A stretch of 64,000 nucleotides of DNA, from positions 1,922,001 through 1,986,000 of the forward strand of contig NW_025963868.1 of NCBI RefSeq assembly GCF_023055435.1, read 5' to 3'. Both the position numbers and the translations under genes were made by a program. Within the stretch, counting starts at the first letter, position 1. The number at the start of each line of letters is the position of its first letter. The stretch is from Haliotis rufescens. Its lineage: Eukaryota. The notes below the pieces were generated by a model. The model had not been told where the DNA came from. It worked only from the letters and a program-made list of their open reading frames with translations, and did not search any database. Shown here in pieces: positions 1 to 64,000 of this stretch.

Positions 1-843
1 ATACAATGTTTATTCCTCATGTTGTTGTGTACAGAGCTAAACATTGGGGAAGGGGGAGATAATCTGAAAAATAACTTACATAGTTGTCTCCCTTGTCTTA
101 AAGCTGCCTATGTCACAGGTTATGCAAAAAATGCTTTCCCATAGATGTTTATTGTGAGGTCATATACTTTTTTCAGTGAATAGGCATTCAACAGCCATTG
201 CATGTACAATCACGTCTCCACAGTCCGGTCTGACAACTCAAATTTGGGCAAGCTTAGCCAGTACCTTTTCAAAGTACAGGATGCTCAGCACATGAACCTT
301 AATTCCGCAGTGAATGTCACCTGCTTGAAAATATCCATGGTCACAAACAGCATCAGTCCTAATGCTGAAAAAAAAGCACTAATTATAGAAAAACATGGTC
401 AAATTGAATTAGTGGAAGGATATACATTTAGAAAACAAAAAAATCTTACACAATATCAACCAACCAAGGCTGCCAGATTTCTCAATCTAAATTTGATCTC
501 TCCCACAGCAGCTGGCCGAATGACTGATTTTGATTAGGTTTAGTAGAACCTACAGGTTAGGCCTGCTGCTTTCATAGTGAAGATTGAGCACGCAGTGGGC
601 ATCCGGGACAGGAAAAAGAACTGAAGTTTAACAAAATTTGCTTTGTTTCTAAGAAACTACATATATGATATATGATAGCATCCTCTAGCCTTTTCATCAA
701 AGTCTTGTTTACACCCTTGCCATATTAAGCCCACTTTCCTGTGCTAAATATGATTGGACTATCACACTTATCCATAGTTCAATCCAAACGTTTCCCAAAA
801 TGAACATACACGACTGGTACACCTTCGTATGAAAGTGACTTAC

Positions 844-1000
844 CGCTGCTGGTCTTTGTTCACACAAATATGTCCTTTTCATCTTTTAAACCCCCCTACA
901 ATTGCCTATGTCTTTGTGTCAGGGATGAAATCACGAATGTTTTTGTCATCTGATCGTCTAGGTCGTTGCTTTGGTAGTCGCCATCTGTGAAGCTATACGA
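844..1000 (-). promoter_or_regulatory. Probable promoter/non-coding first exon of a minus-strand gene running off the left edge
   Basis: Minus-strand donor GCG|GTAAGT at 838-843, YY1-like CAGATGGCG at about 978-987, locally CpG-rich. No coding exon identified. Confidence 0.35.
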
Positions 1001-1623
1001 GATAAGAACAGCGATCTGATTGGATATCACGTTTTCATTACAAGGGGCACAACTCGTGATCTACACGAGGTGGCTCCACGGTCGAGCCAAGAAAAGAGCC
1101 AAGAATAGAAACTAGGCTTTGATATAGGCTAGTTGACACGCTTGCCTTGAGAAGAAGAAATTTGCCAAGTGCATATGTTTTCAAATGTTTTCAAATTTGT
1201 CTATATGTTCTACTACACCAAATCAGAATCAGTTGTTCCGCCTGCTCCTCTTGTTTGAGCAGTTTGAGTGTGCAGTGAGATATCTTGCAGCCGTCACTGG
1301 ATGATATTGTAAGTTCATCAACGTACATCCACCCAGTAATTAAAACTGTCCATCTTTTCAGTATTTAGTACTGTCCTTTTAACAAGATGACATATCCTGA
1401 ATGTGACAACAGATATTTTCAAGCAGGTGACAATTTTGGTGCGGAACTGGTGTCAGTGCGTTTAGCTTCCTGTACTTGGAAAAGGAACTGGCTTAGCTTG
1501 GCAAAATTCGAGCTTTTATTGTAGATTTAAGGCCATACTGAGCATACTTGTACACATAATGGCTGTTGAATGGCTAGTTAAAAAATATGTAATGTCACTT
1601 TAGAAGTCTATCATGGGAAAAAA

Positions 1624-1886
1624 CACCTCCGTGGTCTAGTGGTAGAGCGTCCGCCTGGAGAGCGGAAGGTCCGGGGTTCAATCCCCGACCACGTCATACC
1701 AAAAGATGTTAAAATATGGTACTTGTTGTTACCCTGTCTGGCTCTCGGCATTAAGGGGCTCAAACAAGACTGGTCGGCTCGGAGTCAGTTTTCTGTGTCT
1801 GAGTGGGGTATTCATGTTAAACTGCGGCATGGTATCTCAGTGAGCTAGCACTATAAATTGGCATCAGTCCGGAATAGTACAAGCAG

Positions 1887-1937
<51 letters not shown>

Positions 1938-2007
1938 TGCACGTTGCGATATAAGTGCAGTGATCTTGGATGCGACGTTAAACCCCATTTCACCTCACAT
2001 CACCTCA
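1624..2007 (+). mobile_element. tRNA-derived SINE, family 1 (about 370 bp, internal (CA)n, (CCTCA)n tail)
   Basis: A-box/B-box-like head (GTGGTCTAGTGG...GGTTCAATCCC), (CA)n at about 1888-1933. Other copies at 3109, 10291 and 58070. Confidence 0.85.
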
Positions 2008-2406
2008 TCATGAGAAAACGTTTGGTTGTGTGTGACCATTAGAGCTGTACAGTGGGGAAGGGGGAGGTAATCTGAAAAAAGCCTCACATAGTTGTCTCCC
2101 TTGTCTTCCTGATACCTCATGTTGTAAATATAATTAACATATGTTTGTTCCAAAATTTGTGAGTGAGTGAAACGTTTCTCTTTTTTTGTCAGTAAGAAAA
2201 ATCTTCCGATATTCATGCATACCGGTATTATATTTTTAATATATAGAAAACAATAATTATTTTCAATCCATATCAATATCTTCGACTGAAATGTTTTCTT
2301 GCTTACTGAAAAAAAACCCAACTATTTCTTAAGTTCCTGCAATGACGAATACAACTTGGAAATCACATATTTACATCAGTGTCACGATTCGGTATTTCCA
2401 GTATTA

Positions 2407-2750
2407 CCGTATTCGACGTAATAAGCGCCTAGGGTGCTCTCAAAATTAGAAATAGTGGGCTCTTATTAGAATATTATTTTGGTGAAAAAAACAGAGTTAA
2501 AAGATAAATTGCATGGTTTATGCTAACAGCCTGAAATGTTTATATACGAGAGATATATTTTTCCAAAATTTAATTTTCCATAATTAAGGGTGCATATAAC
2601 ACACGAGTGCGTATTATATGCGAAGAAATAAGTCTTGTGTACATTGATTGATCGGAAAGGGTGCTAATTGGGATTGTTCACAAGCCAATATCTTAGCAAA
2701 TAGCGCCATGGGCGCTTATAAGAGCGGGGCACTTGTTACATCAAATACGG
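2407..2750. mobile_element. Tc1/mariner(pogo)-type MITE, CCGTATT termini, TA TSD
   Basis: ta|CCGTATTCGACGTAATAAGCGCC...CAAATACGG|ta. Related copies at 11033-11376 and 25193-25390. Confidence 0.8.
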
Positions 2751-3108
2751 TAATCAAAATCTTAACACAATGCTTATGAGGCTTAGACACTTTTTGTGGT
2801 GATTTCTCTTTCAAATATTATATTACAAAAACTAATGGGGAAGAAATTTGTAAGTATTTATTGTGTAACAGGTTTGATGCCATCAGGTTCCCCCAAAGAC
2901 TTCCCCCCCCTTCCAACCATTCCCCTGAAGCAAACAAATCCAATCGATAAGATGAACAAATGTTTTCACATTCCTGTTTTAATACAGTATGCGTTACATA
3001 ATCAAACGCCTTATATCAACAATTTCTATAAACAGTAGAACAGGACTGCCATCTGACTTGATCAATGACTGGTATGCTTTAAGCATGTTAACTGTAGACT
3101 TTAACACA

Positions 3109-3434
3109 TGAGGTGAGGTGAAATTGGGTTTACCGTCGCGTCCAAGATTATTGCACTTATATATCGACGTGCATGTACGTGTGTGTGTTTGTGTGGCTGC
3201 TTGTACTAGTCCGGACTGATGCTGACTTATAGTGCTAGCTCACTGAGATACCATGTCGCAGTTTGACATGAATATCCCACTCAGACACAGTATACTGACT
3301 CCGAGCCGACCAGTCCTTGTTTTAGCCCCTTAATGCCGAGCGCCAGACAGGGTAACAACAAGTACCACCTGTTAACGTCTTTTGGTATGAGGCGGCTGGG
3401 GATCGAACCCCGGACCTTCCTCTCTCCGGGCGAA
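3109..3434 (-). mobile_element. SINE family 1, 5'-truncated
   Basis: Reverse complement of 1660-2000. Confidence 0.85.
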
Positions 3435-3889
3435 CAGACATTTTCGAAAAAAGTATTAGCCGGACATTACAACCCGAGACCGTATATCATAACAAAGGAT
3501 ACAAAATAAAGAGCTGCAACCAGACTGACATGTGTTTTTGTTGTTAATTAGTGTGTACACTACTTGTAAAAAATATTTCCGGATCCCTGAGTGACAATGG
3601 GAAAGATCTTTTAGGGTTCCCCGGAGATACTCAACCCCAACTTCATGGGCCCTTGTTAATAACAGGGGGTCAGTCCATGGGACCCATGGAAATTCAGGCA
3701 CTTTATATATATAATTCACCTACCTTCAGCTCTGTTGTATCTTGCAGTCCAAAAAACCAGGACAGTAAGCCAGCCAAAGAAGACACACACACACACAAAC
3801 ACTGTCAGCTTCTCCTTGGTGGGACAATAAGATGACTCATTGATGAATGCAAGGCTGACGAAACTAGGTAGGCCACTGAGCTTGTAACA

Positions 3890-5508
3890 TCAACTGTTGG
3901 GTATTCATAAATATATCTCTATGACATCACACACCTGTTGGGTATTTCTTGAATACCATCTCTCTGTAACATCACACATCTGTTGGTATTCCAATAATAC
4001 CATCACTATAACATCACACATCTGTTGGGTATTCCTAGAATACCATCTCACTGTAACATCACACATCTGTTGGGTATTCCTAGAATACCATCTCACTGTA
4101 ACATCACACATCTGTTGGGTATTCCTAGAATACCATCTCTGTAACATCACACACCTGGTGGGTATTCCTAGAATAACATCTCTGTAACATCACACGCCTG
4201 TTGGGTATTCCTAGAATACCATCTCTGTAACATCACACGCCTGTTGGGTATTCCTAGAATAACATCTCTGTAACATCACACACCTGGTGGGTATTCCTAG
4301 AATACCATCTCACTGTAACATCACACATCTGTTGGGTATTCCTAGAATACCATCTCACTGTATCATCACACATCTGTTGGGTATTCCTAGAATACCATCT
4401 CTGTAACATCACACACCTGGTGGGTATTCCTAGAATAACATCTCTGTAACATCACACGCCTGTTGGGTATTCCTAGAATACCATCTCTGTAACATCACAC
4501 GCCTGTTGGGAATTCCTAGAATAACATCTCTGTAACATCACACACCTGGTGGGTATTCCTAGAATACCATCTCACTGTAACATCACTCACCTGGTGGGTA
4601 TTCCTAGAATACCATCTCTGTAACATCACACACCTGGTGGGTATTCCTAGAATACCATCTCACTGTAACATCACACCTCTGTTGGGTATTCCTAGGATAT
4701 CATCTCTCTGTAACATCACACACCTGGTGGGTATTCCTAGAATACCATTTCACTGTAACATCACACATCTGCTTGGTATTCCTAGGATACCATCCCACTG
4801 TAACATCACACATCTGTTGGGTATTCCTAGAATACCATCTCTATAACATCACACATCTGGTTGGTATTCCTAGAATACCATCTCACTGTAACATCACACT
4901 TTTGTTGGGTATTCCTAGAATACCATCTCTGTAACATCACACATCTGTTGGTATTCCATGAATACCATCTCTGTAACATCACATATCTGTTGGGTATTCC
5001 TAGAATACCATCTCTGTAACATCGCACACCTGGTGGGTATTCCTAGAATACCATCTCTGTAACATCACACACCTGTTGGGTATTCCTAGAATACTATCTC
5101 TCTGCAACATCACACATCTGTTGGTATTCCAAGAATACTATCTCTTTAACGCCAAACACCTGTTGGGTACTCCTAGAATACCATCTCTCTGTAACATCAC
5201 ACTTTTGTTGGGTATTCCTAGAAAACCATCTCTGTAACATCACACATCTGTTGGTATTCCAAGAATACTATCTCTTTAACGCCACACAACTGTTGGGTAT
5301 TCCTAGAATACCATCTCTCTGTAACATCACACATCCGTTGGTATTCCAAGAATACCATCTCTTTAACGCCACACAACTGTTGGGTATTCCTTGAATACCA
5401 TCTCTCTGTAACATCACACATCTGTTGGTATTCCAAGAATACTATCTCTTTAACGCCACATACCTGTTGGGTATTCCTAGAATACCATCTCACTGTAACA
5501 TCACACAC
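3890..5508. repeat. Minisatellite, about 41-43 bp unit with internal palindrome GGTATTC-CTA-GAATACC
   Basis: Roughly 35-40 head-to-tail units of CTGTAACATCACACATCTGTTGGGTATTCCTAGAATACCATCT, no unique spacers. Confidence 0.95.
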
Positions 5509-5513
5509 TTACA

Positions 5514-5759
5514 TTGGGAACTAAAGAGTTTCCACTAAAGGTTGGACAACCAGTGTGGTTATATAATCCTGGGAAGAACCTCCCGTCCAGCAGGAAGTTC
5601 ATTACTCGCTGGAAGAAGGGATGGGTGGTCATCAAACAGATTGATGATGTGACTTACCGTATACAGGATGGTTCAAATAACTCACCTCGGGTTGTCAATG
5701 TTGACAGACTTCTGCCCTATGAGGGAGATGATCCTCCAACATGGTGGACTTCTCAGTAA
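5514..5759 (+). pseudogene. Gypsy integrase C-terminal (GPY/F, SH3-like) fragment
   Basis: LKVGQPVWLY...RKFITRWKKGWVVIKQIDDVTYRI...VVNVDRLLPY matches the typical Ty3/Gypsy pol C-terminus. The upstream pol is replaced by the minisatellite. Confidence 0.8.
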
Positions 5760-6183
5760 TTCTCACATACTGTTAGTGTACTGTTATTCCAAATGAATCT
5801 GAAAACAATTATATTTCACTTGTTTTCCTACATATTGTCAGAGCCCTTTATACTTTAGTTTCATGAAGATATGAATATTACGGTTGCATTGTGGATGCAA
5901 CAGATCAAAATGTGATCTAGAGAATGTCTTGCACAAAAGTTGAATGTTAAACAACATATCTTTTAAGTGGTAAAGATTTAAAATTTAGGCTTGATGTAAG
6001 CTTTCTAAACTATTTACTGGATATGGTTGGTTGGTATGGGATTCACTCTAGTTCTCACTGAGGAAGCTGATGATGGATCATGATTCCTAGGATGTATCTA
6101 GAATATAGAAAAGTGATAAGCACTGTTGAAGTTACAACATATCTCATGCAGGCGTTACTTACTCCTTATTTGCAGTCAGAAGG

Positions 6184-7005
6184 ATGGCTGACATTCTCAC
6201 CCTGGATGTTGATGAAGAGGAGATCAAGCAATGGGGATCGGTGCATCCAGAGGTGATGGAGGGGGCGCCAGGAATGAAATTTATTAAATTCATACCAAAT
6301 ATGGACTGCCCTGCCTGCCTTGACACTAAGACATTTGCATCGCGACGTGACTTTGAAGAACATTGGGCGCGAACGCATCACAGGGTGCATAAATCATTTG
6401 CTTGCCCTGTAAAGAAGTGTCAGGATTGTCGCTCTTCACTAAAAAGTTTAAAATACCATATTGCGCACAAGCATTTAAATTCAAATGTTATTACCTCTCA
6501 GGTTGATAAGCTTTGCGCAGATGTGACTGTTGAAGTGGAACGAAATGAAAATTTCGTTGACCCTGGGGTTTACTGTTTGTCCTGGCAGACATGGCGTCCC
6601 CGGGGCAAGAGGGCGGGTAAGAAGGGGAAATCAGCGAAAGCATCTTCCTCTTGCTCTGCCCTGTCTGTCCAAACGTCACAGACTGTCACAGAACCTAAGA
6701 AAGAAATTGATTCAGTTCCTCTCAAATGTTCACTCCCAAATATGCCATCTGTGTCCGATCTGCAGATGGAAATTGCAGCTCTCAGAGAGCGCAATACTGT
6801 GATGCAGCAGGCTCTTGCCGCTCGCCATGGGGCACACTGGCCTACCTGTCTGGATATTCCCACAAACAGGCCCCAGCTTGATGAATTTATCGCCAAGGGC
6901 TGGGAGGCAATGGCCGTGCTACAGTCTGCCGAGGGTAGGCGATTTCAGCAGCAGCTTGACCAGCTATGTATATTGTACGTATTAGATCAAATAAATGTTT
7001 CATAG
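6184..7005 (+). CDS. Retrotransposon accessory ORF with two C2H2-like fingers and a coiled coil; C-terminus truncated or chimeric
   Basis: 273 aa with CPAC..F..H..TH and CPVKKC..LKYHIAHKH. Preceded by acceptor CCTTATTTGCAG (to 6175). The last about 14 codons come from the LTR segment. Confidence 0.6.
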   Translation: MADILTLDVDEEEIKQWGSVHPEVMEGAPGMKFIKFIPNMDCPACLDTKTFASRRDFEEHWARTHHRVHKSFACPVKKCQDCRSSLKSLKYHIAHKHLNSNVITSQVDKLCADVTVEVERNENFVDPGVYCLSWQTWRPRGKRAGKKGKSAKASSSCSALSVQTSQTVTEPKKEIDSVPLKCSLPNMPSVSDLQMEIAALRERNTVMQQALAARHGAHWPTCLDIPTNRPQLDEFIAKGWEAMAVLQSAEGRRFQQQLDQLCILYVLDQINVS

Positions 7006-7873
7006 TAATATTTAACAGTTATAGTTAGCTCCAGTGATCGGCTCAAATAGTGGTCGCGAATTGGACAGTTGCGATGAGTTGTCTCCCTTGAAAAGAGCGA
7101 TAGTCGATAAAACTAACGCATACACACGGTCTCGAAAAGTATGTAAAATAGCGACGACCTCAAAGGCCCGCGATCTACTGGTGCTTACGTCATCAAAAGT
7201 TGGGTAGTTTATTCCGGAATTGTTTCATGCTCTAAATCCACTAAAGTAAATATATTTATTCCAAAATACTTACGTAAACACCTTCCTGGACATGTTATTG
7301 AGTAGATTACATCCATCCTAGATAATGTCACGTCGTATATTTGGTGTTTAATCGCATTCTTCTCGCTCTAACTTTTGGCGTCTTCTGCTACATGTATTTC
7401 CGGAAGTGACGTCACCACGAATATAATCTCGTTCCAGAAACAGCAGACTCAACGTAAGTTGTAGTTTTTGGTCCAGCGAGTTTTTAGAAATTTTATAATG
7501 ATTCCATAGACTCGTTTACAGTTTTTTAATAACAATTACCGTGCAGCATTATTGGCTCTGCCTTTGCGCATAGTAATTATTCTTTTTCGAGTAGATTAAA
7601 TACAATTTGTAGAAATTAATTATCTAGAATCTAACTGTCAAAACTGACAAGCGTTAAAAATAGAGTACGACTTGCAGTTAGTTCATGTACATATTGAAAT
7701 TGTAAATGTCATTATTAATAAGAACAACAACAAGTAAAGATTTCAATTGATTTTTATTATTTGTTATAGTTTTCTTTTACATCCGTTTTAACAATATCTC
7801 TTGGAAACTGACGGTTGGGATGGGACTGAAAACATCCTGACAACCACGTTTTCCCCACCCCCAACCCGTTACA
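6964..7873 (+). mobile_element. Partial LTR (3' end ...GTTACA) with ETS-CRE motif and splice donor
   Basis: High identity to the reverse complement of 62565-63375. CCGGAAGTGACGTCAC at 7400-7415 and GTAAGT at 7454-7459. Confidence 0.7.
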
Positions 7874-8254
7874 ACGCTCATGACGTCAATCACTGGATTG
7901 AGTGGTCGAGACTGAATTATTTACAGATCGCCGTCTCATAGCTGGAATACTGCAAAGGGCAGCATTAAACAAAAAACAAACAAACAAACAACCAAAACAG
8001 GCCATTTCAACCATGTCGTGGGAGTCATCACTTACCATATACCAAAGCTACTGAAAGGAGAATGTTCAAATACAAAACTATGTATATAATTTAGAAGTAC
8101 TCTCTTATAACACATCCATCCAGGACAGAACAAGTTGCTGACCCCGAGGGAACACATCCCATCAATGGCAACCCAGAAGCTGATTGAAGCATTCATAAAA
8201 TCAGTGTTACTTAAGCCCTCAGCATGTTTGCCAACTCTGTTCATGTTTGTTTTT

Positions 8255-8900
8255 GTTTGTTTGTTGTTTAACACCACACTCAGCAATATTCCAGCTATAT
8301 GACAGTGGTCTGTAAATAATCAAGTCTGCACCAGACAATTCAGCAGGCCTGACTGCCCGATCCCGTTGGTCGCCTCTTACGACAAGCATAGTCACCTTTC
8401 AAGGCAAGCATGGGTTGCTGAAGACCTATTCTACCCCGAATCTTCACTGGTGTTCATGTTTTGCATGCAGATTGAGAACAGTCACAGCAATCCCTGGCTT
8501 GCCTGTGATATGATTGGTTGGTTGGTTTGTTGTTTAACAGTCACAGCAATCCCTGGCTTGCCTGTGATATGATTGGTTGGTTGGTTTGTTGTAATAATTG
8601 CAGCTATATTGCAGCTATATGACAGCAGTCTGTAAATAGTCGAGTCTGGACCAGATAATTCAGTGATTAACATCATGAGCATCAATCCACACAATTGGGA
8701 TAAGATGACATTCATCAATCAAGTCAGCGAGCCTGACCACCCAATCCCGTTGGTCGCCTCTTACGACAAGCATAGTCGTCTTTTACGGCCAGCATGGGTC
8801 ACTAAAGACCTATTCTACCCCGGATCTTCACTGGTGTTCATGTTTTGCATGCAGATTGAGAACAGTCACAGCAATCCCTAGCTTGCCTGTGATATGAAGG
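8255..8900 (-). mobile_element. Two SINE family 3 (Nin-domain-like) copies inside a local tandem duplication
   Basis: Core GTCGCCTCTTACGACAAGCA. The flank CTGGTGTTCATGTTTTGCATGCAGATTGAGAACAGTCACAGCAATCCC follows both copies. Confidence 0.8.
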
Positions 8901-9204
8901 GTCATACATTACAGTCGAACCTCATTGAGTCGAATTCATGGGGACGGCAAATATGTTTTAGTTATCTGGGGTTCGGGACAAACAAATTGAACCTCCTAGA
9001 ATACCAATACATTCCACTGTCCCTGTACTAGCATGATTTTATCCACACATTTCGATTACACCATTTGGATAATGCTCACGAGAAAGACAAGATAATTCAA
9101 TAATATTCAGTTATCGTTTAATGAAGATGATTTTATCTTATAAACAATGAACAAAATTAACGGATGATTAGTGATGAAATACATTTGCAAGTCAGCACAT
9201 TCTG

Positions 9205-9512
9205 CATCAACATTTGAAACACATTCGCAAATCAGTAAATTGTCCATCAACATTTGAAACACATTCGCAAATCAGTGAATTGTCCATCAACATTTGAAAC
9301 ACATTCGCAAATCAGTAAATTTCCATCAACATTTGAAACACATTCGCAAATCAGTAAATTGTCCATCAACATTTGAAACACATTCTCAAAATCAGCAAAA
9401 TCTGCATCAATATTTGAAATACATTCTCAAATCAGTAAATTGTCCATCAACATTTGAAACACATTCTCAAAATCAGCAAAATCTGCATCAACATTTGAAA
9501 TACATTCTCAAA
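9205..9512. repeat. Minisatellite, about 40 bp unit
   Basis: About 8 units of CATCAACATTTGAAACACATTCGCAAATCAGTAAATTGTC. Confidence 0.9.
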
Positions 9513-9555
9513 TAAAATGTGACAAAATATGTAACTACCTCAGAGTATGTAACTA

Positions 9556-9952
9556 CGACAAGCTTAGTCGCCTCTAATGACAAGCCTAATGGCCTCTTAC
9601 GACAAGCCTAGTGGCCTCTAATGACAAGCCTAATCGCCTCTTACGACAAGCGTAGTCGCCTCTAATGACAAGCCAAATCGCCACTTACGACAAGCGTAGT
9701 CGCCTCTAATGACAAGCCTAATCGCCTCTTACGACAAGCGTAGTTGCCTCTAATGACAAGCCTAATCACCTCTTACGACAAGCGTAGTCGCCTCTAATGA
9801 CAAGCCTAATCGCCTCTTACGACAAGCCTAATCGCCTCTTACGACAAGCGTAGTCGCCTCTAATGACAAGCCTAATCACCTCTTACGACAAGCCTAATCG
9901 CCTTTTACGAACAGCATGGGTTGCTGAAACCAATTCTACCTCAATCTTCACG
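9556..9952 (-). repeat. About 23 bp minisatellite expanded inside a family 3 SINE
   Basis: Units GACAAGCCTAATCGCCTCTTAC run into the SINE sequence GCATGGGTTGCTGAA...TCTTCACGG. Confidence 0.85.
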
Positions 9953-10290
9953 GATCCTTATATCTAAAATACTTAATACGTTATGACTCTCTTATCATTT
10001 ACCATGCCTCGGGTGGGGATCCTCTATTAAAAGCAACCCATGCTGTTCGCAAGAGGCAACAAATGGATCGGGTGTCAGTTTCTGGGTTCATTACGTGTCA
10101 TTACACCCCATGGTGTGGATCGTTGTTCACAAATCAATCACTGGATTATTAAAAAGACTCTGGAATATTGCGAGGTGTAGCATTAAACAACAAAACACAA
10201 ACACAATCTGATAAAGTGTGGTCTCATATCTCGGAACCTCCAAACAAATCCCATGTTTTTAAATATGTACATATATTGACTGAATGATGG

Positions 10291-10647
10291 TGAGGTGAGG
10301 TGAAATGGTGTTTATCGTCGCGTCCAAGATTATTGCACTTATATAGCGATGTGCATGCACGTGTATGTGTGTGTGTCTGCTTGTACTAGTCCAGCCTGAT
10401 ACTGATTTATAGTGCTAGCCCACTGAGATACCATGCCGCAGTTTAACATGAATACCCTACTCAGACACAGTATACTGACTCCGAGCCGACCAGTCCTTGT
10501 TTTATTTAGCCCCTTAATGCCGAGCGCCAGATGGGGTAACAACAACTACCATCTTTTAACGTCTTTTGGTATGAGGCAGCTGGGGATCGAACCCTGGACC
10601 TTCCGCTCTCCGGGCGGACGCTCTGCCATTAGACCACAGAGGCGGTA
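10291..10647 (-). mobile_element. SINE family 1, full length, 13-bp TSD
   Basis: TSD GACTGAATGATGG at 10278-10290 and 10648-10660; intact tRNA-like head. Confidence 0.9.
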
Positions 10648-11032
10648 GACTGAATGATGGAATGTCCACAGAAAACAAACGTCATAAACACAACAAACCT
10701 CCCAGATACTGCCGCACTCAACATGCATTCAATACAGGTGGAGTCCATTGAACATCGTGCACATGTCCAGTTGTACACAAAAACCAAACATTCGTGATTT
10801 GAACAAAACTAATCACTGTAAATCGTGAAAAATGCGAGTAGTCTTCGCTCGCATTAACTAAACTTCGCACTAATGGCCCCCAAATGACTATCAACGATAA
10901 GGCAACCTCACTGCACAGCATTTTTGGGTAGGAGTCAGCAGTCATATTTATATGGAGAGGCATTAATTTCAAGATTTACAGTATCTATTTTGCAAGAACA
11001 TGGCTGACATGGTGTGGCATATCATCAATATA

Positions 11033-11376
11033 CCGTATTCCACGTAATAAGCACCCCTCTCAAATAAGCGCCCACGGCGATATTTGCTAATATATTGGCT
11101 AGTGAAAAATCCCAATTAGCACCCCTTCCGATTGATCAATGTACAAAAGACTTATTTATTCGCATATAATACGCACTCGTGTGTTATATGCACCCTTAAT
11201 TATGGGCAATTAAATTCTGGAAAAATATATCTGTCGCATAAAACAGTTCAGGCTGTCAGCATAAACCACGAAACTTATCTTTCAACTCTCTTTTTTTCAC
11301 CAAAACAATATTCTAATAAGAGCCCCCTATTTCTATAATACTGAGAGCGCCCTGGGCGCTTATTACGTCGAATACG
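11033..11376. mobile_element. CCGTATT MITE (inverted copy of 2407-2750)
   Basis: Same TIRs and internal sequence in opposite orientation. Confidence 0.8.
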
Positions 11377-11891
11377 ATATCAAGGATTTGTATACACTAC
11401 CAGTGTGTGAAAAAGTCTCAAACTATTGTTGGCCAGGTGGGCTAGCTATCCTTAAAAGTTTCAAATTTCACTAGCTTAAGTAACGGATAGGTTACTTTTC
11501 CACAAAGTTCATTCTGTGAAAGTATCAATACAGTGTACTGAAATTAAAAACCACGAGTCAAATATTATGAAGGGAGGTAACTCTGAGCTTGTAATTTGCA
11601 ACCTCGATTCATTAAAGATATTAATGGTGATATTTGATGGTGTTATTGATCTACAGAAAAGGGAGAAGTGTGCACAAAAAATATTCAAATGTCAATAACC
11701 AGTCGGGCCTTGATCATCAACGTTTACCACTTTATTGAAGCCAGAACCCTGGACATTGTGCTGACACACCAGGGACTATTTGGATGATACTGAGACTATA
11801 TGTAGGATCCAAGTTTAACGCTACAAAATCTGTTTAACTATATCTATAAAATCTATATAAACAAGATAATAAAAGCAGCCAAAGAGAAACA

Positions 11892-12058
11892 GTGAGTGAG
11901 TGAGTTTGGTTTTACGCAGCTTTTAGCAATATTCCAGCAATATCACGGCGGGGGACACAGAAATGGGCTTCACACACTGTACCCTTGTTGGGAATCGAAC
12001 CCTGGTCTTCGGCGTGACGAGCGAACGTTTTAACCACTAGGCTACCCGACCGCCCCCC
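11892..12058 (-). mobile_element. SINE family 2 (about 165 bp, tRNA-Asp-like head, (CACT)n tail) with TSD
   Basis: TSD CCAAAGAGAAACAG on both sides. The head contains a GTC anticodon-like loop (CGCTCGTCACGCCG). Further copies at 18251-18363(+), 21155-21290, 21508-21655, 22123-22289, 35297-35405, 36465-36620 and 60595-60712. Confidence 0.9.
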
Positions 12059-12414
12059 AAAGAGAAACAGATGACCATGTGAATGCTACTAATGACTGCT
12101 GTCAAGGATACCCAAAGAAGCTACACTTTTCCACAAACTGTCTTCATCTGAGGCTTGTAATGACATGAAATATCTCAGTAACCCTATCAAAAGTTGAGTT
12201 ATACATATGTATTACTTATGTGCTCCATACATGAAATGTCTGTCAGAGGTCATGGTGTGCAATATTACACTGTATGTATTTCACATACTTCAGTGGAACA
12301 TGCTGCGGAACACTGAACAAACAAGTGTCTGACTGTGGTCTACAATATTACACAGTTCCACCGTACATAGTCCCAGAGTTGAGTCATATTGTTTCACAAA
12401 GTTGCACAGAACAC

Positions 12415-14175
12415 AAAGTAGTCTATATCACCAACATCCACATCACATATTCCCCGTATCAACTGTCTGGGAATACCTGTATTACAAAGTACCATAGAAC
12501 ATTCTCAGGAGTAGTCTACATCCACGGCACATATTCCCTGTATAAACTGTCTGGGAATACCTGTATTACAAAGTACCATAGAACATTCTCAGGAGTAGTC
12601 TACATCCACGGCACATATTCCCTGTATAAACTGTCTGGGAATACCTGTATTACAAAGTACCATAGAACATTCTCAGGAGTAGTCTACATCCACGGCACAT
12701 ATTCCCTGTATAAACTGTCTGGGAATACCTGTATTACAAAGTACCATAGAACATTCTCAGGAGTAGTCTACATCCACGGCACATATTCCCTGTATAAACT
12801 GTCTGGGAATACCTGTATTACAAAGTACCATAGAACATTCTCAGGAGTAGTCTACATCCACGGCACATATTCCCTGTATAAACTGTCTGGGAATACCTGT
12901 ATTACAAAGTACCATAGAACATTCTCAGGAGTAATCTACGTCACCCCCATCCATGGCATATATTCCCTGTATCAACTGTCTTGGAATACCTGTATTACAA
13001 AGTACCATAAAACATTCTCAGGAGTAGTCTACATCCACGGCACATATTCCCTGTATCAACTGTCTGTGGATAACTGTATTACAAAGTACCTTGGAACATT
13101 CTCAGGAGTAGTCTACATCACCTACATGCACGGCACATATTCCCCGTATCAACTGTCTGGGAATACCTGTATTACAAAGTACCATAGAACATTCTCAGGA
13201 GTAGTCTACATCCTCGGCACATATTCCCTGTATAAACTGTCTGGGAATACCTGTATTACAAAATACCATAGAACATTCTCAGGAGTAGTCTACATCACCT
13301 ACATGCACGGCACATATTCCCCGTATCAACTGTCTGGGAATACCTGTATTACAAAGTACCATAGAACATTCTCAGGAGTAATCTACATCACCCACATCCT
13401 TGGCACATATTCCCCGTATCAACTGTCTGGGAATACCTGTATTACAAAGTACCATAGAACATTCTCAGGAGTAATCTACATCACCCACATCCATGGCACA
13501 TATTCCCCGTATCAACTGTCTGGGAATACCTGTATTACAAAGTACCATAGAACATTCTCAGGAGTAATCTACATCACCCACATCCATGGCACATATTCCC
13601 CGTATCAACTGTCTGGGAATACCTGTATTACAAAGTACCATAGAACATTCTCAGGAGTAATCTACATCACCCACATCCATGGCACATATTCCCCGTATCA
13701 ACTGTCTGCGGATAACTGTATTACAAAGTACCATAGAACATTCTCAGGAGTAATCTACATCACCCACATCCATGGCACATATTCGCTGTATCAACTGTCT
13801 GTGGATAACTGTATTACAAAGTACCATAGAACATTCTCAGGAGTAGTCTACATCACCTACATCCAAGGCACATATTCCCTGTATCAACTGTCTGTGGATA
13901 ACTGTATTACAAAGTACCATAGAACATTCTCAGGAGTAATCTACATCACCCACATCCATGGCACATATTCCCTGTATCAACTGTCTGTGGATAACTGTAT
14001 TACAAAGTACCATAGAACATTCTCAGGAGTAGTCTACATCACCTACATGCACGGCACATATTCCCTGTATCAACTGTCTGGGAATACTGTTTCACAAAGT
14101 TACACAGAACATACTGCCAGTAGTAGTCTGTATTACCTACATCCACGGCACATATTCCCCATATCAACTGTCTGT
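12415..14175. repeat. 84/93-bp tandem array immediately 3' of the ZNF stop codon
   Basis: About 19 units. The unit contains TATCAACTGTCTG, the reverse complement of the gene's last codons plus TGA. Confidence 0.95.
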
Positions 14176-17100
14176 CTGAGACTGCAGCATCTGGGCTATG
14201 ATGCTGGATGTGGATGGGGATCTGTTCAGAATGGGTCCCGTCGCCTTCTCCTCCCTCCTCCTCTTGCCAGTCACCTTCACCTTCTTACCTGGAGAAGTGG
14301 TTGGTCCCGCGAAGGGTCGCTTCAAGTTCTCTCTGATACTTGTTGGTGCCACCTCTGGTGGTGACACTGGGGTCGCCTGGGTCCTGATCACCTTTGCATA
14401 AACTGCTGCTGTGTGGATGTGTTGCTGGCGTGAGGGTCGAACATCCCTACCAGACATTAGAGGTTCACTTGACTTTAGGATAACGCTACAGAGATTGCTC
14501 TTGACTGGACTCCTGGCGATATTAGATTTTGAATCTGAGGTCTTCTTCACATCAGTCCCAGACACAAGGCTTGATTCATCAGATACTGCTGTACTTGGAG
14601 CAGATGGTGATACAGCTTCAGGATTCTGTTTGGCTTCTTCAACTTTTCTTTCATCTGGTACCGACTTTGTCTGCAATAATTTGGTTTTCAGAGCAGATGA
14701 AAGCATAAACGGAAGGAGCTTCCCCTCGAGGTCACTTTCATCACAAGAGTCGATAGACGTGACCTCCTGTTTGACCTCTAAGACCTCGGGAATGTCCTCC
14801 GACTCCTGTTCCCCGGTAGACTTCCACTCAGGGTGTGTGCGGATGTGGCGGTAATGGCTGCCGTAGTTGTTGAACTGCCTCTCACAGAACATACACTTGT
14901 AGGGCTTCTCCCCCGTGTGGATTCGCATGTGAACGCGGTAGTGACACGACGCTGTGAACGTCTTTCCGCAGATGTTACAGGAGAAGGGCCGGTCCCCTGT
15001 GTGGGTCCGCATGTGCACCGTGAGTGAGTTGGAGTACAGAAAGCTCTTATCACAGATGTCACACTTGAACTTGCGCTCACCGACATGGGTGAGCTTGTGT
15101 CGTCCAAGTATCGAAGATGAAGAATACGATTTCAAACATATAGAACATTTAAAAGGTCGTTCGCCTGTGTGGGATCTCAGGTGATCCTTCAGTGTGGTAG
15201 AAAGGGCGAACGCCTTCCCGCATTGATCACATCCAAACGGTTTCTCCCCTGTGTGTGTCCTTGTGTGTCGCTCCAACTCCGACGGCGAGTAGAACGTCTT
15301 CTCACACTGCTTGCACTTGTTCAGCGCCATTCGTTTATGAACATAACGAACATGGACGGCCTTCCTATTCTTGGAACGAAAAACCAGGCCACACTTCTCA
15401 CAGGGGTAACTCTCTGCGACTGGCATCAACGCAGGGTCCACTTTGTCCACCAGCTCCACCAAACCCTTATCCGACTCCCGCATATGACAGTGCATGTGTT
15501 TCCGCAGGCTTGAGGCCTGCTTGAACTGGGAACCACAGATAGCACACATGGTGACGTTCCCGTGTGTCAGCAGTCCCTTGTGTGTCTGGAGATGTCCTGA
15601 CAAATGCCAGGAACGCTGAAAGGTCTTCTTGCAAACAGGACAACCGTACGGTCTGTCGAGAGAGCAGGCATCGTGAGTGTTCATATGTTCAAAAGCCTGT
15701 TTCAAGGTGGGAGAGACCTTCCCACACCTGAAGCAGTTTAACTCATCGATCTTCTTGGAGTGGGTTTTCACATGAACGATGAGCGCTCCGGGGGTACCGA
15801 ATGCTTTGTCACATATCCCACACCGATACAGGGAAGGTGTCCCTTGTAGAGGAGTGACCTCTTTCTGTTGAGGTGATGTTTGAACTTTCATCACTTGTTT
15901 TTGTGTCACCGGATGAAGCTTAAACACAAGATTTTGTGTCCCTGTTTGCTGTTGTGCCACTGATTGTAGTTTCACCACTGGTTGCTGTTGTGCAACTGCT
16001 TTCAATTTCACAAACGGTTGCTGTTGTGCCACTTGTTGCAGTTTCACAACTGGTTGCTGTTGTGCCACTTGTTGCAGTTTCACAACTGGTTGCTGTTGTG
16101 CAACTGCTTTCAATTTCACAAACGTTTGCTGTTGTGCCACTTGTTGCAGTTTCACCACTGGTTGCTGTTGTGCCACTTGTTGCAGTTTCACAACTGGTTG
16201 CTGTTGTGCAACTGCTTTCAATTTCACAACTGGTTGCTGTTGTGCAACTGCTTTCAATTTCACAACTGGTTGCTGTTGTGCCACTTGTTGCAGTTTCACC
16301 ACCGGCTGCTGTTGTGCCACTTGTTGCAGTTTCACCACCGGTTGCTCTTGTGCAACATGTTGCAGTTTTATCAGAGGCTGGGTCTGTATTTGTATCAGTG
16401 GCTGCTTGTGTTTTGCTATCAAGGGTTGTGTGTTGGTCACTGATAGCCGTGTTGTCATAGGCTGGAGTTTTGGTTGTATCTTAATCCATGGTCGCTTTGG
16501 GGCGAATAGTTGTTCCTTTTTGGCTTGCTGTTTTGTTGGTTGCTGTTTTACCTCAGGTTGTTGTTCAATTGGTGGCTCTTCTTTTACTGGCTGGTGCTTA
16601 CCTGCAAGTCGCTGTTGTTTTGCTAACTGCCGTTTTGCTAACAGTTGTTGTTTTACTGTTCGCAGTTTTGACACAGCCGGTGGTTTTACTGGTTGCAGTT
16701 TTGCCAATTCTTTCTGCTGTTTTATTATTTGCAGTTTTTCCACAAGTTGCTGTTTGACTGATTTCTGCTTTGTCACAGTTTGCTGTTGTCCTGGTGGTTG
16801 TATTTCACCACGAGGTCTCTTTTCTTTAACAGAATCAGGACTTATCACAAGCTGCTCCTTGGTCTCAGGATGTCCTTCCTCCAGTTGCTGTTTGTCATGT
16901 TCATCAAATATATCCCGAGATGATTTGTGGATGTACACCATATTGCCAACGTCTGCCTGAGACAAGTCCTCATCACTGACAGGTTCTTCCTTCACCTGTA
17001 CATTGTCCAACTCCTCATCTTCACTGTCCCCACCACCCTTTGCCAGCATCGCGGTAGCTTCTCCACCCACATCAGCACAACTCCCAGTCTGGTCGTTTTC

Positions 17101-18550
17101 TGCCTCTGTTTCCTCCCCAGGCTCAACTTTCACGTCCGTCATGACGGCATCGTCCTCGGTGTCCACACCGCCTAACGCGGGATGACTGCACTGCAGGCTC
17201 TCCATACCTTCCTCTGGTTCTTTCTTAATGGTAACCATGGGAACCATCATTGTCCATTCGGTTGAGTCACTTCCCACGAAGCCAAAACCAGGCGCGATGA
17301 TCTCAGATGGGTTCACACCACAATTACTACCTGGATCTGACGTCGTGGTTTCATGTCCGTGGTCACCGACATCCTCCTGGTCCCCTTCACCATCATCGTC
17401 ACCATCATCGTCACCATCATCGTCACCATCATCGTCACCTCCATCATCATCATAATCACCATCGTCACCGACATCATCATCGCCATCAATGTCATCATCA
17501 TCGTCATCGTCATCATCATCATTCCTTGTAATGATGAAGGAATCACTGTCTACGACTCTGTTTCCTGCCCCAGGTTCTGTCTTGATGACGGTGTTACCGT
17601 CACTGCCTATCACATAGATCTCTGATGTTTTCCCACATGTGTCAACTTTTGTCGTGATATTGACTTCAGATGCTGAACCAGGATTCCGATTACTTTCGAC
17701 TGGAGCAGACACTGCTTTGTGTCCACCTGAATCGGTCCTCACCTCACCCTCCGTATTGGGAATATCCTGCAAAACAAAAGGATACAAATTTGAAATGTCC
17801 ATTCTGGAAAAAAACAAAAGCGTTTCATGCTGAAAAAATTGTCCATCACATTAAATCAGAAATCATAAGACCTGGATTATTACACCCCTTGAAACCGGTG
17901 TAATCAAGGATTATATCCTACCTAAATATTATCCCAAGGAGAGTTTTACTCTACAGTATAGTATAGGATAGGATTAAACACACTGGCAGGGGTTCAAATT
18001 CACAAGGGAGAATCATCCTGACACTAGAGAATCGCAACCATATATTCGAAATAAAAATTTCAAAATTTTAATTGAGAACTGTATCAACATATTTTTCAAG
18101 CGTAGTCTGAAATGAAAGTCACCAGATTGAAACGAGTGCCGTAAAGCTCAAGAAAGCGTAATGGGATGTCCTCAGATCTTTGTTTAGCGGCAGCGAGAAC
18201 TGATCTGATTTTGATGAGATTGATATAGCAAGGCAGGGCTTCATGCAGGCGGGGGCGGTCGGGTAGCCTGGTGGTTAAAGCCCATTTCTGGTGTCCCCCG
18301 CCGTGATATTGCTGGAATATTGCTAAAAGCGGCGTAAAACCATACTCACTCACTCACTCACTCATGCGGGCCATGGCAGGTCTCTTCTGTTTCAAATGTT
18401 CATCCAACTGAAGCACAGCATGTTGACAGAATCCAGCTGAGATTCAAGTCTAGACTAAACCCAGACTTAAAGCAAACACTCCTTCCACTGACCCACCATC
18501 CCCATTCTTACCATTCCAACAGCTTGACTGTCGCTCTTAGACGCCAACAT
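14164..18550 (-). CDS. C2H2 zinc-finger transcription factor (11 fingers), about 1,214 aa; exons 18550-18512 and 17767-14164
   Basis: Eleven C2H2 fingers, the last ones with TGEKPF/TGERPF/TGDRPF linkers. Acidic D/G tract and Q-rich 12-aa repeats. Acceptor TTTGCAG|GAT at 17767 is in phase 0 with the upstream exon ATG TTG...GGA ATG|GTAAGA. Confidence 0.9.
15940..16370 (-). repeat. 36-bp coding tandem repeat (VVKLQQVAQQQP)
   Basis: About 12 in-frame units within the ZNF exon. Confidence 0.9.
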
Positions 18551-18568
18551 AGCGCGGTCCTTGCTTAC
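18512..18568 (-). other. 57-nt start-codon exon beginning with a 5' splice-site motif (TTTCAG|GTAAGC)
   Basis: Branch-like CTAAT, then TTTCAG (AG at 18570-18569), exon start GTAAGC, ATG at 18550, donor GTAAGA at 18511. Confidence 0.7.
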
Positions 18569-18621
18569 CTGAAACATACAATCCAAATCCATTAGAGGAA
18601 AAACTGTCAGTCCTCAGGCAA

Positions 18622-20552
18622 TATGACCTGAATAACTGAGTGGATATGACCTGAATAACTGAGTGGATATGACCTGAATAACTGAAAGGCTTTGTCCTGA
18701 ATAACTGAGAGATATGACCTGAATAACTGAGAGGCTTTGACCCGAATAACTGAGAGACTATGACCTGAATAACTGAGATATGACCTGAATAACTGAGAGG
18801 CTTTGACCCGAATAACTGAGAGGTTATGACCTGAATAACTGAGAGACTATGACCTGAATAACTGAGATATGACCTGAATAACTGAGAGGCTTTGACCCGA
18901 ATAACTGAGAGGCTATGACCTGAATAACTGAGAGGATATGACCTGAATAACTGATTAGATATGACCTGAATAACTGAGTGATATGACCTGAATAACTGAG
19001 AGGCTATGACCTGAATAACTGAGGCTATGACCTGAATAAATGAGTGATATGACCTGAATAACTGAGAGACTTTGACCTGAATAACTGAGAGGCTATGACC
19101 TGAATAACTGAGGATATGACCTGAATAACTGAGAGGCTATGACCTGAATAACAGAGCTATGACCTGAATAACTGAGAGGATATGACCTGAATAACTGAGA
19201 AGATATGACCTGAATAACCGAGAGATACGACCTGAATGACCGAGAGATATGACCTGAATAACCGAGAGATATTACCTGAATAACCGAGAGATATGACCTG
19301 AATAACTGAGAGTCTATGGCCTGAATAACTGAGAGATATGACCTGAATAACTGAGAAGATATGACCTGAATAACTGAGATGATATGACCTGAATAACTGA
19401 GAGGATATGACCTGAATAACTGAGAAGATATGACCTGAATAACCGAGAGATATGACCTGAATAACCGAGAGGATATGACCTGAATAACCGAGAGGATATG
19501 ACCTGAATAATCGAGAGATATGACCTGAATAACCGAGAGGATATGACCTGAATAACTGAGAGGATATGACCTGAATAACCGAGATATGACCTCAATAACC
19601 GAGAGATATGACCGGAATAACTGAGAGGATATGACCTGAATAACTGAGAAGATGTGACTTAAATAACCGAGAGATATGACCTGAATAACTGAGAGGATAT
19701 GACCTGAATAACCAAGAGATATGACGTGAATAACCGAGATATATGACCTGAACAACTGAGGAGATATGACCTGAATAACTGAGAGGATATGACCTGAATA
19801 ACTGAGAGGATATGACCTGAATAACTGAGAAGATATGACCTAAATAACCGAGAGATATGACCTGAATAACCGAGAGATATGACCTGAATAACTGAGAGAC
19901 TTTGACCTGAATAACTGAGAGGATATGACCTGAATAACTGAGAGGCTATGACCGGAATAACTGAGAGACTTTGACCTGAATAACTGAGAGGATATGACCT
20001 GAATAACTTAGAGGATATGACCTGAATAACGGAGAGATATGACCTGAATAACTGAGAGGATATGACCTGAATAACTGAGAGGATATGACCTGAATAACTG
20101 AGAGATATGACCTGAATAACTGAGAGGATATGACCTGAATAACCGAGAGGATATGACCTGAATAACTGAGAAGATATGACCTGAATAACCGAGAGGATAT
20201 GACCTTAATAACTGAGATGATATGACCCTTAATAACCGAGAGATATTACCTGAATAACTGAGATATATGACCTGAATAACCGAGATATATGACCTGAATG
20301 ACCGAGAGATATGACCTGAATAAGTGAGAGGATATGACCTGAATAACTGAGAGGATATTACCTGAATAACTGAGATATATGACCTGAATGACCGAGAGAT
20401 ATGACCTGAATAAGTGAGAGGATATGACCTGAATAACTGAGAGGATATTACCTGAATAACTGAGATATATGACCTGAATAACCGAGATATATGACCTGAA
20501 TAACCGAGAGATATTACCTGAATAAGTGAGAGGATATGACCTGAACAACTGC
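18622..20552. repeat. Minisatellite, 21-24 bp unit (ATATGACCTGAATAACTGAGAGG)
   Basis: About 80-85 units. Confidence 0.95.
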
Positions 20553-21675
20553 CAGGTCATTTCTTTTCAAATACTTAAAAGTTTTTCACCATTCTAACAA
20601 AGTTTTTATAATAATTACAATATAGTGGTTGATAAATCCAAAATAGAACTACTCGCAAAATTCCATGACAAAAAATGTACATGTGAGAACTCTTATTGGA
20701 GACAATACATGACTAAATGCTGAGTACATTAACTTGCCAAAACAAAAGTACTCAAAGCTCATTTGGTTACAACTATTAAATACTACAGACTGTTTATACC
20801 ATAAACACAATCTTCGAAATTCCCACCAGTCTGCAAGCTCGAGACAATTAATGGTATTCACAACTAACGAGGGCTGTAATTCTGAACCGGTTCTCAATGT
20901 TTCATTTTTGCAATATGTCCATTGACCGTTTATGGAACAGAATAAAACTGACAGAAAATGTAAACAAAGCAAACATTTTTGTGTTATTCAAGCAGGACTA
21001 GCAACAGATTCTGAGGACTAGTGAAAAAAGACTCAGGCACTAGAGTGCTATCGGCTGATCTGACATTTTAATTCCATCTGTAACAGGCTGAAAGTTTCTG
21101 GACACATCTAATGATATCACCTCCTTGAAACATTTGGAAAAAAGAGGTGAGTCTATGAGTATTGTTTAATGCCTCTTTTAGCAATATTCCAGCAATGGGC
21201 TTCAAACAATGTACCCATGTCGGGAATCAAACCCTGGACTACAGCATGACAAACGAACGCTTTAACCACTAGGCCATCCTACCGTCCCACTAGACAACAG
21301 GGGATGCTTAGTAACGGTCAATACGATACGCTGGGTGCCGCATTAAACAACAAACAAACAAACAAACAAACAATTTGTATGCATCTTCAACTCTTGACAC
21401 AAGGGATCAGTAAAATACAAACAGGATCTTCGTATTTTCTTGTCAGATAACATGTTAATCACATCAAATCACATTAGTCAAAATTGCAACTTTTTTAGGT
21501 CCCTGGATGAGAGTGTTTTGAGCCACTTTTAGCAATATTCTAGCCATATCACTGCGGGGAACACACAAAATTGGCTTCACACATTGTACCCACATGGGAA
21601 CCCAGCCTTTAGTGTCATGAGCTAATGCATTAACCACTGGGCTATTCCACCACCCCTCTCAAAACAAGCAAAGAT

Positions 21676-22121
21676 CAGAGCTACAGATAAGCAGCGTATT
21701 TGCGTAAAATAACCCCCAAAAATAGTCAAAACCCAATTACTTTCAATTAACTTGCGTGAAGAAACACATGCATTAAAGGAAAAACTCAAATGTATAAAAA
21801 CAGCACTCGTAAATTCCCAATGAAGCTTTTTCAGCATGCGTACAAAGGAGCTGTTTTCCAAAACACAATTACGAGCTAATTTACTTTCCGGATCAAGCCT
21901 ATTTATTTAGAACATCTAATATTTACATCTAAAACATTATTTCATATTTTTTTTAAATCTTAAAATGTTCACTAATTTTGGGAAATACCCAATAGATTGA
22001 TCATGTTGATGAAAAGATGAGTGAAAAAATATTGGTTACCCAATGAAAAATGTAATGACCCAATTAAAATAGAAACCCTGGAGTAAAATCTCAATGGCTC
22101 AAAATGTTATCTGGAGCTCTG
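21676..22121. mobile_element. CAGAGCTCCAGATAAG-family MITE with a SINE inserted in its right TIR
   Basis: TIR CAGAGCTACAGATAAG...TTATCTGGAGCTCTG. The SINE at 22123-22289 duplicates CTGGAGCTCTGGA. Inverted copy at 35791-36208. Confidence 0.85.
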
Positions 22122-22409
22122 GAGTGAGTGAGTGAGTATGGTTTTACGCCGCTTTTAGCAATATTCCAGCAATATCACGGCGGGGGACATCAGAAATGGT
22201 CTTCACACATTGTACCCATGTCGGGAATGGAACCCGGGTCTTCTGCGTGACGAGCGAACGCTTTAACCACTAGGCTACCCGACCGCCCCTGGAGCTCTGG
22301 AAGATGACACCTATTACAGCCTCGAGCATCCATGTTCAAGCCCCCAAATGATAACTGAGGCTGCGAGACTTGAACACAGACAGCGCAAGGTAAATGCCTG
22401 TTTACCTAC

Positions 22410-22534
22410 CCATGCACCAGCCTTGTCCACTCTAGTGCTGAAGGCGATTCCTCGGTCCAAAAGCTTTCCCTGAATACAAAGTTGACTATCGTCATTAACA
22501 GGAAGATGTATCGCTGTCACGTAGTTTATTCAAA
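22410..22534 (-). other. Possible internal non-coding exon of the ZNF locus
   Basis: CTGAC branch-like motif, then GTCTTCAGTATTTCAG acceptor; donor TGG|GTAGGT; non-repetitive sequence. Confidence 0.4.
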
Positions 22535-23089
22535 CTGAAATACTGAAGACGAGTCAGCGAGACTGTTCACATGATTCTTAACACTGAAAAGATCCTTAAG
22601 TTTACCATTTTCAAAAAAGTTTACCATCTTCAAAAATGTATTTAATCTTGGTCAAAATAACTGCATCTTTCTTGACACAATCACTCCACTATAGCACTTG
22701 AAACAAGAGCATGGTTACATCAGCTAATCACTACAAAAGTATGAAAATTTGTATTGTGTTGCCGATTCAAAATGATGACAAAATCCACATGAAATATCAA
22801 GAGTTTATTCAGAATGTTGTCCCTATGTTGTCAAGGTAGCTAAGGTAACCATGGTAATGAAGACTATATAACCAGGGATGATACAACAAAGAAACTTTCA
22901 GAAAACGAGAGAAGTCAAAAGCAAATAACTGTTGACTTTTGTCTACAATATTTCAGTTTGCAAATGAAACAAACATCACAACATATATGTCTATTAAAAC
23001 ATCAACAAATAACATCAATAATGAATTTGCATGTGCTCCAGAAAGTAGCCATGAAAAACATGTCCATGTTTCTCATATGAACACCCACT

Positions 23090-24625
23090 CAGGCCCGAGA
23101 CGATTCTACCTGCCATTCGGGTCATTCATGGACCCATACAAATTTGAAACTACGGGCCCGAGACGATTCTACCTGCCATTCGGGTCATTCATTGACCCCT
23201 ACAAATTTGAAACTACGGGCCCGAGACGAAATCTACCTGCCATTCGGGTCATTCATGGACCCATACAAATTTGAAACTACGGGCCCGAGACGAAATCTAC
23301 CTGCCATTCGGGTCATTCATGGACCCATACAAATTTGAAACTACGGGCCCGAGACGAAATCTACCTGCCATTCGGGTCATTCATGGACCCATACAAATTT
23401 GAAACTACGGGCCCGAGACGAAATCTATCTGCCATTCGGGTCATTCATGGACCCATACAAATTTGAAACTACGGGCCCGAGACGAAATCTACCTGCCATT
23501 CGGGTCATTCATGGACCCATACAAATTTGAAACTACGGGCCCGAGACGAAATCTACCTGCCATTCGGGTCATTCATGGACCCATACAAATTTGAAACTAC
23601 AGGCCCGAGACGATTCTACCTGCCATTCGGGTCATTCAAGGACCCATACAAATTTGAAACTACGGGCCCGAGACGATTCTACCTGCCATTCGGGTCATTC
23701 ATGGACCCATACAAATTTGAAACTACGGGCCCGAGACGAAATCTACCTGCCATTCGGGTCATTCATGGACCCATACAAATTTGAAACTACGGGCCCGAGA
23801 CGATTCTACCTGCCATTCGGGTCATTCAAGGACCCATACAAATTTGAAACTACAGGCCCGAGACGATTCTACCTGCCATTCGGGTCATTCATGGACCCAT
23901 ACAAATTTGAAACTACGGGCCCGAGACGAAATCAAACTGCCATTCGGGTCATTCATGGACCCATACAAATTTGAAACTACGGGCCTGAGACGAAATCTAC
24001 CTGCCATTCGGGTCATTCAAGGACCCCTACAAATTTGAAACTACAGGCCCGAGACGATTCTACCTGCCATTCGGGTCATTCATGGACCCATACAAATTTG
24101 AAACTACGGGCCCGAGACGAAATCTACCTGCCATTCGGGTCATTCATGGACCCATACAAATTTGAAACTACAGGCCCGAGACGATTCTACCTGCCATTTG
24201 GGTCATTCAAGGACCCCTACAAATTTGAAACTACAGGCCCGAGACGATTCTACCTGCCATTCGGGTCATTCATGGACCCATACAAATTTGAAACTACGGG
24301 CCCGAGACGAAATCTACCTGCCATTCGGGTCATTCATGGACCCATACAAATTTGAAACTACAGGCCCGAGACGATTCTATCTGCCATTCGGGTCATTCAA
24401 GGACCCATACAAATTTGAAACTACAGGCCCGAGGCGATTCTACGTGCCAATTCGGGTCATTTGAGGACCCATACAAATTTTAAACTACGGGACCAAGGCG
24501 AAATCTACGTGCCAATTCGGGTCATTTGAGGACCCATACAAATTTGAAACTATGGGCCCAAGGGTAAATCTACGTGCCAATTCGGGTCATTTGAGGACCC
24601 CTACAAATTTTAAACTACAGGCCCT
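23090..24625. repeat. Satellite-like array, 63/64-bp unit
   Basis: About 24 highly similar units of AAATTTGAAACTACGGGCCCGAGACGAAATCTACCTGCCATTCGGGTCATTCATGGACCCATAC, diverging at the right end. Confidence 0.95.
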
Positions 24626-25192
24626 AGATATCTGGTCTTGAAGCATAAGGGGATAGTGGTAGTTAAAAATCACCAAAAATTTAGATTTTTTCAAACGCAT
24701 AAAGTCAATATTTTGGTGGTTTTGATTTATTTGATTCGTACTATTCAAGGCAAATTTCCAAGAGCTTTCCATATATATCTGGACCCAACTCTTCACAGCC
24801 AAATGAGGTGCCTTAGACCTCTGGGCCACCCACGCAGGTAGACAAGGGTGATAATGCCATCAATCTGCCAACCGTTTCTAAAATACATTCCTGTACAATT
24901 ATTTTCATTGAAACACATCTGCCGAAGACTCAAAAACGGCAAAACTATTAAATTTTCAGATTGGACTCCATCAAAGGTTCAGTCAAAATTAAAATAATCC
25001 AGATTTTACAAGCTAACCTAAATTAACACAGTGAAAACATAATGCCGTAATAAGCACCCCCGACAAATTGAAAAACTCCCAGTTACAAAATCCTTTTCAA
25101 ATTGATGCCAAAACCACCAAAACCACCTTATTCATGAAACTAAGTCTAGCGGTTGACAGAGAACTCCCAGTTACAAAATCCTTTTCAAACAC

Positions 25193-25390
25193 CGTATTCG
25201 ACATACTAAACACCCAGGGAGCTCTCAAAATTACAAATAGGGGGCTCTTATTGGAATAACATTTTGGTGGAAAGATCGTAAATTTTGTGGTTTATGCTGA
25301 CAGTCTGAAATAATACAAAAGAAAAGTCTATGCGTAATACACGACATATATAGACTTATTAGAGCGGGGCGCTTATTACGGCAAATACGG
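25193..25390. mobile_element. CCGTATT MITE, internally deleted
   Basis: CCGTATTCGAC...GCAAATACGG|ta. Confidence 0.7.
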
Positions 25391-25571
25391 TAGATGCAAA
25401 AACAATAAGCAAAACCACCAACCTGATTCATGAAACTAAGTCTAGCGGTTGACAGAGAACTCCCAGTTACAAAATCACCTTCATTAATTAGCAAAACCAC
25501 CAAAACCACCCACCCACCTTATTCATGACAGCAAACTTCCATGCTAACATCCAAAACATGGCCGACAACAC

Positions 25572-28500
25572 TCATCTTACCCTCAACATTTCCGCGCGGA
25601 CTTGGTCTTGGCGATGTGTACATTTGAACGTCCCCTGATACAGCAGCTTGTGCACCTGCAGTCCCGCCACGCTGTCGAAGTTGATCCCACAGTCCCCACA
25701 CCTGGCCTTGGCTGACGTTTTCTCAACCTTCATCTTCGCATCATTGGACTGAGAACTTATCTGCATCGGCATTTTTTTCCTATGTTCTGTTTTCTGATGT
25801 AGTCCCAAATCAAACTTGGTGGCAAAAGCCATCGGACAAATGGAACAATGGTGCCACTTTTCCACCTTCTGCCTGCCATGTTTCCCTTTCGAAACAACTT
25901 GCTTCAAGTGCTGATGGTACGCAGATTCTGATGCAAATATCTCGTAACATTCACATGTGAAATAACCCTTGGCTTCCACACCCTGAACAAGCGTTTCCTC
26001 AGAGCGGGACTGAGTTGACATGAAGTTCTTGCTTATAAAATTATCAACAATCATTTTATCCTCCTCCTTTGTTGTGGGAGAGATCTGAGGCATGTGTCCG
26101 AGAAGGTTGACCAACACAGGGCTTTTGTCCGAAACAGCCATCTTGTGTTTGGCCTGGGCGTGGCACATGTAGGACGCGAAGTCCAGGAAGAGGACCGAGC
26201 ACTGACAGATGTAGGACTTGTGTTGGCTGAGGTGTTGAAGCATATCCTCCTTCTGCAGGAAGACACTGCGGCACAGGGAACACACGTGGACCTCCACCAT
26301 GCCTGCTGTGGTGGAGGAGGATGTCGTGCTGGTTCCAGCACTCCAACACTTCTGCTGTGTCTTGTCATCCGTGGTCAGGAGAGATTGACTTAAACTTACA
26401 CCACTTATAACACTGGCTGAGCCTTCCTGCTTCACTTCTTCAGGCATCAACTCACCACCTCTACTACTGTCACACAGGATACCATTTTCCCCACTGCTGT
26501 TTGAAACACCAGGTCCATTTTCCCCACTGCTATTTGTAACACCAGGTCCATTTTCCCCACTGCTGTTTGTAACAGTTAGTTCATTTTTCCCACTGCTGTT
26601 AGAAACACCAGGTCCATTTTCCCCACTGCTGTTTGAAACACCAGGTCTATTTTCCCCACTACTGTTTGAAACACCAGGTCTATTTTCCCCGCTGCTGTTA
26701 GAAACACCAGGTCCATTTTCCCCACTGCTATTTGTAACACCAGGTCCATTTTCCCCACTGCTGTTTGTAACAGTTAGTTCATTTTTCCCACTGCTGTTAG
26801 AAACACCAGGTCCATTTTCCCCACTGCTGTTTGAAACACCAGGTCTATTTTCCCCACTACTGTTTGAAACACCAGGTCTATTTTCCCTGCTGCTGTTAGA
26901 AACACCAGGTCCATTTTCCCCACTGCTGTTTGAAACACCAGGTCCATTTTCCTCACTGCTGTTTGAAACCCTTCTTTTTTTCCCACTGCTGTTTGAAACA
27001 CTTCTTTTTTCCCCACTGCTGTTTGAAACACTGAGACCTTTTTCTTTAGTGCAATTTGAAACAGTTGGTCCATTTTCTCCAGTGCTGTTTGTCTTATAAA
27101 TCATGATTTTTTTAGGGTCACTTTCACCATTTCCAACCACAGAAACAAAAATGTCTATATTTGCATTAACGACAGGAGGCGAAGTGACATTAATGTCCTG
27201 TTCGCCAACCATAACACCCTTATCAAACTGTCTGATATTCCTCCAATCCTGACACCTGCTTGATGACATGTGATTTTGACAAGCCCTGGCATCATCACCG
27301 GTCTGAGTGCCACAGTCACACATCAAGCACCTCAACTTGTGTGAACTCCCAACTACATCCGGTCCGCGATATGTCCTCAGATGTCTGTCCAGGTCCTCCT
27401 GCCCAACCAACAACTTCCCACAGGAGCAGAGATTCAGGCAGACATCAGATCCACCTGTGCCATCCACCATTTCAGAATCACTGCTGCAGGTACCCTCCTT
27501 GATTTCACCTGACTCTATGTTCTCCATGTTAATATTTCTCTGTCCGATGTCATCCTCTTCAGATAAGTATTGGTTAAACAGACTTTCCTTGGAAAGATTC
27601 TTGCGATACACTGATTTTAATATTGTGTGGACCATCGTAACCTTACAGTGACTGACAAAATCATTTTCATTTCTAAATATTCTTCCACACTGTATGCAGG
27701 AACAGTAGCCTTCTAGTCCCTGCACAGCTATCTTGATCATGGCTTCCTCCTTGTCACAGCGTGTGACCTTCATCATGGAAGGATCGATGCTACTTGTTGC
27801 CCCGGACATATTCACTCCACTCATGGACATCACAATATCCTGCCCACCGACACGATCTACAGGCGCGACTCCAACATCGCTACTGTCTGGAGTGGAATGT
27901 CTATCACCAACCAGCTCCTTGTCAATCATTGCTCTACAAATAGCATCTTGCATGTCAAGGTCACATCTGCCTTCCTTTGTGCCACAGGTTATGAGTTGTT
28001 CATAACTACCATACTTAGCCTCCAATTTTCCCGATTGTTTTCGAACAATTCTGAAGGAAGAATCAAGTTCCACAACATATTGTACATTGTCGGCCATATT
28101 TTCATCAAAAGTCTTACATAGAGCCCATTCCTTCATCACGGTCAATTGATCAAAATTGAGAGCTAAAGAAACATCGATGTCCTGTTCGTCGGCCATAACA
28201 CACTTGTCAATCTGTCTGATATTCCTCCAGTCCCGAAGCCTGTCTGAAGGTATGTGACCTTGACATGACCTGGCATCATCTCCAGACTGTGTTCCACAGT
28301 CACACATCAAGTGCCTTGAACTGTGTGAACTCGCTACGACATCCGGTCCCTTGTATGTCTGCAGATGTCTGTCCAGGTCCTCCTGCCCAACCAATAGCTT
28401 CCCACATGAGCAGAGATTCAGGGAGACATCAGCGCCACCTATACTCTTCAGTACATCAGTGTTACTGCTACAGATGCTCTCACGCCTGTCCTCACCTGAC

Positions 28501-31500
28501 TGTTTTTTCCCCATGTTAACATTGCCTTGTCCAACTTTGTCCACTTCTGATAAATAACGGTGAAACAGATTTTCTTTGGACAGATTTTTGCGGTGCACTG
28601 TTTTTAATATCTTATGGGTCATTGTAACCTTACAGTGGCTGATAAAATCGTTTTCATTTCCAAATATTCTTCCACATAGTGTGCAGGAGCAGTGGCCTTC
28701 AAGTCCCTGCACAGATATCTTAATCATGGCTCCTTCCTTGTCACATCGTGTGACCTTCATGCTGGAAGGATCGATGCTACTTGCTGCCCCGGACACGCTC
28801 ATTCCACTCGTGGACATCACAACATCCTGCCCACCACCACGCTCTACAGGCGCGACTCCAACAATGCTACTGTCTGGAGTGGAATGTCTATCACCAACCA
28901 GCTCCTTGTCGATCATTGCTCTAAAGTAAGCGTCCTCCATGTCAAGGTCACATACGTTTCCTTTTATTCCATGGTTGAATAATTGTTCATTTTGACCATG
29001 TTTACCCTCCGATTTTCTAGATTGTTTTTGAGCAACTCTGAAGGAAGAATCTTGCTCTACCACATATTGTACATTGTTGGCCATATTTACATCAAATTGT
29101 GTGCATAGTGCCTGGTCCTTCTCCCTAGTCTTTGGATCCAAATTGAGAGCTACAGTGACCTTTATGTCCCGTTGGTCAACCATGACACCCTTGTCAAACT
29201 GTCTGATATTCCTCCAGGGCAGATGCCTGTCTGAAGGGATGTGACCTGGAAATGACCTGGCATCATCTCCGGTCTGAGTGCCACAGTCACACATCAAGTG
29301 CCTTGAACTGTAAGAACTCGCTACTACTACCGGTCCGTTGTATGTCTGCAGATGTCTGTTCAGTTCCACCTGCCCAACCAATAGCTTTCCACAGGAGCAG
29401 AGATTCAAGGAGACATCACGGTTATGGTGAAACTGATTCTGCTTGCTAACATTCTTGCGATACACTGTTTTTATTTTATGGGTCATTGTAGCCTTACAGT
29501 GACTGACAAAATCCTTTTCATTTCCAAATATTCTTCCACACTGTGTGCAAAAGCAGTAACCTTCAAGTCCCTTGACAGATATCTTAATCATGGCTCCCTC
29601 CTTGTCACATCGCGTGACCTTCATGCCGGAAGGATCGATGCTACTTGTTGCCCCGGACACATTCACTCCACTCGTTGAGATCACAATATCCTGCATACCA
29701 CCACGCTCTTTAGGCTCGACTCCAACAATGCTACTGTCAGGAGTGGAATGTCTATTCCCAACCTGTTCCTTGCCAACCTTGACTTCAGGGTCATGTCCTT
29801 TGGTGCCATGGTTCATAATTTGTTTATAAATACCATGATTACTCTCTGATCTTCCAGATTGTTTCCTAACAACTCTGAAGGAAGAATCACGCCCCACTAC
29901 GTATTGTATATTGCTTGCCTCCGTAGCAGAGCAGAACTCAGACCTATTGGGTATGCTGAGGACGAGATTCATGGCATTATCTTTTCCAGCAGCATTGGTT
30001 TCTGACTTTAAACACATTTGCGTCATGCCATGCATTGTACAGTTCATCTCTACAGGAGAAGATGAGGTGGACTCCTTGTTGTCATTCATTCCATCATCAT
30101 CATCCCCCACAGACTTGCAATCTCTCTTACTTTCTTCCTGAATCTTTTCTCCAAAACTGTCACCAGCCTCAGGCAACTGCACCAGCACCAGATAGCTGGC
30201 CCTGTCTCCATCTTCAGATTGGCTCTCAATTGAACCAACCCTCCCTTGTTCATAGTTAGAGCGGCTCTCACTAGAACAGACCCCCTCAAGTTCATGTTGT
30301 GAGTGGCATGGACCTATACTTGCCCCCTTATCTTGATGTTCAGGGTGGCTCTCTTTTGAACGGACTTCACCATCTGAGCTGATCCGCCCAGGTACTGAAC
30401 GTCTGTTTCTACATGTTTGAGTCATTTCTGTTGTTTGCTTATTCAGGATAAATACCTTATTTGCAGGTGTTCTCAAATCAATATCAGGGTGGTTGGTCTG
30501 TGTGGTGGTATGCATTAGCTTGCTTTTCTGCCCCAAAGCCTCACCAAGTATCATACCTTCTACCTTGATGTCCGTGTGCTCCATCGGGGTCCGTTCTTCC
30601 AGAACATCAGGGTGTTTCTTCTTAACATGCCTCTTGTAATCCAGAAAGTCAAGGAATATAGAAGAGCATACACACTTGTAAACTGTGACAGCATATTTGT
30701 CAAAATGCAGTTTGTTGGTTATGTTGAAATTAAATTGCTTCAGATGCCACGTTTCCATGTGTTGTATGAACCGTCCATTGCTGTCAAACGTGATGCTACA
30801 GATCTTACAGCGGAACAAGGATGTACAGCAATCATTGGGCGATTCAACAGCTTGGTGGAAACTAGCATGAGCAGCGAGACTGTCCTCCCCCAACACATGG
30901 GAGCCACACACGCTACACAGGTGGAAGTCCAGGTCCACCTGTTTCACCAACACAACCTGGTTATGTTCCTTAATGTGATTCCTGAACACAGAAAACGTGG
31001 AGAAGGATTCGGAGCAGTTCGAACAAGGGAACCTCTTATCATCCACTAAACCGGAATCATTCTCAACATAGGTCTCATCCCGTTCGTGAGCTTTCACATG
31101 CATCTCCATGTCCTCACTTCCAACATTCCTCCCACACGTTGGACAGAAACTTGTGCTTGGCTTCGAAATGTTGTGGACTTTCAGCAGGTGCTCCTTGTAC
31201 CACCAGTGTCCACGAAAACCCATGTTGCACACATCGCACATGTGCCAAGCACACATTTTATTGAAGAGCCTGTGGTCTGCATTCTCAGCCGGGTCCTTCT
31301 TGTTGTAGCAGCAGCCCTCTCCAGCCACGTTGTCCGGCACAGGCTTCGGGACATATTTCGGCAACTCATGGTGCTCCCTCTCAAGCGCATTGCGTGGAAT
31401 GACTTTTGGAATTGTAACAGGTACCTCGTCATCATCACATTTTCTTTTATGTGTGGGTTTACGAGAAATATCATCGCTTTTCGTTGGAGGAGGATTCTTG

Positions 31501-33206
31501 TGAAGGTCCATATGCTTCTCCAGAGCATCACGAGCAACATCAGTTCCGCATAAGTGGCAAAGTTGCGTAATTTGAACTTGTGTGGTCTCTTTATCGTGCA
31601 TTCTAGTGTGCTCCTCAAAACCTATATTTTCAATGTTATCTCCACATATGTGGCACAGTATGGCTCCAGGCATCACTTCCTTACATTCCGAGGAAGCATC
31701 CTGGCAGGGGTCCTGTGAACTTGAACCATCCTCCTCTCCCTGTGCCAAATGTTCCTTGATGCAATCCGAAGTCACTCCAGTCGACTTTTCTCTTGCTGAT
31801 ATTGTTGCAGTTCCTGTGTGCATCTGGTTCCTGAGTTTTGACAACTCAACAGAAGTAGACGACATTGCTGAATTTTTACTAGAGTATTTGTGACGTATTC
31901 CAGGGACATGCGGATGACCGGGAGAAACACTTCTGTCCTCATGTAGTTTCATGTGTTCCTTGATCCTGTTATCCTCAACACGAGCACCGCAGGTCGGACA
32001 TTGGTACGAGGGCGGGGCAACTATCTTGTGGAAGTTCACAAAGTGGCTCCGATGCATGACTGGATCGCGGAAGCCCATGTGACACATGGTACACATGTGC
32101 CAGCCCCGTCTCAGACTCGAAACCTTCATATCCAGTCCATCAATGAGTCGGAAGCAAATGCCGCACCGATAAACCAGGTTCCCATGCACGCATTTGTCCA
32201 GGGGGTTCATCCGGGGAGTAGCTGACTCTTTCATCACATCTGCCATCATTGTCACCTCCTGTTTATCAGAGGATTCAACTCTACTGCCTGTCTTGGTCAC
32301 TTCATTTTTAGGGGATTTGTCCAAACTTTCCGTTTTGGTCTTGGTATCTTCATCATCAAAGGTTTCATCCATAATTCCTGTGTTGGTCTCTTCTTTATCA
32401 GAAGATTCATCCATAGTTCTTGTCATTGTCTTGGCCTCTTCTTTGTAAGGGTATTCATCCATACTATCCGTTTTGGTCTTGGTATCTTCATTATCACACG
32501 ATTTATCAATAATTCCTGTGTTGGTCTCTTTCATATCAGGAGTTTCATCCATACTTTCTGTCTTTATCGTGGTCTCTTTGTCAGACGATTTATCCATAAT
32601 TCCTGTGTTGGTCTCTTCTTTATCAGGAGATTCATCCATACTCTCTGTCTTTATTGTGGTCTCTTTGTCAGACGATTTATCCATAATTCCTGTGTTGGTC
32701 TCTTTAATATCAGGAGATTCATCCATACTTTCTGTCTTTACCGTGGTCTCTTTATCAGGGGTTTTATCAATACTTTCTGTCTTTACCGTGGTCTCTTTGT
32801 CAGGGGTTTTATCAGTACTTTCTGTCTTTACCGTGGTCTCTTTATCAGGGGTTTTATCAATACTTTCTGTCTTGGTCTTTTCTTTGTCAGGGCATACAAC
32901 CCTACTTCCCGTCTCGGAGGCAGAATCTTGTTTCGCATGTAAAGTACGATCATCTTCTTGTCCATCATCTGAACCTCCCCTGATGCCAGAAGTTGAAGCA
33001 GTCAACCTTTTCTTTGCTGACTTTGGGTTGACACTTTTAGCCATAAATTTGTCAACCTTTTTCGGTTCAGATGAATTACTGGACATTTTTTTCTTGATTC
33101 TGACACTTTCGCGACGAGCAGGAAGTACCACATTCCGTTCACGCCTGGACGGACTGACATGTCCTTCTCTGCGCGTCGTTCTACCGGAACCCTGCCTGCC
33201 CCTCAT
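25572..33206 (-). CDS. Giant single-exon protein (about 2,544 aa) with dispersed, degenerate C2H2 fingers and internal repeats
   Basis: Uninterrupted 7.6-kb ORF with many CxxC...HxxxH motifs lacking TGEKP linkers. First ATG at 33206, just after acceptor CTAATCTCTCCGCTGCAG (33223). Confidence 0.85.
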   Translation of the reverse strand: MRGRQGSGRTTRREGHVSPSRRERNVVLPARRESVRIKKKMSSNSSEPKKVDKFMAKSVNPKSAKKRLTASTSGIRGGSDDGQEDDRTLHAKQDSASETGSRVVCPDKEKTKTESIDKTPDKETTVKTESTDKTPDKETTVKTESIDKTPDKETTVKTESMDESPDIKETNTGIMDKSSDKETTIKTESMDESPDKEETNTGIMDKSSDKETTIKTESMDETPDMKETNTGIIDKSCDNEDTKTKTDSMDEYPYKEEAKTMTRTMDESSDKEETNTGIMDETFDDEDTKTKTESLDKSPKNEVTKTGSRVESSDKQEVTMMADVMKESATPRMNPLDKCVHGNLVYRCGICFRLIDGLDMKVSSLRRGWHMCTMCHMGFRDPVMHRSHFVNFHKIVAPPSYQCPTCGARVEDNRIKEHMKLHEDRSVSPGHPHVPGIRHKYSSKNSAMSSTSVELSKLRNQMHTGTATISAREKSTGVTSDCIKEHLAQGEEDGSSSQDPCQDASSECKEVMPGAILCHICGDNIENIGFEEHTRMHDKETTQVQITQLCHLCGTDVARDALEKHMDLHKNPPPTKSDDISRKPTHKRKCDDDEVPVTIPKVIPRNALEREHHELPKYVPKPVPDNVAGEGCCYNKKDPAENADHRLFNKMCAWHMCDVCNMGFRGHWWYKEHLLKVHNISKPSTSFCPTCGRNVGSEDMEMHVKAHERDETYVENDSGLVDDKRFPCSNCSESFSTFSVFRNHIKEHNQVVLVKQVDLDFHLCSVCGSHVLGEDSLAAHASFHQAVESPNDCCTSLFRCKICSITFDSNGRFIQHMETWHLKQFNFNITNKLHFDKYAVTVYKCVCSSIFLDFLDYKRHVKKKHPDVLEERTPMEHTDIKVEGMILGEALGQKSKLMHTTTQTNHPDIDLRTPANKVFILNKQTTEMTQTCRNRRSVPGRISSDGEVRSKESHPEHQDKGASIGPCHSQHELEGVCSSESRSNYEQGRVGSIESQSEDGDRASYLVLVQLPEAGDSFGEKIQEESKRDCKSVGDDDDGMNDNKESTSSSPVEMNCTMHGMTQMCLKSETNAAGKDNAMNLVLSIPNRSEFCSATEASNIQYVVGRDSSFRVVRKQSGRSESNHGIYKQIMNHGTKGHDPEVKVGKEQVGNRHSTPDSSIVGVEPKERGGMQDIVISTSGVNVSGATSSIDPSGMKVTRCDKEGAMIKISVKGLEGYCFCTQCGRIFGNEKDFVSHCKATMTHKIKTVYRKNVSKQNQFHHNRDVSLNLCSCGKLLVGQVELNRHLQTYNGPVVVASSYSSRHLMCDCGTQTGDDARSFPGHIPSDRHLPWRNIRQFDKGVMVDQRDIKVTVALNLDPKTREKDQALCTQFDVNMANNVQYVVEQDSSFRVAQKQSRKSEGKHGQNEQLFNHGIKGNVCDLDMEDAYFRAMIDKELVGDRHSTPDSSIVGVAPVERGGGQDVVMSTSGMSVSGAASSIDPSSMKVTRCDKEGAMIKISVQGLEGHCSCTLCGRIFGNENDFISHCKVTMTHKILKTVHRKNLSKENLFHRYLSEVDKVGQGNVNMGKKQSGEDRRESICSSNTDVLKSIGGADVSLNLCSCGKLLVGQEDLDRHLQTYKGPDVVASSHSSRHLMCDCGTQSGDDARSCQGHIPSDRLRDWRNIRQIDKCVMADEQDIDVSLALNFDQLTVMKEWALCKTFDENMADNVQYVVELDSSFRIVRKQSGKLEAKYGSYEQLITCGTKEGRCDLDMQDAICRAMIDKELVGDRHSTPDSSDVGVAPVDRVGGQDIVMSMSGVNMSGATSSIDPSMMKVTRCDKEEAMIKIAVQGLEGYCSCIQCGRIFRNENDFVSHCKVTMVHTILKSVYRKNLSKESLFNQYLSEEDDIGQRNINMENIESGEIKEGTCSSDSEMVDGTGGSDVCLNLCSCGKLLVGQEDLDRHLRTYRGPDVVGSSHKLRCLMCDCGTQTGDDARACQNHMSSSRCQDWRNIRQFDKGVMVGEQDINVTSPPVVNANIDIFVSVVGNGESDPKKIMIYKTNSTGENGPTVSNCTKEKGLSVSNSSGEKRSVSNSSGKKRRVSNSSEENGPGVSNSSGENGPGVSNSSRENRPGVSNSSGENRPGVSNSSGENGPGVSNSSGKNELTVTNSSGENGPGVTNSSGENGPGVSNSSGENRPGVSNSSGENRPGVSNSSGENGPGVSNSSGKNELTVTNSSGENGPGVTNSSGENGPGVSNSSGENGILCDSSRGGELMPEEVKQEGSASVISGVSLSQSLLTTDDKTQQKCWSAGTSTTSSSTTAGMVEVHVCSLCRSVFLQKEDMLQHLSQHKSYICQCSVLFLDFASYMCHAQAKHKMAVSDKSPVLVNLLGHMPQISPTTKEEDKMIVDNFISKNFMSTQSRSEETLVQGVEAKGYFTCECYEIFASESAYHQHLKQVVSKGKHGRQKVEKWHHCSICPMAFATKFDLGLHQKTEHRKKMPMQISSQSNDAKMKVEKTSAKARCGDCGINFDSVAGLQVHKLLYQGTFKCTHRQDQVRAEMLRVR
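26482..27030 (-). repeat. 33-bp coding tandem repeat (GVSNSSGENGP)
   Basis: About 16 in-frame units with a higher-order duplication. Confidence 0.9.
27190..29915 (-). repeat. Three-fold internal duplication (about 280-330 aa each) within the giant ORF
   Basis: Three copies of NxQYVV..SSFR..RKQS / RHSTPDSS / KVTRCDKE.AMIKI / CxCxxCGRIF / LCSCGKLLVGQ / MCDCGTQ / WRNIRQFDKGVM. Confidence 0.9.
32280..32890 (-). repeat. Coding tandem repeat (13-15 aa, DKETTVKTESIDKTP-like)
   Basis: Degenerating in-frame units near the N-terminus. Confidence 0.85.
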
Positions 33207-33445
33207 CCTCACAATTATAAATCTGCAGCGGAGAGATTAGTGACGTCATTTGATTGTGTTGTCATGGCAACTGATGACCTCACAATGGTCTCCAAATCAT
33301 CGTGATGCATTTTCAACCAAGCGATATGTGGTTCATATTTCCTGTGGATGCCAGTTTGGGATGATAAAATACCAATAGCTACTAACTTGGAATTCAACTG
33401 TTGGTCTCAACCCTGGCCGTGAATGTTGACGCACCATCCAAGTAC

Positions 33446-33493
33446 CTGTTGCCGGTGTGCAGGGTAAAGATGTCACAGCTTGTGGAGAGGACC
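33446..33493 (-). other. Probable 5'-UTR exon of the giant ZNF gene
   Basis: Strong acceptor CTGATTGATTTCTCTCTGCAG|GG at 33494. Candidate donor CAG|GTACTT at 33445 would give a 223-nt intron to 33223. Confidence 0.5.
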
Positions 33494-33714
33494 CTGCAGA
33501 GAGAAATCAATCAGTCAATCATTCTTTCATGGTTGTATTCTAGTGCCAAACTTTTTCTACTTGCTGTGTGTGGATGTTTTGGCTAAGACTTGTTGATGGG
33601 AAGGAATAACAGGCCCCCAGAAAGCTTAGGGAGCCCTTGAGTATTTACTGGCATGCTGGTTGGTTGGTTTGTTGTTCGCCCCGGCTTATGGGCCCATGTC
33701 TATTTCGAACACTG

Positions 33715-33972
33715 TTTGTTGTTTAACCCTGCACTCAGCAATATTCCAGCTATATACACGGCGGTCTATAAATAATCGAGTCTGCACCAGACAATCCAGT
33801 GATTGATATCATGAGCATCAATCCACGCAATTGGGATCGATGACATGTATGCATCAACCAAGTCAGCGAGCCTGACCACCCAATCACGTTAGTTGCCTCT
33901 TACGACAAGCACAGTCACCTTTTACGACAAGCATGGGTTGCTGAAGACCTATTCCACCCCGGACCTTCACAG
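33715..33972 (-). mobile_element. SINE family 3 copy
   Basis: Same body as 40773-41027, 41478-41740, 43065-43272, 44140-44392(+), 51820-52060(+), 56520-57015 (nested pair) and 58716-58950. Confidence 0.85.
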
Positions 33973-34350
33973 GCCCAGTCAGGGTACTGCTAGACACTGT
34001 TAATTTGGACTGGACGTGCCACATATTATAGCCTACACAGATCTCAGCTCAGACACAAACAGACTCAACGTATGCGAGGCTACACAGGATCAAGCCAAGC
34101 AGGAAACAAGTTTATAGAGAAGATGACAGCAGGCCTAAAAATGGCGACTAAAACGGTTGCCAATGCCACCTAAATTTCAATTTGTCTACTGTCTAAAATT
34201 CAGAGGTAGCCAAATGACTACCTTGAAAAATATCTTGTGGCGACTTAATTCTATTGCTACACATATGTAGACACAAAATAAACATGTCTGCTTCTAATTG
34301 TACTCGCAAATAATTCCTCCTAAAGTCAACGATAAACTGAAATGCATAAA

Positions 34351-34855
34351 CAGACCTCCAGATAAGCTTTTGGTGTTGTGGGTATTTTACCCATGCATTT
34401 TAAAATCATTGGGTATCAGTAATTCTATCTGCGTATTCAAATTTCTGTTACCCACTAGTTTTTACACATGTGGGTATTTAAGTTAAATATTTAAAAACAC
34501 TATTCCTCTAGTCCCTGCAAACTGGTGTCGTGTGGGTTCGAGAGCTTTATAGGACTCAAAAATACCACGATACTTCCAAAAGAAAGTGTGATGGCAAATG
34601 ATCATGATGTAACTGTCATCGTGGAGTTTAGCAAGGTTGACGGAATGCCCGTTTATAATTTAAAAATAAGTTGCTGATTTGCTAATCGAATACGCAGGGT
34701 TACTTCACAATATTTTGATGATACGTACAAGTTTTATTTTTGTAGCGTATCTGTAATGTTCGTTGCGTATTTGATACGCTTGATTATATTTTACTGTGTA
34801 TTTCTGCATTTCTGATGCGTATTTCACGCAGATACGCAGCTTATCTGGAGCTCTG
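34351..34855. mobile_element. CAGAGCTCCAGATAAG-family MITE, 6-bp TSD CATAAA
   Basis: cataaa|CAGACCTCCAGATAAG...CTTATCTGGAGCTCTG|cataaa. Near-identical inverted copy at 52370-52831. Probably nested in a CAGGCCT-ended element at 34130-35177. Confidence 0.9.
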
Positions 34856-35790
34856 CATAAATATTAATGTAATTAGCATTTTATTTTAGTTGATAGTTTA
34901 TTGGATAAGCAAGGACATACCCATATAATCTATAAATATAAATTGCATCATTGTTTGAGTCACAAATAACAAAACTCAAGTACAGTTTCCACTAATATAC
35001 AATTCCAAGAGTAGTGCTATGACTTGTACATGTAATAGTCAGTTGATAAAAGATCATTTCAAATGCTTTTGGCTACCTACAATATTGGCTTGACTTCTTG
35101 ATTTTACCACTGGCTACCTGGAAAAAGATACTTGTAGCCATATGGCTACATGGTAAAAATTTAAACTTTGAGGCCTGTGACAACAGCCTTGTTCACCTCT
35201 GGAACCAGGTCAGACAAGGAACAGAAGACGCCCATGGAGTTCTTGGATGCTGCTGGTCGCCATGTACCTCTTGGTTAAACACTCATTGGGCTTAATGAGT
35301 GAGAGTGAATGAATATGGTTTTACGCCGCTTTTAGCAATATTCAAGCAATATCACGGCGGGGGACACCAGAAATGGGCTTCACACATTGTACCCATGTCG
35401 GGAATCTGGGCTTAATGAGATTTTGCTATTCGAAAGTGGCATTTTATTGTGCTATGACTATTGAGCAAAACAATGGGGTTTTTTAAAATGTGGAATATCT
35501 ATTCAATGTGCTATGAATAAATGCATTTTTATACATACATGCAATACATGTAACAAAAGGCTGTCTAAAAGAATTTTAACACATATTTTATACGTTCTTA
35601 TTGTTATTTATTTTGGGGTGTTCCATTCCACAAATAGGTAATATGCAGTCAGTACTACATGCACTGGGACATGATATTTTGTTTTAGAATTGTTGTAGAA
35701 TTTTTGGGATGTAGAGGTTTGGGGCTGGAAGCTGTTGGTTGGACAGTTGTTACATTACAGCAATATTACTTGTAATGTAGTGTATCGTAT

Positions 35791-36208
35791 ACGAGCTCCA
35801 GATACCATTTTGAGCAATTGAGTTTTTACTCTAGGGTTTCGATTTTAATTGAGTTATTATATTTTTCATTGGGTAACTAATATTTTTTCATTCATCTATT
35901 CATCACTCTATTGGGTTTTTCCTAAAATAAGTGAACATTTTAAGATTTTGAAAAAAAATGAAATAATGTTTTAGATGTCTATAATTGTTCTAAATATACA
36001 GGCATGACTCGGAAAGCAAATTAGCTCGTAATTGTGTTTCAGAAATTAGCTCCTTTGTACACATGCTGAAAAAGCTTCATTGGGTATTAACGCACGTTGT
36101 TTTTATACATTTGAGTTTTTCATTTACTGCATGTATGCAAGTTAATTGAAAGTAATTGGGTTTTGAATATTTTGGGGGAGTATTTTACACTGCTTATCTG
36201 TAGCTCTG
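35791..36208. mobile_element. CAGAGCTCCAGATA-family MITE
   Basis: Inverted copy of 21676-22121, flanked by TCGTAT on both sides. Confidence 0.85.
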
Positions 36209-37249
36209 TCGTATGTGTCGTGATACGGGGGTTGTAAAACAATGTATTGTATCACATTGGTTGGATGTTTAAGACTAAAGATAATAATATCAGTGTTTTA
36301 GTTTTACCACAATCAGAAATGTGCATCCAGTACACACAAATGTATAGAATGGATGCAGAATAAAATTATGTCGCGTCCTGAGGGACACATAATATTATTC
36401 ATTAAACCAAATTATTGACAAGAAATATTAAGTTAAAGTGATTAAAGTAATTATTAAATCTTACAATGAATATGGTTTTTTCGCCACTTTTAGCAATATT
36501 CCAGCAATATCACGGCGGGGGACACCAGAAATGGGCTTCACACATTGTACATGTGTCAGGAATCAAACCCGGGTCTTCGGCGTGACGAGCGTGACGAGCC
36601 ACTAGGCTACCCGGACGCCCTAAATCTTACAGCACAATACACTATACCATGTTTGTTTGTAAACTCTGAAAGTAGTACGTACGTGATTATATGCATATAC
36701 ATGTACATGGCAAATAAATTTTATAATTATCAGTAAATCACCCCAAAGGATAGTTTTTATCCAACAGCAGGGATTTATCAAAACCTAATTAGAGGTTGAT
36801 ATTTGGATCTTAACATGGAGGATAAATACACAAATAGAAATAACTTTTCACATTTTAGAATATTTTCCAGAGTTCCCAATGGCTTTTGAAACTGCCAGTC
36901 CATTAGGACTCTAAAACTCTAAAAATTACCAGTCCCCCTGAATTTCTGTCAGTCCCAACTTTCAACAAATAAAAAAAGTATGAAATTTACCTGATTTTAA
37001 TCCTGTCAACATCATGTTCAATGCAATGATGTCATCTCTGGAGTAACTTAGTCAGATTTACACATCATTCAGACTTTCACAAAAAGTACAGCTACAATTG
37101 TCTCTTTTTTTTAAATATTTGGAGACTAAGTCGCTTCAAATATATATTCATCCTTGAAGCAAAGCGAAATGTTATATCCTGGAACTAAAAATAGACAAGG
37201 GGAAACCGTGATGGTAACAGACAAGCTAACTTTGTTTTGGAAAATACAC

Positions 37250-37790
37250 AAGATTTCTCTTCAATTGCCTCCAATAAATAACAAGGCTGAAGCCAGTTCA
37301 CTCTGCGCAGCTCTTGTGTTGTCTGCTTCACTGTGCAGAGCTCTATTGTTTTGGTTTGAGAATTGAATCGGACATGTGAAGTCACACTTGTAAATTTTTT
37401 TCATGCATTATTTAAAAACACAGAACCGTCAAGTGAGTGTCTCAAGCATATGACAGTAAAAATTCCCTAATTGGAATTAAATACTTGCCATGGCATACTG
37501 TTATATCTATAACTAATGCTGTGGCTATTTTCAGGCAACTTGTATTTCACTTATGACAGGACCAATATAGAGGAAAGGTCCTAAAGGAGACGGGACATTG
37601 ACGGTTCTGTGTGATTTTAAATCATGTATTAAATAATTTCCGAGTGTGACATCACACCTTTAGTTCATGCCTGATTTAATTCTAAAACCAAAACAATAGA
37701 GCTCCGCACATCGAAGCCAACAACCTAAGCACTGTGCAGAATATCTCGCTTTGGTCATGTTTTTATTAGATGCAAACTGAAGAGAAAGTC
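37250..37790. repeat. Degenerate inverted repeat / old foldback element
   Basis: GAGCTCTATTGTTTTGGTTT...CACAGAACCGTCAA versus TTGACGGTTCTGTG...AAACCAAAACAATAGAGCTC. Confidence 0.7.
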
Positions 37791-37984
37791 GTAATTTTTA
37801 TTATATGGAAGAGTGACAAAATACTAATTGCAAGCTCTATTGGATAAGAAGCCAGTGTTTATCAATGCCAAGATTACAACATAAATGCCTCGGCCATATG
37901 AAGCCATGGAATCACTCAACTACCCTGAGTTCAGTGTCTGAAACTCAGGAGCGTAAACTGATGGCTGAATGGCCAGCACATTTC

Positions 37985-38625
37985 AAAACCTGTCGGCCCA
38001 GTGTAAAACCTGTCAGCCCAATGTAAAACCTGTCGGCCCAGTGAAAAAACTGTAGGCCCAGTGTAAAACCTGTCAGCCCAGTGTAAAACCTGTCAGCCCA
38101 GTGTAAAACCTGTCGGCCCAGTGTAAAAACTGTAGGCCCCGTGTTAAAACTAGGCCCAGTCTAAAAACTAGGCACAGTGTAAAAACTATAGGCCCAGTGT
38201 AAAATCTAGGCCCAATGTAAAATCTGTAGGCCCAGTCTCAAACCTGTAGGCCCAGTGTAAAACCTGTCAGCCCAGTGTAAAACCTGTCAGCCCAGTGTAA
38301 AAACTGTAGGCCCGGTGTTAAAACTAGGCCCAGTCTAAAAACTAGGCCCAGTGTAAAAACTATAGGCCCAGTGTAAAATCTAGGCCCAGTGTAAAAACTG
38401 TAGGCCCAATGTAAAACCTGTAGGCCCAGTCTCAAACCTGTAGGCCCAGTGTAAAAACTATAGGCCCAGTGTAAAAACTATAGGCCCAGTGTAAAAACTA
38501 TAGGCCCAGTGTAAAAACAATAGGCCCAGTGTAAAAACTAGGCCCAGTGTAAAAACTAGGCCCAGTGTAAAAAGTGTAGGCCCAGTGTAAAACTTGTAGG
38601 CCCAGTGTAAAAACTGTAGGCCCAA
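37985..38625. repeat. Minisatellite, 18-21 bp unit (AAAACTGTAGGCCCAGTGT)
   Basis: About 32 units. Confidence 0.95.
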
Positions 38626-38642
38626 ACATTTTAGCTGAAGCT

Positions 38643-39155
38643 CAATCTCATTAAAATCAGATCTTAGTTCTCACTACCGCTAAACAAGGATCTGAGGACA
38701 TCCCATTACGGGTCACGTCAGACCGAACTTTTGCGAACTTTGACCGACCAATGGGATAACTAACAAGAAGTCGGCAATAGCCAATCAGAAGGCAGCTTAA
38801 TCGAGCTTTACGGCATGAGTTTCAAACTGGCAACTACGCTTTGAAAAATATTTTGACATATACTCTATTAAAAAATTTAATACTGAACAAAAGAACATTC
38901 TGGAATGGCTAATAGATGGTCAAGATTTTATGAATACAGACATAAAGTCCATAACTGTCGTTCGGAATACCCTGTGTGTGTTATTTTTTCGAGGTTGCAC
39001 GATAAAACATCACATTCCAACTGTCACTTTCATGATCTGCTAAGCGATGATCTGATTGGTCAGATGAAAGGTCGTTCTGACATGACCCGCAGTGGGATGT
39101 CCTCAGATCTTTGTTAAGAGGTAGTGAAATCTAAGATCTGATTTTAATGAGATTA
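38643..39155. mobile_element. Mutator-like MITE (CAATCTCATTAAAATCAGATC TIR), 9-bp TSD
   Basis: Perfect TSD GCTGAAGCT. Relatives at about 18050-18222, 49607-50087 and 55951-56044. Confidence 0.85.
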
Positions 39156-40317
39156 GCTGAAGCTGGGTGACATGCTCTTGCAATATAAATTACAACACAC
39201 ACGTCAGAAGCTTTTACTGCTCTCATATCGAGGTTCCAGAGACTCTGTGGTGATAGTGGAAGCCTACATTTATAAATGAAATTATCTGCTTGTAAAACAC
39301 CTGGCAACTCCATGTCATACACCATTTTATAGGTCTAATCCTACTGTATCCAAATATGAAAGTTATAGTTATCACATTTTTTAAATAATGCCTTAATAAC
39401 TTAATTAAGTGCATTTGTAATAAAAATTAAGCTTACACATTCATAACAACTAGATTAAGCACTAAGGCAGTGAAAATTATGGCGAAAATTTAAGATTTCA
39501 TATTTTTTTTATTTTCATTGTTAAAGTAATTGGAAATTGATGATAAAGAGAATTTTAAGTATGATCTATCATCACATATTTCCTGATAATAGTGGCTTTC
39601 CGCTCTGTGACATGAGAAAATACTGAGAAATACCTCCATTTTCAAAGCTTTGAATAAAATACATGTGCAAAGATTTGTTCGATGTTTGGTATCGTTAGAA
39701 AGCTCCGAGCATCAACAATATTCCCAAAACCTTGCCAGGAATTTTTTCGTAGTTGTAACATGCGAATTTGTTTGATAGAAATTGGTTTCTAAAGGCACTT
39801 TTGTCATAATCTAATATCAAAATCAAGCACATGACCAAAGGCAGCCAATCAAATTATAGTAATGGATACCGTCCTCGAGTATGATGTATTTCAGATTTAG
39901 ATGAAGGTCCTTGGTTAAATCGTATTATTTTGAACGCTATAAGCAGGAAATTGTGAACTATGTTTAAAATATGGAACTTCATGGACATATCATTGATCTT
40001 ATTTATTACTTTATTTAATTTATAACCAATTTGCTTGAAACGTCTTTATATTGCTTTTAGACATGTCCGATTTGGACCCGTTGTCGAACCTTGTCCCATA
40101 TGATTTTTTTTCAATAACATTGCAAAAAACGTTTAATAAATTTAAATCTATTGATAAAATATGACAAATTGAAATGAAATACATTATTGATAGATTTAAT
40201 AAATGAATGATATATCATTTAGGTTCATAAAACTAGATATTATTTTCATGTGGCTACAGCGTGGCTGGTGGTACACTGGCCTACCGTGTTGAAAAAGTTA
40301 ACGACAGGAGTACTTTG

Positions 40318-40595
40318 AGTGAGTGAGTGAGTTGGGTTTAATGCTGCTTTTAACAGTATTACAGTTATATCGCGGCGTGTCAGACCTATGTGGGAGGAAA
40401 GCCCGAAGTGATGCAGGTCTCAGACGTTTACCACTTCGGTGAAACCCACGAGCACGGGTATGGTGCTCAAAAACCTAGAAACAATCGGGGCAAACCGGTA
40501 TTCAAACCCACAATCATAGGTTTCTGGCATGCCCAAGGGACGCAACTCTGTACAGTGAATCGCGGCGCCTCAGACAACTGGGCCACCCGTGCCCC
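40318..40595 (-). mobile_element. SINE family 4 (tRNA head, (CACT)n tail) with TSD
   Basis: TSD CAGGAGTACTTTGA on both sides. Copies at 51462-51718 and 54960-55170. Confidence 0.85.
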
Positions 40596-40772
40596 CAGGA
40601 GTACTTTGAAGCTGGGCCCTGTTTCACTAAGTAGTCTCAGTGTTATGATTCATTTTCCATGCTTACAGCTTAAAATAAACTGCAGGCTGTAAGGGCCTGC
40701 TGAAATTTATAACTATCAACCCGGGATCAAATCTGTCCGCCCCGGCTTATGGGCCAATGTCTATTTCGAACA

Positions 40773-41029
40773 CTGTTTGTTGTTTAACCCTGCACTCAGC
40801 AATATTCCAGCTATATGACGGTGGTCTGTAAATAATCGAGTCTGGACCAGACAAACCAGTGATTGACATCATGAGCATCGATCCACGCAATTGGGATCGA
40901 TGACATGCATCAACCAAGTCAGCGAGCCTGACCACCCGATCCCGTTAGTCGCCTTTTACAACAAGCATAGTCGCCTTTTACGGCAAGCATGTGTTGCTGA
41001 AGACCTATTCTACCACGGATCTTCACGTG
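40773..41029 (-). mobile_element. SINE family 3 copy with TSD
   Basis: ATTTCGAACACTG on both sides. Confidence 0.85.
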
Positions 41030-42099
41030 TCATTTCGAACACTGATAATCATGGACAACAATATGTAAAGTGCACTGAAAGGTGTGTATTGTTCTTATTT
41101 CAGAATATGTGTATTTGTTAACAAACAAGAGGAAAGTCTGGTCACGTGATAAGCCTACACATGCTGTGTGGTCACTGGAGCAGAAGCTTTTCACACGGAA
41201 TAAGGCGAGCAAAGTAGAGCAGGCTTGGCGGTTATCGGTTATTGTTTGCCAACAATGCTTCAGAACAGTCGATGTCTGGCCTTTTATTGATTGGATGATT
41301 GGCCAAATAAATTTGGGTATTCAGAAAAGGATACAGGTTATATCTATCTCAATGGAAAGGACGGGAGCAAACTTTCAAAACCACAACTGCTTACTATCTA
41401 GCTGTCTGAAGTGACATTCAACAAATGTTGATAATCAACAAAGATCAAAATTATTTTCTTAGTTGGCACACCATAATTGGTTGGTTGGTTTGTTGTTTTA
41501 CGCCGCACTCAGCAATTTTCCAGCTATATGATGGCAATCTGTAAATAATCGAGTCTGGACCAGACAATCCAGTGATTGATATCATGAGCATCAATCCACG
41601 CAATTGGGATCAATGACATGCATCAACCAAGTCAGCGAGCCTGACCACCTGATCTCTTTAGTCGCCTTTTACGTCAAGCATAGTCACATTTTACGGCAAG
41701 CACGGGTTGCTGGAGACCTATTCTACCCCGGAATCTTCAGGGGAGCCATAATTCCAAAGGTCATACCTACATAATCTTTATGACTGCACTGTGGCACACT
41801 TGACAAATAAATACAATTCTTTCAATGCATGTTCAACAAAAATAATATAAAAAGAATTGTCAAACTTAACGTTAATATAAAGCGGATAAATCTTACCTAA
41901 ACATATATTTTCTGAAAAGTCGATGAGAGTAATTTGTCTTTATAGTTTACCCAGAAACTACAATGATGTTTCAAAACAACATAAAAAAAATTCAAAATCA
42001 CTAGTCTAAATAATGTCACTTTTGTCCTTAAAACTCAATGAAACCAACAAAGCCAAACTCAGTAATGTCACACTGACATCTCGTCTGACTGCGACAATC

Positions 42100-42870
42100 A
42101 CAGTACTCAGGTCATGGCACGTGATCACGTGGCGCAGCGACTTGGCAATAAATAGGTCAGGGTAGCTTCAAAATACTCCAAACTTAAGGTCGAACCTAAA
42201 AACATGACATTTCCTAATTCAGAAACATTAAAAATTTGCACACCTGCCAGTCAATAATTTGCATGGGTTGTTTGTAACAATCTGTCGCCGCGTGAAGTTG
42301 GACCTACTTTCCGGGGCAACACAAATCATTTGTTGTGATGTTCGTGCAGCACCCGACTAGCAGAAAGTAGCGTCTAACTAACGATCGCTCTTCTGACCGA
42401 TGAATACATTTTAATATCTATATTTCAGAGCGTAAAATCAACTTAAATACCTGATTCAAACTGCTTGCTACTTCGTTGTTATTCACAAACATCATCTGTT
42501 TCCACATGCATGTCATGCCCGCACCTTGCAGCCTTGTCCGAGTGTACGCGCTGCCTTCCAAGGGAGGCAACTCCAACTTGTTAATGTCCGTAAATAGAAC
42601 GATGTCTCGTGTTTTGAGTTGAAATGCCGGCAAAAAAAAGGTGTCAGTCTGCACGTGGTCACGTATAGGTGTGTGTGGTGTCTTCAAGTAATAAACTCAC
42701 CGTGTCACTTGATAAAAAGCTTATATGGAAGTTATACCGCTTCCAAATCCGTTGTGAGACGCTGTGGATGCGAGAATCTGTACAGAGCGCACGTGCAGCT
42801 GGTCGAGGTCACGTGTTGTAACTACTCTGTCGGGTCTCGTTTTAACACGATGATCTTCTTCATGTGAGAT
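42100..42870. promoter_or_regulatory. CpG-rich E-box cluster (five CACGTG), candidate promoter/enhancer
   Basis: CACGTG at 42118, 42126, 42652, 42790 and 42810. Minus-strand donor ACG|GTGAGT at 42695-42700. Confidence 0.5.
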
Positions 42871-43892
42871 GTTAGGAAATATTTAAATGAACATTTGATA
42901 GGATTATTGAGCGGCATTTAGAAATTAGATGTGAAGGTAATATAATAACAGCCTCATACAGAGGTGAACATGGTCTCTCTCCCTCTCTCTCTGTATTGGC
43001 TGCTTTTACTAGTCCGTACTGATGCCAATATTATAGTTTATCCCTTTATGCCGAGCGTCAGACCGTTTGTTTGTTTATTGTTTAACGCTGCACTCAGCAA
43101 TATTCCACCTATATGACGGCGGTCTGTAAATAAGCGAGTCTGGACCAGACAATCCAGTGGTTGATATCATGAGCATCGAACCACGCAATTGGGATCGATG
43201 ACATGCAGCAACCAAGTCAGCGAGCATAACCACCCGATCCCGTTAGTCGCCTCTTACGACAAGCACAGTCACCGTCAAACCGGGGTAACGACATCTAGAT
43301 GCCGTCTTGTATATGGATCGATATACTCGGCAATATTCCAGCTATTTGACGGCGGTCTGTAAATAATCATGTCTGAACCAAACAATACAGTGATTGACAT
43401 AACGAGCATCAATCAACTCAATTCCCCGGTGGGCTTACTATGTTTTCTATATATTTCTTATATTGTATATTGTATATAGTCATCATAGTAAATGTAAAAT
43501 ATTACGTTAATGTTACTGTATAGGATACGCATATATAAGTATATGCGATAAAAATATGGTTAAAGCGAGTTAAAGTTTGTTTATTCTGTTTATTTCAACA
43601 ATTTAAAGATATTATATTTTCGTACAAATACATCGCCGGTCCGTAATGAACAGTAGAATGATCACAGCAATATCCGGTTAAACAAAACAAATAAACAACA
43701 TTAGAGGTCGTCTGAGTTAGTGTCGGACCCGGACATCCAATCGCAAACAAACCAGTAGAGCCGCGACACCGAATAACGGTTAGGGACCGGGACATCGAAT
43801 AACGGTTAGGGACCGGGACATCGAATGGTTAGAATCACTGAAGCTAGTAAGACATTTTGACAGGAGACGAGTGCCTGTTGTTGGCTAAAATA

Positions 43893-44053
43893 CAGTAAAC
43901 TACGTATATAACGAACACGCTTATAACGAACTGTTTTGGGGTCTTGTCCATTTGCTGTTTATATGCTGTAGATATGCATATATCGAACTACGGTTATAAC
44001 GAACTAAAATTAGTGGTTCCTTTTAGTTAATTTCTTATTACCGTAGTTTACTG
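43893..44053. mobile_element. Tc1/mariner-type MITE, TA TSD
   Basis: ta|CAGTAAACTACG...CGTAGTTTACTG|ta. Confidence 0.85.
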
Positions 44054-45866
44054 TATGTGAGCAAAGAGCTCAAATTTTATTATTGTTTTCGATATCTTTT
44101 GAAAGTTTACACTGTCTTGGGGAGTTAACTGAGAAGCTGGCCCGTGAAGATCCGGGGTAGAAAAGGTCTTCAGCGACCCATGCTTGCCGTAAAAGGCAAC
44201 TAGGCTTGTAGTAAGAGGCGACTAACGGGATCGGGTGGTCAGGCTCGCTGACTTGGTTGATGCATGTCATCGTATCCTAATTGCGTGGATCGATGCTCAC
44301 GTTGTCAATCACTGGATTGTCGATTATTTACAGACCGCCGTCATATAGCTGGAATATTGCTGAGTGCAGCGTTAAACAACAAACAAACAAATAACTGGGA
44401 AGTTAATCATTGATGTAAATACATACTAATTGGGTATAATATAGTAAATCAAAATGTTTTGCCGAGGAGATGCAGAGCCGTAATTGCTGCCCGGGGCGGT
44501 CACACGATAAACTGAGTTCAGCGCAACCTCGTGGCCTTATGTGACATGACAATAAACAGTTTTCAATGTCTTTGTACAACGATAACATGTGACTACCGAG
44601 GTTAAAAATTTCATATTTGTATCTATGATATTAAATTAAATATATCGACTTTATTAGGTACAATAAACATACTAAAAGTCTACCAGTGCGTTTCTTATTT
44701 TAACAGTGTACATAATAGTTGGGTATCAGAGTAAAGCACAAAGTTTTGTTTGTAAACTTTAATCTGCTCCAACTGAAGTGCCTTACTGGGATTATTGTTA
44801 GCATTATCAATGTGTGAGTTAACTGGGAAGTAAATCTTACAAGTAAAGTACTGAGTTTTGGTGGCTTGCTAGACAACAGCTTACTGTAGTCGTAGGCTCG
44901 AATGCAAGCTTCACCCTTGTCGCCCTTCTTGGTTTGATAGCAACGCTATGTTTACAGTTAACAACGATAAATAAATAAATCTGACTACCTAAACCTTTTT
45001 CTGCAAAACCACCTGTGGAATAATGTTATCCACAGAACATGATAACGATGTTTATTACTTGCCCGTGAAGAGATCACCCGTTTAATAAACATACAGTTGT
45101 ATTACACATTGTGTAATACCAAAACGCGTGCTTATGTACTCTCGGAACAAGTTTCACGAACAAATATTGAAAGCTCTTTACATCCCTCGGCTTACATGTA
45201 TTCAACGACATTGCGTGGGGAGATGATATATCACTGAGAGGAGCTTATGCACACTCGATGACCCCAAGCAACCTTGTTGCTTGGCTGACGTCACATGGCA
45301 TTGTTTCGCTGATGGATCTTGCAACAAAATTCCACAAATTACGTCATCGGGTATTGTGACGTGATTGTAAACTTTGTGGTGCAGGGCCACGTTCCACAAG
45401 GCGATGGTACTGTAGAGCAACGACTGTCGTACGTCTATATGTTCAAGTATGTGAGCTGCGATAATTTTGTGGAAAGTACGCCTGAATTCTAAAGGTGGAC
45501 CGTTGTATGGTATTAAATTCATACGTTTCAACTTTTGACGTGTTTGAAGTATTATTCTGTTGAATTCAATTGGATTATGTCGTGGATCGTGTAGGTGTCA
45601 GCCTATTCACACTCAACAGTACAATTCTAAAAACATTATAAATGGCAAGTAATAAATAAAATACTAAACTCGCTCCCGTGTAAAAACAATTTTACTTTCG
45701 CTCGTCAGATACCAGAACTATTCACTCGTTTCATAAAACGTGGTATCACGTTTAGTATTCGATATTATCAGTAACAAAAGACGACATAAAGACAAATGTT
45801 TTCCATCTTTTGAAGTTGCTATCTGTTTTCTCGATATGTACCTAATATCATGTATATATCTGAAAC

Positions 45867-46050
45867 ACTCACCAGACTCCAGAGTGACGTCAAACCCAAC
45901 TCGTTCACTCGGTCGCTAAAAATATCAAATAGTTTCTTTTCGTTTTAGTTTAGTATACCGGCGATATTCAGATTCTGATATTCCTACATTTTGATGTTAC
46001 CCACTAGGTGGCTCCCGTGTCGCTGACTTCCGGTCGTGTTCCTCCTCAAG
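45867..46050. promoter_or_regulatory. MRPL41 promoter, probably bidirectional
   Basis: ETS ACTTCCGG at 46026-46033, CRE TGACGTCA at 45885-45892, minus-strand donor TG|GTGAGT at 45867-45872. Confidence 0.55.
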
Positions 46051-49000
46051 ATGAATGTCTGTGAATCCAGTGTCAGATCAGTCGTTTTGGCCCACTCGCG
46101 GCGCTACTTTGGCTCCTCTTCTTGTCGTCAAGGGAAGAAGACGCGAGTTCCGTTTGACAGACGTTTCCCAGTCACTGCTAAGCACGTGAACCGCCATGTC
46201 AAGGGCGGGAGTGTGGAGATGGAGGAGGTCGTCGCAAAACACGGTATACAAATTGAGAGATCCTGCAATCACGCATCTACTATTTGACATCTATTGGCCG
46301 CTAATACATATAGGCAGGGTTCACTCTAGGAATTTTCCATTGTATTTGAAAATGTGGGCCTTTTTCAGTAAATATTGTTTCACACCGCAGCCAAAAACAT
46401 GAGAAATAATTCAGTCTTGATCAGGCAGACCAGTGACCTGGAAGTACCATCCACAAAGTCATTATATGTACCGTTGAATAGAGCCATACCTTTGGAAGTG
46501 TATGTTGTGAGACTTATTGGTCAGAAGACCTGAAAGCAGTTACATCGAATGCATTGGCTGCTTTGTCTAAAAGTAGTAACAGTGTTCCAGGCCATAAAAT
46601 CACGTGAGCTCTGTAGGTAACATATATGTACAAAAATGGACAAATGGCAGTCCCAGTTTGACAGGGTTTACACGATGCACAAGTGTAAAGAATGAACGCT
46701 GAGAAAAAATAAACTGTGTCCCGAAAGGACGCACAATAATATTGATTGTACCTTTATTCATGAACACTGTCAACGTGATCATTTATTCATCCCAGACTCT
46801 AGAGTAATTATCAAAATGTACAGTACACTACACCATTTCAGTAATTTACAGGACCTCCATATCACCTGCAAGGACCCTTAAAATTAATTATTGGGGGTCC
46901 CCTGGACCCCTACTTCTATAAGTCAAGGTAAAACCCTGACAGTTCAAGATTTAGGGGCTATAAGCACAAGGCCCTACCCTAGAATTACCCTGTATCCCTG
47001 TATTTAAGTGTAATGAATCATTCCCGCGTTATCATTTTGTAGTTACAATCACATGCTGGATTGCAGTAAACAGTGAGAGCATTAAAGATGCTACATTGCG
47101 TAAGAATATATCTGATATATAATCCAGATAAGCCTTGTTATGTGTACCAATATTATTAAGTTAAAGTATTGGAAAGACTGCCATCCGTATCTGCCCTCCA
47201 AAAGTAAACAGGCCCCCAGACACCCCCTAGACTTTTCCTCTTTTTGGGAGAACACCTGCTCACAGCCCTGATATATATTTTTGAGGGGGGATACTGGGTG
47301 AAGTCTAACCAAAGTATTTTTTTCTAACGTTTTATCACACACAACAATATCCTTGACTAGCAGAGTGACTCATTTATTTGGCACAACATTAATTAAGTTT
47401 GAGAAGCTTCACAATATTATTGATTAAACCTTATTCCTTTGGACAATAAGTAAACTCAGTAGTGATCTACATTTTGTTTTTACCAGACACCATTTAATGC
47501 AATCAGTTTTGTTGAATGTTAAATTAAAATTCATTCACAACTTTAGTAATTATATTTGTGGGAACAATCCTCATGGAATCACTTTACTGATAAAGATACA
47601 CACTGAGAATAAGATATTTCATCAGATATATATATTTGAATAAGAATACTATTGCAAAAATAGTTGTGCAAAACAAATCTATTGTTCATGAACTAATGCT
47701 CTGTTGTGGGCAATTTGTGGTAATTATTTATAGAAACTTCTAAACATCACTCTCACAGTTCAATCACTGAGCTTGTATGTAGAAACTATGTTTCAGTGTG
47801 AGAAGTGTAGACGGACTATGACACTTGTGACCTTGTTTCCAAAGCATTGTCTCAGGTTTGGCCAAGTTTTCAAAATTGTGTCAACTTGTGCTAAAAGAAG
47901 CTGTTTGTTTCATAAAATGCGTCTGTGATGGAACATTAACGTTGAGTTTAGGTTTGTTTGAAATTCAGTCAGAAAATGCTTCACTGTTTTTTTAGTCAAT
48001 ATTTGACCAATCAGATAGTTAGTGTGCTATTAAAAACTTGAACTGGTCAGGGTTTTACCTTGACTTACAGAAGTAGGGGTCCAGGGGACCCCCAATAATT
48101 AATTTTAAGGGTCCTTGCAGGTGATATGGAGGTCCTGTAAATTACTGAAATGGTGTAGTGTACTCTACATTTTGATAATTTAATGATCATGTTGACAGTG
48201 GTCATGAATGAAAGGTACAATTAATATTATTGTGCATCCTTTTCGGACACAGTTTATTTTTTATCAGCGTTCTTTCTTTACACTTGTGCATCGTGTAAAC
48301 CCTGTCAACCTGGGACTGCCATTTGTCCATTTTGTACATATATGTTACCTATAGCACATGATTTTATGGCCTGGAACACTGTTACTACTTTTAGACAAAG
48401 CAGCCAAGGCATTAAACATAACTGCTTTCATGTCTTCTGACCAACAAGTCTCACAGCATAACCACACTTCCAAAAGTATGGCTCTATTCAAAGATACATG
48501 TAATGACTTTGTGGATGATACTTTTAAGTCACTGGTCTGCCTGATCAAGACTGAATTATTTCTCATGTTTTTGGCTGCGGTGTGAAACAATATTTACTGT
48601 ATCACTGTTGGTTAGCAGCTTTATGCCAGGGTTTGACAAATACGCCGGCCAACTAGACAAATGCTAGTGAAACTTGATCTGGGCCAGTTATTTTATATAT
48701 ATACTGGACCAGCTGGCTATTGAAATCATATGGTGTACCAGTCGCTTTAAGTCAGGTTAAAACTCACTCTATCTTTTATTCAGTCAACAAAAGCCGTACA
48801 TCAACTTGTCTCTCCCAACTTCCAATCTTAGTTACCTCCCTTACCGAGACCATAACACGATGTATAAAAGATCTGTAAACTGGCCATTTATGTCCGTGTG
48901 GCATGCACATGCTATGATAACAACTCTACATAGGAAAGTGAGAGACAAGTTTTTAATAACCAATAAATTCCATCGTAACAAACAGGAAGTGATTAATGTG

Positions 49001-52000
49001 ACTTATCAAATTAATGCTACTTTCTACGCTTCGCATACCGGTATTCTGTAATGGCCGTCATGGCAGGAGCCGTTTCAGGGAATTTTTTAAAGTCACTACG
49101 GCAAATTGAAAAGCCCTGTGAACCAACACAAAGTGCAAGAAAGAGGGGAAGGACATTCCAACAAGCTCATATATCCATGGTTAGAAGTGCATGAAATAAA
49201 GTCAGTATAGTCATGAATAAAATGACTTTGACTATATTGACAAGTGTTTGCTCTCTTAAATTTCTGTTGGACTTGTAACTTAATATCTGGGCCAGTAGTA
49301 TTTATTTCTTACTGGACCAGTGGACTAGTGTGTAGATAAGACATTTGTCAAACCCTGCTTTATCCACTCACATGTCATTTTCATTTGAAACATTTTCAAC
49401 CTTCCGATAAAAATAATATCTCCTTTCTGTTTGCAGTTGTGCCACCCACAGGATTTCAGGACCCTCAGATAGGGAGATACAGGAATGTGCCCGAGATGAT
49501 CCCGGAGTTTGTTGTACCAGACCTGACAGACTTCAAGGTGACATAGATTTACACCAGACTTTGTTTGTTTACAGATTGATCAGGGGCTCTAAAGTGCCAT
49601 CTAAAGCAATCTCATTAAAATAAGGCCTTAGTTCTCGCTACCGCTAAACAAAGATCTGAAGACATCCCATAAGGGGTCACGTCAGAACGACCTTTCATCC
49701 GACCAATGAGAGCGTCGCTTACCAGATCATGAAAGTGACAGTCAGAATTGATTTCTAATCATACAACCTCGAAAACTTTAACACAGGGTATTCCAAATGA
49801 TAGTTACAGGTTTAACGACTGAATCCATACAATCAAGACCCCCATTAGCCATTCCAGAATGTTCTTTTGTTTAGGTTTCAAATTTGTAATCGAGAATTTG
49901 TCAAAATATGTTTCGAAGCGTAGTCGCCAATTTGAAATAAGTGCCGTAAAGCACAAGAAAGCTGCCTTCTGATTGGTCATTCTATTGGTCGGTCAAAGTT
50001 CGCTCAAGGTCGGTCTGACGTGACCCGTAATGGGATGTCCTCAGATCTTTGTTTAGCTGTAGGGAGAACTAAGGTCTGATTTTAATGCTGCTCAGAGTTG
50101 TGTCCCTTGTGTCCAAGAAATGTATGATTCGATTCCCAGTTTGCACTGATTGTGTTTCTTGGTTTGTCATCACTATACCTGTGCTTATGGGTTTCAACAA
50201 AGCTATAAACATCAAATACCTGAATAATTTTGGGCTTATCTCCCACATCAAACAGACACCTTGTGATGTAACTGAATTTAGATTGGAACCGAACATGAAG
50301 CATGAGGTTTCAAATGTTAAATATCACACGGTTAAATCTACAGGTAAGCTAGGTCTACATTGAAACATCTTCCTGAGGCAAGAGAGTTAACTGACTTTAA
50401 AAGTCAGGTTTCCACCCTTGCCAAACTAGGCTGGAATTCCTGGGCTAGATCGACCAGTGGCTATTATGTCCCTTCTATGTCTCTTCTATGGACCAATCAG
50501 ATTCCACCTCTCGTGCACCATCACTTGCATTTGCTTCAAACAAAACTGCGGCGGCCAGTCAAGACAGTGTGATCGATAATCAAGATCTATATTGTGATAA
50601 AACGGGTCTTACATCGCTAAGTGCATCAAATCACGTCAGCACCTTGATTAAAAATATGAAAAGATTTGGAAAATATCTGTTGACGTCAAGTTGGCGGTAC
50701 ACATGCTTTCCAAATCCTGCAACTGACCAAAATCTGCATGACATTTTACGAATCGGATTTCCATTTCGTTGCACAATTTTGATTGGATTATGTCCAGCCA
50801 TAATGTAACTCCATAATACCAGCCTAGTTCGGCAAGGGCGGAAACTGGACTTGTATAGTCAGTTAACTCTCTTGTCTCGGGAAGATGACATTGAAACAGT
50901 ATGTTTATCTCCATTATTTCTACCATGACAGAATAAAACGTGAAATCTTTGGTGTCAGCAAATACATGGGATGAAGTGGCATGGGTTGAGTCCAGTGTTT
51001 TTAGCTTGATGTCGATAAAAATTTATGGAATCACTGACAACAGCCTTTAAACAAAATGTGGATCTCTAAATGCTCAAGCAGTTTGTTTACACTGTAATAC
51101 TTCACTCGAATTTACGACAGACACTGAAAGCATGGCAACTTCGTTAGCTAACATGATGTGGCCATCCCTTAAGAAATGCAGGCAAGCCTTGCAAAGATTT
51201 CGTTCTATACTGCACGTTACTATTATGACATCATATCACTTATTGTGATGCAAAAGATATCCTAAATAGCCAATTGTCGGATTAACAAGATGACTGTAAA
51301 AGACATGATTTTAGTGAGATTGTTTCTGGATTGTTCTTGTTAAGATAGAAATAAAAACATCAGTGTACTTGTGTGTACAGAACCCAAGCTTTTCTATCAT
51401 GAATGTTCCTTTTGGGCAAGTAAGTGTTGTCTCAGGTTGTCCTTACCCCCCAAGTGTAACAGTGAGTGAGTTGGGTTTAAATCTGCTTTTAACACTATTC
51501 CAGTTATATCACGACGTGTCAGCTTAATGTGAGAGGAAAGCCCGAAGTGATGCAGGTCTCAGACGTTTTATTGCTTTGGCAAAACCCACTGGCACGGGTA
51601 TGGTGCTGATAAGCCCAGAAACATAATCGAGGCGAACCAGGATTGGAACCATCGATCATAGGTTTCTATTCTGCATTGCAAAATGTGATGCCTTAAACCA
51701 CTTGGCAACCAGTGCCCCTTGTTCCAGGTCACAAGTGAGATACAACCACATGATGATAGACTGTAACTGGAGCATAAAGCGGACTCACATTTAGTCATGT
51801 TGTCAGATACAAATCAGACCAGTGAAGTTAGAGTATGGGTCTTCAGCAACCCATGTTTGCCGTAAAAGTCAACTCTGCTTGTCGTAAGAGGCGACTAACG
51901 AGATCGGGTGGTCAGGCTCGTTGACTTGGTTGATACATACATGTCATCATATCCTCATTGCGTGGATCGATGGTCATGATGTCAATCACTGGATTGTCTG

Positions 52001-52278
52001 CTCCAGACTTATTTACAGATTGCCATCATATGGCTGAAATATTGCTGAGTGTGTTAAACAAAAGATACATATTCAATATTATATAACATTAGGGATGTTT
52101 GTCCTTCCAGTTGAAGCCTTATGTGTCCTACAAGGTGTCCAACATCACACAGACCAAGTTCACGGCCAAGGACCTCTTCCATTCTTGCTACGCCAACGAC
52201 ATTGTAGACAAGTTCAGCAAAGGGGAGATAACTGTGGAGAGCTCCACACAGTCTGACTCAAAACATGACAAATCATGA
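46051..52278 (+). CDS. MRPL41: Mitochondrial large-subunit ribosomal protein mL41, 153 aa; exons 46051-46243, 49437-49537, 52111-52278
   Basis: The spliced frame is continuous (phases 1 and 0, GT-AG). It contains the hallmark V.[22 protein letters not shown] and an Arg/Ser-rich N-terminal presequence-like segment. AATAAA at about 52947. Confidence 0.92.
46366..48599. repeat. Long inverted repeat (arms about 46366-46948 and 48037-48599) in MRPL41 intron 1
   Basis: CAGTAAATATTGTTTCACACCGCAGCC...GTAAAACCCTGAC versus GTCAGGGTTTTAC...GGCTGCGGTGTGAAACAATATTTACTG. Confidence 0.9.
48627..49357. mobile_element. hAT-type MITE, 8-bp TSD
   Basis: TIR CAGGGTTTGACAAAT / ATTTGTCAAACCCTG; TSD CTTTATGC / CTTTATCC. 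Confidence 0.85.
49607..50087. mobile_element. Mutator-like MITE (CAATCTCATTAAAAT family)
   Basis: Inverted relative of 38643-39155. Confidence 0.8.
50366..50887. mobile_element. Mutator-like MITE, about 75-bp TIR, perfect 9-bp TSD
   Basis: acattgaaa|CATCTTCCTGAGGCAAGAGAGTTAAC...GTTAACTCTCTTGTCTCGGGAAGATG|acattgaaa. Confidence 0.88.
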
Positions 52279-52369
52279 CGTGAACTGTGCCCGTATGGTG
52301 ATCCTGTGTGTGAGTGTGTGTAGTGTGGATGTACTTGTCTTGGATGCAGCAAAGGTCCACAGGAACGAT

Positions 52370-52831
52370 CAGAGCTCCAGATAAGCTGCGTATCTGCGTG
52401 AAATACGCATCAGAAATGCAGAAATACACAGTAAAATATAATCCAAGCGTATCAAATACGCAACGAACATTACAGATACGCTACAAAAATAAAACTTGTG
52501 CGTATCATCAAAATATTGTGAAGTAACCCTGCGTATTCGATTAGCAAATCAGCAACTCCACGATGACAGTTACATCATGATCATTTGCCATCACACTTTC
52601 TTGTGGAAGTATCGTGGTATTTTTGAGTCCTATAAAGCTCTCGAACCCACACGGCACCAGTTTGCAGGGACTAGATGAATAGTGTTTTTAAATATTTAAC
52701 TTAAATACCCACATGTGTAAAAACTAGTGGGTAACAGAAAATTGAATACGCAGATAGAATTACTGATACCCAATGATTTTTAAATGCATGGGTAAAATAC
52801 CCACAACACTAAAAGCTTATCTGGAGCTCTG
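52370..52831. mobile_element. CAGAGCTCCAGATAAG MITE in the probable MRPL41 3' UTR
   Basis: Perfect 16-bp TIR with ACGAT on both sides; lies between the stop codon (52278) and AATAAA (about 52947). Confidence 0.88.
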
Positions 52832-53052
52832 ACGATACACTGGCAGTGCTAGGTGTTCGTGTACCATGTGTAATTAAGTCATGATGGACAAACTCATTGG
52901 ATGAAGACCAAGATTAACAATTTTCTAGGCTGTAAACATATTCATTAATAAAAGTGTTTGTCTATGAAATGTTTGTTTATTTACGGACAGATTATTCCAA
53001 AAAATTGTTGTGGACAACTCTGAAACATTTTGATTACTCTCAATTACTCCAC

Positions 53053-54670
53053 CAGGGTCCTCTTGCACAAAGCGATCTTAGCGCTACAATTATTGTAAAT
53101 CCTTGAGATCGCGATCTTAGGCTTCGACTACAATCGTCATCCACTTGCACAAAGCGATTGTAGACTAATATAAGTGTAAGCTACAATCGAAACTTACAAT
53201 TGGTCCGGACCAATCTTAAGTAGCTAAGATCGTTGTAGTCCTTGAATAAACTTGACAAAATGGCGTGCAAGGCTTAGTCTGTTTCACATAAATAATCTGC
53301 TTTACGTTCAAACATTGCTTCTTTTTTTGCTAAACGTTATCATTCGCATCGACACTTTAACAACATGAAGAACGCACCACAGATTTAACGTCAGAAATAT
53401 CGTTAATTACCATAGTTAAACACATAACTATCGAGTCGATAGCTAAAAGGTATATTCCCATCCGACTCAATACTGAAAGAAATGTGAAACAACATACCTT
53501 TTCGCTAAACAAGGGAAGGATAAAAACCTAAGTCGTCCCGCAAGGAATTTGTAACGTCCGTGACCTTTTCGATAAATCAAGGGCAGCTAATCTTAGTTTA
53601 CACTCTAGATGGGAGTGGTTTCCCTTTGTATAAGCCCGTAGAGTACAATCTACCTTACTCAGTGCATCAATGTTGTTGAATCGCTGAGCTTCCCCTATAT
53701 TTTTTGGGGTCATATTCGTGTCGGTTATTTTGTCTTTAGTTTATCATGAAATTAATCTACAAATAAATACAAGCTATAGAGCAAATCATACATGTTTAAA
53801 TCTAAAACAAATGGGACAGGGACGAGCGGTTAAATATCAGAGTTTAAAAGAAAAAATACAAGTATTCATCAGACAAGCAAATATACATGATGAAACATTT
53901 GATTTTTTTGCAAAATATCCCTTAAATAGCAAATATATTTTTTTTAAATTAATACCTAGGGAATATATATTAACAATTGCTTTCTCGAAACATTATTCAT
54001 TATTCTTATTTTTTTTGTCTATGCCTTTTTGAAAGTTCCCGTCTTTCTGTATTTTGAAATGGTAGTCATAACATCCTTTGTTGTAGCAACGAAACGAAAA
54101 CATGAAGTATATATTTAGGATTTTAGGAAAAACTTCTCTAAATAGATGACGATCATGCATTTACACGTTATGGTTTTAGGAAATATTATTATTATTTATT
54201 TTAATTTTCATAATAATTGTGTTACTAAATAATGTATTTATTCGTATTTCAATACTTTGAATAAAAACACGAGAAGGTATTTCTCTTGTTGAAATAGAAA
54301 ACAATTCCTAAATCACGACAGTATTAATGCCGACAAGAATATATGCCTTCATTCTAGTAATCGTTTCCTTCAAAGTGCGATGGAGGCAGGTACGTGTTGC
54401 GTGTCGTTACCGGTGCCACTTATTGTATGCGCAGCAAACTATGCCCGTTTGCAGACAACTATAGACAGGAGTCGAGTTTAAAATATTCGTACCTCCACAG
54501 TTGAAGATTTCAATTTAGCTAAGATCGCGATCTTAACTCCAAGCCGTCTTACAATCGCGCCAAGATCGGTTTGTGCAAGTGGAATAGGACAATTGTATGG
54601 TGATTGTAAAGTTGATTGTAGCCGCCTAAGATCAATTGTAACTAAGATTGTTCTGTGCAAGTGGGCCCTG
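53053..54670. mobile_element. Non-autonomous DNA transposon, PIF/Harbinger-like
   Basis: cag|GGTCCTCTTGCACA...TGTGCAAGTGGGCC|ctg, with subterminal GATCTTAG/TACAAT repeats at both ends; no transposase. Confidence 0.7.
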
Positions 54671-55950
54671 GAGATTGAAGAATTCTTGATTCTGATTGGT
54701 CAAAATTAGATTAACATCAGATATCAAATCCCATTGGAAACCTCACAATTAACATGCCTTTTCACACAAAAACATGTCTACTGGCTGCATAATACACTGG
54801 CTGCTGCTAACTTCTGTGTCAGGGCCACACAATCATCGGTGACAAGAATGAGCAGTCTCTCAAACTTACAATGAGAACTTATCTTCAGCTAAAAAAAATT
54901 CAGCCATTCTTCAAGGTGGTGCTTTTGGCAATGAGGCTGTGCGAGCAGGTCAATGGCATGAGTGAGTGAGTTGGGTAAAACGCCGTTTTTAACAGTATTC
55001 CAGTTATATCACAGCGTGTCAGCTTAATGTGGGAGGAAAGCCACTTCGGTGAAACCCACGAGCACGGGTATGGTGCTGACAAACCTAGAAACAATCGGGG
55101 CGAACCCACAATCATAGGTTTCTGGCGTGCGCAAGCGACGCAACTGTGCTCTGCGAATCGCGGTACCTAAGACGACCTCGTCAGTTGTGAATCATCAGGT
55201 TAATGGTGAACCTAAATACAGATCGAGGTTGTCCTCTGGGTTCAAACATTTTGTAAATAGCACTGTCACTCTGTTCAACTACTTTGGCAAACATGGACAG
55301 GGTGTCAAGTTCAGCCATGTCCAAGTCCTGGGTGGAGAAATGGCCGTTTAGAATGTGTAACTGTTACTGGAGTTATGTCAAACCAACTACTAACTACATA
55401 AGTACTAAGTAATAACTAAAACAATGTGATTTGAGAAAAATAATTAGTTCGCATATTTTGTCACGATTTCTATAATCTGTCACCCTTATAGTGGAAGATG
55501 TCATGTTGATTTCCAAGAAGTGACTTGGTGGAGTCTAAGCGCTGCAATCGTATTCAAAACATCGAACACGGCGCATATATAAGGTTCCTTTGCACTTTTG
55601 TCATGTCTATCAATCTCAAAGGCTAAAACCAATATACAGAGGCTCCATATATGGTCTTGTTGGAGGAAATTACCTAAAAAACTACATGCTTGATCACACT
55701 AGTCCGTCCTTCTTTCGCACTCAAGTAGGCAAGCCTCCCTTCACGGTTATGGTCGGCTGCCCACTTTCTTGGCAAATTAAAGCAAATAATTTCTTCACCC
55801 TTTTTAACTCTTAGGCATTCTCCTGTCCATATGTAAACAATGACCATTTGTTCACTGTACTTTCCTTCGTAGGAGTGGGATTAAAGGATTGAAATATACT
55901 CCTCGTCCTTTCACCAACGGAAATGTGATAAAGGCCATTTACATCACAGA

Positions 55951-56044
55951 CAATCTCATTAAAATCAGATCTAAGTTCTCGCTGCCGGGAAACAAAGCTT
56001 TGTTCAGCGATAGCGGGAACTAAGATCTGATTTTAAGGAGATTG
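55951..56044. mobile_element. Minimal 94-bp hairpin MITE (TIRs only), 9-bp TSD
   Basis: catcacaga|CAATCTCATTAAAATCAGATC...GATCTGATTTTAAGGAGATTG|catcacaaa. Confidence 0.8.
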
Positions 56045-58069
56045 CATCACAAATTGAGTGCAATGTTCGGTGAGAAAAAAAATGTGCGAAACATACTATT
56101 TCTTCAATTGCGTTTTTTTTCCGTGTTTCGGTGCTCTCATTTATATTTTTGTGAGACTTTCTTGTATTCGCTGATCTGTGTATAAGATGATGAAGCATCG
56201 GCTGTTCCCTTTTGCAGTATCCCGATCATGACTTCCCGATATGTCCGACTCTGACAGTGACAATAGTTTATGAGTTATCATGGAATATGAATGTTTCTCG
56301 GAAGATGTATTGGTGATTTCGGAAGAAGTACAAGTGAACGCCCACCTGTGACTGACAAGAGTGACGAAAATAATGTGGATTAGCCCCATTGTTGATGCAT
56401 GGGTTAAAAGCGATTGCATATTGGTTCATGTGTTTCGTATATTTTCTCCAAACCACAATATCTCATTGTTGTTTGAAATAGCACCACAAACATGAAGAGA
56501 CATGTCATTGACTCTGTGGACCCGTGAAGTCCCGGTTTCGAATAGGTCTTCTGCAACCCATGCGACTATGATTGTCGTAAGAGGCAACCAACGGGATCGG
56601 GTGGTCATGCTCGTTGATTTGGTTGATGATTGGTTGGTTTGTTGTTTAAAGCTGCACTCAGCAATGTTCCAGCTATATGAAGGCGGTCTGTAAATAAGCG
56701 AGTTTGGACCAGACAATCCAGTGATTAATATCATGAGCATCAATCCAAGTCAGCGTGCCTGACCACCCGATCCTGTTACTCACCTTTTACGACAAGCATA
56801 GTCACATTATATGGCAAGCGTGGGTTGCTGAAGACCTATTCTACCCCGGAATCTTCACGGGTCGACTTGTTTGATGTTTGTTATCGTATTCTTATTGTGT
56901 AGATCGATGCTCATGATGTCAATCACTGGATTGTCTGGTCCAGACTCAATTACTTACAGACCCCCGTCATATAGCAGCAATGTTGCTGAGTGCGGTGTTA
57001 AACAACAAACAAACAGATCTTAGTCCAGTGGTGATGGTGTCCCACAGTACTTACCTTGAGTTAATGCGATAGCACAATATACGCCCAAATAGTAGTAGGA
57101 CAACGACTGCAGTTTGTCTCTGCTGACTGAACTGTCCACAGTGATGTTAAACTCGTTCCCAGATGAGTTCAACCGACTGGTATAGTTCCTAGCCTGAAGA
57201 TGGGCAATAGTCTTAAGACTTGGGTCCTCTGTCCAGTGGCTGAGCCATATGTTGGACATAGCCCAGGCAAAGTTGTAGATGATATAGAGAGCCATAATCC
57301 CAGCAGCAGACACCAAGCCAATCACAGAGAAGTAGGATTTCAGTATTGAATACCTCACCTGAAAAACGTACAATTGTAGTTACTGAAAACAGAGATATCC
57401 CCTTTTCATACATGCACATGCGCATTTGAATGATTCGCCATGCTGAATCATCACTTGAGGCAGTGTCACATAGCACCGCTATTTATAACAATACGATATA
57501 ACATGTCCACAGTTCAAGGTTGTGTTTGGGAGTCTTTAAAATGAAATTAACATTCCAAATTACGAAAAATTGATGACTGATATATGTCACCCCCTGAAAG
57601 TTCCTGGAAATCCTTTGGGGTAATCTTAATTTTCATCCATACTATGATAATAGGTAATATACAGAATCACACCTCCTTGGAATTACGGTTTAGGAAACAC
57701 TGATTGATGATGCGACTTGAGACTTACACAATTTATTGATTTCTGACAGAAACTCTTAAATTCATTACTGCTCATTGGTATTCACTAAATAATAGTTATA
57801 ATAGAACCAAATGACCAGTGAATCGAGAGTTATTATTCTCTGGCTTGGACATGCATTATCACAACATATATGTATATCTTTGGGGCATCCATAAAGTCTC
57901 ATATCAAGTACAACTTTCCCTTTATTTGAGTTTGTTATTTCTGATTGATCTGACATTGCATCTAAACTCTAAAGCTGTTGTGAAAGTATGTTGCTGTTCG
58001 GTGTTCCACGCATGAGCACTGGTGGTGCACATCACCTATACTTGCAGGCAGATGTAAAATAAGAAAGAC

Positions 58070-58380
58070 ATGAGGTGAGGTGAGGTGAGGTGAGGTGAGG
58101 TGAGGTGAGGTGAGGTAGGGTTTAACTTTCGTAATTGCATCCATGATTATTGCACTTATATAGCAATGAGCATGTATGTGTGTGTGAGTGTGTGTGTGAC
58201 TGCTTGTACTAGTCCGGACTGAGATACCATGCCACAGTTTAACATAAATACCCTACTCAAACAGAGTATACTGACTCCAAGTCGACCAGTCCTTGTTTTA
58301 GCCCCTTAATGCCGAGCAGCGGACAGGGTAACAACAAGTTCCATCTTTAAACATTGATCGAACCCACTACCACTAGACCA
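58070..58380 (-). mobile_element. SINE family 1, deleted copy with expanded (CCTCA)n tail
   Basis: (GGTGA)n at 58071-58115 followed by the family 1 body. Confidence 0.8.
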
Positions 58381-60712
58381 CAGCAAATGAAAAAAAGGAT
58401 ACCCACGTTTTACCGTTTCTGTGTATTCATCCTCAATAAGTTTGTATTCTTCTCCAATTGTTGCTCCGTCAGCTACAAACACTTCACGGTTAAGGTCACC
58501 GTCCATGTTACGACTTGCAAGGGAACTGGAACATTAGATAAGCCTGAACCCAACTGTATCTGTTGTCATTGGTGGTAGTTGTTGTCATACCACTTTCAAC
58601 AATCGAAGCAATCCCAATCTTAGCAGTTGGGATCTGAAATATCTCTTTTATGACATCTTATTGTAACAGAAAAAAACCAGATAACTTGTTCTAAAATGTA
58701 AGCACCTATTGTGTTATGTTTGTTTGTTATTTAACGCTGTACTCAGCAATATTCCAGCTTCATACCAGCGCTTGTAAATAAATTAGTCGGGACCAGAAAA
58801 ACCAGTGACTGGTATCATGAGCACTAGTCTACGCAATTTTGGATACGATGACAAGCATTTACCAAGTCAGCAAGTCTGACCACCTGATCCCATCAGTCGC
58901 CTTTTATGACAAGCATGGGTTGCTGAAGAATTCTAACCTGCATCTTCTGAGGAAGCCTTCTGTAAGGCATCGAGTATTGATGTGTTACATACCCCACAGA
59001 TCCAAAAAGATTCTCATTATGATGTCTTTGTCTGATATTTGTTACGGATTCTTCTGACAACTGACAAGGTAACTGTGGACTGTGAAGATAATCTGAAATC
59101 ATTGATGGCGACAAACTGTGTGATGAAACAGAGTTCTTTGATAGGGTGCTATGGATTTCTTGCACTGAAATTGAAAAGAGTATATCAAATCTTATTATGT
59201 CAGAGATTTAAGAACTGCAACATTTGCTTTGTCTCTTGAATGAGTATATGTATCTGATCAGAGTTACATTGACCCATGCTTTCAGTAGGAGTTTCCTTAG
59301 TTTGCTTACACTCTTCCTCCTCAAGGTTTCCGCCCTTCCCTTGTAGCAAATATGTCTTAAGGAACTGTGCAAATGGTACGTCATGATCGAGAAGCTCTTC
59401 ATACGATCCAACTTCAGTTATCTCCCCTTGATCCACTACCACAATAACGTCAACCATTGGTAGCCAGTGAACGCCATGAGTCACAAGTACTCGGGTCTGA
59501 AAGCAGAGTCAACAGTTGAACAATATGTAAGTAAAAAATACCATGAATTTGAAAAATACTCGATTTTGATTGGTCAGTTATTGTTTGTATTCATATTTAA
59601 ATGAGGACATGTACAATTATAGGCTACAAAATGCAAAGTTGCGCTTACTACATGTACAATATTCAAAAGTTGTGTCGCAAAATATTTTGTACAGAAAACT
59701 TGATTGAAATCTACAAAGAGAATGTATTTCACTCTGGCGCAGTGGTGACTTAGCATAACACCACTGCCACAGGCTAATTTGCGTGACCAGACATGTCTCT
59801 AGTCTGTTAAAAAACACATGCTTATCCTGAAATCAGAACAGACGAGCCTAATCCAAGCTTTTCGGTACGCTTTACATATTGTTTTGCATAATTATATAGA
59901 TATACTACTGCAACTGCGACAGTGATTTGCCGGACATTTTAGCTTTTCACATCAATCCGACCGTATTGCCAGCTCTCCGTTGGGCCTTGATGACAGCACA
60001 TGGACCCATACAACCAATGTAAACAAAGGGTAACTACACAAATACAAAAAAGTTTTTGACGTTTTAGGATATTTACTCAATGAAAGTTAACCATTCTATG
60101 ACATATGTTTGTCTAGAGACTCGTCAAAAATTAAACAGATGAAACACATATGCAATATCTTGAATGTAGTGTATAAGATGTGATGAATCGTCACATGGCG
60201 CTGGTCCATGGCAGAGGTACTATGCTGGCTGCATGGAACTCTGGGTAGGTGAGTAGGGTGCCTACCTCATGATGTTACGAAGTTGTCGTGCTACATGCTT
60301 TGGGTGCCTGTCATAAGTTTGGGTGAAGTATTAGTTTGCATTCGGTTCCAGCTTCAATTTAGAGCGGGTAAATCTCCAGATAACCTAGCTCTACACTGAA
60401 AACACACTCACAGTATGTTTATTTTCTTAATAGGTTATGTGTGACAGGCCATGATTGCCGAGCCCTGAAACAATAGTGATTCTCAACCTATAACAGATTG
60501 TTATGTGGCAGTAGAGGTCTTCAGCAACCCATGCTTTTCGTAAGAGTTGACTAACGGGATTAGGTGGTCAGTAATTGTATCTCAATGAGATCCATGAGTG
60601 AGTGAGTGAGTGAGTATCGTTTTACGCCGCTTTTAGCAATATTCCAGCAATATCACGACACCAGAAATGGGCTCACACATTGTACCCATTTCGGGAATTG
60701 GACCTGGGTCTT

Positions 60713-61187
<475 letters not shown>

Positions 61188-61802
61188 CTACCCAAAACTA
61201 TTCCTTTATTTCATTTTCACAATAACTGACACCATAATATAAATGAAATCCTATTTAAAAACTGTTCCTGTATGGCTGCTGCATTGTTTTTCTATATCTG
61301 TGTCCACCAGGACTGATTACAAGAGATGTGCATTAGCTACCTTTTCTCCTATCTCTGTGTTGGCTCCACCAGGAAGTGTCTACAGGTCAGACTCCAGGGC
61401 ACACGCTTTTATAACATCCAGATACCTCTTATTGTCCGTTTCAGAGCCGAAGACAATGTTAGCTTTGAGAGACAAGTTCTGTATCAGGCCTCTTGTGGCA
61501 CATATGCCACACTTCTCTGAAGGAAGCACAGGGAAGACAATACAGAGCAGTAAACTGCCAGCTGTACAATAATGTAACCAAGATGATCTTTTAAAGTATA
61601 TATTTGCATCACATTTCTCTTGTTTAACAATGTAGATATGTTTTGAAAAGGGAGATCCCTTGTTATTCGTGTTAAATACTTTTCAACTCATTATCAAAGA
61701 CAAATTCAAATTTAGAAACTCAACAAGCAATGACAGCCTTGTATATTCCGACATTGAAAGATGACTCAGTTAAGATAGACCCCATCAATCAGCAATTATT
61801 TA

Positions 61803-62564
<762 letters not shown>

Positions 62565-64000
62565 TGTAACGGGTTGGGGGTGGGGAAAACGTGGTTGTCA
62601 GGATGTTTTCAGTCCCATCCCAACCGTCAGTTTCAAAGAGATATTGTTAAAACGGATGTAAAAGAAAACTATAACAAATAATAAAAGTCAATTGAAATCT
62701 TTACTTGTTGTTGTTGTTATTAATAATGACAGTTACAATTTCAATATGTACTTGAACTTACTGCAAGTCGTACTCTATTTTTAACGCTTGTCAGTTTTGA
62801 CAGTTTGATTCTAGACAATTAATTTCTACAAATTCTATTTAATCTACTTGGAAAAGAATAATCACTATGGGCAAAGGCAGAGCCAGTAATGCTGCACGGT
62901 AATTGTTATTGGAAAAAACTGTAAACTTGTCTAACTAATCATTATAAAATTTCTAAAAACTGGCTGGGCCAAAAACTACAACTTACCTTGAGTCTGTTAT
63001 TTCTGCAACTCATTTGGAACGAGATTATATTCGTGGTGACGTCACTTCCGGAAATACATGTAGCAGAAGACGCCAAAAGTTAGAGCGAGAAGAATGCGAT
63101 TAAACACCAAATATACGACGTGACATTAATTGGGATGGATGTAATCTACTCAATAACATGTCCTGGAAGGTGTTTACGTAAGTATTTTGGAATAAATATA
63201 TTTACTTTAGTGGATTTAGAGCATGAAACAATTCTGGAATAAACTACCCAACTTTTGATGACGTAAGCACCAGTAGATCGCGGGACTATTTGAGCCGATC
63301 ACTGGAGCTAACTATAACTGTTAAGTATTCTACTATGAAACATTTAATTGTTCTTATACGTACAATATACATAGTTTTTACACACAAGACGTGTATGTAA
63401 TAATAAATAATCATATATTTAATAACTATTAAAACTTCAAACGATCGCTGGAACGTGGACGAAAACCGAAGGTCTTGATCGTTTTCGCCCGAGCCTGACT
63501 ATTACAATAGCGCCTTTTTTAAAAGAAGACTCGTCCCGAGTTAACATTTTTACATAAACATGGTATTATACATTGCATTTCAAGTAGCAAAAATTCTCAT
63601 CCTGTTAATAATTATACCACTTATAAATATTCATGTTCTTTCCTTCCTTTTTCCTTTTTCCTTAGCCCTTACAAGTTACAGGCAGTTAAAGGGGCACTGA
63701 TCTAACGCAATTCTCCGGACTTGTTGTTGCCTTTGTTATTGTTTTTTCCCCCGTGAGTAGCTGGATGATACGCTACGCAGCTGAGCGTGACCAGAGACTG
63801 GTCTACAGTCTGCAAGGACAGCTAAATAAACTTGGAGGCTGGAGGCAATATTTGTTTTATGCATTTTTGAACAGTTACACTGATTGTTTAACTGTGATCT
63901 ATAAAGATTTCAACAAAGGGCGCATGTTAATTAATTTCTTCAGCCTAAATGAACAGACAAAAAGAACGGCGGAGCTCATCGGATGTCGTCATTTGGAAAT
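62565..64000 (-). mobile_element. LTR copy (solo or 3' LTR), extends beyond the window
   Basis: Starts TGTAACGGGTTGGGGGTGGGG on + and is homologous to 6964-7873 up to about 63375. No TGG primer-binding site next to the terminus. Extent beyond 63375 is inferred. Confidence 0.65.

Follow-up and report, generated by a model that had tools for sequence, protein, structure and literature searches.

LTR retrotransposons are usually seen as plain gag-pol elements, and an open reading frame (ORF) that follows pol is usually taken for env. Errantivirus env is made from a spliced RNA, some Drosophila elements reportedly carry a small third ORF (one study), and the foamy virus regulator Tas combines DNA binding with an acidic activation domain; we know of no C2H2 pair in Tas. 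Third ORFs that do not encode Env are already known in the form of CERV, the bdelloid ORF3s and the additional ORFs of plant LTR elements (PMC7264820). CERV, a protein that the C. elegans Gypsy element Cer1 expresses through a spliced RNA, carries a Cys loop, a candidate nuclear localization signal (NLS) and a zipper; it is described as having five exons, three of them in the gag frame, 517 aa, H, M and G domains, a possible C4 finger and no homologue outside nematodes (PMC10309623). Bdelloid LTR elements have non-Env ORF3s that are typically produced from spliced messages (PMC5408684), and in foamy viruses the small regulatory gene tas, located near the 3' LTR, controls transcription (PMC7828637). 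Our literature search turned up no animal Gypsy element described with a C2H2 ORF3, and Repbase and Dfam may already note such ORFs. In the main texts, 'zinc' occurs 0 times in the env survey PMC13524379, 'zinc' and 'finger' 0 times in the bdelloid paper PMC5408684, and the LTR surveys of molluscs (PMC6238403) and annelids (PMC8556966) contain neither 'ORF' nor 'zinc', while the Troyka paper, in its accessible part, mentions only a gag finger (PMC12440569).

We analysed a 64,000-nt stretch of the Haliotis rufescens genome (contig NW_025963868.1, positions 1,922,001 to 1,986,000; hereafter the window), in which positions 5515-7873 correspond to the 3' portion of a Gypsy LTR retrotransposon comprising an integrase tail, a spacer, a splice acceptor, a zinc-finger ORF3 and an LTR. 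All of these features, together with the motifs within the ORF, lie where a first-pass annotation of the sequence had placed them. In a group of Gypsy elements the env slot is occupied by ORF3, a genuine and conserved accessory gene that is present here in a broken copy and is neither Env nor CERV. Like CERV, it is a Gypsy-encoded accessory protein with a Cys-containing zinc site, a candidate NLS and helices, its splicing and function being predicted here; unlike CERV, from which it is set apart by description, it lies downstream of pol as one frame that begins at its own ATG and encodes a C2H2 pair, and its model consists of a finger unit and helices. Like errantivirus Env, it is a third ORF that lies ahead of the 3' LTR and behind pol, but it encodes zinc fingers, where Env is an F- or gB-type glycoprotein that has a signal peptide and is held in the membrane by a TM anchor (PMC13524379). 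The bdelloid ORF3s are GDSL esterases, DEDDy exonucleases, coiled-coil or TM proteins, unlike the abalone protein (PMC5408684). Tas serves as a functional model, likened to ORF3 by role and position alone: the retroviruses that encode it are enveloped and use an internal promoter.

On the 5' side, the frame at 5511-5759, with its stop at 5759, encodes the end of a Gypsy integrase (Pfam Integrase_p58_C, PF22938, E 1e-9), and read contigs place the edge of the element copy at 5515, not 5510, so that the pol 3' end spans 5515-5759 on the plus strand. The tail aligns with the protein P0049 at 60% identity over 95% of its length (6 matches among 21 candidates). P0049 has 1384 aa and contains protease, RT, RNase H and integrase domains; judged by this relative, the element probably had the pol order protease-RT-RNase H-integrase, an order also read in two related loci, L001 and L002. 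Ginger1 is a DNA transposon with a Gypsy-like integrase, terminal inverted repeats and no RT. A Ginger-type origin of the window element was rejected because its integrase tail matches P0049, the nearest long relative, which has an RT; moreover, the region 5400-8200 contains no terminal inverted repeat and a long direct repeat is found instead. Gag and most of pol are missing from the window copy, whose broken 5' edge abuts a satellite array of a 43-bp unit (3894-5508, no strand); contigs of three runs leave 5515 into other sequence. Farther upstream, outside the element, lies a plus-strand exon (3748-3867; 3745-3867 in the record of run X2) with a GT donor at 3868. A host zinc-finger gene lies upstream with respect to the minus strand, on which it is encoded, its last large exon ending 6 kb away. 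DNA depth in run X3 is ~10 in the unique flank, 60-130 inside the element and 270-630 in the LTR, a hint that the interior is present in several copies and the LTR in still more, without amounting to a copy number.

Between the pol stop and the ORF3 ATG at 6184 (424 nt), an AT-rich plus-strand spacer (5760-6175) ends in the acceptor CCTTATTTGCAG at 6164-6175, 8 nt ahead of the ATG; single contigs span the spacer to the ORF3 start in X2, X17 and X19. These three runs, presumed RNA, were compared with the DNA run X3 in the form of contigs (4 of the 24 listed runs), the RNA status of X2, X13 and X17-X21 being a guess that is not on record. In X2, a GT..AG joint at 3865-6174 (cut +2) lands on 6176 at a depth of 13.3; it is absent from X17, X19 and X3. 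The donor of this sense joint is 3867, outside the element and ahead of the satellite array, and the RefSeq model of the window locus (P0004) makes the same 3867-to-6176 join, with an extra N-terminal peptide encoded at 3843-3867. The acceptor at 6175 thus works, here with a flanking donor. The first-pass annotation had proposed that ORF3 is expressed by splicing from an LTR donor: use of the acceptor at 6176 is borne out by X2, whereas the donor observed is 3867, and the joints listed in X2, X17, X19 and X3 include none from the LTR donor to 6176. An exon ending at the LTR donor would be hard to detect, because a TATA-to-donor distance of 34-42 nt predicts too short a first exon; cover at 7422-7860 is little or none in X2 and X17 and carries no evidential weight.

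The opposite strand is also spliced. We observe a CT..AC joint at 5798-6495 in both X2 and X17 and another at 5798-6163 in X2, neither of which occurs in the DNA run X3. They correspond to minus-strand introns within 5799-6494, with donors at 6494 and 6162 and a common acceptor at 5799, all in canonical contexts on that strand, and therefore represent spliced antisense RNA over the 5' half of ORF3 and the spacer. The unspliced minus strand of ORF3 and the spacer has no ATG frame of more than 74 codons. The antisense RNA may start in the LTR, or may be read-through from the minus-strand host zinc-finger gene.

ORF3 itself (6184-7005, plus strand) has 273 codons, of which, by comparison with relatives, codons 1-260 belong to the gene and the last 13 derive from the LTR. 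Its finger unit (residues 32-132; 6277-6579) was modelled by AlphaFold2 at a mean pLDDT of 85.6 as an extra N-terminal strand, two C2H2 fingers (C42/C45/H60/H65 and C74/C79/H92/H97), a helix, a strand, an NxxF[IV]DPG motif (VERNENFVDPG, residues 118-128, in this protein) and a further strand, and both fingers have an aromatic/hydrophobic core. The finger motifs are not a chance occurrence, because all eight zinc ligands show little or no variation across 20 relatives aligned at 17-33% identity. In profile searches the unit matches CTCF, AEBP2 and tramtrack (E 1e-7 to 1e-6), and the CTCF alignment runs ungapped through the inter-finger linker. As in CTCF (2ct1), tramtrack (2drp) and AEBP2, there are two finger folds with matching ligand spacing; unlike in those proteins, the pair is followed by the helix, strand and NxxF[IV]DPG motif. 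Beyond the unit, a putative NLS, RPRGKRAGKKGK (residues 138-149; 6595-6630), has 7 K/R in 12 residues, which agrees with the first-pass description, although the alignment reveals that its position is not maintained in most relatives. The C-terminal region (6751-6963) is cut by a deletion; in the model of P0003, a natural relative of full length, with pLDDT 83-94 in most blocks, helices are predicted at 190-213 and 231-274, in line with the coiled coil first suggested, and this helical region is kept in P0007, P0009 and P0026. As modelled, the acidic N-terminus, basic finger unit, basic stretch and helical C-terminus give ORF3 the anatomy of a transcription factor.

The maximal 19-residue hydropathy of P0003 is 0.67, and the lost end of ORF3 therefore hides no membrane anchor, consistent with the original impression that signal peptide and TM segment are lacking. 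With zinc fingers in place of a glycoprotein and no membrane segment, an Env identity was rejected. ORF3 has no Pfam match above the cut-off, and P0003 has no NES-like pattern. Foldseek returned no match at E 0.001 or better in the PDB and viral libraries, the top row for the whole model being tramtrack 2drp at E 0.08. The best VIA Z was 6.3 for the helices and 5.2 for the unit (43 aligned residues, rmsd 1.9, restricted to finger 2 and the next strand), both below the meaningful level, and the fold searches establish neither a new fold nor its absence. The best ESM Atlas hits, at 0.88, are to unnamed clusters and serve as a lead only. Dimer prediction for residues 186-280 scored 0.07 and gives no verdict.

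Downstream, the CpG-rich plus-strand segment 6964-7873 is a 3' LTR without its first ~130 bp and ends in TTACA. It recurs on the minus strand at 63374-62565 with 94% identity, and this second LTR copy (62565-63506, 942 bp, TGTAA...TTACA) extends to a TGTAA at 63506 with a PPT-like, partly degraded purine run ahead of the LTR start (63507-63520, minus strand), so that both the TG...CA ends and a PPT before the 3' LTR are present in it. The minus-strand sequence from 63507 to 64000, which runs past the window end, is likely internal 3' non-coding sequence and has no long open frame in three frames. Because the second copy shows the true LTR start and the PPT-like tract, a loss at 6963/6964 can be recognised, in which, as judged from the sequence, a single deletion removed the last codons of ORF3, the PPT and ~130 bp of the LTR. 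Accordingly, named relatives of 280 aa diverge from the window protein after residue 260, where 13 LTR codons follow, and the C-terminus is lost as originally noted. Past 6964, contigs of three likely-RNA runs continue with 215-228 nt of other sequence; ahead of the LTR, the DNA run X3 shows the sequence of the second copy. The window LTR contains ETS/CRE motifs (7400-7414), a TATA-like motif (7420-7427) and, as its sole match to the donor consensus, GTAAGT at 7454; it differs from most copies immediately ahead of this donor, and the second copy has the stronger donor context (AAG/GTAAGT). CpG observed/expected is 1.0-1.5 in the LTR vs 0.13-0.3 in the integrase tail and spacer. A common host repeat follows the LTR.

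ORF3 and this LTR are very likely parts of one element. That the LTR belongs to another element and was juxtaposed to ORF3 by the deletion is highly improbable: none of the records seen joins the natural ORF end to the LTR at 6964-7873, and the sequence upstream of the second copy reaches the window end (64000) before any ORF, but the LTR lies immediately downstream of ORF3 on the same strand with no PBS behind it (none was found after either LTR copy), the second copy has its PPT-like run ahead of TGTAA, and the related element L002 shares the TGTAA...TTACA ends and the ORF3-PPT-LTR order. The segment is a real LTR in the orientation of the element, which speaks against the unrelated element that the first-pass annotation had considered.

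Related Gypsy elements carry a similar gene in the same slot. A scan with integrase tails yielded 10 loci at 31-45% identity; L005, L006 and L008, with <600 nt after pol, were left out, and the 7 loci with at least 1 kb were kept. In five of these seven, a same-strand tandem-finger ORF3 follows pol, so that such ORFs are indeed linked to Gypsy pol and the slot and acceptor recur, in support of the first-pass proposal of a non-Env, soluble zinc-finger ORF in the env slot; L007 (apparently whole) and L010 have no tandem-finger ORF after pol. The tandem-finger pattern occurs after pol in L001, L002, L003 and L009 and gave 0 matches in 37,961 nt on the gag/pol side. The window-family profile matches L003 (E 1.9e-5), L004 (1e-3), L002 (3e-3) and, weakly, L001 (0.25), while L009, with C2HC-like fingers, no profile match and no good acceptor, is doubtful. 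L001, L002 and L004 have an AG 1 nt ahead of the ORF3 ATG; as a background, 6-13% of all ATGs have a strong acceptor no more than 12 nt away. Under a strict acceptor score the window, L002 and L004 pass and L001 fails by one pyrimidine, but these elements are related and do not count as independent cases. In L003 the acceptor is in frame and the ATG is missing. L002 reads LTR, PBS-like stretch, gag, pol, ORF3 and PPT from end to end; its LTR is bounded by TGTAA...TTACA and contains three donor matches 75-155 nt behind the TATA box. Its 18-nt PBS-like stretch, presumably a match to tRNA-Leu, is common to L002, L004 and L007.

The ORF3 frames of L001, L002 and L004 are open for 477-689 codons and share motifs and acceptor position at 25-32% identity, and each ends in a different C-terminal domain from that of the window family, conserved among them and without a Pfam match. 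When the window ORF3 family was aligned by hhalign to the ORF3s of L001-L004 and L009, 55 finger columns alone were matched (probability 75.8, E 2.3e-5). Since the likeness is confined to the fingers and the C-termini differ, it is possible that the two ORF3 groups captured C2H2 pairs separately. An integrase-tail tree places the window and P0049-P0052 (94/94) beside L001-L004 (82/77), with L007 outside on a long branch; as 5 of its 8 inner branches are open and the row for the window is short, this tree is a hint only.

Closer relatives of ORF3 share 93-100% identity with it and carry gene annotations of their own, under three locus names in Haliotis rufescens and as two proteins in H. cracherodii; P0004, the model of the locus studied here, is one of them. 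A word-indexed search returned a 98% relative as its sole match, and a full-library search returned 32 proteins at E 0.001 or better. The stand-alone relatives (n=16, 156-383 aa), among them proteins of H. rubra, Ostrea edulis and Mytilus (clusters of five members, several loci), share one build, in which an acidic N-terminus leads into the finger unit, a low-complexity linker follows and the complete proteins end in C-terminal helices; both fingers and helices persist in abalone relatives at 33-34% identity. In 17 of 17 relatives, the first 35 residues are net acidic and the finger unit is net basic. Larger mollusc proteins hold 2-18 copies of the unit, two of them being products of neighbouring genes in the mussel Sinanodonta, and the unit is fused to RRMs in P0023 and P0028 and to DUF7819 and a G-patch in P0035. 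P0015 we take to be an ORF3 fragment joined to an N-terminal part resembling gag, for which Pfam gave no match. Longer fused forms were not found among the 7999 candidates scored, ORF3 alignments gave no locus in viral or metagenome contigs, and the integrase alignment gave none in viral contigs. P0016, P0029 and P0034 were rejected as true relatives, their matches being to generic fingers or a repeat.

The presence of the finger unit in host-like proteins, together with the lack of ORF3 in L007 and L010 of the wider group and a sole sense joint that begins outside the element, might suggest that ORF3 is a captured host exon, a passenger without a role that at the window locus is merely exonised by a flanking transcript. 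We consider this improbable, as the frames of L001, L002 and L004 have stayed open despite their divergence and the distant abalone relatives have kept both structural parts. In the window copy, which the main X19 contig crosses with a 1-nt gap within ORF3, 6 of the 11 listed ORF3 differences are synonymous vs 22% expected (p 0.02), a weak indication in which two changes share a site.

As our preferred but tentative reading, to which we give slightly less than an even chance, ORF3, a soluble two-zinc-finger protein, would be produced from RNA spliced at the LTR donor, bind the DNA of its own LTR and activate transcription. In intact copies, splicing of the LTR donor to the ORF3 acceptor would yield a subgenomic RNA; its product would enter the nucleus via the basic stretch, pair through the C-terminal helices, target the element's own LTR with its fingers and activate through its acidic, disordered N-terminus. 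With splicing as the default, the regulator would be made first and the output of genomic RNA then raised. We favour an LTR activator because the best solved profile matches are DNA-binding or chromatin fingers and because the finger 2 residues kept in both ORF3 groups sit at base-contact positions. In the helix of finger 2, Asp at position 3 occurs in 14 of 17 relatives and Arg/Lys at -1 in 13 of 17, and L001, L002 and L004 have both, as in the aligned CTCF finger. The window protein lacks the Arg -1 and Asp 3 seen in most relatives and has Glu at position 6 of finger 1 vs Arg in most of them; on the sequence comparison, these changed base-contact positions would fit a change of target, yet they weaken the argument for an activator. 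Also against it are the likeness of the two ORF3 groups in finger columns alone, the 1-nt gap in the main X19 contig, the loci without ORF3 (L007, L010), the origin of the sense joint at a flanking donor, the RRM or G-patch in larger unit-bearing proteins, which points to RNA, and the basic stretch, which is not conserved in place.

The main and serious rival, absent from the first-pass annotation, is a role in RNA export, which we judge unlikely, though far from negligible: ORF3 would be a Rev- or CERV-like factor, made from spliced RNA, that binds unspliced genomic RNA in the nucleus and frees it from splicing or retention. Gag-pol would become an intron between the consensus donor of the LTR and the strong acceptor at ORF3, the finger unit is joined to RRMs (P0023, P0028) or to DUF7819 and a G-patch (P0035), and CERV is itself described as made from spliced RNA, nuclear and needed for export of Cer1 (PMC10309623). 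P0020, P0025 and P0046 start with L-D-Y-[DE]-E-E-E, resembling the DDX39B segment whose D12, Y13, E14, D15 and D16 are reported to bind TREX-2 (PMC12216326); however, the window protein has Val at that Tyr and the exact motif occurs in 2 of 17 scored proteins. The missing NES-like pattern in P0003 and the conserved residues at base-contact positions of the finger helix likewise speak against export.

Less probable still, though ahead of a mere passenger, is a silencing antagonist, which the first-pass annotation had put forward alongside a transactivator and for which the plant VANC proteins are the model: rather than acting as a classical activator, ORF3 would bind element DNA or a host silencing protein so that copies are kept unmethylated and open. 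A CpG-rich LTR beside a CpG-poor integrase tail and spacer is compatible with such a role, the spliced antisense RNA suggests host small-RNA pressure, and the occurrence of the unit in 2-18 copies in host-like proteins makes mimicry of, or competition with, a host repressor possible; yet CpG-rich LTRs look like promoters in any case.

Returning to the reading of ORF3 as a regulator, of the Tat/Tas or the Rev type, it is conceivable, if somewhat doubtful, that an old marine-invertebrate Gypsy clade uses the env slot for a spliced modular zinc-finger regulator, which would make its members 'complex' retrotransposons, and that the C2H2-NxxF[IV]DPG unit is an undescribed domain traded with mollusc host proteins (in arrays of up to 18), so that the element and its host may be rivals for one target. 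If true, this conserved spliced zinc-finger gene would join CERV among the few regulators of animal Gypsy elements, many abalone, mussel and oyster genes annotated as 'uncharacterized C2H2 proteins' would belong to transposons, and zinc-finger units would have a way of passing from transposons to hosts or back. At the window locus, a host-side exon is spliced onto the transposon gene.

Splicing joins ORF3, the zinc-finger ORF of the broken Gypsy element (6184-7005), to a flanking exon at 3748-3867, a single-copy exon with its own ATG whose in-frame connection to position 6176 adds 11 residues to the ORF3 product. Among the relatives of ORF3, the Ostrea edulis protein P0056 has one isoform with approximately 70 extra N-terminal residues that contain a THAP-like C-x4-C ... 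C ... H pattern; here too, splicing may have attached an upstream exon at the ORF3 acceptor. The finger unit of ORF3 (the C2H2 pair with the NxxF[IV]DPG motif) is present 4-18 times in the large proteins P0008, P0010, P0011, P0012, P0014, P0033 and P0035, and in this multi-copy form it is apparently an unnamed repeat domain found in molluscs and in unnamed records. Three of the related elements with a tandem-finger ORF3 after pol, L001 (5925-7607), L002 (7450-9516) and L004 (6107-7537), have no Pfam match for the middle domain of this ORF or for its C-terminal domain of about 150 aa, the latter being conserved among all three as G[CG]MP...PARR.W ... WPP ... FLALPGT.

Approximately 115 bp (7052-7167) present in one LTR copy are missing from the other. 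The form skipping this segment is frequent in the DNA run (depth 217), and therefore two LTR variants exist side by side. Spliced antisense forms over the element (5799-6494, minus strand) occur in two runs from two studies. Retroviral 3' LTRs give antisense RNA, which these forms resemble; they may start in the element's LTR or may stem from host read-through.

The second LTR copy (62565-63506, minus strand) lies inside a 54-bp tandem array, immediately upstream of and on the same strand as ABC transporter exons (about 62130-62000 and 61154) with Walker A and LSGGQ motifs. The transporter is presumably ABCC-like, and the LTR copy likely sits within one of its introns. Also on the minus strand, two very long frames of 2554 and 1228 codons (33236-25575 and 17850-14167), each with 11 C2H2 matches, are likely parts of one large zinc-finger gene of the host, in which the spacers are rich in repeats.

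Arrays or repeats adjoin both LTR copies. The window holds several long minisatellite arrays, at 3894-5508 (period 43), 12417-14129 (period 93), 18621-20551 (period 23), 23090-24628 (period 64) and 37985-38624 (period 20).

Follow-up and report, generated by a model that had tools for sequence, protein, structure and literature searches.

The window, i.e., the whole 64,000-nt stretch of Haliotis rufescens DNA that was analyzed, harbors on its minus strand four exons that join into a single stop-free frame of 3781 residues (Table 1). The introns between them, of 3111, 3841 and 745 nt, are all phase 0 and are bounded by canonical splice sites. The frame of exon 1 (25572-33206, minus strand), a 7.6-kb coding exon with scattered C2H2-like motifs and threefold internal repeats, has no Pfam match at E 0.001; in exon 4, both PF00096 and PF13465 score above the cut-off. 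The exon at issue here is exon 3, the first bases of which resemble a 5' splice site.

Table 1. Features of the zinc-finger gene on the minus strand of the window (a slash marks a splice junction)
Feature	Positions	Strand	Description
Coding exon 1	25581..33206	minus	7626 nt from ATG 33206; donor AGG/GTAAGA; matches N-terminal part of XP_071095972.1
Coding exon 2	22410..22469	minus	60 nt, phase 0/0, ends TGG/GTAGGT; 17/20 residues identical to XP_071095972.1
Tandem array, 23-nt unit	18621..20551	minus	~86 copies; intron 2; ends 52 nt before the exon 3 acceptor
Predicted branch point CTAAT	18591..18595	minus	A at 18592, 24 nt from the end of the AG
AG/GTAAGC, used acceptor plus donor-like exon start	18563..18570	minus	putative recursive-splice (RS) 5' splice site
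Coding exon 3	18512..18568	minus	57 nt, 19 codons, phase 0/0, begins GTAAGC
Donor of exon 3, ATG/GTAAGA	18506..18511	minus	745-nt intron downstream
Coding exon 4	14164..17766	minus	1200 codons plus stop; acidic, Gln-rich stretches, then C2H2 zinc-finger array

Each intron or untranslated region around the small exons of the gene has its own array or repeat. A 93-nt tandem array of ~19 copies (12417-14129) lies directly after the exon 4 stop, in the 3' untranslated region, and, read on the plus strand, forms an open frame of 709 codons; intron 1 contains a CpG-rich 64-nt tandem array of 24 copies (23092-24628), and two common repeats are found in the 745-nt intron. Farther away, the plus strand at 57000-62300 carries exons that we take to belong to an ABC transporter of the ABCC/MRP type, with visible Walker motifs and an 80-nt tandem array (60713-61047) overlapping exon-like sequence. 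At 5499-7005, also on the plus strand, lie a retroelement-like remnant and a 291-codon frame with zinc-finger-like motifs; the frame at 5499-5759 is presumably integrase-tail-like.

CpG is depleted over most of 12-39 kb, the exception being the CpG-rich 64-nt array at 23.1-24.6 kb, and is rich at 42-46 kb. In molluscs, CpG richness is tied to promoters. The promoter of the gene thus probably lies at 42-46 kb, and the low CpG content across most of 12-39 kb leaves no clear internal promoter. The region 42000-46300 is likely a bidirectional promoter. Position 46026 has an ETS-like motif, GTGAGT donors occur on the minus strand near 45872 and 42703, and on the plus strand a frame begins at ~46050. 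Candidate noncoding exons are present near 37037-36991 and 33493-33440. An arrangement in which exon 3 is spliced to a noncoding first exon at 42-46 kb, similar to the shared 5' exon of lola, was considered and set aside, as the relative described below makes exon 2 the simpler partner.

Among longer proteins, our search returned one hit from 1166 candidates, XP_071095972.1, a 3679-residue Haliotis cracherodii protein model that is 93% identical over the query region. The model carries exons 1-2-3-4 in this order, with exon 3 internal, behind two coding exons. Over the full frame, 3398 of 3670 aligned residues are identical (92.6%), and 17 of the 19 residues of exon 3 are retained. Exon 2 is therefore the likely upstream partner of exon 3, as modeled from this relative. 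The 1-2 and 2-3 junctions were taken from XP_071095972.1 and not from reads of this locus, and XP_071095972.1 is an automatic model, of a kind that can fuse neighboring genes. In a rough simulation, frame continuity of this kind arises by chance with a probability of ~0.008-0.02 if exon 2 and the start of exon 3 were untranslated, and a G/GTRAG donor falls within 15 nt of the exon 1 stop with a probability of ~0.008; the argument from frame continuity is weakened because gene finders prefer open frames. Exon 2, exon 3 and the start of exon 4 each have one match in the genome, indicating that there is no paralog.

The arrangement around exon 3 is as the sequence-only reading had described it. 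On the minus strand, the CTAAT is followed by a T-rich tract, a CAG (AG at 18570-18569), the 57-nt exon beginning GTAAGC and the donor ATG/GTAAGA. That reading had also placed an acceptor before the next exon, which is present, though its start was given one base off, at 17767; the AG occupies 17768-17767, such that exon 4 begins at 17766 and the exon 3/4 junction is phase 0. The next in-frame methionine was correctly placed ~170 codons on, the first internal methionine of exon 4 being codon 173. In the 64-kb window, the motif YAGGTRAG occurs nine times, compared with 6.97 ± 2.69 in shuffled sequence (27 of 100 shuffles reach nine), and is thus not enriched. Within the two large exons of the gene, 23 of 11,229 positions start a GTRAG, so that an exon starting with GTRAG is uncommon per exon yet expected many times per genome.

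The proposal that exon 3 supplies the start codon is not supported. Exon 3 contains two in-frame ATGs, one at 18550 and a second as its last codon, and the 18 nt that precede ATG 18550 are stop-free and in frame, a point that had been missed. Indeed, exon 3 is a symmetric phase-0 exon that is open from its first base, and in the four-exon model the frame remains open back through exons 2 and 1 to ATG 33206, so that ATG 18550 is not the first start. Because exon 3 is symmetric and the frame is continuous upstream, skipping it (22410 to 17766) would keep the frame and remove 19 residues, and no start codon. A start-codon switch is therefore unlikely. Conservation relative to XP_071095972.1 does not change significantly across the ATG, with 5 of 26 residues differing before ATG 18550 and 9 of 97 after it (p = 0.17).

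Use of exon 3 was assessed in assembled contigs. Four of 24 candidate runs, none of which is recorded as RNA, were aligned to 17530-18640, namely X1 and X2 (organism A), X5 (organism B) and X9 (organism C), all of them labeled "RNA?". X1, X2 and X9 were taken to be RNA, given that their cover breaks off at exon boundaries; depth is 0 at 17796-17871 and, in X1 and X2, also at 18442-18479. Exon 3 boundaries and cover were deduced from binned contig depth. For X1 and X2, the bins at the two edges hold 7.0 and 14.0 letters of one contig, which places the cover at 18511-18569, i.e., the exon and one G on each side. In X9 the best fit has cover ending at 18569, with a largest residual of 0.03 depth units compared with 0.80 for 18570. 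In this fit a depth-41 contig comprises the exon 4 start and 18512-18541, a depth-36 contig spans 18512-18569, and a depth-10 contig runs from exon 3 into the downstream intron; the depth-41 contig accounts for both the exon 4 start and the exon 3 end (73.72 predicted, 73.7 observed). Exon 3 is thus covered to within one base in three of the four runs (X1, X2 and X9; two species). X5 is uninformative, as exon 3 and most of the aligned exon 4 stretch are without cover.

These data show that the acceptor before GTAAGC is used in all three informative runs. The cover ends at 18569, and depth is 0 in the bins spanning 18594-18640 in all four runs, with no upstream-extended cover; GTAAGC therefore forms the first bases of exon 3 and is not the donor of an upstream-extending exon, the simpler explanation that the sequence-only reading had offered against itself. 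The other outcome that it had held against itself, constitutive inclusion of exon 3, is what the contigs show, as far as they reach, in all three informative runs. No branch representing skipping (22410 to 17766) was seen at the exon 4 acceptor in these three runs; contigs lose rare forms, and branches of ~20-30% were retained in the same contigs (depth 10 beside 41 in X9, and 3.03 beside 7.78 in X2). The two exon 4 alleles present in X1 and X2 (212-nt records, 196 nt aligned) continue unbroken past the acceptor into an identical run of 16 letters, which points to one upstream partner. The one-letter contig overhang at 18569 is as expected if the upstream exon has a non-A base followed by G at its end, as exon 2 does (TGG); other exons of this kind would fit too. 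In X1 the exon 3 contig has a depth of 8.68, lower than the depth of 22 in exon 4, which we attribute to depth being a whole-contig mean.

Some further observations concern the exon 4 acceptor region. The second exon 4 allele in X1 and X2 (17572-17767) shows 13 differences in 196 nt, while the genome has one copy; among the 12 differences listed, seven codons change the residue and three match the H. cracherodii residue. This allele would reflect high polymorphism or mixed ancestry. Short extra contig cover over the acceptor at ~17754-17789, with the same 1:8 bin split, is present in X1, X2 and X5 but not in X9 and is probably a look-alike from another locus. A strong-looking acceptor, with a long T run followed by CCAG, lies at 17804/17803 on the minus strand, 37 nt upstream of the exon 4 acceptor, and has no spliced cover in X1, X2 or X9.

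Collectively, we favor, with a probability of roughly 0.74, the reading that a single gene of four exons encodes a 3781-residue C2H2 zinc-finger protein and that exon 3, its third coding exon, is included by default despite its donor-like start. Exon definition would operate between the CAG at 18569 and the 18511 donor. Splicing of exon 2 onto exon 3 would rebuild the sequence TGG/GTAAGC, and this donor would then mostly go unused. By analogy with human cells, the rebuilt donor may be ignored because the exon junction complex (EJC) deposited by the first splice masks it; alternatively, the 745-nt downstream intron could be removed first, leaving the rebuilt donor ignored. A mago gene was found in the genome. 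The donor-like start itself may be a tolerated by-product of the codons Val-Ser-Lys; these residues are retained in XP_071095972.1 and the X9 alignment reaches the first base of exon 3, in species that are too close to show selection, while the one homolog that is more distant, a Haliotis rubra model, does not extend to this part. Were the rebuilt donor used, the product would lack the 19 linker residues and keep both the frame and start codon 33206.

Donor strength was estimated as pairing with the U1 5' end of this genome, a proxy for MaxEntScan, with exon 2 taken from the model of the relative. Joined exons 2 and 3 give -9.2 kcal/mol, compared with -8.0 kcal/mol for the donor of exon 3, consistent with the suggestion of the sequence-only reading that the regenerated donor competes with the downstream one. 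The three true donors of the gene pair with -8.0, -8.9 and -11.6 kcal/mol and its other two junctions with -4.5 and -1.5 kcal/mol. By this proxy, the rebuilt TGG/GTAAGC lies in the range of the true donors of the gene, and exon 3 qualifies as a putative RS-exon.

The class that this fits is a described and common one, that of the annotated RS-exons. In the survey of Blazquez et al. 2018 (PMC6224609), a donor is rebuilt by 6,837 human exons (3.6%), of which 93.8% are constitutive, and EJC loss leads to their skipping in human cells. The share of such exons is comparable in animals ranging from sea urchin to human, and roughly half as large in Drosophila, in which no EJC effect was seen; the seven species surveyed include no mollusc and no lophotrochozoan. 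As with the annotated RS-exons of that survey, exon 3 is an internal exon that rebuilds a 5' splice site and is included in the transcripts seen; those exons were scored by MaxEntScan and are EJC-repressed (PMC6224609), and exon 3 is assigned by U1 pairing.

Two other groups of recursively spliced exons are related in sequence. The 51-nt Ubx exons of Drosophila keep the frame, are ultraconserved and are recursively spliced (Hatton 1998, as described in PMC8605326). Similar to exon 3, m1 and m2 of Ubx are short, frame-keeping coding exons that begin with donor sequence; as characterized there, m1 is ultraconserved over 51 nt, alternatively spliced and of proven recursive use. In contrast, exon 3 differs at 2 of 19 residues between close relatives and shows no skipping in the contigs. 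Cryptic RS-exons and ratchet points, known from Drosophila and from vertebrate CADM2, share with exon 3 a YAG/GTAAG with a donor <100 nt downstream; in flies, the cryptic RS-exons are skipped, and they generally do not keep the frame (PMC8605326). Human saw-tooth sites are described in PMC10156609 as lying in introns with a median of ~550 kb, with sites also found in a broader size range. The likeness to such long-intron cryptic or poison exons that the sequence-only reading had drawn fails, as exon 3 is stop-free, phase 0/0 and keeps the frame, is included in all three informative runs and is flanked by introns of 3841 and 745 nt.

Intrasplicing of protein 4.1R controls its start codon. This protein, cited in bioRxiv 10.1101/159350 as an example of first-exon-dependent intrasplicing, is the closest precedent for an upstream exon that decides re-splicing and hence the protein isoform. 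Unlike 4.1R, exon 3 showed no sign of a second upstream exon or another promoter, and its ATG appears internal.

Several other readings of the locus were weighed. One, the model of the sequence-only reading, is that exons 1 and 4 come from two genes, or that a shorter isoform arises from an internal promoter. Translation of a 1213-residue zinc-finger protein would then begin at ATG 18550, with exon 2 and the initial 18 nt of exon 3 left untranslated, and recursive skipping would remove that start. The exon 1 frame, read into intron 1, meets a stop two codons past the donor, so that exon 1 could alternatively end by polyadenylation there, and AATAAA is found in introns 1 and 2 (22804, 22525 and 21902). 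ATG 18550 has a purine at -3 and is itself kept in XP_071095972.1, with 13 of 13 residues from the ATG identical; the distance from the CpG-rich 64-nt array to exon 2 is 620 nt; and a Haliotis rubra model (P0007), the single match of a wide protein search, is set apart from exon 1 as a separate 417-residue protein that starts inside exon 4, without the exon 3 region. This model is probably a fragment. Against this arrangement, the frame is continuous over three phase-0 introns and is matched by a 3679-residue model in a relative, no stand-alone form of 660-2100 residues was found among the best 8000 candidates of the protein search and no N-terminal fragment ortholog at shorter lengths, no skip branch was seen in the three informative runs, and the difference in conservation across the ATG is not significant. 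We consider this reading improbable. A reading that retains the four-exon gene but has the rebuilt donor used in a minority of transcripts or in some tissues, as for Ubx m1/m2, yielding a regulated isoform without the 19 linker residues, is doubtful. The pairing of the rebuilt donor with U1 is no weaker than that of the downstream donor, exon 3 is symmetric and near in size to the 51-nt Ubx microexons (PMC8605326), and the depth-10 contig of X9 indicates that molecules retaining the downstream intron exist; rare forms would be lost from contigs in any case. However, the missing skip branch in data that kept branches of ~20-30%, the short introns and the two residue differences from a close relative, which set exon 3 apart from ultraconserved exons, all speak against it.

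We regard as highly improbable a dual-use site, in which CAG/GTAAGC serves as donor for an exon that extends upstream to an AG located within the tandem array or following it. In unspliced RNA this site forms the most base pairs with U1 among the sites tested (9 of 11 pairs, -11.0 kcal/mol), and AGs are available 35, 44 and 59 nt upstream, but each of the three exons that these would create introduces a frameshift and would cut off the zinc-finger exon, and the contig cover described above is empty where they would lie. The last reading concerns the 23-nt array itself, which contains 76 AG/GT units, including 64 of CAG/GTCATA and five of CAG/GTAATA (20517, 20451, 20361, 20249 and 19275). The array is private to the locus at the exact-match level, with 39 of 39 18-mer matches and 4 of 4 39-mer matches in the 1.33-Gb genome falling inside it; the stretch used for contig alignment took in only its last 20 bases. 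Judged from their sequence, its units are possible decoy acceptors or ratchet points. That intron 2 is removed stepwise, with the array providing ratchet points that end at the AG/GTAAGC exon, and with regulated recursive skipping of that exon which, in a short isoform from an internal promoter, removes the start codon of the zinc-finger protein, seems to us very unlikely. If true, it would be the first described recursive splicing in a mollusc, and one built by tandem-repeat expansion; our literature search, which was thin for subscription journals, found no paper on recursive splicing in molluscs.

The preferred reading, default inclusion of exon 3 in a four-exon gene, matters little in itself, as a few percent of all exons rebuild a donor in the surveyed animals, and most of these are included. 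Exon 3 is a clean candidate with which to ask if re-splicing is repressed in molluscs, as it is in deuterostomes, or if they resemble Drosophila in this respect, and the ~70 acceptor-like decoys just before a correctly used acceptor offer a natural test of exon definition.
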